In this document: piece by piece, positions 1 through 13,451 of the stretch | Numbering within the stretch: the stretch's first letter is position 1 | Layout: each line of letters starts with the position of its first letter | From: Byssovorax sp. | GTDB taxonomy: Bacteria; Myxococcota_A; Polyangia; Polyangiales; Polyangiaceae | DNA: 13,451 bases | Direction of reading: 5' to 3' | Assembly: GCA_046351295.1 (NCBI GenBank) | Contig: JAXLYT010000035.1 | Coordinates: 1-13,451, forward strand | Position numbers and translations under genes: made by a program | The notes under the pieces: model-generated | The model's input: the letters and a program-made list of their open reading frames with translations, nothing else | Databases searched by the model: none | What the model was told of the DNA's origin: nothing

Positions 1-680
1 CAGTGCACCACATGATACCCACCCCGCGCCTTCACCTGCTCCTTGAGCCGCGCCCGCGTCACCCCGTGACACAGCACATCCACCTCCACGTTCTTCTTCG
101 GCAGCACCTCCCCGAAGAACAGGTCGAGGAGCCGCTCCCGCTCCAGCCGCGCCGCGAGCGGCCGCGCCTCCGGCGCCTCCGCGAACACCAGGAGCACCCG
201 CACCGGCTCCTCCTTCTCCACCCGGATCGCCGCCTCCCTCCCCGGCGCGACCCCGGCCGGCGCCGCCCGCACCACCAGGTTCTTCCCGAGCAGCGTCGCC
301 TCCTCCCCCGGCGCCCGCGCCATCTCCCAGGGCACGCGCGCAAACGCCGCCGCCAGCCAGTCCTCCTTCGGATCGGGCAACCGCACCAGCACCGTCCGCT
401 GGTCGATCCCCTCGGCCAGCACCCGCGCAATCTCGCCCCCGAGCACATGCTCCCCGAGGAAGCCCCCGAGCTCCACGAGCTGCTCCGCCGGCTCCTTCGC
501 CCACCAGAGCCGCCGCACATGCCGCCGCGTATCGAACAGTCCCGACCAGAACGAAGGCCGATGCTTGTCGACCTCCACCTCGTGCGCCCCGAGGTGCCGC
601 CCCGCTTCATCGGCGAGCCGCAGCACCGCCCGCCGCTTCTCGGCGTCCGTCTCGACATCCAGCGTGAACAGCGTGCTCAT
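1..680 (-). CDS. CHAT-domain (caspase/HetF-like) protease family protein, N-terminal 226 codons; 3' end lies beyond the window start
   Basis: This gene is missing from the ORF track because it runs off the window edge. Reading the reverse complement from the ATG (complement of 678-680) gives an uninterrupted 226-codon frame down to position 3, with G/C-rich third positions. The translation runs MSTLFTLDVETDAEKRR...ARVPWEMARAPGEEATLLGKNLVVRAAP...RLERERLLDLFFGEVLPKKNVEVDVLCHGVTRARLKEQVKARGGYHVVH-. The 'LPWE..L ... vvR' segment and the '..TRA.L.....G.YHVVH' ending, which is cut just before the expected 'FxGHG' histidine motif, resemble CHAT domains. An in-frame TGA at the complement of 723-725 bounds the N-terminus. 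GGGAGG sits 4 nt upstream of the ATG. The + ORF 3..734 and - ORF 59..658 in the track are Arg/Pro-rich artefacts of other frames. Confidence 0.55.
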   Translation of the reverse strand, partial: MSTLFTLDVETDAEKRRAVLRLADEAGRHLGAHEVEVDKHRPSFWSGLFDTRRHVRRLWWAKEPAEQLVELGGFLGEHVLGGEIARVLAEGIDQRTVLVRLPDPKEDWLAAAFARVPWEMARAPGEEATLLGKNLVVRAAPAGVAPGREAAIRVEKEEPVRVLLVFAEAPEARPLAARLERERLLDLFFGEVLPKKNVEVDVLCHGVTRARLKEQVKARGGYHVVH

Positions 681-682
681 CC

Positions 683-700
683 GGCCTCCCAGGGGAGGCC
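683..700 (-). promoter_or_regulatory. Perfect palindrome GGCCTCCC-AG-GGGAGGCC overlapping the Shine-Dalgarno of the CHAT gene; it could be an SD-sequestering hairpin or an inter-cistronic stem-loop
   Basis: The 8-bp arms are exact reverse complements. On the mRNA the 3' arm carries the GGGAGG ribosome-binding site just upstream of the ATG at 680. The same CCTCCC/GGGAGG arm sequences recur in the palindromes at 1177-1200 and 1278-1301. Confidence 0.35.
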
Positions 701-748
701 CAGCGTACACGAAACGGAGCGCTCAGCGGGGTGAAGCGCCGCCGAGCC

Positions 749-1111
749 TCACGGCGAAGGCAGCAGCACCTTCCGGATCTTCGCGGCCAGCTTCTCGGCG
801 TGCTGCGCGTCGTCGATGAAGAGCACCTCTTCGTACCAGACATTGAGCGTGTCGACATCCGACAGCGATCGCAGCTTCTCCCGAAGGCCCGCATCGACCG
901 TGCCCAACCAGCGGCTGAGGAGCCGGATGATCGTCTCGGCGAAGACCTTGGCCTCGCCCTTGGTCTCGCCCTTCGCGAAAATTTCCTGGTACAGCGTGCT
1001 TGCCATGAGCTCTGTCTCGCTAATGTAGGCCTTCATGGCCCGGACGGGAACATCTTCTGCTTCGGCGACGCGCCGTAACACGGCCAGGTGGTCGGCTTTC
1101 CACCTGACCAT
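749..1111 (-). CDS. DUF4351 domain protein, a stand-alone or truncated C-terminal module of the Rpn/YhgA-like PD-(D/E)XK putative transposase family
   Basis: This is an ORF-track ORF. The C-terminal ~85 aa read ELMASTLYQEIFAKGETKGEAKVFAETIIRLLSRWLGTVDAGLREKLRSLSDVDTLNVWYEEVLFIDDAQ. They fit the G-x3-G-x3-G ... RLL.R.FG ... L..LS...L..W...L pattern of DUF4351. No upstream nuclease domain is present, and the reading frame is closed beyond 1111. The gene is visibly less GC-rich than its neighbours, with AAA, TTA, GAA, GAT and GTT codons. An alternative start is the ATG at the complement of 1034-1036 (95 aa). Neither start has a convincing SD. Confidence 0.6.
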   Translation of the reverse strand: MVRWKADHLAVLRRVAEAEDVPVRAMKAYISETELMASTLYQEIFAKGETKGEAKVFAETIIRLLSRWLGTVDAGLREKLRSLSDVDTLNVWYEEVLFIDDAQHAEKLAAKIRKVLLPSP

Positions 1112-1165
1112 TGGTCACATCTTCGGAGCCCGGTCATCCGACCGCTCGTACGGCCCTGCCGGAAA

Positions 1166-1200
1166 CCCCACCCCAACCCCTCCCCGCATGCGGGGAGGGG
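1166..1200. repeat. REP-like palindromic element, copy 1 (ccccaccccaa + perfect 24-bp palindrome CCCCTCCCCGCATGCGGGGAGGGG)
   Basis: Positions 1177-1200 are an exact palindrome (12-bp arms). The element is preceded by the C-rich flank ccccaccccaa. A second copy lies in inverted orientation at 1273-1315. Confidence 0.7.
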
Positions 1201-1272
1201 CAGCAATTGCCTATTTTTAAGCGCTTTGCTCTTCCAGGCGCGTCCTGCCAACCCCTGCCCTTTCAACAAGAT

Positions 1273-1315
1273 CCCCTCCCCTCCCCGCTCGCGGGGAGGG
1301 GCTGGGGGTGGGGTC
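1273..1315. repeat. REP-like palindromic element, copy 2, in inverted orientation (CCCCTCCCCG-ctcg-CGGGGAGGGG followed by ctgggggtgggg)
   Basis: A 10-bp perfect stem with a 4-nt loop at 1278-1301. The 3' flank ctgggggtgggg is the reverse complement of the copy-1 5' flank. Together the two copies bracket an AT-richer 72-bp segment (1201-1272) that contains a TATTTTT run. Confidence 0.7.
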
Positions 1316-1333
1316 TAGCAGCGCGCCCCTCAC

Positions 1334-1448
1334 AAATCCCCGAGGTTTTGGAGATCTGATGGAGCGTCAGCTTGCACGCGGAAAGGGGCCGGGGGTGAGG
1401 TTTTGGGCAGCGATCTCCCGCGAAATCCCCGGCGTTTTGGAGATGTGG
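1334..1448. repeat. Two ~27-bp direct repeats (AAATCCCCGrsGTTTTGGAGATsTG) about 89 bp apart, plus a third GAGGTTTTGG copy and a GGAGATC/GATCTCC inverted repeat
   Basis: Positions 1334-1362 and 1423-1448 match at about 22 of 26 positions. The 10-mer GAGGTTTTGG occurs at 1342-1351 and again at 1397-1406. GGAGATC at 1353-1359 is the reverse complement of GATCTCC at 1412-1418. The stretch is non-coding, since every frame gives Arg/Pro-rich nonsense. Confidence 0.6.
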
Positions 1449-1606
1449 CCAATGATCAGCTTTCAACGCGGGGCTCAAGTCCGTCCGCCGCGCGATGGCG
1501 TCGCGGGCCTGATGCGCCGCATCCTTGGTCGCCTCGTCGGCCGTGAGCGCCACGAGCGGTCCCAGCATACCCTGGCCCACCGGCCGCCCTGCATCGCCGA
1601 TCGCCA

Positions 1607-1906
1607 CCTCGAAACGCCCCCGGAGCACCGCCGGCTGGCCTCCACGCGCCTCGAAACGCCTCCCGCACGCCCCTGCAAGAGCCCACCGCCGCCTCGAAAC
1701 GCCTCCCGCACGCCCCTGCAAGAGCCCATGGCCGCCTCGAAATGCCCGCCGCACGCCCCGGCAAGGACTGCCCCGTGCCTCGAAATGCTCGCTGCGCGCC
1801 CCGGCGCGGGCTGCCCTCAACCTCGAAACGCTCTCCGCGCGCCCCTGCAAGGGTCGCCCTGCGCCTCGAACCGCCCTCCCGGCACCACGGCAGCGCCGAT
1901 CGCCCG
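1607..1906. repeat. Tandem array of 43-bp repeats, 7 copies, consensus CCTCGAAACGCCTCCCGCACGCCCCTGCAAGAGCCCACCGCCG; a non-coding minisatellite
   Basis: CCTCGAAA/CCTCGAAC recurs at 1607, 1649, 1692, 1735, 1778, 1821 and 1864, giving periods of 42 or 43 bp. Copies 2 and 3 are nearly identical and the outer copies are diverged. The period is not a multiple of 3 and there are no unique spacers, so this is neither coding nor a CRISPR array. A shorter ~20-bp x3 repeat (..CCGGCAGCC..) follows at 1901-1961. Confidence 0.8.
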
Positions 1907-2081
1907 CCCGGCAGCCCCGCCGCCCGTCCGGCAGCCCTCCGCGGCCTCCCGGCAGTCTCCGCCGTCCGTCCAGCCCGTTCCGCCGGCCGCTGGGGGCCCC
2001 TCCACCGGCACCCCGGCCTGCCTCGTCCGGCCGAAAATCCCAACCCCGCGCAAATTTTGTGCGCCTGGGCTCACCCGGTCG

Positions 2082-2111
2082 TTGACGAAGAAATTGCGAA
2101 ATTGCTAGGCT
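2082..2111 (+). promoter_or_regulatory. Candidate sigma-70-type promoter for the histone-like/Fic gene: TTGACG-N18-TAGGCT, with the spacer containing the direct repeat AAATTGCGAAATTGC
   Basis: TTGACG lies at 2082-2087 and TAGGCT at 2106-2111 (spacer 18 nt), within the only AT-richer stretch upstream of the ATG at 2197. An imperfect palindrome GCGCAAATTTTGTGCGC lies just upstream at 2048-2064. This is a weak, sequence-only call. Confidence 0.2.
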
Positions 2112-2196
2112 CTGCCGCGGCTGCACTGACTCGCTGTCCAGCTTGACAGGCACACCGTTCCGTAGTTGGCCCCGAGCGACGGATGGATCTCGGCCC

Positions 2197-3804
2197 ATGG
2201 CGGCAAAAAAATCCAAGAAACCCAAGCAAAAGGCCCCGAAGCGTGCCGCGAAGCCGGCGCGCCCCACGACCCGCGCGGCCAAGAAGAAGGCCGTGGCGCG
2301 CGCCAAGCCGGCGGTGAAGAAGGCCGCCCCCAAGAAAGCCCCGAAGCCGAAGCGTCCGGCCGCGAAGAAGGCCGTGAAGAAGGCGGTCGTCAAGAAGGCC
2401 GCCGCGAAGAAGAAGGCCGTCGTCAAGAAGGCCGCGCCGAAAAAGGCGGCGGTGAAGAAGGGCCCGGTCAAGAAGGCCCTCGCCCGGAAGCCCGCGCCCA
2501 AGGCGCCGGTGAAGAAGGCGGCCCCGAAGAAGGCTGAAAAGCCCGCCAAGAAGGCCCTCAAGAAGGCCGAAAAGCCGGTCAAGAAGGCCCCGAAGGCCGA
2601 AAAGCCGGTCAAGAAGGCCGAGAAGCTCGTCGAGAAGGCTTCGAAGAAGGCTGAAAAGCCGGCGAAGAAGGCCGAGAAGGTCGTCGAGAAGGCCCCGAAG
2701 AAGGTCGAGGTGCCGGCCAAGAAGGGGGCGCTCGCCAAGGCGCCGCCTTCGAAGCCGGTCGCGCCGCCTTCGAAGAAAGGGCTGCCGGAGGCCCGGCCGT
2801 CGGCGGGCAAGCGGCCCGTCCCGGCGCCGCCCGTCTCGGCCCCGAAGAAGAGCAGCCCCGGCAAGGAAGCGCCGCCCGCCAGGCGGAGCGACCGGCCCAT
2901 GGAGGCCGCGGGGAAGAAGCGCAGCTCGGCGCCGCCTCCGCCCGCCAAGGGCGGCAAGAAGGGGGCGCCCCTCGCTCCCGTGCGCGAGCCCCCGCCTCGC
3001 CTCGTCACCCTGCCCCTGCCCACGCTCCAGGCGCCCAAACGCCCCAGCGTGGAAGAGCGCTCGGCGTCGATCGAGAAGCGCCTCGCCGGCCAGACGGACG
3101 ACTTCCGCAAGCGCTACCTCGACAGCCTCGATATGTCGTGGATTTACCACGACAGCGCGCTCGAAGGGACCGTCTACACCTTCGAAGAGCTGCGCGCCGG
3201 CTTCTCCGGCCAGCCCCAGCCCATCACCGACTCGAACCTCCAGCCGACCTTCGAGGACATCCGGCGGCACAAGGAGGCCATCGAGTACGTCCGCGATTTC
3301 GGCGAGAAAAAGCGGCTCCCCGTCACGGTCGACGTGATCAAGAAGATCTACCTCATCCTCCACCCGGAGGAGGGCGACATCAAGACCGTGAAGTACCGGA
3401 AGGACATCCCCCAGCATCGCCTCTACTTCCACGAGTACGCCCCGCCGGACAAGATCGCCTACAAAGTCCGGCAAATCGTGGACTGGCTGAACGACCCGGA
3501 GACGCGCAAGACGCGCAACGGCATCCGCATCGCCGCCCGCGCGCACTACGATCTGCTCCGCGTCTACCCCTTCCCCACCGACAGCGGGAAGACGGCGCGC
3601 CTGTTCATGAACTTGCTGCTGCTGCGGAGCGGATTGCCGCCGGCGATCCTCCACTCCACGGAGCGGCAGCGCTACTACGAGGCCCTGAAGGGCTCGGCCA
3701 CCACGGTGCTCCAGATGGTGCAAGAGGCGGTGGAGAACGCCCTCTCCAGCGTCGAAAAGCTCCTCGATGAGCACGAAACGAAGAAGCGCGCCTTCGTCTC
3801 CTGA
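2197..3804 (+). CDS. Fusion protein: N-terminal histone H1-like Lys/Ala/Pro-repeat (AKKA/KKAEKPVKKA) domain joined to a C-terminal Fic/Doc-family domain with a degenerate active-site motif
   Basis: A single 535-codon frame opens at ATG 2197; the track extends it upstream to TTG 2143. Residues 1 to ~290 are K/A/P-rich repeats of the histone H1 / Hc1 / AlgP type, encoded by AAG-rich near-tandem 33-36-nt nucleotide repeats around 2530-2700. The C-terminal ~230 aa carry Fic-fold signatures. SWIYHDSALEGTVYT resembles Fic 'iyhSnaIEGN'. HYDLLRVYPFPTDSGKTARLFMNLLLLRSGLPPAIL aligns to HPFx(D/E)GNGRxxRLlmnllLlraGyPp, but with His->Tyr, D->T, G->D, N->S and R->K. This is followed by ERQRYYEAL. The stop is TGA at 3802-3804. 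Confidence 0.75.
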   Translation: MAAKKSKKPKQKAPKRAAKPARPTTRAAKKKAVARAKPAVKKAAPKKAPKPKRPAAKKAVKKAVVKKAAAKKKAVVKKAAPKKAAVKKGPVKKALARKPAPKAPVKKAAPKKAEKPAKKALKKAEKPVKKAPKAEKPVKKAEKLVEKASKKAEKPAKKAEKVVEKAPKKVEVPAKKGALAKAPPSKPVAPPSKKGLPEARPSAGKRPVPAPPVSAPKKSSPGKEAPPARRSDRPMEAAGKKRSSAPPPPAKGGKKGAPLAPVREPPPRLVTLPLPTLQAPKRPSVEERSASIEKRLAGQTDDFRKRYLDSLDMSWIYHDSALEGTVYTFEELRAGFSGQPQPITDSNLQPTFEDIRRHKEAIEYVRDFGEKKRLPVTVDVIKKIYLILHPEEGDIKTVKYRKDIPQHRLYFHEYAPPDKIAYKVRQIVDWLNDPETRKTRNGIRIAARAHYDLLRVYPFPTDSGKTARLFMNLLLLRSGLPPAILHSTERQRYYEALKGSATTVLQMVQEAVENALSSVEKLLDEHETKKRAFVS

Positions 3805-4603
3805 GCGCCGCGGCCCTCGCGCCGCGGCCCCAACCGCGCGCGTGAGCAAGCGGAAGACGGTTGCGTCGTCCGCGGCGACCACCGGTGCTTCCAGCCGTCG
3901 TCCCAGGCGAGCCAAGCCGGCCCCGAAGAATCGGCCCCGGGACGAGGCGCGGCCGACCTATGCGCGCCTGCGCCTCCTGTACCCCGACGCCCATTGCGAG
4001 CTCATCCACGCGGACTCGTTCACGCTCCTCGTGTCGACGGTCCTCAGCGCGCAGACGACGGACGTCCTCGTCAACAAGGTCACCCCCCACCTGTTCGCGC
4101 GCTGGCCCACCGCCAAGGCCCTCGGCGCGGCCGATCCTTCCGACGTCGCCGCCCTCCTCGCCGAGCGCGGGATGGGCATGTACAACCAGAAGGCGAAGAA
4201 CATCGTCGGCCTGAGCCGTCTCTTGATGGAGAAGCACGGCGGCCATGTCCCCCGCACCCTGGCCGAGCTCGTCGAGCTGCCCGGCGTCGGCCGGAAGACG
4301 GCCAACGTCGTCCTCGGCGTCGCCTTCGGGATGCCCGAGGGCGTCGTCGTCGACACCCATGTCCAGCGCCTGAGCCAGCGCCTCGGCTGGACGAAGCAGA
4401 CGGAGCCGGGGCCGATCGAGCAAGACCTGTGCGCCCTCTTCCCCCGCGAAGACTGGGACATGCTCTCCCACACGCTCATCTTTCATGGCCGCCGCACCTG
4501 CACGGCCCTTCGCCCGGCGTGTGCGGCGTGTGGTGTGAATGACGCGTGCCCGAGCGCCTTCAAGGCCGAAAACGTGGGCCGAAAGAAAGGGCGAGTCCGG
4601 TGA
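3767..4603 (+). CDS. nth: Endonuclease III (DNA-(apurinic or apyrimidinic site) lyase / thymine glycol glycosylase)
   Basis: The HhH-GPD motif is LVELPGVGRKTANVVL, with its catalytic Lys. The conserved Asp is in VVVDTHVQRL. A C-terminal [4Fe-4S] ligand set C-x6-C-x2-C-x5-C is present (CTALRPACAACGVNDAC). The protein is colinear with E. coli Nth from RPTYARLRLLYPDAHCEL onward. If ATG 3767 is the start there is a ~60-aa basic N-terminal extension and a 38-nt overlap with the upstream gene. GTG 3842 is an alternative start. Neither has a clear SD. Confidence 0.9.
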   Translation: MSTKRRSAPSSPERRGPRAAAPTARVSKRKTVASSAATTGASSRRPRRAKPAPKNRPRDEARPTYARLRLLYPDAHCELIHADSFTLLVSTVLSAQTTDVLVNKVTPHLFARWPTAKALGAADPSDVAALLAERGMGMYNQKAKNIVGLSRLLMEKHGGHVPRTLAELVELPGVGRKTANVVLGVAFGMPEGVVVDTHVQRLSQRLGWTKQTEPGPIEQDLCALFPREDWDMLSHTLIFHGRRTCTALRPACAACGVNDACPSAFKAENVGRKKGRVR

Positions 4604-4752
4604 TGTGCCGCTGCCCCGGCCATCCCGCCGACGGATCAGCACAACAAACAGCACCGCGACCGGTAGGGAGCGGACCGAGCAGGCATTACCTGCAAGGAAG
4701 CAACCACGTCGAGAGCCGAGGCCAAGTCGCTCGCGGATCGGCCTGGGCGGGG

Positions 4753-4870
4753 CGGTGCTTGCGGGTGGCGTGGGAGATGACGGGGGCCGGTGGCTGCGCG
4801 GTCCGCTCCCTGCCGGTCGCGGTGCTGTTCCTGGTGGCGTGGGAGATGACGGGGGCCGGTGGCTGTGCGG
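4753..4870. repeat. Two copies of a ~50-bp direct repeat (CGGTGCT..GGTGGCGTGGGAGATGACGGGGGCCGGTGGCTGyGCGG) in the uvrA leader
   Basis: The copies at 4753-4801 and 4818-4870 are near-identical over ~38 bp at their 3' ends, with a period of ~67 bp. They end 20 bp before the uvrA ATG. No LexA-type palindrome was recognised within them. Confidence 0.7.
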
Positions 4871-4893
4871 GGGGGGTGGGTGAGGTTTTATGA
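4777..4893 (+). CDS. Possible 38-aa upstream ORF / leader peptide (MTGAGGCAVRSLPVAVLFLVAWEMTGAGGCAGGVGEVL) whose stop overlaps the uvrA start as ATGA
   Basis: It is in frame with the track ORF 4546..4893. Third codon positions are nearly all G/C. The TGA at 4891-4893 overlaps the uvrA ATG at 4890-4892. The peptide repeats the WEMTGAGGCA motif because it spans the DNA direct repeat. It has no good SD, since GGGAG directly abuts the ATG, so the call is speculative. Confidence 0.2.
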   Translation: MTGAGGCAVRSLPVAVLFLVAWEMTGAGGCAGGVGEVL

Positions 4894-7775
4894 AACGGTC
4901 GTCTCTGCGTCGTGTGGCTGCGAAGGAGCCGGATTTCATCGAGGTGATTGGCTCGAAGGAGCACAACCTCGCGATCGAGCACCTCGAGATACCCAAGAGG
5001 CAGCTCGTGGTGTTCACGGGGGTCAGCGGGTCGGGCAAGTCGAGCCTCGCGTTCGATACGCTCTATGCCGAGGGGCAGCGGCGGTATGTCGAGACGCTGA
5101 GCGCGTATGCCCGGCAGTTCCTCGGGCAGCTCGAACGGCCGCATGTCGACCACCTGCGGGGGCTTTCGCCGACGATCGCCATCGAGCAGAAGAGCGCGTC
5201 GGGCAACCCCCGGTCGACGGTGGGCACCATCACGGAGATCTACGATTATCTCCGCGTGCTCTATGCCCGCGTGGGCGAGCAGTATTGCCACCTCTGCGGG
5301 GAGAAGGTCACGGCCCAGAGCTCGGACCAGATCGTCAAGGAGATCCAGGCCCTTCCCCAGGGCACGAAGCTCACGATGGTGGCGCCCCTCGTCAGCCATC
5401 GGAAGGGCGAGTTTCGCGATCTGTTCGAGGAATTGCGCGGTCGAGGCTTTGCGCGGGTCGTCGTCAACGATGTGACCTACAAGCTCGATGAGGTGCCGAA
5501 GCTCGACAAGAAGAAGAAGCACACCATCTGGCTCGTGGCCGATCGGATCACCGTCTCTCCGGAGGATCGCGGGCGCATCGCCGAGAGCGTCGAGGTCGCG
5601 CTCAAGGAGGGCAAGGGCGAGATGCGCGCGCTCTTCAGCGACGGCAAGCGCGAGCCCTTGGTGTTCAGCGAGCTGCGCACCCACTGCGGGCACAGCTTCC
5701 CGGCCCTCTCGCCGCAGAGCTTCTCGTTCAACAGCCCGCTCGGCATGTGCAGCGAGTGCAACGGCCTCGGCACAAGGCTCGAGGTCGATCCCGAGCTCAT
5801 CGTCCCCGATCCTTCGCTGTCCATCCGTGACGGCGCCATCGCCCCGTGGGCGTCGGGCATGGCCCGCGGCGAGGGGTGGACGTTCCGCATCGCCGACGCC
5901 GTGGCCAAGGCATGCGCCGTCAAGCTCGACACGCCCTGGAACAAGCTCCCCAAGTCGAAGCAGGACCGGGTGCTCTACGGCCTCGAAGGCGAGCGGATCA
6001 GCGTCCAGTGGGGCAAGGAAGGGTCGGAGAGCCATGGCACCTTCGGGATGCGCTTCGAGGGCGTGATCCCGAACCTGATGCGCCGCTATCGCGACACCAC
6101 CTCCGAGCAGGCCCGCGAGCACTACCGCGTCTTCATGAGCGAGCGCCGCTGCGACACCTGCGGCGGCAAGCGCCTGCGCCCCGAGACGCTGGCCGTGAAG
6201 CTCGCGAAGAAGAGCATCGCCGATGTCACCGCCTTCACCGTGCGCGAGGCGGCGGCACACATGGCCTCGCTCGGCCTCGAAGGCGCCCAGCAGACGATCG
6301 CCGCCGGCGCGCTGCGGGAGATCGAGGCGCGCCTCTCGTTCTTGCTCAACGTCGGCCTCGATTACCTCACCCTCGAACGCAGCGTGCCCAGCTTGAGCGG
6401 CGGTGAGGCCCAGCGCATCCGCCTCGCGAGCCAGCTCGGGAGCGAGCTCTCGGGCGTGATGTACGTGCTCGACGAGCCGAGCATCGGCCTGCACCAGCGG
6501 GACAACCAGCGCTTGATCGAGACCTTGCGCCGCCTGCGCGATCTCGGCAACAGCGTCGTGGTCGTCGAGCACGACGAGGAGACCATCCGCGCGGCCGATC
6601 ACCTCGTCGATTTCGGCCCGGGCGCCGGCCACCTCGGCGGCAAGGTCATGTACAGCGGCCCCCCCGAGGGCATCGAGAAGGATCCGACGAGCCTGACGGG
6701 GGCCTACCTCTCGGGGAAGAAGAAGATCGATCTGCCCAGCTCGCGCCGCACCGCCAAGGGAGCGCTCAGCATCCTCGGCGCCCGGGAGCACAACCTCAAG
6801 AACATCGATGTTCGCTTCCCGCTCGGCGTGCTCACCGCCGTCACCGGCGTGAGCGGCGCCGGCAAGAGCTCGCTCGTCAATGGCATCCTCCTGCCGGCCC
6901 TCGGCAAGGCGCTTTATCAAGCCAAGGACCCGGTGGGCGCCCACCGCCGCATCGATGGGCTCGACTCCATCGACAAGGCCATCGCCATCGATCAGAAGCC
7001 CATCGGCCGCACCCCGCGATCGAACCCCGGCACGTACACCAAGGCCTTCGACCTCATCCGCGACATCTTCGCCGAGCTGCCCGAGTCCCGCGCGCGGGGC
7101 TTCAATGGCGGGCGATTCTCCTTCAACGTCAAGGGAGGACGCTGCGAGTCGTGCCACGGCGACGGCGTGGTCAAGGTGGAGATGCACTTCCTCGCCGACG
7201 TGTACGTGCCCTGCGAGGTGTGCGAGGGAAAGCGCTACAACGCCCAGACCTTGAGCGTGCGCTTCAAGGGCAAGAACATCGCCGAGGTGCTCGACTCGAG
7301 CGTCGATGATTGCCTGGCGATGTTCTCCTCGTTCCCTGCCCTCCGGCGCGTCCTTCAAACCCTCTCCGACGTGGGCCTCGGCTACATGAAGATCGGCCAG
7401 AGCGCGCCCACGATGAGCGGCGGCGAGGCCCAGCGGGTGAAGCTCTCGCGCGAGCTCGGCAAGACGCAGACGGGCAAGACGTTCTACGTGCTCGACGAGC
7501 CGACGACGGGCCTGCACTTCGAGGACATCCACAAGCTCCTCCTCGTGCTGCAAAGGCTCGTGGACGCCGGCAACTCCGTGGTGGTGATCGAGCACAACCT
7601 CGATGTCATCAAGTGCGCCGACTGGATCATCGACCTCGGCCCCGAGGGCGGCGGAGGCGGCGGGCGGATCATCGCCGAGGGGACGCCCGAGCAGGTGGCG
7701 AAGGTCGAGGGCTCGTACACCGGGCAATTCCTCGCGCCGCTGCTCGGAAGGAAGCGGGGGCGCGCGGCGAGCTGA
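4890..7775 (+). CDS. uvrA: Excinuclease ABC subunit A
   Basis: 961 aa with two ABC ATPase modules. The Walker A motifs are GVSGSGKSSLAF and GVSGAGKSSLV. The ABC signatures are LSGGEAQRIRLA and MSGGEAQRVKLS. The Walker B motifs are YVLDEPS and YVLDEPT. The Cys pairs of the UvrA zinc modules are CHLCGEK, CSECNGLG, CDTCGGKR, CESCHGDG and CEVCEGKRY. The SD is GAGG 4-5 nt before the ATG. The frame is uninterrupted. Confidence 0.97.
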   Translation: MKRSSLRRVAAKEPDFIEVIGSKEHNLAIEHLEIPKRQLVVFTGVSGSGKSSLAFDTLYAEGQRRYVETLSAYARQFLGQLERPHVDHLRGLSPTIAIEQKSASGNPRSTVGTITEIYDYLRVLYARVGEQYCHLCGEKVTAQSSDQIVKEIQALPQGTKLTMVAPLVSHRKGEFRDLFEELRGRGFARVVVNDVTYKLDEVPKLDKKKKHTIWLVADRITVSPEDRGRIAESVEVALKEGKGEMRALFSDGKREPLVFSELRTHCGHSFPALSPQSFSFNSPLGMCSECNGLGTRLEVDPELIVPDPSLSIRDGAIAPWASGMARGEGWTFRIADAVAKACAVKLDTPWNKLPKSKQDRVLYGLEGERISVQWGKEGSESHGTFGMRFEGVIPNLMRRYRDTTSEQAREHYRVFMSERRCDTCGGKRLRPETLAVKLAKKSIADVTAFTVREAAAHMASLGLEGAQQTIAAGALREIEARLSFLLNVGLDYLTLERSVPSLSGGEAQRIRLASQLGSELSGVMYVLDEPSIGLHQRDNQRLIETLRRLRDLGNSVVVVEHDEETIRAADHLVDFGPGAGHLGGKVMYSGPPEGIEKDPTSLTGAYLSGKKKIDLPSSRRTAKGALSILGAREHNLKNIDVRFPLGVLTAVTGVSGAGKSSLVNGILLPALGKALYQAKDPVGAHRRIDGLDSIDKAIAIDQKPIGRTPRSNPGTYTKAFDLIRDIFAELPESRARGFNGGRFSFNVKGGRCESCHGDGVVKVEMHFLADVYVPCEVCEGKRYNAQTLSVRFKGKNIAEVLDSSVDDCLAMFSSFPALRRVLQTLSDVGLGYMKIGQSAPTMSGGEAQRVKLSRELGKTQTGKTFYVLDEPTTGLHFEDIHKLLLVLQRLVDAGNSVVVIEHNLDVIKCADWIIDLGPEGGGGGGRIIAEGTPEQVAKVEGSYTGQFLAPLLGRKRGRAAS

Positions 7776-7791
7776 GGGCGGCGCGCGGGCG

Positions 7792-7825
7792 GGGCCCGGC
7801 CTTGCGGTCGACCTCGGGCCGGGCG
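7792..7825 (+). terminator. GC-rich hairpin (GCCCGGCC ... GGCCGGGC, 16-nt loop containing GGTCGACC) downstream of uvrA, with a weak T-tract (CGTTTTG) 8 nt later
   Basis: The inverted repeat is 7794-7801 against 7817-7824. The U-tract is neither immediately adjacent nor long, so this is at best a weak intrinsic terminator or an RNA-stabilising stem-loop. Confidence 0.3.
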
Positions 7826-7860
7826 TAGGATCGTTTTGCGCTCCAGCCAGGAGGGCGACG

Positions 7861-8712
7861 ATGCGAACAAGACGGTGGGTGCTCCTCTCCACGGCGGCGA
7901 TCGCGCTGGGGCTCTCGGCCGGACCCCGGGCGACGGCCCAGATCCGGGACAGCGAGGTGCTCGGGCCATCCCTGTCTCCAGGGAAGGTGAAGCTCACGTG
8001 CCGGGGGATGGGGGCCACCAACATGATGGATTGCGCGTTCCAGCTCGACCCGGGCAGGAAGCAAGCCACTGCCCCCCGTCACGATCCGTGTCGATCCAGG
8101 CACGCTCGCCTATGCCTCCGATCACGCCGCCGCAGAACATGGTCGTCGGCGGCGTGGAGGGCCGGCTCACGGATGGGTTCGGCGTCCTCGCGCCGCCTCT
8201 GGGAGACGGCCCGCCCGCGCTCCTCGCGTCCCCGTTGCCCGGGCGCCGCCGCTTCAGGCCGGATGATCAGCGTCGTCCCGAGCCCGGTGATCACGGTGTC
8301 GAGCACGACGCCTGTCCACTACGTGCTCGGGGTGTACTGCGCCGAGTTCGAGAAGGACAACCCCTCTTCGGACGTGACCTTCACCTTCGGCAAGGTCGAT
8401 CCGGTGCTGGCATGCATCACCGAGACGGCCGCGCGCTTCGAGGGCCGGACCATCCAGGCCGCGGTGTGGATCAAGACGGACTTCCGGGACGTGGAGCCGG
8501 CGCTCGCCCACAAGACCATCGACAAGAAATACCCGCTGTCCAACCGGGAGGGGCGGACGCGCTCGGCGTCGCGGGTGAGCTGCGGCGTCCTCGGGAAAGA
8601 GGCCGTGAACGCCCTCCCCGAGGCGGATGCCGCGGCCTCTCCGGCGTCTCGGATGCCGCCTCCCCTGCCGCCCGGGGGCTGCTGCGGAGGCCCCTCCGCG
8701 GCGGCGCGATGA
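7861..8712 (+). CDS. Secreted hypothetical protein (signal peptide MRTRRWVLLSTAAIALGLSAGPRATA|Q); frame integrity questionable in the middle third
   Basis: SD GGAGGG lies 5 nt before ATG 7861, which opens a typical Sec signal peptide. The frame with codon starts = 1 mod 3 looks coding at 7861 to ~8060 and from ~8290 to 8712. The downstream stretch reads PVHYVLGVYCAEFEKDNPSSDVTFTFGKVDPVLACITETAARFEGRTIQAAVWIKTDFRDVEPALAHKTIDKKYPLS. Between ~8062 and ~8135 that frame turns Arg/Ser-rich (RHDPCRSRHARLCLRSRRRR) and its third positions fall mainly on A/T. Between ~8140 and 8270 the position-specific GC pattern, with the second codon position lowest, fits the 0 mod 3 frame better (MPPITPPQNMVVGGVEGRLTDGFGVLAPPLGDGPP...). 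I recognised no family. Confidence 0.4.
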   Translation: MRTRRWVLLSTAAIALGLSAGPRATAQIRDSEVLGPSLSPGKVKLTCRGMGATNMMDCAFQLDPGRKQATAPRHDPCRSRHARLCLRSRRRRTWSSAAWRAGSRMGSASSRRLWETARPRSSRPRCPGAAASGRMISVVPSPVITVSSTTPVHYVLGVYCAEFEKDNPSSDVTFTFGKVDPVLACITETAARFEGRTIQAAVWIKTDFRDVEPALAHKTIDKKYPLSNREGRTRSASRVSCGVLGKEAVNALPEADAAASPASRMPPPLPPGGCCGGPSAAAR

Positions 8713-8715
8713 TGG

Positions 8716-10968
8716 ATGTCTCGCCGAGGCGACAGCCCTGAAGACCTCCTCTCGCGCGGGCGCGCGGCGCTCCGGCAGGGCCGCGCCGAGGAGGCGCGCG
8801 CGGCGTTCGAGGCGGTCCTCCGCCTGCGCCCGACCCTCGCGGAGGGCCACCTCGGGCTCGGCCGGGCGCTTGTCCGGCTGGTCGTGATCGAGGCGGCGCG
8901 CTCATCTTCTTCCAGCGCGCCGCGCGCCTCGGCGCGGAGAGCGCGCGCCTGTCGTTCGAGGCCTTGCCGGAGGCCCCGCCCCGCCGGGATTTCACGATCG
9001 GGCAGTCGATCCGGGGCGAGGCCACGGGCATTCGCTACACGGTGCGCGACATCAGGCGCGGGACGTTCGGCGCCGTCTACCTGGTCGACGACGACCGGAG
9101 CGCGCCCCATGCCCTCAAGACCTTCCAGGCTCGCCATTCGTGGAGCGACGACGATCGCCGCCGCTTCGAGCGGAGGCGCTCACCTGGGTCAACCTGGATC
9201 ACCACCCTCATATCGTCTGGGCCAGGTGGATGGAGGTCATCGAAGGGTTCTTGTGCCTCGTGCTCGAGCAGGTGCCCGGCGGCGATCTCGGAGGGCTCCT
9301 GGCCGCCCGAGGCCCTTTGCCCGCGGGCCGGGCGCTCTCGCTCGCCCTCGATCTCTGCGACGCGATGGCCCATGCCCATGATCGATCCGGCGTCGTCCAC
9401 CGGGACATCAAGCCGTCGAACTGCCTGCTGACCGTCGAGGGGCGCCTGAAGATCGGCGATTTCGGCCTCGCCCGCGCCTTCGGCGAGAGGGGCCATGGCC
9501 CCGGCGCCGCCCCGACCGGCGAGCCCTGCTCGACCACGCCGGCCGGATCGCTCCCGTACATGGCCCCGGAGCAGCACGACCGCGCGGCCATCCTCGACAC
9601 GCGCGCGGACATCCACGCGCTCGGCGTGATGCTCTACGAGATGCTCACGGGCGATCGCCCCCTCTCGGGCAGCAGGGCAGAGGCCCATGTCCTCGCCGGC
9701 GCCGCGCGGCGCTCGATCCCTCCCGCGCTCGCAGACGCCTTGCTCCACCTCGTCGCTCGATCCCCGGCCGATCGCCCGCCCGATTTCGATCGAGCGAGGG
9801 AGATGCTCACCCCCATCGCCGCCGCGCTCGGGGCCCGCCCGGCGCCGCGGGCGAAGGCGATCGTCATGGGCCCCGACGATCTGAAGAACAAGGCCATCGC
9901 GCTCGTCGCCCTCCGCCGCGACGAGGAGGCGCTCGCCTGCTTCGAGGAGGCGCTCGCGCGCTCGCCGGACGACGCCGCCCTCTGGAAGGGCGCCGGCGTG
10001 GCCCACCACGCCCTCGGCCGCTACACGGAGGCGCTCCGCTGCCACCGCAGGGGCCTCGCGATCGCCCCCGGTGACCCGGGGCTGTGGAACAACATGAGCC
10101 TCACGGAGCGCGCGCTCGGCAATGTGGACGCCGCCCTGGCATGCTGCGCAGAGGGGCTTTCGCGCGCGCCCCGCGATCCGAAGCTGCTCGGCAACCAGGG
10201 TGAGCTGCTGCACTCGAGAGACGATCTCGCCGGGGCGCTCTCTTGCTACGACGCCGCCTTGGCCGTCGTGCCGGGCGACACCGACCTGGAGGGGAAGAGG
10301 GGGTATGTGCTGCTCGACCTCGGCCGCCACGAGGAGGCCGGAGCATGCTTTGAAGCGGCGCTCGCCGTCACGCCGCGCAGCGCCGCGCTGTGGCGAGGCC
10401 TCGGCGCCGCGTGGCACCGGCGCGGCGCCTGCGAGCAGGCCGTCCGCTGCTACCGCTACGCCGCCGAGATCGATCCTCGTAGGGCCGATGTCCACCGGAT
10501 GCTCGGCCAGGCCCTGCTCTCGATCGGACGGCCCGAAGAGGCCCTCGCCGCGCTCGAGCAGGCCATCGATGTCTCTGCCTCCGATCGCGAAGCCCACGTG
10601 GCGATGGCCGCGGCGCTGAGCGTCCTCGGCCGCCTCGAAGAGGCCTGCGCGCGCTCATGCGCGCCACGCCGATCTCGGCCCGCCGGACGAGGACCTGTGC
10701 CTCGGGGCCGTGCTCCACCGGCTCGGGCGGCTGGAAGAGGCGCTGCGCTGGTCGGCGCGAGGGGCGGCCCTCGCGCCGGCCAACCCCTGGTTGCAGGAGA
10801 ACCTCGGTCATATCCCTGACCGCGCTCGGCCGGCTCGACGAGGCGCTGGCCGAGATCGAGCGAGGGGCCGAGATCGACCCGGACAACGCGGGGATACGGG
10901 AGCTGCGAGCCCGGCTGCTCGAACGCCTGGGCAAGGCCGATGAAGCGATGGATCGACGGCAGCGCTGA
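8716..10968 (+). pseudogene. Ser/Thr protein kinase (Hanks type) with one N-terminal and ~10 C-terminal TPR repeats, interrupted by at least four single-nucleotide frameshifts; either an authentic pseudogene or indel errors in the sequence
   Basis: Coding segments occupy different frames. (a) 8716 to ~8895, frame 1 mod 3: MSRRGDSPEDLLSRGRAALRQGRAEEARAAFEAVLRLRPTLAEGHLGLGRAL (TPR). (b) ~8895 to 9172, frame 0: ALIFFQRAARLGAES...DFTIGQSIRGEATGIRYTVRDIRRGTFGAVYLVDDDRSAPHALKTF...DDDRRRFER (Gly-loop and VAIK Lys). (c) 9173 to ~10650, frame 2: EALTWVNLDHHPHIV...HRDIKPSNCLL...DFGLAR...YMAPEQ, then about 10 TPRs. (d) ~10660 to 10810, frame 0: DEDLCLGAVLHRLGRLEEALRWSARGAALAPANPWLQENLG. (e) ~10815 to 10968, frame 1: SLTALGRLDEALAEIERGAEIDPDNAGIRELRARLLERLGKADEAMDRRQR. 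At 9171-9176 the sequence reads CGGAGG; restoring one G (CGGGAGG) gives FEREALTWVNLDH, so one G appears to be missing there. The start codon is 4 nt after the stop of the upstream gene (TGAtggATG). Confidence 0.7.
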
Positions 10969-10978
10969 CACCGCGCGC

Positions 10979-11266
10979 TCAACGGGCGGGCGGCCGGAGG
11001 CTCACGTCTCCCACGTCACCCAGGAACGCAGCCCAGGGATAAGGGTGCTCTCCGCACCCGAGGATCCTCGGCTCGCGTTCCTCCGCCGCATGCCTGCGAC
11101 ACCACGCGACGAGCCTCTTGCTCGACCCATCGAAGGTGAAGAGGACGACCGGCCGATCCAGCGTCGTCTGCCAGCCTTCCCACACCCCCACATGATCCCG
11201 CTCGTGCTGGAGCTGAATGAGGACGAATTGATCCCCGATCCGATCGCCGGTCGAAGGGCTCTTCAT
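10979..11266 (-). CDS. Hypothetical 95-aa protein (MKSPSTGDRIGDQFVLIQLQHERDHVGVWEGWQTTLDRPVVLFTFDGSSKRLVAWCRRHAAEEREPRILGCGEHPYPWAAFLGDVGDVSLRPPAR)
   Basis: A strong RBS, AGGAGG, lies 6 nt upstream of the ATG (complement of 11264-11266). The start overlaps the stop of the upstream TonB-like gene as ATGA, which indicates translational coupling. The track's 130-aa version, starting at 11371, has an Arg-rich N-terminus that overlaps the upstream gene and is implausible. A competing frame (track 11002..11193) has similar GC3 over the last ~25 codons, so the C-terminus is uncertain. I recognised no family. The gene converges on the kinase gene with a 10-bp gap. Confidence 0.5.
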   Translation of the reverse strand: MKSPSTGDRIGDQFVLIQLQHERDHVGVWEGWQTTLDRPVVLFTFDGSSKRLVAWCRRHAAEEREPRILGCGEHPYPWAAFLGDVGDVSLRPPAR

Positions 11267-12102
11267 GGCTGACCTCCTGCGTAGAGGTTGATGGAGAACG
11301 GGAGATTGACGATCACGCTCTGGCCGCCGAACGGCGCCACGCGCGCCGCCGCGAACGCGCTCGCGAGGCACCTGCGCCCGGGCCCGAAGAACGGCCCCTG
11401 GAGCCCCACGGAGACGGCCTTGCCGCTGGACGGCCGGAACGTGACCCTCGCGCTGCCATGCCCGGCGGCGCCGTCGAGCACCTTGCAGCGCCGCGCGGCC
11501 CCCAGGGCGCGCGCCATGGCCTGACCGGCGCGCTCGGTCGTCAGCTCGGCCTCGACCCGGGCCGCCGGGGGGCGAAGCGCCGGCGCCGGGCTCACGGGCG
11601 CGTCCTTCGCGCTCACGGGCGCGTCCTTCGCGCTCGCGGGCGCGTCCTCGGGCGCGCTCGTCTCGGCGCTCGGCTTCCTCTCCAACACGGCCGGAGCGCC
11701 GATGTCCACGGGCTCGGGCGCGGCGCGCGCCGCCTCTTCTGAAGCCTCGCGCGGCCTTTCCAGCTCATGACGGCTGGTCGCGCGAGCGGCCATGGAGACC
11801 GGCGAGGCGACGAGCCAGACGATGAGCGAGAGCACCTGCGCGGTGGCGACGAAGGCGCCGAGGAGCAGGGCGATCTCTGCCCGGCGGATCGGCCTCGGCG
11901 CGGGCGCCTCGCCGCCCTTCAGCTGGGCCAGGAGCCAGTGCTCTTCGAGCCCTCCCTTGAGGTTCTCGATCTCGATCAGCGTGTTGCGCCCCCGGACGCC
12001 CGCGAAACCTCCGGGCGGCGCGGTGGGACCGCGGCCGGCATGCGAGCCTCTGCGCGAGCCATCCAGGTGATGCTCCTCCGCCTGTGTCGGGTGCATGGAC
12101 AT
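11263..12102 (-). CDS. Membrane-anchored protein with a TonB_C-like / myxobacterial AgmX-PglI-type C-terminal domain; the layout is an N-terminal cytoplasmic segment, one TM helix, a Pro/Ala-rich linker and a Cys-containing C-terminal domain
   Basis: 279 codons from the ATG at the complement of 12100-12102. The RBS GGAGAGGAGGAG lies directly upstream, and a second ATG 6 nt downstream is an alternative start. The predicted TM helix is IALLLGAFVATAQVLSLIVWLVA. The linker carries (S)AKDAPV 7-aa tandem repeats. The C-terminal domain reads AELTTERAGQAMARALGAARRCKVLDGAAGHGSARVTFRPSSGKAVSVGLQGPFFGPGRRCLASAFAAARVAPFGGQSVIVNLPFSI. It contains the two-Cys pattern of the myxobacterial AgmX/PglI-type C-terminal domain, and the stretch G..ARVTFRP.SGKAVSV...CL..AFAAARVAPF resembles the periplasmic C-terminal domain of TonB. 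The part of the track ORF 11263..12630 upstream of 12102 is antisense to the bEBP gene and Arg-rich, so I reject it. Confidence 0.55.
   Translation of the reverse strand: MSMHPTQAEEHHLDGSRRGSHAGRGPTAPPGGFAGVRGRNTLIEIENLKGGLEEHWLLAQLKGGEAPAPRPIRRAEIALLLGAFVATAQVLSLIVWLVASPVSMAARATSRHELERPREASEEAARAAPEPVDIGAPAVLERKPSAETSAPEDAPASAKDAPVSAKDAPVSPAPALRPPAARVEAELTTERAGQAMARALGAARRCKVLDGAAGHGSARVTFRPSSGKAVSVGLQGPFFGPGRRCLASAFAAARVAPFGGQSVIVNLPFSINLYAGGQP
11591..11653. repeat. 21-bp tandem repeat x3 (CTCACGGGCGCGTCCTTCGCG) inside the linker of the TonB-like gene, encoding AKDAPVS heptad repeats
   Basis: Two perfect copies lie at 11591-11611 and 11612-11632, followed by a degenerate third copy. The repeats keep the reading frame, since 21 is divisible by 3. 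Confidence 0.6.
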
Positions 12103-12220
12103 ACTCCTCCTCTCCGGCCGGAACGAGGTCCGCGCGCGCCGGCATACCCGCTCACCTCGCCGGTGAGCGCTGCCTCGGCGCCGGTCGGTGTCTCGGCTGC
12201 TCCAGCCTGTCGAGGGCATG

Positions 12221-12236
12221 AGCAGCCGGCGTGCCA
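12221..12236 (-). promoter_or_regulatory. Sigma-54 (RpoN) -24/-12 promoter driving the TonB-like / small-protein operon
   Basis: The minus-strand sequence (reverse complement of 12221-12236) is TGGCAC-GCCGG-CTGCT. It matches TGGCAC at -24 exactly and has CTGC at -12 against the consensus TTGC, with canonical GG-N10-GC spacing. It lies ~120 nt upstream of the ATG at 12102 and is oriented toward it. An FHA-domain sigma-54 activator gene is transcribed divergently ~180 bp away. Confidence 0.5.
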
Positions 12237-12309
12237 CGCGCCATGGCGCCGGCCAATGGCTGAAAACAAGCCTGTCCAGCGCGCGGGCGCACCCCCGGAC
12301 GGGCCCTCC

Positions 12310-12389
12310 TGCGCATCTGCGCAATTGCGCGAGCGCGCGATCCGCGGCGATCGCGGCCCCTTGCGCGCCCTTGCGCGCCGCGCGATCCT
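12310..12389. promoter_or_regulatory. Cluster of GC-rich palindromes and short tandem repeats, a candidate enhancer (UAS) / operator region between the sigma-54 promoter and the bEBP gene
   Basis: Three tandem TGCGCRnn octamers lie at 12310-12333. They include the perfect 12-bp palindrome GCGCAATTGCGC at 12319-12330. An imperfect palindrome CGCGATC-CGCGGC-GATCGCG lies at 12336-12355. The tandem 10-mer CCTTGCGCGC occurs twice at 12358-12377, and GCGCGATCC is repeated at 12335 and 12380. The cluster lies 75-170 bp upstream of the -24/-12 element, which is the usual distance for bEBP binding sites. Confidence 0.35.
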
Positions 12390-12417
12390 TCCGCCTTGCA
12401 GGTAAGGAGACAACGTG

Positions 12418-13451
12418 ATGGTCAGCTCGACCCAGCTCGACGATACGAAGCGCGTCTCGATGGAGCAGGCCCTGGCCGAGGCGGCGAACCTCGCGCTGCT
12501 CATCCATCACCCGCGCGGCGCCCAGGCGATCCCGCTCTGGCCGGGCCGGACGGTGGTGGTGGGGCGCGAGCCCGACGGCTCGGAGGACGATTTCGTCGAG
12601 ATCCCCGACGACTCCGTCTCGAAGCGGCATGCCAGGTTCTTCGCCGGCGAGGGCCGGGTGCTCGTCAGGGATCTCGGCTCCACGAACGGGACCCGCGTCG
12701 GGACAACGCTGCTCCAGGGCGGAGACCCCGTGCGCATCGAGGTCGGAACAACCATGTTCCTCGGCAAGGTGTTCGCGGCCCTCGTGGTGGCGAGCTGCGA
12801 CGCCGCGAGCCTGGACGACGATGCCGCCGCGGCATCATCCCTCTCGCCCGTGGCGGCGAGCGGCCCGATGAAGGCCCTCATCGAGGACATCAGGCCCATC
12901 GAGCCCGTCTCGTCGCCGGTGCTCCTCCTCGGCGAGACCGGGACGGGCAAGGAGGTGCTCGCCCACTTCATCCACCGCACGAGCCGACGGCGGAACGCGC
13001 GCTTCGTCGCGGTCAACTGCGGCGCCATCCCGGCGGCGCTCGCCGAGAGCGAGCTCTTCGGCCACGTGAAGGGCGCGTTCACCGGCGCGATCGATCGCAG
13101 AGGGGTCTTCGAGGTCGCCTCGGGCGGCACGCTCTTCCTCGACGAGATCGGAGACCTCCCGCTCGACCTCCAGGTCAAGCTGCTCCGCGTCCTGCAAGAG
13201 GGCGTCGTCCGGCGCGTCGGCAGCAACGAGGACAGGCCGGTCGACGTCCGTCTCGTCTCGGCCACCCACCGCGACCTCTCGAAGATGGTCGCCAAGGGCG
13301 GGTTTCGGGAAGACCTTTATTACCGGATCAACATCATCGATTTCCACATTCCCCCGCTCCGCGACAGGAGAGACGATATCCCCCCGCTCGCCCGGCGCCT
13401 GCTCCGGACCCTGAGCCAGAAGGCCGGCCGGACGATCGGCGCGATCGACGC
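12418..13451 (+). CDS. Sigma-54-dependent transcriptional activator (bacterial enhancer-binding protein) with an N-terminal FHA domain; 3' end lies beyond the window
   Basis: SD AAGGAG at 12404-12409 lies 8 nt before ATG 12418, and GTG 12415 is an alternative start. The FHA domain is [12 protein letters not shown]...[28 protein letters not shown]. The sigma-54 AAA+ domain has Walker [15 protein letters not shown]. The GAFTGA motif sits in [15 protein letters not shown]. The Walker B motif is [27 protein letters not shown]. The frame is uninterrupted to the window end, and the gene is missing from the ORF track because it has no stop within the window. Confidence 0.9.

Follow-up and report, generated by a model that had tools for sequence, protein, structure and literature searches.

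A noncoding 43-bp tandem repeat array in lineage-specific spacer DNA upstream of the Fic-nth-uvrA cluster of Byssovorax sp.

The window analyzed here, a stretch of 13,451 nucleotides from Byssovorax sp. (GCA_046351295.1 JAXLYT010000035.1:1-13451), contains an array of seven 43-bp units in a spacer that has no counterpart in related loci. The array is probably a noncoding, higher-order minisatellite, specific to this lineage, that was made by slippage within rearranged spacer DNA and that most likely has no required function. Both the slippage mechanism and the absence of function are conclusions that we infer. The closest known kind of element is the bacterial intergenic minisatellite, or variable-number tandem repeat (VNTR). 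Uneven conservation within the repeat unit is the sole hint of a function.

Genomic setting of the array

The array lies in a gene-free gap of 1,085 bp (1112-2196) between divergently transcribed genes, in agreement with the 1.1-kb gene-free region given in a preliminary description of this DNA. The features of the window are as follows.

3-722, minus strand: unnamed gene with no Pfam hit
749-1111, minus strand: 120-amino-acid (aa) gene with a weak DUF4351 match (PF14261, E = 0.001, below the curated cutoff)
1112-2048: lineage-specific noncoding spacer carrying the arrays, about 940 bp, with no counterpart in related loci
~1578-1604: degenerate half-unit at the left array edge, similar to the second half of the 43-mer; GCCGATCGCC, at its end, is found again at 1895-1904
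1605-1904: 43-bp tandem array of seven units (u1 to u7; u1 = 42 bp), 75% GC
1888-1968: 20- to 21-bp tandem array of ~3.9 copies (CGCCCGyCCGGCAGCCC...), related to the second half of the 43-mer
2049-2196, plus strand: Fic promoter and 5' leader, conserved in a six-sequence alignment
2197-3804, plus strand: Fic-domain protein with a Lys/Ala/Pro-rich, histone-H1-like N-terminal half (PF02661, E = 9e-10)
3767-4603, plus strand: nth (HhH-GPD)
4890-7775, plus strand: uvrA
9140-10819, plus strand: Pkinase-TPR
12406-13449, plus strand: FHA-sigma54 activator

The Fic protein, encoded by the first gene of the Fic-nth-uvrA cluster, is 100% identical to P0001 ("MAG: Fic family protein [Byssovorax sp.]"). 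On the other side of the gap, the product of 749-1111 is 100% identical to P0121 ("hypothetical protein U0359_21995 [Byssovorax sp.]"), for which just 13 further homologues were found, none exceeding 58% identity over most of its length. The local GC content of this DUF4351-like gene (~62%) is below that of the surrounding DNA. Loci carrying DUF4351 homologues have no equivalent upstream array, and a functional link between the array and this gene was therefore rejected.

Homologues occur in Sorangium, Polyangium, Chondromyces, and Minicystis, members of the family Polyangiaceae with chromosomes of 11 to 16 Mb. The earlier characterization of the gap as unusually long for a compact genome is thus misplaced; the extra length corresponds to DNA that lies to the left of 2049 and is specific to this lineage.

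The N-terminal half of the Fic protein (~first 270 residues; window 2197-3000) is itself encoded by in-frame tandem repeats with periods of 12 to 84 bp. Fic orthologues range from about 300 to about 650 aa, and the length and pattern of their N-terminal repeats vary. A coding, length-variable repeat region is thereby located directly beside the noncoding array.

Anatomy of the 43-bp array

The seven units start at positions 1605, 1647, 1690, 1733, 1776, 1819, and 1862, with a spacing of 42 bp once and then 43 bp five times. Three approaches converge on this arrangement. Tandem Repeats Finder reported a period of 43 at 1645-1881 (5.5 copies, 79% matches, score 181), with an inner core at 1647-1765 that reaches 92% matches. 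A repeat finder returned six overlapping 73-nt copies, each spanning ~1.7 units, at exact 43-bp spacing from 1604, which jointly cover the seven units. In pattern scans, CCTCGAAAYGCN5GCRCGCCCC (three or fewer mismatches) gave six matches, compared with 0.04 expected, all on the plus strand and all within the array. The 11-mer CCTCGAAAYGC occurs, likewise on the plus strand, at 1607, 1649, 1692, 1735, 1778, and 1821 and, with one mismatch, at 1864 in unit 7. Neither the degenerate pattern nor the 11-mer revealed a copy of the unit outside the array in the 13.4-kb window. The repeat array with a 42- to 43-bp period, first noted from the sequence alone, is therefore real.

The consensus of the unit is CGCCTCGAAACGCCnnCCGCrCGCCCCkGCAAGrGCnnnCCnn. 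The top strand of 1605-1904 is C rich (147 C versus 78 G), and strand composition is strongly asymmetric, with a GC skew of -0.26 to -0.32. At the array edges, the repeat finder matched the 26-mer at 1580-1605 to a second copy at 1879-1904 (81% identity).

Units u2 and u3 are 95% identical (41/43), identities among u2 to u6 are 65 to 79%, and the end units u1 and u7 share 56 to 63% with the others. The flanking copies had been described as diverged, which holds, and the central copies as identical, which overstates their similarity. The proposed conserved core also stands in part: the block CCTCGAA is invariant across all units, whereas CCCTGCAAG is restricted to u2, u3, and u6.

A shared repeat family and a probable slippage origin

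The additional short repeat mentioned in the preliminary description (20 bp in three copies) proved to be a somewhat larger array. Tandem Repeats Finder placed it at 1888-1968 with a period of 21, 3.9 copies, and 72% matches; its two most similar copies (1901-1917 and 1921-1937) share 94% identity and are spaced by 20 bp, and its autocorrelation at lags 20 to 21 is 0.56 to 0.58. For the 43-bp array, autocorrelation is 0.68 at lag 43, 0.60 at lag 86, and 0.59 at lag 129. Sub-peaks of 0.41 to 0.46 appear at lags 21 to 22, 64 to 65, and 107 to 108, compared with a null of 0.338 +/- 0.028. In addition, each half of the 43-mer can be aligned with the other (p about 0.04), and the second half aligns with the adjacent 20- to 21-bp unit (p = 0.0065). 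This weak 21.5-bp sub-period ties the 43-mer to the neighboring 20- to 21-bp repeat, as in a higher-order repeat produced by slippage or unequal exchange. The whole block from 1578 to 1968 thus looks like one family of ~21-bp repeats that was partly reorganized into a 43-bp dimer and then amplified.

A plausible history can be proposed in four steps. A rearrangement or insertion would have created the spacer DNA upstream of the conserved Fic-nth-uvrA cluster. Within it, a progenitor of ~21.5 bp may have been duplicated to give the 43-bp dimer unit, which would then have expanded, through replication slippage or unequal recombination, to about 7.6 copies. The latest duplication would have yielded u2 and u3, with the edge copies having decayed; the simpler 20- to 21-bp array at the right edge would derive from the same stock as the 43-mer. 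The identity gradient, with the youngest copies in the middle and decayed copies at the edges, fits an origin by slippage or unequal exchange, and the array indeed has the slippage-type look ascribed to it from inspection of the unit identities. Any effect of such an array would be incidental, for example by altering the distance to upstream DNA in steps of ~4 helical turns.

Noncoding-looking arrays were also found in two other loci from uncultured, probably related bacteria (21 bp in 18 copies in L158; 42/63 bp in L159), which suggests that arrays of this sort are common in genomes of this type.

Absence of the array from related loci

The comparison set comprised five loci with Fic orthologues (L032, L033, L154, L155, and L156). 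In all five, Fic lies beside nth and/or uvrA, with no nth called in L154. Upstream of Fic, L032, L155, and L156 carry a kinase-TPR gene of ~1,770 aa, and L154 carries a TPR gene of 1,516 aa. The called spacer upstream of Fic measures about 310 to 390 bp in four of the five loci; that of L156 is 1.4 kb and includes an extra, different ORF. Relative to L032, the closest related locus (85.5% identity for uvrA DNA), homology at the DNA level starts at window position 2049. Left of this position, no similarity to the five related upstream spacers was detected above a shuffled null, and none of the five loci has a comparable tandem array upstream of Fic. Taken together, the end of homology at 2049 and the lack of an array in relatives place the array in about 940 bp of lineage-specific spacer.

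Two candidate sources of this DNA were considered and rejected. No trace of the ~1,770-aa kinase gene of the relatives was found in the spacer by tblastn, which argues against a decayed copy of that gene. A single-copy progenitor in L032 (GCCGATCACTCGAAATCGG, picked by eye) gave local alignment scores within the shuffled null.

Synteny is broken across window positions 600 to 2048, where two minus-strand genes occupy the place of the ~1,770-aa kinase-TPR gene of L032, L155, and L156. The window does have one kinase-TPR gene, downstream of uvrA, but it encodes a distant paralogue of 559 aa. The break points to a rearrangement or insertion, or possibly to a chimeric MAG contig.

Immediately to the right of the break, the Fic promoter and leader are strikingly conserved across Polyangiaceae-like contigs. 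The promoter consists of a -35 element, TTGACG (2082-2087), an 18-nt spacer in which GAAATTGC occurs twice, and a -10 element, TAGGCT (2106-2111). Alignment of the six sequences shows no variation in GTTGACGA, in CTC, or in most of the C-AAATTGCTA block, and the -10 hexamer is TAGGCT in all but L155, which has TACCCT. A further conserved block, ACTGAsTCGnTGTnCAG, is present in the promoter and leader region. This conservation, together with the direct duplication of GAAATTGC, suggests a conserved regulator site within the promoter spacer.

The 43-bp array (ending at 1904) and the 20- to 21-bp array (ending at 1968) stop 178 bp and 114 bp, respectively, upstream of the -35 box at 2082. In contingency loci, short units of 1 to about 9 bp lie in an ORF or between the -35 and -10 elements, and their copy number switches expression. 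The suggestion that this array is a contingency locus therefore fails, given its 43-bp unit and the 114 to 178 bp that separate the repeats from the -35 box. Because the relatives drive the same Fic promoter without an array, the array is probably dispensable for expression of either flanking gene.

Conservation of the unit core and the possibility of a binding array

Columns 1 to 14 of the unit (CGCCTCGAAAYGCC) contain 9 mismatches in 98 cells, versus 57 in 203 for the remaining columns (Fisher p = 2e-4, with the split chosen post hoc), and CCTCGAA is retained in 7/7 copies, including the most decayed (permutation p = 0.007). These values describe seven nonindependent copies after the fact, and indels in u1 and u7 may inflate the 3' mismatches because the comparison used an ungapped register. 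Neutral decay alone would be expected to be more even, and the core may thus be under some constraint.

A conserved core repeated every 43 bp (~4.1 helical turns) is the expected look of a phased direct-repeat array of binding sites. Under such a reading, each CCTCGAAAYGC core would be bound by one unit of a protein that recognizes specific DNA sequences, whether a regulator, a nucleoid-associated protein, or a centromere-like binder, with successive sites on the same helix face forming a nucleoprotein filament or a reservoir of sites upstream of the divergent promoters. We regard this as unlikely, if conceivable. It accounts for a core that is much better kept than the rest of the unit even in the end copies, for the strict spacing, and for the placement of all cores on one strand. 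A precedent exists in sopC of the F plasmid, described as 12 direct repeats of 43 bp, each containing a 16-bp inverted repeat bound by SopB (PMC3177203). The present array resembles sopC in its 43-bp unit, in its direct tandem order, and in having a short conserved core within a less conserved unit.

The likeness does not extend further. Unlike those of sopC, the units here contain no inverted repeat: one imperfect palindrome is present in u1 (1622-1643) and in no other unit, and no unit hairpin was better than shuffles. Apart from u1, this lack of a palindrome or hairpin excludes both REP-like elements and the sopC architecture. The array also differs from sopC in having no sequence similarity to it and in its chromosomal-looking context, with the housekeeping genes uvrA and nth alongside. 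A Pfam scan of the window ORFs identified Fic, HhH-GPD/nth, UvrA, Pkinase-TPR, FHA-sigma54 activator, and weak DUF4351 domains; none is ParA or ParB like (sopA/sopB type), and no Rep or obvious DNA-binding partner was found among the ORFs scanned. An enhancer-type role with sigma-54 was rejected, as no -24/-12 promoter occurs in the spacer. Finally, the array is missing from 5/5 related loci despite a nearly invariant Fic promoter, the species genomes scanned (see below) contain nothing similar, and the statistic that favors binding has the post hoc character noted above.

A more specific version of the binding-array reading is a newly evolved nucleoprotein platform, in which a putative Byssovorax protein would occupy CCTCGAAAYGC at sites phased every four turns, at least seven in number; we consider this distinctly unlikely. 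Equally doubtful is the accompanying proposal that such a platform would serve filament nucleation, insulation, or factor titration at the divergent DUF4351 and Fic-nth-uvrA promoters.

Possible assembly artifacts

It is very unlikely that the array reflects a metagenome misassembly, either as a contig that is chimeric near GC-rich repeats or as a copy number made wrong by the collapse of near-identical units. In favor of an artifact, the sequence comes from a MAG, only about 80 bp separate the repeat block from the synteny break at 2049, and the near identity of u2 and u3 across 86 bp means that further identical copies could have collapsed in a short-read assembly. Against this, seven copies that diverge progressively yet stay in perfect register are not something an assembler would invent, and the same extreme GC3 is found on both sides of the break (0.91 in the leftmost gene; 0.90 to 0.92 in Fic and uvrA). 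A genuine rearrangement is also plausible, as L156 and L033 likewise differ upstream of Fic.

RNA structure and transcription

The preliminary description raised the possibility that the region is the source of an unannotated RNA. As a structured RNA, this proposal finds no support: the array folds no better than shuffles on either strand (z = +1.75 on the plus strand and +0.37 on the minus strand), and Rfam returned solely sub-threshold noise from microRNA models, at 1166-1316. A G-quadruplex on the G-rich minus strand was rejected, with no motif within 1605-1900 even when loops of up to 12 nt were allowed.

More broadly, the repeats could act as RNA within a noncoding, long-leader, or antisense transcript, either G rich and directed toward the DUF4351 gene or C rich and reading through toward Fic. 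The spacer separates divergent genes, so part of it must be transcribed as a 5' leader, and the strand asymmetry reported above is strong. However, besides the fold and Rfam results, a scan of 700-2400 for sigma-70-like promoters found none, and the single terminator-like site on the plus strand (1198-1212) lies far to the left of the array. Moreover, the conserved Fic promoter is downstream of the array, which excludes the array from the Fic mRNA. We therefore assign an RNA role a slim probability.

Coding potential

The array was previously judged noncoding in part because all frames appeared to be nonsense. The judgment holds, but not this reason for it: the frames are not filled with stops, and only one stop codon occurs over all six frames of the array, with Arg/Pro/Ala-rich translations. 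This scarcity follows from a unit that has no stop triplets and is copied seven times; as the copies are not independent, it was rejected as evidence of coding. GC content by codon position is flat across 1621-1980 (0.72 to 0.80), compared with GC3 values of 0.92 to 0.97 in neighboring genes. A word-indexed protein search with two frame translations, one per strand, retrieved nothing at E <= 0.1. An exhaustive phmmer search with the minus-strand frame against 1.84 billion representatives gave two spurious hits, both summed from weak stretches in unrelated repeat proteins, and Pfam had no hit in the array region. In the five related loci, no conserved protein-coding gene spans the region.

That the region is nevertheless a gene or decayed pseudogene, such as a minus-strand frame that contains IGDAGRPVGQGMLGPLVALTADEATKDAAHQARDAIARRTDLS at 1440-1600 and continues through the repeats, is barely credible: the near absence of stops and a weak codon-position GC pattern at 1441-1620 (0.53/0.78/0.78) are outweighed by the results above and by a 43-bp period that shifts the frame at each unit, with lag 129 no higher than lag 86 and thus no three-unit coding super-period.

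Distribution and comparison with known repeat systems

Among 185,579 species genomes scanned for the unit, no array was found, and the 31 single matches, from unrelated taxa, are attributed to chance; viral contigs gave no matches. In these collections, the unit accordingly shows no sign of being a widespread REP family, an alternative that had been raised at the outset. A two-unit pattern was also used to scan metagenomes, and among the matches listed (120 loci), none resembles the array. These matches are dominated by an unrelated element from the human gut (L034 to L153; CCTCGAAACGCAGATAGATGTCCGAACGAGCCTGAAGCACCCCCTCGAAACGC), which is highly conserved and contains the 11-mer core at 42-bp spacing.

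Head-to-tail units of 10 to 100 bp in noncoding DNA define an intergenic minisatellite or VNTR, and the array has these properties. Mycobacterial MIRU-type repeats, with units of about 40 to 100 bp, are bacterial intergenic minisatellites and VNTR loci; they form a dispersed family with many loci per genome and polymorphic copy numbers. Like these repeats, the array consists of intergenic tandem units of tens of base pairs in a high-GC genome, has no coding capacity, and combines young central copies with decayed edges, with slippage as the presumed origin. The unit sequence, however, is unrelated to that of MIRUs, and the array has the 21.5-bp sub-period.

Three other systems invite comparison. 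As in eukaryotic-style higher-order satellites, a ~21-bp monomer is contained in a 43-bp dimer that is itself amplified, although the array is bacterial, occupies about 0.4 kb, and has no known structural role. A regularly spaced conserved block of about 28 nt is reminiscent of CRISPR. The earlier statement that this is not a CRISPR array was nonetheless correct: the least conserved ~15 nt between blocks are homologous among units rather than unique spacers, the window has no cas genes, and the repeat forms no hairpin. Finally, unlike REP, BIME, and MITE sequences, the array unit is neither palindromic nor hairpin forming; a separate element of the spacer, at 1160-1320, is palindromic.

Other repeats in the window and in related DNA

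The element at 1160-1320, just upstream of the DUF4351 gene start, consists of two GC-rich REP-like hairpins (1166-1200 and 1273-1312; CCCCTCCCCGC..GCGGGGAGGGG) that pair into one long hairpin with 35-nt arms (86% complementary), a 77-nt loop richer in AT, and an RNA fold z of -7.7. Its core motif is absent from the 159 loci compared. This may be a MITE- or BIME-like element or, alternatively, a bidirectional terminator or insulator. To its right, a pair of ~50-bp direct repeats (AAATCCCCGnnGTTTTGGAGAT...CAGCTTnCAACGCGG; ~1335-1385 and ~1425-1475, within 1333-1480) lies ~90 bp apart; it was recognized by eye and was not reported by the repeat finder.

The spacer between nth and uvrA (4604-4889, roughly 290 bp) is absent in relatives, with nth and uvrA overlapping or abutting in L032 and L155. 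Within this spacer (fold z of -5.3), two 46-nt arms form an inverted repeat (4640-4685 and 4791-4836; 87% complementary), and a 43-nt segment is directly repeated at a spacing of 69 (4759-4801 and 4828-4870; 93% identity). The region has the appearance of a second palindromic insertion specific to this lineage and may be a MITE.

At 5967-6457 of L158, a 21-bp array of 18.3 copies (CTTGCCCTCGCTCACGCCCGG, 92% matches) is followed by a perfect 21-bp array of three copies. Both lie in an apparently noncoding gap downstream of a DUF4351 homologue (P0127, 50% identical) and are unrelated in sequence to the window array. The L158 locus also holds a CHAT-domain gene; assignment of window gene 3-722 as a CHAT protein was rejected, as Pfam returned no hit for this gene and its product does not resemble the L158 CHAT protein. 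With such arrays in other loci and further lineage-specific repeat or palindrome insertions in the window itself, these genomes seem prone to repeat-rich spacer DNA.

Implications

The array would gain interest only if its conserved 11-bp core proved to be a protein-binding site. Were the platform reading true, the locus would be a chromosomal counterpart to iteron or sopC-type arrays, functioning in the absence of palindromic sites. If, instead, the array is the minisatellite that we favor and its copy number varies, the locus could mark strains of uncultured Byssovorax, with limited practical value. For the biology of the group, the minisatellite reading would illustrate how large myxobacterial genomes gain repeat-rich, lineage-specific spacer DNA at points of rearrangement while the Fic-nth-uvrA cluster next to it retains its core promoter intact.

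Follow-up and report, generated by a model that had tools for sequence, protein, structure and literature searches.

A FICD-like domain lacking the catalytic histidine and its fusion to a histone H1-like tail in Polyangiaceae

Known Fic variants and lysine-rich tails

Fic domains have been studied nearly always as enzymes of AMPylation and related transfers, with pathogens and FICD as the main subjects. FICD/HYPE and C. elegans Fic-1, which are class II Fic AMPylases/deAMPylases, and Bacteroides BT_2513 (PDB 3cuc) are the best sequence and structure matches to the domain described here, encoded by Byssovorax sp. in a window of 13,451 nucleotides (the whole stretch of DNA that was analysed, contig JAXLYT010000035.1). 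All have in common a helical core, an N-terminal inhibitory-type helix with Glu-Gly, an AxxHY helix before the active-site loop, an LxxNxxLxxxGxPP helix and an R..YY helix. Unlike the FICD group, the present protein is devoid of a TPR domain, has an invariant sequence of its own at the flap position and has replaced residues of the HPFxDGNGRxxR motif, at an identity of about 21-26%.

Several Fic-fold proteins deviate from this signature. Bartonella BepC has a non-canonical Fic motif and binds GEF-H1, its enzymatic activity being undetected, while Bep8 carries PFxxGNE (PMC8401265); AvrB is placed in the Fido superfamily (PMC2686095). Like our protein they keep the Fic fold with a motif off consensus, and they act by binding and not by AMP transfer, as we propose below for the present domain. 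However, they are secreted, host-targeted effectors of pathogens, evolved from toxin-antitoxin modules, among which BepC keeps the His and the Beps keep PFxxGN, whereas the present clade is chromosomal, found in a housekeeping context in free-living soil bacteria, and has neither the His, Gly1 and Asn nor a BID or secretion domain. Another precedent is the Doc clade D2 of Khater and Mohanty (2015), 45 sequences in which the essential His is replaced by Gln and the variant motif is nonetheless conserved (PMC4454073), much as here. That clade belongs to the Doc branch and not to the FICD-like one; its motif, Qx[FY]x[DE][GV]NKR, retains the acid, the Asn and the Lys-Arg pair, and it bears no tail.

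The other half of the protein also has its counterparts. In Streptomyces DdbA, N-terminal Lys/Ala-rich H1-like repeats are joined to a folded regulatory domain, and the H1-like domain binds and condenses DNA in vitro on its own (PMC3643593); the partner is DksA-like, and the tail consists of about 93-138 residues of (S/T)(A/T)AKK pentapeptides, compared with 281 residues here. Pseudomonas AlgP and PhaF have K/P/A tails that bind DNA and anchor granules on the nucleoid (PMC9239181), and the number of repeats in chlamydial Hc2 differs between strains (PMC2848022). These three share with our protein disordered K/P/A repeat tails of large positive charge (+55 for AlgP) and a histone H1-like composition. 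Still, the tails of AlgP and PhaF are C-terminal and made of KPAA repeats where ours is N-terminal, the attached domains are unrelated, and AlgP sits on polyphosphate granules. Finally, a Fic domain and a DNA-binding part coexist in one polypeptide in CccR, which has a canonical motif with an essential H192 and AMPylates FtsZ (PMC9755527), and in SoFic-type proteins; the DNA-binding part of CccR is a folded, sequence-specific HTH, whereas in our protein it would be a disordered polycation, attached to a Fic part without the His. What seems new here is the His-less FICD-like clade and its fusion to an H1-like tail; the Fic fold and K/A/P tails were already known. Neither the clade nor the fusion was described in the literature that we searched, which lacked most subscription journals, and this agrees with the initial annotation, which did not count the architecture among described families.

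One gene for a basic tail and a Fic-fold domain

The gene lies at 2197..3804 on the + strand, from an ATG at 2197 to a TGA at 3802-3804, and encodes 535 residues arranged as a basic tail, a Pro-rich linker and a His-less Fic-fold domain; a longer product is possible from an upstream TTG at 2143. The GC content at third codon positions (GC3) is 0.92 overall and nearly equal in the two halves (tail 0.91, Fic 0.93), as expected of one continuous gene. The frame contains no in-frame stop, and its MAAKK start is kept in dozens of independent genomes. In favour of the ATG at 2197 over the TTG, different genera keep the start peptide MAAKK(T/S)(R/K)K: MAAKKTRK is shared by Sorangium, Polyangium, Chondromyces, Byssovorax and Minicystis, and Labilithrix has the shortened form MAAKASPKTSRK. 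The gene is widespread in soil myxobacteria, and the same tail-Fic architecture is found in dozens of genomes, including complete records of Sorangium, Minicystis and Chondromyces. The tail and the Fic domain are a true single-gene fusion, as the initial annotation had it. Long antisense ORFs in the region were discarded as GC artefacts. Rfam and tRNA scans of the window gave no match, a scan upstream of the gene detected no sigma-70 promoter, and terminator-like matches occurred at chance level.

Could the long tail be an untranslated, GC-rich artefact upstream of a protein that begins near the Fic domain? Spurious long ORFs do arise in high-GC genomes, relatives of about 255-290 residues begin near the Fic domain, and many close relatives have database entries that do not cover the whole open frame; for instance P0021, from Sorangium sp. 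So ce176, is annotated with 438 residues when the frame from MAAKKTRK has about 659. We nevertheless regard this explanation as very improbable. The GC3 of the tail is 0.91 here and lies between 0.82 and 0.94 in most relatives, dozens of genomes have kept 164-492 codons of this frame open despite sequence divergence, and the MAAKKTRK start is conserved across five genera besides the Labilithrix variant. Since the models of close relatives often stop short of the MAAKK-initiated frame, current annotation conceals this architecture in part.

The initial annotation had counted about 290 residues of repeats. The repeats proper are Lys/Ala-rich and occupy about 180 of them (residues 1-180, 2197..2736, K 37%, A 27%, net charge +63, beginning with MAAKK), the other 100 or so being a Pro/Ser/Ala-rich linker (residues 181-281, 2737..3039, P 28%, net charge +17). 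This linker is predicted as coil; it follows the consensus LREPxxRxVxLPLPxxPPP in the alignment and ends in the semi-conserved PPRLVTLPLPTLQAPK. At the DNA level, tandem repeats span 2358-2725, the youngest, identified with Tandem Repeats Finder at 2520..2725 (30-54-nt units, 80-90% matches), encoding units of the KKAEKP(V/A)KKA type. Over residues 1-281 the composition is K 28.5%, A 22.4% and P 17.8% (69% for the three), with a net charge of +80 and not a single aromatic residue. In the full-length AF2 model residues 1-284 are all coil, with mean pLDDT of 45-62 in 10-residue blocks and of about 45-57 over residues 1-180, so that residues 1-281 are predicted to form a disordered polycationic tail. 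Its dominance of Lys, Ala and Pro, its large positive net charge, its lack of aromatics and its short, copy-variable repeats are those of H1-like tails. Pfam and NCBIfam searches returned no family for the tail; as no curated H1-like model matches it, the resemblance to histone H1 is compositional and common descent is not demonstrable.

The Fic-fold domain, FICD-like and probably class II, covers residues 282-535 (3040..3801), the fold itself starting at residue 285. The initial annotation had proposed a Fic scaffold, and several comparisons bear it out. Pfam PF02661 matches with 39.8 bits, the cut-off being 24 (E=8.3e-10, positions 2-93 of the 93 of the profile), the best solved-structure matches are FICD and C. 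elegans Fic-1 (E=2e-18), and the AF2 model of the domain (pLDDT 81.9, pTM 0.84) is matched by Foldseek to FICD structures and to 3cuc with a probability of 1.00 and TM of 0.71-0.78. The three scaffold elements named at the outset, SALEGT, LFMNLLLLRSGLPP and ERQRYYEAL, pair in the sequence alignment with VAIEGN, LLLNLIMMRSGFPP and (T)RAEYYASL of FICD. We found no curated subfamily model for the His-less clade.

The first of these elements belongs to the counterpart of the inhibitory helix, HDSALEGT (3148..3171; HTVAIEGN in FICD). Glu323-Gly324 are kept, and the Ser/Thr at position -4 of the (S/T)xxxE(G/N) motif is an Asp; in the family H, D, A and G of this helix are invariant and E nearly so. 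We rejected a toxin-antitoxin (class I FicTA) interpretation, because the inhibitory-type helix is intramolecular and there is no partner gene: no small ORF with a coding signal lies beside the gene, either in the window or at the distant loci. The Doc motif HxFx(D/N)(A/G)NKR is also absent from the protein, whose best matches are FICD-like and not Doc. PADLOC reported domain-level matches to SoFic and PDC-S04, at 21-50 bits and with models that have no stated curated cut-off; such matches are weak and generic, and a role in anti-phage defence was considered unlikely on this ground. In all lineages examined the context consists of housekeeping genes. We counted these neighbours and the absence of an antitoxin-like partner in favour of a binding module.

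A conserved clade without the catalytic histidine

The active-site loop YPFPTDSGKTAR (residues 457-468, 3565..3600) falls exactly on HPFtDGNGRtaR in the alignment with FICD and Fic-1. His is replaced by Tyr, the Mg-binding Asp by Thr, Gly1 by Asp, Asn by Ser and Arg1 by Lys, so that five specified positions of the signature HxFx(D/E)GN(G/K)RxxR are changed, and Pro, Phe, Gly2 and Arg2 are kept. In Fic proteins the lost residues serve for deprotonation of the target (His), Mg2+ binding (Asp/Glu) and binding of the alpha-phosphate (Asn), and Arg1 for that of the beta-phosphate (PMC3667792). A scan of the whole protein for another H-x-F or GN[GK] found none. The replacement of the catalytic His and of the Mg- and nucleotide-binding residues, as first noticed, is therefore confirmed, and no canonical motif is present elsewhere. 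A second peculiarity is the segment YRKDIPQHRLYFHEY (3394..3438), family-specific and nearly invariant, located where Fic proteins have the target-docking beta-hairpin flap according to the alignment with FICD; distant members keep it as YRxDxPLHRxYFHE, and in both models it is a low-confidence coil (pLDDT <50).

The substitution of the His is a property of the family. Over 364 motif-bearing relatives the position is Phe in 202 and Tyr in 157 and never His, and Gly2 and Arg2 are invariant; Tyr itself, which the initial annotation had singled out, is thus one of two common residues. Since Phe and Tyr interchange there, a role for the hydroxyl group is ruled out. The replacement motif, [FY]P[FW]xx[DNH]SG[KR]xxR, is strongly conserved down to about 30% identity, and 118 of the 120 close matches carry it as [YF]PFxx[DE]SG[KR]xxR. 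Among the best 150 representatives of 50%-identity clusters, which reach an E of 1e-23 and an identity of 27%, every motif-bearing one has F, Y or W at the His position, apart from one A and one M. Different residues (K, T, E, S, H) take the position of the Mg-binding acid, and Lys usually stands in for Arg1. In the deep alignment (A2) only Pro, Gly and Arg remain invariant in the loop, Ser and Lys varying in distant members. With E<=1e-30, the clade falls into at least 110 clusters at 50% identity; its relatives occur in 527 species-level genomes. Most members are stand-alone proteins of about 255 residues, and the tail can therefore not explain the loss of catalysis.

The initial annotation had called the active site crippled. 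If decay is meant, this does not hold. Computed on the same genome pairs, dN ranges from 0.084 to 0.13 in the Fic domain, compared with 0.14-0.23 in uvrA and 0.20-0.26 in nth; only relative dN was used, because absolute dN/dS is unreliable at 70% GC, where synonymous sites are constrained or saturated, and the nth value of locus L036 is an alignment artefact. With a dN below those of uvrA and nth, a frame open in all genomes and a replacement motif conserved in 364 relatives, pseudogenisation was rejected. At the protein level the Fic domain is, by this comparison of sequences, under stronger constraint than UvrA or Nth, which shows strong purifying selection. These FICD-like proteins without the His form a deep clade of Myxococcota that is under selection and probably specific to them.

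What does such a domain do? The clade has lost the His, the Mg-binding acid, and the Gly1 and Asn of the phosphate-binding loop, and has kept the parts that hold this loop together, namely Pro, Phe, Gly2, the final Arg and its partner, the Glu of the inhibitory helix, as well as the invariant segment at the flap, which is specific to the family. From this combination of lost and kept residues, the domain most likely no longer transfers AMP or another group; its flap and loop pocket would instead form a docking site for a partner protein or an anionic ligand. That it binds rather than modifies, as initially suggested, is indeed the most economical reading, drawn from the lost residues.

The same conservation could be read differently. 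The domain could still be an enzyme, with an active centre rebuilt from the [FY]PFxx(D/N/H)SGKxxR loop and the invariant flap residues Arg401, His407, Arg408, Tyr410 and His412; it would perform phosphoryl or nucleotidyl transfer with another base, or remove a modification, and in Polyangiaceae the tail would deliver it to DNA-bound substrates. The loop and flap are extremely conserved, with a low dN, and the clade has kept Gly2, Arg2 and the inhibitory Glu. Phosphocholination and phosphorylation are known from Fic-fold proteins whose motif deviates, and degenerated motifs have been predicted to have new functions (PMC3667792; PMC8401265); furthermore, a His-to-Ala mutant of IbpA is reported to have kept some AMPylation (PMC4454073). 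However, Phe and Tyr replace one another freely where the base should stand, the Mg-binding acid position is variable, Gly1 and Asn, which BepFIC domains are described as keeping strictly within their PFxxGN core, are both replaced, and the loop Ser and Lys vary in distant members, leaving only Pro, Gly and Arg invariant. For the same reason a fixed Ser-Lys catalytic dyad in the S-G-K loop was considered and rejected. On balance we hold a rebuilt enzyme to be rather unlikely. As an observation on the residues themselves, the conserved S-G-K-x-x-R loop, the anion-nest Gly, Arg2, the Glu and the His and Arg of the flap fit a new catalytic centre too, and the other chemistries of altered Fic folds likewise count against a pure binding module.

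The tail, the nth gene and the nucleoid

Beyond its start peptide the tail is conserved in composition only, the repeat units differing from one relative to the next, and it turns over rapidly. Its length ranges from 164 to 492 residues in Polyangiaceae relatives (353-419 in Sorangium, 339-382 in Polyangium, 492 in Chondromyces), and it is about 40 residues in Labilithrix. AKKPAAKKPV units are used in the tail of one relative (L038), and mixed-charge tails also exist, for instance that of L042 with its EEKPTKKLRSDAE units. The tail was added late, in Polyangiaceae, to a His-less domain that is more ancient and has a much wider distribution. In this family repeat amplification has probably drawn out a short basic peptide at the N-terminus into a disordered K/A/P tail, 164-492 residues long.

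Immediately downstream of the Fic gene lies nth, encoding endonuclease III (3842..4603, + strand; TIGR01083, 234 bits), which here has a short basic N-terminal extension. The initial annotation considered that the two genes may overlap. An in-frame ATG at 3767 would indeed produce an overlap, but a third-position GC signal is lacking from the nth frame up to the GTG at 3842, 37 nt after the Fic stop, and the TIGR01083 match begins at residue 65 of the long nth ORF; this GTG is the probable start, and an overlap is not supported. Next comes uvrA (4890..7775, + strand; NF001503, 1390 bits), an order shared with the four closest relatives alone (L003, L004, L005 and L036). Upstream synteny is not conserved among the closest relatives.

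Counted on usable loci, a long tail goes together with nth at 39 loci and a short tail with its absence at 23, with one exception; nth is adjacent in 39 of 40 long-tail loci, and in all 39 that have room downstream. In the long-tail Polyangiaceae lineage the Fic gene is thus directly upstream of nth and the two are probably co-transcribed. Shared ancestry confounds this association, which could go back to one event. Tail and nth are both missing from distant family members, which sit among unrelated metabolic genes; this implies that the function of the core domain is independent of DNA tethering. Therefore, the DNA-metabolism context put forward at first is a hint specific to the long-tail lineage and not a property of the family.

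What the tail binds is suggested by its composition and by the precedents cited above. It most likely tethers the module to a polyanion, with chromosomal DNA as the first candidate. Taking both halves together, we give a probability of about one half to a non-catalytic Fic-fold binding module that is tethered to DNA or to another polyanion. Polycationic K/A/P tails bind polyphosphate and RNA as well, an observation to be set beside any assignment to DNA.

A variant of this explanation keeps the His-less module as described but assigns the tail to polyphosphate, to RNA or ribosomes, to the driving of condensates or to a mere spacer function, the synteny with nth having no functional meaning. 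AlgP, whose K/P/A tail (net +55) is comparable, localises to polyphosphate granules (PMC9239181); composition without sequence conservation and the mixed charge of some tails, such as that of L042, point the same way, as do the absence of nth linkage outside Polyangiaceae and the restriction of uvrA linkage to 4 loci. Against this, peptides and domains of such composition bind DNA wherever they have been assayed, the long tail and nth are adjacent in nearly every usable long-tail locus, and nth itself bears a basic N-terminal extension. We find this alternative possible though doubtful.

The tethered binding module can be placed in a more specific scenario, which the comparison of sequences makes conceivable and which we put forward as a quite speculative one: a FICD-like enzyme would have become a His-less binding module, and the acquisition of the H1-like tail would have made the Polyangiaceae form chromatin-associated, working with endonuclease III. 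If true, this form would, for example, recruit or regulate base excision repair on the compacted nucleoid of very large genomes.

In conclusion, a large, chromosomal and strongly constrained clade has swapped the catalytic His and most nucleotide-binding residues for a conserved motif and flap of its own, and it offers a natural test case for a Fic fold without group transfer. In addition, its Polyangiaceae branch displays the stepwise building of a disordered polycationic tail, its length rising from about 40 residues (Labilithrix) to as many as 490 or so (Chondromyces), and this series is informative on how bacteria with genomes of 10-16 Mb attach proteins to the nucleoid.

One open frame for tail and domain

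The Fic gene is an ATG-to-TGA open frame of 535 codons at window 2197-3804 (+). Because the G+C content of the window is ~70%, both strands contain long ORFs that are spurious; in the Fic gene, G+C at codon positions 1, 2 and 3 (0.63, 0.46 and 0.92) has a coding signature. Since this signal holds in both halves (third position 0.91 for the tail, 0.93 for the Fic part), the two form one gene and a frameshift is excluded. The core of the initial annotation, a histone H1-like lysine-rich tail fused in frame to a Fic domain and not encoded by a separate gene, is thus upheld, and the fusion is real. Several database models of close relatives cover only part of the frame that begins at the conserved start: P0021, the Sorangium sp. 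So ce176 relative (locus L010), has 438 aa in the database and ~659 aa from MAAKKTRK. In this and other Sorangium loci (~5800-7762) the models are often much shorter than the MAAKKTRK frame, and the 5′ parts of the relatives' tails appear to be missing from current annotation. Short models of this kind would suit a tail that is never translated, but with third-position GC of 0.91 across it we regard this as very improbable.

The Pfam Fic model matches residues 376-475 with 39.8 bits (cut-off 24 bits), and among solved structures its sequence is closest to C. elegans Fic-1 and human FICD (E about 2e-18), in an alignment that places rvYPFptdsGktaRlfmnllllrsglpp on lvHPFtdgnGrtaRlllnlimmrsgfpp. 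The AlphaFold2 model of residues 282-535 (pLDDT 81.9, pTM 0.84) gives TM 0.71-0.78 with FICD structures. By profile and fold, as first proposed, the protein belongs to the Fic/Fido superfamily. The label "Fic AMPylase" is unsuitable, because the loop (residues 457-468) departs from the family signature HPFxDGNGRxxR; the canonical loop is not elsewhere either, as no other H-x-F or GN[GK] occurs in the whole 535 aa.

Lys accounts for 28.5% of residues 1-281, Ala for 22.4% and Pro for 17.8%; aromatic residues are absent, and the net charge is +80. The ~290 residues of repeats originally described were found only in part: Lys/Ala repeats (net +63), encoded by tandem units of 30-54 nt with 80-90% matches, occupy residues 1-180, but residues 181-281 are a Pro/Ser-rich linker. 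In the full-length structure model residues 1-284 are coil (pLDDT 45-62, 10-residue block means). As the tail has no match among Pfam and NCBIfam models, "H1-like" describes composition and not demonstrated homology. When the DNA of 80 genomes was read directly, Polyangiaceae (Sorangium, Polyangium, Chondromyces, Byssovorax, Minicystis and related bins) had tails of 164-492 residues, with the conserved start peptide MAAKKTRK, third-position GC of ~0.9 and net charges of ~+33 to +147. Labilithrix-like genomes have only ~40 basic residues (MAAKASPKTSRKEP...KRKL...PPPKPL), and the tail is absent in two bins. Tail DNA is hardly alignable, closest relatives included, and length differs between close relatives (353-419 aa inside Sorangium). 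The repeat units are unrelated, composition being kept and sequence not: among the relatives' loci, L038 (1-1700) has AlgP-like AKKPAAKKPV, L044 (5700-7000) SKKGxxPPPS and L042 (1950-3167) the mixed-charge EEKPTKKLRSDAE, while L008 (5900-7000) can be read as Arg-rich, with AKGERL-type units; the last two contain a masked run of N. To judge from these comparisons, the tail, predicted to be disordered and evolving rapidly, is a later addition, limited to one lineage.

A conserved loop without histidine

In Fic enzymes the motif His deprotonates the target hydroxyl, the Asp/Glu holds Mg2+, the Asn touches the alpha-phosphate and the first Arg the beta-phosphate (PMC3667792). At E<=1e-5, a search with the C-terminal domain gave 1664 proteins, the best 120 of which have 70-90% identity. 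Where these are named (in Sorangium, Chondromyces, Minicystis and Labilithrix), the name is no more specific than "Fic family protein"; [YF]PFxx[DE]SG[KR]xxR is present in 118 of the 120 and His in none. An exhaustive HMMER search over 1.84 billion cluster representatives yielded 3396 matches at E<=1e-3 (110 at E<=1e-30), and in the best 150 of the 3396, with identity down to 27%, the His position is Phe, Tyr or Trp (Ala once, Met once) wherever the loop is recognisable. Across all 364 motif-bearing proteins collected, His is absent without exception, but its substitute is not always the Tyr initially reported (F 202, Y 157, W 2). Because Phe and Tyr swap freely, the Tyr hydroxyl is no replacement catalytic group. 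In the same set the Pro, second Gly and second Arg are invariant; the Mg-binding Asp/Glu position holds K, T, E, S, H and others, the first Gly is D (159), N (106) or H (51), the Asn is S in 338, and the first Arg is K (307) or R (33). The Glu-Gly of the inhibitory helix is also kept (HDSALEG; HTVAIEGN in FICD). Clade-wide, then, the catalytic and Mg/alpha-phosphate residues are lost, and the loop scaffold and inhibitory Glu-Arg2 pair are retained.

In shared genome pairs dN was lowest for the Fic domain (0.084-0.13), against 0.14-0.23 for uvrA and 0.20-0.26 for nth, only relative dN being used because synonymous rates are unreliable at such GC content. With dN below that of both neighbours, "crippled" is the wrong word for what is a conserved alternative motif, and the protein evidently matters to the cell. 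A domain so conserved could be a rebuilt enzyme, but we consider this unlikely in view of the residues lost and the free Phe/Tyr exchange. The majority of the family are stand-alone proteins of ~250-265 aa, found in metagenome bins assigned to Myxococcota, Polyangia or "Deltaproteobacteria".

Where Fic proteins have the target-docking flap, the family has a nearly invariant sequence of its own, YRKDIPQHRLYFHEY here (residues 400-414, window 3394-3438) and YRxDxPLHRxYFHE in distant members. It is the most conserved stretch of the protein and, in both structure models, the sole region of the folded domain where pLDDT drops below 50, a low-confidence coil that would fit a segment ordering upon binding.

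Neighbouring genes

On the same strand, 3′ of the Fic gene, lie nth (TIGR01083, 234 bits) and uvrA (1390 bits). The DNA-metabolism context drawn from them is a hint limited to one lineage: nth is immediately downstream in Polyangiaceae loci, but uvrA follows only in the four loci of the window's closest relatives (L003, L004, L005, L036), and distant members lie beside other genes. A long tail occurs with nth downstream in 39 loci and without it in 1; a short tail occurs without nth in 23 and with it in 0. This association is striking, yet phylogenetically confounded, and could reflect a single event. In the Labilithrix group, which lacks nth there, the downstream gene resembles hisF, and other neighbours resemble ychF, a response regulator and an aldo-keto reductase (all by eye, from sequence); distant stand-alone members neighbour PALP, radical-SAM, argH/lysA-like or GTP cyclohydrolase II/5′-nucleotidase genes. 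No antitoxin-like partner was found at any locus examined.

The suggested overlap of nth with the Fic gene is not borne out. From ATG 3767 to 3844 the nth frame has codon-position GC of 0.65/0.85/0.69, without third-position signal, the 0.85 stemming from the Fic frame; the signal is gained only past the in-frame GTG 3842 (0.61/0.79/0.82). The resulting 37-nt gap after the Fic stop has no terminator-like site and is compatible with co-transcription. Window 3842-3958 encodes a basic N-terminal extension of endonuclease III, ~38 residues before the conserved core (VSKRKTVASSAATTGASSRRPRRAKPAPKNRPRDE), so that a second gene of the locus has a polycationic N-terminus, here a short one. In Sorangium, Polyangium and Chondromyces loci (L015, L028, L035; ~1-5600) a protein of 1700-1870 aa, by eye a Ser/Thr kinase and, after it, long TPR-like repeats, lies directly upstream on the same strand; it is not upstream in the window.

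There, the ~1.1 kb upstream of the Fic gene (1112-2196) has no clean codon periodicity and no match in Rfam and tRNA scans, and ORF 1308-2108 has none in Pfam. It contains ~6.5 tandem copies of a 43-nt unit (CGCCTCGAAACGCCTCCCGCACGCCCCTGCAAGAGCCCACCGC, 79-92% matches) at 1604-1891, a 21-nt G/C-rich repeat at 1888-1968, and palindromes at 1166-1200 and 1273-1312, two CCCCTCCCCGC...GCGGGGAGGGG elements forming a 35-nt inverted repeat. Further left, a gene with strong coding signal (3-722 (-), GC3 0.91; no match in Pfam and PADLOC) leaves the window, adjoined by a 120-aa ORF at 749-1111 (-) with a sub-threshold DUF4351 match (19.5 bits, cut-off 25). To the right are a Ser/Thr protein kinase with TPR repeats (9140-10819 (+)) and an activator with FHA and sigma-54 interaction domains (12406-13449 (+)) that leaves the window, both typical myxobacterial signalling genes; Pfam gave no match for ORFs 7603-8712 and 11263-12630.

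Proposed function and precedents

We give a probability of about one half to a composite reading, in which the Fic domain would have lost AMP transfer and become a binding module, tethered by its tail to a polyanion. The flap/loop pocket would be lined by Arg401, His407, Arg408, Tyr410, His412, Lys465 and Arg468, and so may accommodate an anionic ligand or partner strand. Precedents suggest the anchoring role of the tail: the H1-like domain of DdbA by itself binds and condenses DNA (PMC3643593), and the K/P/A tails of AlgP/PhaF bind DNA and place granules on the nucleoid, AlgP being found also on polyphosphate (PMC9239181). The tail might rather serve polyphosphate, RNA or condensates, the nth neighbourhood being incidental; AlgP and the phylogenetic confounding speak for this, the 39 loci with both traits against it, and we find it doubtful.

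For the binding module itself, the precedent is BepC, whose Fic domain has a non-canonical motif and binds GEF-H1, no enzymatic activity being detectable (PMC8401265); at most, the Fic-gene protein works like such binding-only domains. A Doc clade has Gln in place of His, and variant motifs retained by selection have been suggested to serve other functions (PMC4454073); for motifs that have degenerated, Goepfert et al. predicted new functions (PMC3667792). The CccR and SoFic type shares the combination of Fic and DNA binding, but there the motif is canonical and active and the DNA-binding part is a folded HTH domain (PMC9755527). In the literature searched we found no description of the [FY]PFxxxSGKxxR clade or of a Fic/H1-like-tail fusion, in agreement with the initial view of the architecture, and NCBIfam has no model specific to the His-less clade.

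The notable object is, on present sequence evidence, a deep Myxococcota clade of Fic proteins that lack the His and are under selection; within it, the H1-like tail and the nth neighbourhood would be traits of one branch. Not categorically new, and with a function so far inferred, this clade appears unusual enough to merit biochemistry.

Follow-up and report, generated by a model that had tools for sequence, protein, structure and literature searches.

The question raised by this locus is whether the repeated changes of reading frame in two adjacent genes mark a dying operon, a faulty consensus sequence or an unusual way of decoding. The window, which is the whole 13,451-nt stretch of DNA analysed here, comes from an NCBI metagenome-assembled genome (MAG) of Byssovorax sp., and the frame breaks were read in the deposited consensus. 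Seven one-base breaks were found in all, three in a gene for a secreted protein and four in a kinase gene that starts 3 nt after it (Table 1). The first-pass annotation had suggested a comparison with intact homologues; carried out frame by frame with family profiles, it placed breaks in both genes and demonstrated that both ORFs are disrupted relative to their homologues. Single-base edits mend all seven breaks, with five bases extra and two missing. Once repaired, the kinase gene and the secreted-protein gene are each a single ORF without stops, of 750 and 282 aa, and align over their full length with intact homologues; their scores against the family profiles increase from 494 to 683 bits and from 98 to 124 bits, respectively.

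Table 1 Features of the gene pair, in window coordinates
Feature	Position	Strand	Description
Secreted-protein gene	7861-8712	+	AGGAGG ribosome-binding site at 7849-7854; signal peptide MRTRRWVLLSTAAIALGLSAGPRATA
Break S1	8072-8077	+	Extra C in C6 run; frame 1 to frame 2
Break S2	within 8105-8132	+	One base too many; frame 2 to frame 0
Extra stretch of ~88 nt	8178-8262	+	In no homologue; separates profile positions 96 and 99 by 94 nt
Break S3	~8232-8262	+	+1, back to frame 1; inside the ~88-nt stretch; Viterbi switch at 8255
C-terminal part of secreted protein	8263-8712	+	Frame 1; family motifs YCAEFEKDNPS and QAAVW..TD
149-aa record P0262	matches the 8263-8712 part	+	Sole part of the secreted-protein gene with a public protein record
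TPR / Hanks-type Ser/Thr kinase / TPR gene	8716-10968	+	Five frame segments; 750 aa after four one-base repairs
Break K1	8896-8903	+	Frame 1 to frame 0, within GCGCGCTC; base missing or GC unit extra
559-aa ORF, MFO0759184.1	9140-10819	+	Deposited as 'serine/threonine-protein kinase'
Break K2	9171-9176	+	CGGAGG instead of CGGGAGG; frame 0 to frame 2, within invariant FEREAL motif
Break K3	10650-10660	+	Base extra in GCGCGCTCATGCG; frame 2 to frame 0
Break K4	10811-10816	+	ATCCCTG instead of ATCCTG; frame 0 to frame 1

The kinase gene is split within its catalytic domain

Four frame changes, placed by the first-pass annotation at about 8895, 9172, 10655 and 10810, were recovered by three approaches that concur. 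Viterbi segmentation, with codon usage learned from the flanking genes and a switch penalty of 15 bits, gave codon starts (mod 3) of 1 (8716-8890), 0 (8891-9170), 2 (9171-10653), 0 (10654-10805) and 1 (10806-10968). When the three forward frames were searched with a profile built from eight intact kinase homologues, matches were obtained in frame 1 at 8740-8979, frame 0 at 8934-9176, frame 2 at 9170-10651, frame 0 at 10704-10811 and frame 1 at 10813-10953. The GC3 plot agreed with this segmentation. The CGGAGG noted earlier at K2 is present, and the addition of one G yields ...RRRFEREALTWVNLDHHPHIV, rejoining a stretch whose F, E, R, E, A and W are shared without exception by the eight homologues; we take the FEREAL motif to be helix alpha-C from its position in the kinase fold. 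With the N-lobe as far as FER in the other frame at 9172, K2 parts the Gly-loop and the ALK lysine (the VAIK lysine of the first-pass annotation, which had described the same split) from the HRD/DFG/APE core. The 559-aa ORF matches Pkinase (PF00069) at model positions 48-204 (E 1e-30) and lacks the first 47 positions, which are encoded upstream in frame 0, while in the profile of the eight TPR-kinase homologues, distinct from PF00069, positions 93-175 fall in frame 0 and positions 174-671 in frame 2. The whole Hanks-type kinase domain with its catalytic residues is thus present, yet not in one uninterrupted ORF, and the repaired protein keeps GTFGAV, HALK, FEREAL, VHRDIKPSN, GDFG and YMAPE in alignment with the homologues. 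Private changes at otherwise invariant columns of the kinase domain number 16-17, and 21-22 in the intact outgroups P0008 and P0013.

The TPR repeats form tandem 34-residue units (TPR_1 and TPR_2 matches, E 1e-33), which recur in the DNA every 102 nt exactly, save at two breaks, where the unit measures 97 nt (96 + 1) at K3 and 103 nt (102 + 1) at K4. Repair of K3 brings S-A-R-x-A-x-L-x-P into register with the next TPR unit; a deletion of 5 nt or 2 nt was also considered there, but the alignment of TPR units favours +1 with a shorter in-frame loop. On the plus strand, GCGCTCA occurs at only three sites in the pair, each at a kinase break, although shared motifs at the breaks were set aside as weak and post hoc.

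The secreted-protein gene carries three breaks

The upstream gene had been called less clear, with a suspect stretch at about 8062-8135. Family alignments instead show three breaks and a longer out-of-frame stretch, so that the entire two-gene unit is affected. Frame 1 is open throughout the gene, and the ancestral frame departs from it between about 8075 and 8262, crossing first into frame 2, which encodes PVTIRVDPGTLAYASD, and then into frame 0, which encodes QNMVVGGVEGRLTDG; both peptides align to conserved blocks of the family. S1 lies in the longest homopolymer within the pair according to a homopolymer census and was recognized from the distance between the conserved RG.G and PGT blocks, which is 100 nt (33 codons + 1); removal of one C gives ...QATAPVTIRVDPGT. 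At S2, 28 nt separate the T of PGT from the Q of QNM, both of them invariant, where homologues have 9 residues. The extra stretch that contains S3 probably encodes, in frame 0, a loop rich in Pro, Ala and Gly that is specific to this lineage. A repeat, mobile insert or hairpin was also considered and set aside, as the stretch occurs once in the window and its predicted folding is no stronger than that of shuffled sequences. An additional Viterbi switch at about 8630, in the non-conserved tail, was left out of the break count.

The secreted protein belongs to an uncharacterised family of ~200 aa that is not in Pfam or NCBIfam. It has the lowest profile score in the family, reads GATNMMD in place of an otherwise universal SSG motif, and carries four private changes at invariant columns, compared with 0-2 in other members. 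The loss of SSG and these four changes hint at relaxed constraint on the protein. Thioester domains (TEDs) of Gram-positive surface adhesins (PMC4450167), in which a Cys and a Gln are placed to form a thioester, were considered as a possible counterpart of the family.

S2 and S3 were located to an interval, and the run context is given here for S1 and K1-K4: S1 is the only break in a run of at least 5 nt, and K1-K4 lie at runs of 2-3 nt or at a (GC)3 tract. A phase-variable contingency locus is not supported, as the located junctions hold no long simple-sequence tract beyond the six-nt run at S1. No in-frame stop was found in any ancestral frame, no larger deletion was found in the pair, and GC3 and codon bias remain high in the ancestral frame of every segment. 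Leave-one-out profile scores were discarded as a measure of decay, being confounded by close relatives among the homologues.

Intact homologues form a conserved two-gene unit

An intact kinase-TPR gene is immediately preceded, on the same strand, by an intact gene for a homologue of the secreted protein in three unrelated metagenome contigs; no secreted family member was seen upstream of Pkinase-TPR in a fourth locus, L084. Judged from gene order and predicted domains, a secreted protein and a cytoplasmic TPR / Ser/Thr kinase / TPR protein are a conserved two-gene unit. We found no description of this pairing. The repaired kinase is 35-47% identical across its length to intact homologues of 625-938 aa. 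Like Hanks-type kinase-TPR proteins of the PknG type (PF00069 plus TPR families), it has a full Pkinase domain followed by about nine 34-residue TPR units, but unlike them it has an additional N-terminal TPR pair and a consistent pairing with an upstream secreted protein. PknG also carries a rubredoxin-like module; none came to light incidentally in the domain scan. The idea of a defence-system kinase was rejected, because PD-T4-6 and mad6 (PADLOC, queried with the homologue P0002) match the generic kinase domain only.

The flanking genes are intact

The earlier statement that uvrA, nth, Fic and the bEBP are free of frame breaks holds. In the same Viterbi test, uvrA and the bEBP showed no frame switch, and Fic and nth switched solely at their 5' ends (2213 and 3910), leaving the ORFs unbroken. 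Fic, nth and uvrA each gave one long tblastn segment against orthologous loci with 88% identical UvrA, Fic having an additional short match at its variable N-terminus, and in comparisons of uvrA with three orthologues no garbled stretch recurred against more than one. Two further apparent frame changes were dismissed, one at about 12300-12500 being the start of the plus-strand FHA-bEBP and the other at about 11050 being one minus-strand ORF. The flanking coding sequence verified to be without frame errors amounts to about 6 kb and includes homopolymers of 7 and 8 nt. Under a uniform distribution of breaks over the 9.2 kb of coding sequence that was checked, the chance of all seven landing in the 3.1-kb pair is 5e-4. 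Synteny is broken at the pair: L082 and L083, the two loci closest by UvrA (88% identical), share Fic-nth-uvrA and do not have the pair, and therefore provide no direct comparator.

Origin of the breaks

The segments could be separate small genes with a split kinase, and the 559-aa and 149-aa pieces are indeed listed as proteins in the source annotation, but the alignments refute this. The junction at 9172 falls within the invariant FEREAL motif of the kinase N-lobe, those at 10655 and 10813 fall within single TPR units, and those of the first gene fall between conserved blocks of what is confidently predicted to be a single domain in the intact homologue P0244 (pLDDT 90.6). Orthologues had been named as the place where separate genes might come to light; each homologue examined is a single ORF, of 625-938 aa for the kinase and ~200-340 aa for the secreted protein. 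Programmed frame changes, in which ribosomal frameshifting or transcript slippage would yield full-length proteins, are effectively refuted. Solely the net shift of 0 mod 3 in each gene speaks for them, and the first-pass annotation had held such sums to be unexpected. Four random ±1 shifts, however, give 0 mod 3 in 6 of 16 cases (37.5%) and three do so in 2 of 8 (25%), and the return of the kinase to frame 1 is without translational meaning because the frame-1 ORF from 8716 stops at 9381; the argument carries no weight. Neither -1 junction has an X XXY YYZ heptamer within ~25 nt, the +1 junctions have no stop codon or long A/T run, the window has no Rfam match, and with seven sites in 2.7 kb the multiplied yield would be negligible; the eight homologues in the alignment, like the genes of the three syntenic pairs, are single ORFs. 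Among the explanations offered earlier, pseudogenes and local low-quality sequence stand, whereas 'something odder' falls for want of a heptamer or Rfam match and in view of the single-ORF homologues.

With in-frame stops absent, the catalytic motifs kept and no surplus of changes at conserved kinase sites, the breaks must be artefacts or else of very recent origin, and an artefact or a young dead operon is in either case ordinary. We lean slightly, short of a decision, towards an error made locally in the consensus calling or polishing of the metagenome assembly, and rate a genuine operon that was recently pseudogenised as almost equally likely. In the latter case, one gene of an accessory pair would have been lost and both would have drifted with one-base slippage mutations, over a time too short for stops or large deletions to accumulate or for codon bias to fade. 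Recent pseudogenisation would fit the restriction of the breaks to the two-gene unit beside clean neighbours, the position at a synteny break, break contexts that deviate from the homopolymer-error model, the low-scoring secreted protein without SSG, and a 114-kb contig that is not obviously a noisy long-read assembly; if the breaks are real, the pair would be another signalling module in decay, in a myxobacterial genome rich in kinases. Like known frameshifted bacterial pseudogenes, the pair shows several one-base indels in recognisable accessory ORFs with intact homologues elsewhere, but the indels are unusually many (at least seven) and here known from the consensus alone, and nonsense codons, larger deletions and excess substitutions are absent. 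In mutation-accumulation studies, neutral indels are accompanied by about ten times as many substitutions. By our own estimate, seven independent neutral indels should therefore have come with a substitution excess and ~1.6 stops; neither is seen, which favours an artefact, and the retained catalytic motifs and undiminished codon bias also argue against decay. Consensus error is further consistent with the MAG source, the single representative of the locus in the collections searched, the single-base lesions of both signs and the functional look of the genes once repaired, as in other MAG consensus and polishing errors. Unlike those errors, the breaks here are independent of homopolymer length and spare the adjacent 6 kb. 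Because the flanks are clean even at runs of 7-8 nt and just one break out of seven falls in a run of at least 5 nt, homopolymer errors of the sequencing platform do not by themselves explain the pattern, and some special cause local to the pair must be assumed. Given its position at a synteny break, the pair may be strain-variable and thinly or heterogeneously covered; such a coverage or strain-mixture problem is a postulate here, under which the organism would hold an intact, functional pair and the 149-aa and 559-aa proteins would be annotation fragments. Against consensus error stand the lack of a close paralogue that could confuse read mapping, the confinement of the breaks to one operon and the hint of relaxed constraint in the secreted protein. 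It is improbable that the seven indels are real and arose in one localised burst, for example by error-prone repair synthesis over a single 3-kb tract, although such a burst would explain many indels with almost no substitutions and sharp boundaries; GCGCTCA would then mark a slippage-prone context.

Deposited records and the intact pairs

The source annotation of the pair consists of the 149-aa and 559-aa fragments only, so the public record holds a kinase without its ATP-binding lobe and a fragment of its partner protein. Such truncated entries are passed on to catalogues built from MAGs of this kind, and the chief consequence of the breaks is for annotation. A second copy of the locus was not found in the genome, metagenome and protein collections searched. 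In the metagenome scan, the exact DNA around the 9172 break gave no match with either G count, and the best match to the kinase core was 41%. Among the matches listed for the repaired kinase against genome contigs, the best were 36-39% and an orthologue was absent; the closest other protein is 47% identical. A by-product of this analysis is perhaps more useful than the frameshifts, namely an unclassified secreted family found repeatedly beside a TPR/kinase/TPR gene in unrelated bacteria. The pair could be studied in intact copies such as L085 (339 + 742 aa), L086 (336 + 778 aa) and L087 (208 + 664 aa).

Layout of the window and deposited records

The layout of the window, whose G+C content is about 70%, was derived from composition-filtered ORFs and Pfam matches. 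NCBI protein MFO0759182.1 is identical to the UvrA of the window. Across the shared portion of the stitched query, MFO0759184.1 ("MAG: ... [Byssovorax sp.]") matches the kinase ORF of 559 aa, and one 114,297-bp contig encodes both proteins.

Features of the window and of metagenome contigs with an intact pair
Sequence	Feature	Position	Strand
Window	Gene running off left end	3-722	-
Window	Small ORF	752-1114	-
Window	Repeat-rich spacer	about 1100-2100	
Window	Lys/Ala-rich protein with Fic domain	2143-3804	+
Window	nth	about 3767-4600	+
Window	uvrA	4890-7775	+
Window	Secreted-protein gene and kinase gene (pair)	7861-10968	+
Window	Secreted-protein gene	7861-8712	
Window	GCGCTCA/break coincidences	8896-8905, 9176-9182, 10649-10658	+
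Window	Two ORFs	10979-11269 and 11266-12111	-
Window	FHA / sigma-54 activator (bEBP)	about 12451 to window end	+
L085	Pair	6001-9316	
L086	Pair	2149-5556	
L087	Pair	5001-7630	

Seven single-base breaks in the pair

GC3 sliding windows, a codon log-odds track and Viterbi segmentation agreed on a frame path of 1 > 0 > 2 > 0 > 1 through the kinase gene, with switches at 8890/91, 9170/71, 10653/54 and 10805/06, and a profile of eight homologues gave matches in the three forward frames that adjoin one another in the order expected, which bears out the path proposed in the first-pass annotation. The stitched translation retrieved intact homologues of 625-938 aa with 35-47% identity. In their alignment, IEAAR followed by LIFFQRA bridges the first junction, and WSD.DR.RFEREALTWV, the majority of whose residues are invariant, is continuous across the 9172 junction, in agreement with the earlier proposal that an added G at about 9172 rejoins the kinase. 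The spacing of TPR units is exactly 102 nt, except for 97 nt at 10616-10712 and 103 nt at 10713-10815; TPR-unit alignment indicated one surplus base and an in-frame loop shorter by two residues near 10657, and one surplus C at 10813-10815. Four single-base edits (one base added near 8901, a G added at 9173, and deletions at 10657 and 10815) yielded a stop-free kinase of 750 aa and raised the profile score from 494 to 683 bits.

All three plus-strand GCGCTCA sites within the pair lie at the first three kinase breaks, and the 10-mer GCGCGCTCAT was found at the first and third only. The coincidence is weak and was noted post hoc, with permutation p values of about 0.01-0.1; motif copies within uvrA are unbroken, and the first and third breaks are similar in part because both sit at the same TPR-unit position.

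The upstream secreted-protein gene, in which a break had been considered less clear, contains three. The stitched query retrieved 21 homologues, mostly hypothetical proteins of about 200 aa; with the in-frame C-terminal part as query, 127 were retrieved in an exhaustive search. Conserved family blocks lie first in frame 1 (7903-8019), then in frame 2 (PVTIRVDPGT, about 8078-8104), then in frame 0 (QNMVVGGVEG, 8130-8174) and finally back in frame 1 (8269-8547). The distances in nucleotides between invariant residues indicated one surplus base in the C6 run at 8072-8077 and another within 8105-8132, and about 88 nt separate profile positions 96 and 99, a stretch that we read as a putative loop of about 29 residues that is specific to the lineage and carries the third +1. 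Three single-base deletions gave a stop-free protein of 282 aa and raised the score from 98 to 124 bits. The protein record in the public collection (P0262, 100% identical) covers the last 149 aa only. In the non-conserved tail of the gene (8630-8741), codon statistics favour frame 0, which would reach a TGA at 8739-8741 overlapping the kinase start; the pair may carry an eighth break here.

In each gene the shifts add up to 0 mod 3. For the kinase, such a sum had been regarded as unexpected from errors or decay, but random shifts would produce it in 37.5% of cases for the kinase and in 25% for the secreted-protein gene. For the kinase the zero net shift is without consequence, since the frame-1 ORF ends at 9381. 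In the secreted-protein gene, frame 1 is uninterrupted over the whole length of the gene, and therefore translation could in principle yield a product of 283 aa, of which about 63 internal residues would be scrambled.

Breaks are confined to the pair

As the first-pass annotation had stated, the flanking genes are free of breaks. Viterbi segmentation gave zero switches in uvrA and bEBP, and the Fic and nth controls switched at their 5' ends only, without breaking an ORF. The loci whose UvrA is closest (88% identical) have Fic-nth-uvrA in common with the window, each gene aligning as one long tblastn segment, with an additional short match at the variable N-terminus of Fic; no garbled stretch of uvrA recurred against more than one orthologue. 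Downstream of uvrA these loci have other genes, so the pair sits at a synteny break. Were seven breaks distributed uniformly, the probability of finding all of them within the pair would be 5e-4; the break rate is 2.25 per kb in the pair against an upper 95% bound of 0.5 per kb in the flanks. The clean flanks include homopolymers of 7 and 8 nt, and only one of the seven breaks falls in a run of at least 5.

Cause of the breaks

Since the flanks, with their 7- and 8-nt homopolymers, are clean, uniform platform error was excluded. Programmed frameshifting was also rejected: there are no slippery sites and no RNA element, and the homologues are single ORFs. Nor are the segments genuinely separate genes, because the junctions fall inside the FEREAL motif, inside single TPR units and inside a domain whose prediction in the intact homologue P0244 is confident.

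The breaks would then stem either from a local problem with the consensus or from pseudogenes that are real and young. We lean slightly towards a consensus artefact: the lesions are exclusively single-base, there are zero stop codons, the catalytic motifs of the kinase are intact, codon bias is undiminished, and private changes at conserved kinase columns show no excess (16-17, compared with 21-22 in intact outgroups). True pseudogenes are a serious possibility, though one we would not call probable; consistent with them, the breaks are restricted to one accessory operon, a close paralogue able to confuse mapping is absent, the break contexts lack homopolymer drive, and in the secreted protein the SSG motif present throughout the family is missing and private changes are mildly in excess. 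The genome and metagenome collections searched (for the genome scan, among the matches listed) yielded no second copy of the locus. Any other cause is very improbable. The original observation is real and stronger than first stated, and its first interpretation is partly right; the locus is an ordinary, conserved secreted-protein/kinase-TPR pair in a copy broken in silico or in vivo.

The pair as a conserved unit

In three metagenome contigs from different sources (L085, with a G+C content of 51%, L086 and L087), an intact secreted-protein homologue lies directly 5' of an intact Pkinase-TPR gene; at another locus, L084, the kinase is absent. The two genes form a unit. The family, whose genes repeatedly lie immediately 5' of one for a TPR / Ser/Thr kinase / TPR protein, shares the motifs [GA]SSGD, QNMV, YC[AT][ED]FEKDNPS and QAAVW..TD. 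It has no Pfam entry, and NCBIfam gave a sub-threshold match for one member only. For P0244, AlphaFold gave a confident model (pLDDT 90.6). YC[AT][ED] and QAAVW resemble published motifs of the thioester domains of Gram-positive adhesins (PMC4450167), but the likeness in structure and motif is weak and is taken as a lead only; neither Foldseek nor a sequence profile supported it.

Other features of the window

In a stretch of weak coding signal 5' of the Fic gene (1606-1892), a 43-nt unit is repeated in tandem about six times, and a G/C-rich palindrome with the appearance of REP-type hairpins occurs twice (CCCCTCCCCGC...GCGGGGAGGGGC; 1172-1201 and 1273-1302). In the nth-uvrA spacer (4640-4870), a 43-nt direct repeat has copies at 4759-4801 and 4828-4870 that are 93% identical, and a 46-nt inverted repeat has arms at 4640-4685 and 4791-4836 that are 87% complementary, suggesting a structured region just 5' of uvrA. 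The N-terminal ~200 aa of the Fic-domain protein (2143-2800) consist of Lys/Ala/Pro repeats (AKKAAPKK...) resembling histone H1 and are largely unmatched in the two closest loci. In one of these, L083, from the related MAG GCA_964269635.1, the Fic homologue matches at its N-terminus in two different frames at 7489-7766, where two genes of 141 and 400 aa were called; this assembly may itself carry a frameshift there. The left-end gene has no Pfam match and reads ...GGYHVVH at the window edge, a sequence that resembles the beginning of CHAT-type protease domains.

Only 10 nt separate the kinase stop from that of the convergent minus-strand ORF (10966-10981), leaving no room for a terminator. Neither minus-strand ORF has a family match; the two overlap start to stop (11263-11269), which suggests translational coupling.

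Follow-up and report, generated by a model that had tools for sequence, protein, structure and literature searches.

The window, by which we mean the whole 13,451-nt stretch of DNA analysed, comes from a MAG of Byssovorax sp. (Polyangiaceae) and contains what may be a lineage-specific sigma-54 regulatory module. It brings together a predicted sigma-54 site, the gene for an FHA/AAA+ activator and a minus-strand two-gene operon, and the -24/-12 motif is housed in the 315-bp gap between the activator gene and the operon (Table 1). Taken as one proposition with the whole of the mechanism set out below, we regard this reading as evenly poised. The regulatory link from activator to promoter to operon is a plausible hypothesis from the sequence. 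The type of switch is ordinary, FHA-type sigma-54 activators being already known in myxobacteria, and the output genes are unstudied. The original prediction called this output pair undescribed, which is true but only in a trivial sense, since each of the two is a singleton, known from one MAG. Indeed the activator, gene A and gene B are all singletons in the protein databases searched, which included JGI data, and no orthologue of any of the three was found among 5.8-15 billion proteins and 185,579 species genomes. No Rfam families were found in the window.

In the mechanism that we propose, RNA polymerase-sigma54 would bind the -24/-12 element on the minus strand, and the closed complex would persist until remodelled by an AAA+ activator. 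The likeliest candidate is the divergently encoded FHA-AAA+-HTH protein, a pairing with this promoter that is suggested only by their proximity. Its FHA domain would couple activity to a phosphothreonine partner from a Ser/Thr kinase elsewhere in the genome, and the protein would probably bind the (T)TGCGC repeats ~100-170 bp upstream. The transcript would yield two translationally coupled proteins. In the gene A product an ~83-residue disordered linker would carry a two-Cys (disulfide-type) C-terminal domain (CTD) into the periplasm, where it would most likely dock on a periplasmic or outer-membrane partner, probably via a beta-sheet edge, as in the established structures of TonB. Promoter firing, the phosphothreonine input, the activator-binding site and periplasmic docking are steps that we infer.

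Table 1. Features of the locus, in window coordinates
Feature	Position	Strand	Remarks
Predicted sigma-54 (-24/-12) promoter CGTGGCACGCCGGCTGCTC	12220..12238	-	unique pattern match and PWM
Gene A, 279 aa	11263..12102	-	277 aa from ATG 12096 in source MAG (U0359_22030)
Gene A predicted cytoplasmic tail, residues 1-74	11881-12102	-	
Gene A predicted membrane helix AEIALLLGAFVATAQVLSLIVWLVASPV, residues 75-102	11797-11880	-	single helix, no His
Gene A Ala/Pro/Glu-rich linker, residues 103-185	11548-11796	-	
Gene A putative TonB/TolA-CTD-like domain of GltG/GltJ type, residues 186-279	11266-11547	-	Cys206, Cys245
Gene B, 95 aa (U0359_22025), orphan	10979..11266	-	ATGA overlap, AGGAGG, codon log-odds, MAG annotation
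(T)TGCGC(R) motif cluster, CTGCGCAA x2.8 and CCCTTGCGCG x2.2	12309..12389	.	repeats, enrichment
Sigma-54 activator (bEBP)	12418..13451	+	cut by window end; 454 aa in source (P0086)
FHA domain	12553-12753	+	GR (12562), SKRH (12619), NG (12685)
AAA+ domain	12856-13341	+	Walker A (12931), GAFTGA (13072), Walker B (13132)
TPR / Hanks-type Ser/Thr kinase / TPR gene, converging on operon	8716..10968	+	frame changes

The putative sigma-54 promoter

The motif TGGCACGCCGGCTGCT, at 12221-12236 on the minus strand, places GG at 12234-12235 and GC at 12223-12224. It is the sole match to TGGCAC-N5-YTGC in the window, where 0.04 are expected from shuffles (nine of 200 shuffles contained one). Compared with TGGCACG-N4-TTGCW there is one mismatch, the -12 element being CTGC rather than TTGC; the GG at -24, the GC at -12 and the fixed spacing are all present. 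We scored the site with a position weight matrix (PWM) derived from 152 aligned sigma-54 sites (S2 Table of PMC12316311), a table that includes only three M. xanthus sites; the training set is of Desulfovibrionales, with a preference for AT-rich spacers. Restricted to the 12 informative columns (the core PWM), the site scores 16.7 bits, ranking first in the window and 6 bits over any other position. This exceeds 61% of the 152 training sites and the M. xanthus mbhA promoter (15.95), and corresponds to a null rate of 8e-7 per position, or ~2.5e-4 for a correctly oriented match within the 315-nt gap. The full matrix of 19 columns, trained on Desulfovibrionales, gives 10.2 bits and rank 2, in the lowest tenth of the reference sites, with a null of ~4e-5 per position that amounts to roughly one chance match per 13-kb window. 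From the difference between these two scores, the outcome hinges on the treatment of the spacer. The original description of a near-consensus RpoN promoter thus holds for the unique motif and the core columns, but by the full matrix the site is ordinary; set against background it stands out in the core columns and not in all 19, with a matrix that is not specific to Myxococcota.

Two of the three M. xanthus promoters in the S2 Table have comparably G+C-rich spacers (mbhA GCGTA and 4521 GCGTC; PMC12316311), so that the penalty on the spacer derives from the training set. We also looked for the strict pattern in other high-GC DNA, 383 kb surrounding bEBP genes. It occurs there 12 times, and since eight of these lie downstream of the bEBP match by a few hundred bases at most (~9080-9215, where the match starts at 8001) it tracks real contexts. 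With the spacer treated as neutral the predicted promoter is statistically credible, and it is correctly placed and oriented before the operon. Transcription would start near 12210, with a leader of ~108 nt, in which we found no significant structure (z = -1.3). Scans for sigma-70 promoters and terminators gave no matches in the window, although the sigma-70 scan is not informative for this phylum. The window does not include the rpoN gene.

Could the -24/-12 match have arisen by chance in GC-rich DNA, with the operon using a sigma-70 or ECF-type promoter unseen by a simple scan? The low score of the full PWM, the C that replaces the first T at -12, and the failure to find an orthologous locus that could lend support from conservation all lean that way. 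Yet the core PWM and the consensus lead us to expect only 0.02-0.04 such matches per window, and this one lies, productively oriented, in the single 315-nt gap beside the only bEBP. The spacer composition that lowers the full score is shared with the M. xanthus promoters noted above, and the sigma-70 scan was empty, for what that is worth in this phylum. We therefore consider a chance match quite improbable, and retain the reading of a sigma-54 promoter.

The divergent activator and its possible input

The activator, which is the window's one bEBP, is encoded divergently to the operon with its ATG 181 bp from the -24 element, in agreement with the original prediction of a single divergent activator ~180 bp away. 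Pfam matches are found to FHA (PF00498, E 1.1e-11) and Sigma54_activat (PF00158, E 1.6e-67). The canonical residues of the FHA domain are kept (GR49-50, S68-K-R-H71 and N90-G91, the GR, SxxH and NG signatures), confirming its earlier assignment, and from its sequence the domain should be a reader of phosphothreonine. Past the window end, the full-length source protein continues with the AAA lid and a putative, divergent Fis-like HTH tail. No Pfam match to HTH_8 (PF02954) was found in the full 454 residues at E<=10. Over its last ~40 residues the protein can be aligned in register, by eye and with MAFFT, to the HTH_8 of five FHA-bEBP homologues; it is this register that suggests binding to DNA. 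Its best FHA-containing relatives share 45-51% identity with it, and the closest FHA-bEBPs sit in unrelated neighbourhoods lacking a divergent envelope operon. A search of contigs with the activator as query yielded 80 generic bEBP loci, the AAA+ domain dominating, and no orthologue. None of these 80 loci carries a gene with a GltG/GltJ-type CTD nearby, and thus the pairing of activator and CTD protein is not a recurring module.

The gap also contains the TGCGC cluster, which spans ~-100 to -180 from the likely start of transcription and lies 30-110 bp upstream of the activator ATG. GC palindromes had been proposed here at 12310-12389, but their length is not above chance, an equally long one occurring in 82% of dinucleotide shuffles. 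The motif itself is nevertheless enriched, with eight TGCGC/GCGCA where 2.9 are expected (p=0.003) and four TTGCGC where 0.8 are expected (p=0.004). We regard the cluster as a candidate activator-binding or autoregulatory region.

Does this activator serve this promoter? Genomes of Polyangiaceae are expected to encode dozens of bEBPs, and a genuine sigma-54 promoter might be served by another of them, in which case the FHA-bEBP would regulate other genes, or its own alone, and its position beside the promoter would be incidental. The unrelated neighbourhoods of the closest FHA-bEBPs, the empty count among the 80 loci and the undetected HTH_8 in the adjacent protein are in keeping with such an arrangement. 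So is the position of the repeats, which are nearer to the activator start than a typical dedicated enhancer, making autoregulation possible. However, activator and promoter share one 315-bp gap, divergent activator and target pairs are the usual layout for sigma-54, and the TGCGC cluster is at a typical enhancer distance from the promoter, -100 to -170. On balance a different activator seems unlikely to us, and we continue with the divergent FHA-bEBP as the candidate.

The converging Hanks-type kinase had been put forward as the input to the activator, a proposal that we do not uphold. Reading the gene through requires four frame changes, near 8870, 9170, 10640 and 10790, which are supported by switches of GC3 phase and by three-frame translations. 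A Pkinase match (E 1e-30) in one frame spans only profile positions 48-204, and TPR matches are found in two other frames; other frames encode the N-lobe and the TPR ends, and no single ORF has a complete catalytic domain. The 2.9-kb UvrA gene that flanks it is intact. Because of the four frame changes the kinase gene is a probable pseudogene and an unlikely source of input. Thus from the circuit as first drawn a credible promoter, a coupled operon and an intact activator survive, but the link to the neighbouring kinase and the palindromes as an enhancer do not.

The predicted products of the operon

The start codon of gene B overlaps the stop codon of gene A as ATGA. An AGGAGG sequence (11273-11278) lies 6 nt 5' of the gene B ATG, within an 8-residue extension of gene A past the end of its conserved domain, and the window holds two instances of AGGAGG-N6-ATG where 0.07 are expected. 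These features bear out the translational coupling that had been predicted for the two genes. The coding statistics of both fit the called frame, those of gene B being weak: of the six frames only its own has positive codon log-odds (+0.17 bit per codon), and its GC3 is 0.78, compared with 0.90-0.92 in its neighbours.

Gene B has no homologues in 15 billion proteins and no Pfam or PDB match, and its AF2 model is uninformative (pLDDT 44.6). No membrane helix or signal peptide is apparent by eye, and the product is probably a small soluble orphan protein. A sequence pattern and a beta-beta-beta-alpha-beta order in the low-confidence model prompted the idea of a degenerate kinase N-lobe, which we dropped in the absence of a domain or structural match and of BLASTP similarity to a CTD-bearing kinase or to the neighbouring pseudogene. 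It might be asked whether the 95-aa ORF is functional at all, or is instead a decaying remnant or 3' untranslated stretch of a monocistronic operon. Its singleton status, low GC3, want of a recognizable domain and poor model would fit this, as would the adjoining kinase pseudogene, which shows that the region is subject to decay. Against it are the ATGA overlap, the perfect AGGAGG at optimal spacing placed within the extension of gene A, the positive codon log-odds in this frame only, and the annotation of the ORF in the source MAG. We think a non-functional ORF rather unlikely, though a doubt to be taken seriously, and treat gene B as a coding sequence.

Gene A appears to encode a bitopic inner-membrane protein with its N-terminus inside. 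The linker includes an in-frame 21-nt repeat (SAKDAPV x2.8), and no Pfam domain was found in the 74-residue N-terminal tail. Neither gene A nor gene B has a usable direct Pfam or NCBIfam match. With NF033768 (cut-off 40 bits) gene A gave no match, whether as the whole protein at E<=1 or as its C-terminal 112 residues at E<=0.1. Its relatives are more informative. HMMER gave 84 matches (best 6e-9), in every case to the C-terminal end of the target, and 19 of 30 aligned relatives match NF033768 at E<=0.1 (best 2.4e-6); two full-length relatives reach 18-20 bits against the 40-bit cut-off. The gene A domain retains both invariant cysteines plus a glycine and a phenylalanine. A profile of the CTD alignment retrieved nothing meaningful from PDB sequences. 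It is remote homology and predicted fold only that point to a TonB/TolA CTD fold of the GltG/GltJ type, and in this form the original TonB_C/AgmX-like label can be kept, though not as a direct database match. Two small CTD proteins among the sequences collected (P0009 and P0013) are on contigs too short for context; one adjoins an ECF sigma gene.

In a more elaborate scheme the orphan pair would complete a feedback loop as a novel, small device spanning the envelope. The 74-residue tail of gene A or the 95-aa partner would be the phosphothreonine ligand of the FHA domain. When a partner in the periplasm or outer membrane engaged the CTD, this would then act directly on sigma-54 transcription, with no dedicated kinase needed next to the locus. 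None of our findings specifically supports this, and we consider it far-fetched.

Significance and comparison with known systems

If the wiring is as proposed, the locus would add one more case of sigma-54 control of an envelope protein gated by Ser/Thr phosphorylation, in the poorly studied Polyangiaceae. Its general significance is limited, because it is a singleton of one MAG and its regulatory logic is already described in myxobacteria. The more useful by-product is a Myxococcota-wide two-Cys TonB-CTD-like module that is not covered by Pfam. This GltG/GltJ-type domain would occur in very small stand-alone membrane proteins, beyond the components of gliding motors; the small-protein relatives form >80 distinct clusters at 50% identity.

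The FHA-domain sigma-54 EBPs of M. xanthus (Jelsbak, Givskov & Kaiser 2005, PNAS 102:3010, as cited in PMC12288465 and PMC11980068) are the closest parallel to the activator. PMC11980068, citing Jelsbak et al. 2005, treats the FHA type as an established class and describes the EBPs of myxobacteria as expected to be under protein kinase control. Like these proteins the activator comprises FHA and AAA+ (GAFTGA) domains, with a putative C-terminal HTH, in a Myxococcota host, and shares presumed control by Ser/Thr-kinase phosphothreonine with no receiver domain. It differs in lacking orthology to them, in a putative HTH too divergent for Pfam, and in its proposed targets, which are other genes and species-specific.

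For gene A the comparison is with GltJ (AgmX) and GltG (PglI) of the M. xanthus Agl-Glt gliding machinery, NF033768 being the AgmX/PglI C-terminal domain. Gene A is predicted to share their layout of N-terminal cytoplasmic part, one transmembrane helix, disordered periplasmic segment and TonB-CTD-like domain; in GltG and GltJ this domain docks on GltD (PMC11761067). However, gene A has 279 residues compared with ~670 in the models, and has no zinc-ribbon, GYF or FHA cytoplasmic domains. The models themselves (NF033761/NF033760) give only a GltJ match at E 0.18, in the low-complexity linker. The glt and agl genes are absent nearby, the neighbours of gene A being the kinase pseudogene, uvrA and the bEBP. 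As judged from sequence, gene A is not orthologous to either gliding protein.

The predicted CTD fold is also that of TonB and TolA (TonB_C; PDB 1XX3, 2GRX, 5LW8, 9DDZ and 1TOL), but gene A matches neither TonB_C nor tonB_Cterm (TIGR01352). Its helix has no histidine, hence no SHLS-type motif, its linker is Ala/Pro/Glu-rich rather than Pro-Glu or Pro-Lys, and no exbBD or tolQR motor genes are found in the 13.4-kb window. To our knowledge the CTD of E. coli TonB has no Cys pair such as that of gene A.

Divergent activator and target pairs are the commonest sigma-54 arrangement, as in pspF-pspABCDE, norR-norVW and zraSR-zraP. The FHA input sets the present locus apart from these, and its outputs are unrelated to Psp, Nor or Zra. 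Yet in each the activator is transcribed away from a -24/-12 promoter across a short shared gap with activator sites, here candidate ones, and the output is envelope-related, as it would be for the Byssovorax operon.

The candidate sigma-54 promoter

The 315-bp gap between gene A and the divergently encoded enhancer-binding protein (bEBP) contains a sigma-54 −24/−12 motif, the only match to TGGCAC-N5-YTGC in the window, where dinucleotide shuffles give an expectation of 0.04. The motif lies where the original prediction had placed it, with CTGC rather than TTGC as its −12 element. For calibration we used a position weight matrix (PWM) built from the 152 aligned 19-nt sigma-54 sites in S2 Table of PMC12316311. 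Over all 19 columns, and against the base composition of the window, the site reaches 10.2 bits. This places it second in the window and in the bottom tenth of the reference sites, and about one match per window should do as well by chance. The training sites are from Desulfovibrionales, with T-rich spacers and flanks, and the host genome is 72% G+C (~70–72% in the window); in such a genome the T-rich columns reward any T and penalize a GCCGG spacer. Of the three M. xanthus promoters that S2 Table lists, two have comparably G+C-rich spacers, mbhA (GCGTA) and 4521 (GCGTC). When the matrix is restricted to the 12 columns with ≥0.45 bit of information, the site scores 16.7 bits, 6 bits over every other window position and higher than 61% of the reference sites and mbhA (15.95). 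Under a third-order Markov null this core score has a frequency of 8e-7 per position, giving 0.02 expected per window and a chance of ~2.5e-4 for a site in the gap that points at the operon. Whether the matrix sets the motif apart from background therefore depends on how the spacer columns are counted.

We also counted the strict pattern in 383 kb of other high-G+C DNA around bEBP genes. Of its 12 occurrences there, eight sit within a few hundred bases downstream of a bEBP match; it therefore marks real contexts, not noise. From these scores and counts the promoter is probably real. A chance match would agree with the full-matrix null rate, but the core null rate speaks against it, and we regard it as unlikely.

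The next-best PWM matches, in or at the edge of ORF 749..1111(−), are probably chance. A 14-nt inverted repeat overlaps both the −12 element and the beginning of the inferred transcript, where it may act as an operator or form a 5′ hairpin; taken in full, the leader has no significant structure (z = −1.3). File S3 of PMC12316311, described as a seed sigma-54 promoter PSSM, holds MEME protein motifs from enhancer-binding proteins instead (YDWPGNVRELEN, VLITGESGTGKE), and no DNA matrix.

GC palindromes had been proposed as an enhancer further upstream, but their lengths are unremarkable, since 82% of shuffles have an equally long one; perfect 6+6 palindromes number five versus 1.6 (p = 0.07). 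What is enriched there is TGCGC/GCGCA (8 versus 2.9, p = 0.003) and TTGCGC (4 versus 0.8, p = 0.004). Measured from the inferred transcription start, the TGCGC cluster spans about −100 to −170, as is usual for an enhancer. It is also just 30–110 bp 5′ of the activator ATG, so that an autoregulatory site for the activator would be an equally good reading.

Features of the locus and its flanks, in order from left to right
Feature	Position	Strand	Details
Sigma-54-like site	989–1007	−	CATGGCAAGCACGCTGTAC; 10.6 bits core PWM
Sigma-54-like site	1044–1062	+	ACGGGAACATCTTCTGCTT; 12.7 bits full PWM, 8.3 core PWM
43-nt tandem repeat	1645–1881		~5.5 copies, 79–92% match; consensus CGCCTCGAAACGCCTCCCGCACGCCCCTGCAAGAGCCCACCGC
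Degenerate 21-nt array	1888–1968		
Fic-domain protein	2143–3804	+	553 aa; Lys/Ala-rich N-terminus; C-terminal Fic/DOC domain, Pfam E 9e-10
Endonuclease III-like gene			
uvrA			Intact
Candidate secreted protein	7861–8741	+	ATG 7861; signal peptide MRTRRWVLLSTAAIALGLSAGPRATAQ
TPR/Ser-Thr kinase/TPR gene	8716–10968	+	Four frame changes needed, near 8870, 9170, 10640 and 10790
Gene B	10979–11266	−	95 aa
Gene A	11263–12102	−	279 aa
Linker tandem repeat in gene A	11590–11648	−	21 nt, 2.8 copies, 97% match; encodes SAKDAPV
14-nt inverted repeat	12194–12228		CGGCTGCTCCAGCC / GGCATGAGCAGCCG; 86% complementary
Candidate sigma-54 promoter	12221–12236	−	TGGCACGCCGGCTGCT
Repeat cluster (proposed enhancer)	12309–12389		CTGCGCAA ×2.8 + CCCTTGCGCG ×2.2
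Activator	12418–13451	+	Last gene; overruns window end

The activator and the flanking genes

Gene A, gene B and the activator are each identical to a protein annotated in a Byssovorax sp. MAG (Polyangiaceae, Myxococcota), where gene B is U0359_22025 (95 aa), gene A is U0359_22030 (277 aa), and the activator, on one 114,297-bp contig with them, is a 454-aa ‘sigma 54-interacting transcriptional regulator’. The full-length activator, P0086, is as predicted the sole sigma-54 activator in the window and has an FHA sensory domain, with the canonical GR, SxxH and NG residues. After it comes a sigma-54 AAA+ domain that contains GAFTGA and both Walker motifs, A and B; an AAA lid and a tail of ~70 residues complete the protein. 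Pfam does not detect HTH_8 in this tail, yet it is in register with the HTH_8 of five FHA-bEBP homologues (e.g. AAAHELGIKIRRMEQLIKEYEI vs AARLLGIPLRTLAHKIKMLGI), and DNA binding is therefore plausible. No orthologue of P0086 was found; its best non-self matches reach 56% identity, and that in the AAA+ part alone, and its FHA-containing relatives (45–51% identical) lie in unrelated neighbourhoods. Sigma-54 activators and their targets are typically encoded as divergent pairs. A different bEBP might serve the promoter, for which the Pfam miss and the autoregulatory reading of the cluster leave room; with the one bEBP of the window encoded across the gap, we consider this unlikely.

The neighbouring Hanks-type kinase had been suggested to feed the circuit. 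This part of the proposal is not supported, as the gene is readable only with four frame changes, on which GC3 phase, Pfam matches in three frames and direct translation agree. Because the adjoining 2.9-kb uvrA is intact, a pseudogene is a likelier explanation than chance errors in the assembly. The gene is thus an unlikely source of the input kinase, and the FHA ligand, if any, has to originate elsewhere.

The candidate secreted protein has no Pfam match; its frame seems to switch between overlapping ORFs 7603..8712 and 7836..8741, and it may also be frameshifted. The first ~250 residues of the Fic protein are Lys/Ala/Pro-rich with histone-H1-like repeats, corresponding to DNA repeats of 30–33 nt and 84 nt, and such a union of a Fic enzyme with a nucleoid-binding-type tail is unusual. 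The 43-nt repeat, in apparently non-coding DNA, lies upstream of the Fic gene and is followed by the 21-nt array.

The two-gene operon and a two-cysteine C-terminal domain

Gene A has a GC3 of 0.90 and the top codon log-odds among its six frames, and starts at ATG 12102 or the annotated 12096, preceded by GGAGAGGAGGAG. Its TGA overlaps the gene B ATG as ATGA, and a perfect AGGAGG lies 6 nt 5′ of that ATG, within the sequence encoding the 8-residue gene A tail NLYAGGQP, past the end of the conserved domain. AGGAGG-N6-ATG occurs twice in the window (0.07 expected), at gene B and at the candidate secreted protein. The predicted operon is borne out, its translational coupling being shown at the level of sequence. 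Of the six frames across gene B, its own alone has positive codon log-odds, at a GC3 of only 0.78, and its product has no homologue, domain or PDB relative in our searches; a single-sequence structure model is unreliable (pLDDT 44.6). Gene B is likely, though not certain, to be real, and its being non-functional is a doubtful but serious alternative. A test of whether it might be a degenerate kinase N-lobe gave no support.

The gene A protein has no significant match in Pfam or NCBIfam, and a word-indexed search returned only itself. An exhaustive HMMER search of 1.84 billion cluster representatives found 84 proteins with E ≤ 1e-3 (best 6e-9), all matching through query residues ~174–271 and always at the target's own C-terminus. 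They include proteins of ~500–600 aa with an N-terminal MJ0042-type zinc ribbon and GYF, which match the GltJ model weakly, a Ser/Thr kinase and many of 80–260 aa. In an alignment of 30 of these proteins, all four invariant residues (two Cys, a Gly and a Phe) are retained in gene A. Nineteen of these relatives match NCBIfam NF033768 ‘AgmX/PglI C-terminal domain’ (E ≤ 0.1, best 2.4e-6), two match GltG and one tonB_Cterm; the gene A protein itself matches none of the three. AlphaFold2 on the relatives' alignment predicts helix–strand–strand–helix–strand (pLDDT 87.8). The best 26 Foldseek rows, with weak E-values of 6e-3 and upward, are the C-terminal domains of HasB, TonB, FusB or TolA, or complexes containing one, except for two chains of a DUF5043 protein at ranks 2 and 5. 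Thus the description of gene A as a TonB_C/AgmX-like membrane protein holds in substance, by remote homology and fold, and lacks a direct Pfam or NCBIfam match.

The protein begins with 74 residues in which no domain is recognisable, followed by a single strongly hydrophobic helix (residues ~75–102) and an Ala/Pro/Glu-rich linker of 83 residues, with the in-frame 21-nt repeat, that leads up to this domain; the SAKDAPV repeats are possibly a length-variable spacer in the periplasmic linker.

How general is the domain? In the proteins matched by it (P0003–P0085, alignment A1) it terminates many architectures, with the consensus FDR.AA..AL..AA..A..CK...GPTG.G...VTF.PSG.V......PF.GT.VG.C....F..A.VPPF.G..V.V.K.F.I. 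Carriers include zinc-ribbon + GYF proteins (GltJ-like), a Ser/Thr kinase (P0037), a putative lipoprotein (P0013) and stand-alone forms of 80–180 aa. No Pfam model covers it, and NF033768 catches most examples only below its cut-off. The chief value of the analysis lies here, in a two-Cys TonB-CTD-like module that is a widespread C-terminal cassette across Myxococcota proteins, outside Pfam coverage.

Proposed circuit and known systems

In the best-supported reading, sigma-54 holoenzyme would occupy the promoter and be activated from the TGCGC cluster by the neighbouring FHA-bEBP, which a phosphothreonine partner would gate. The transcript would encode a TonB-CTD-like tether that spans the periplasm and contains a disulfide, and with it a small partner protein, probably soluble. 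For the chain as a whole our confidence is about evenly balanced.

That M. xanthus has sigma-54 activators of the FHA type and EBP cascades under kinase control is established, according to passages in PMC12288465 and PMC11980068, citing Jelsbak et al. 2005. TonB-CTD-like domains of the GltG/GltJ type are already described, and novelty is limited to the combination, in a singleton locus; a gene for such a domain near a bEBP was found at none of 80 other bEBP loci. The gene A product is no TonB, for its sequence does not match TonB_C, its membrane helix lacks His, and motor genes are absent from the window around it. In GltG and GltJ a cytoplasmic N-terminus and one transmembrane helix precede a disordered periplasmic segment, and the TonB-CTD-like domain beyond it docks on GltD (PMC11761067). 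Although it is without their cytoplasmic zinc-ribbon/GYF or FHA domains, gene A shares this layout in miniature.
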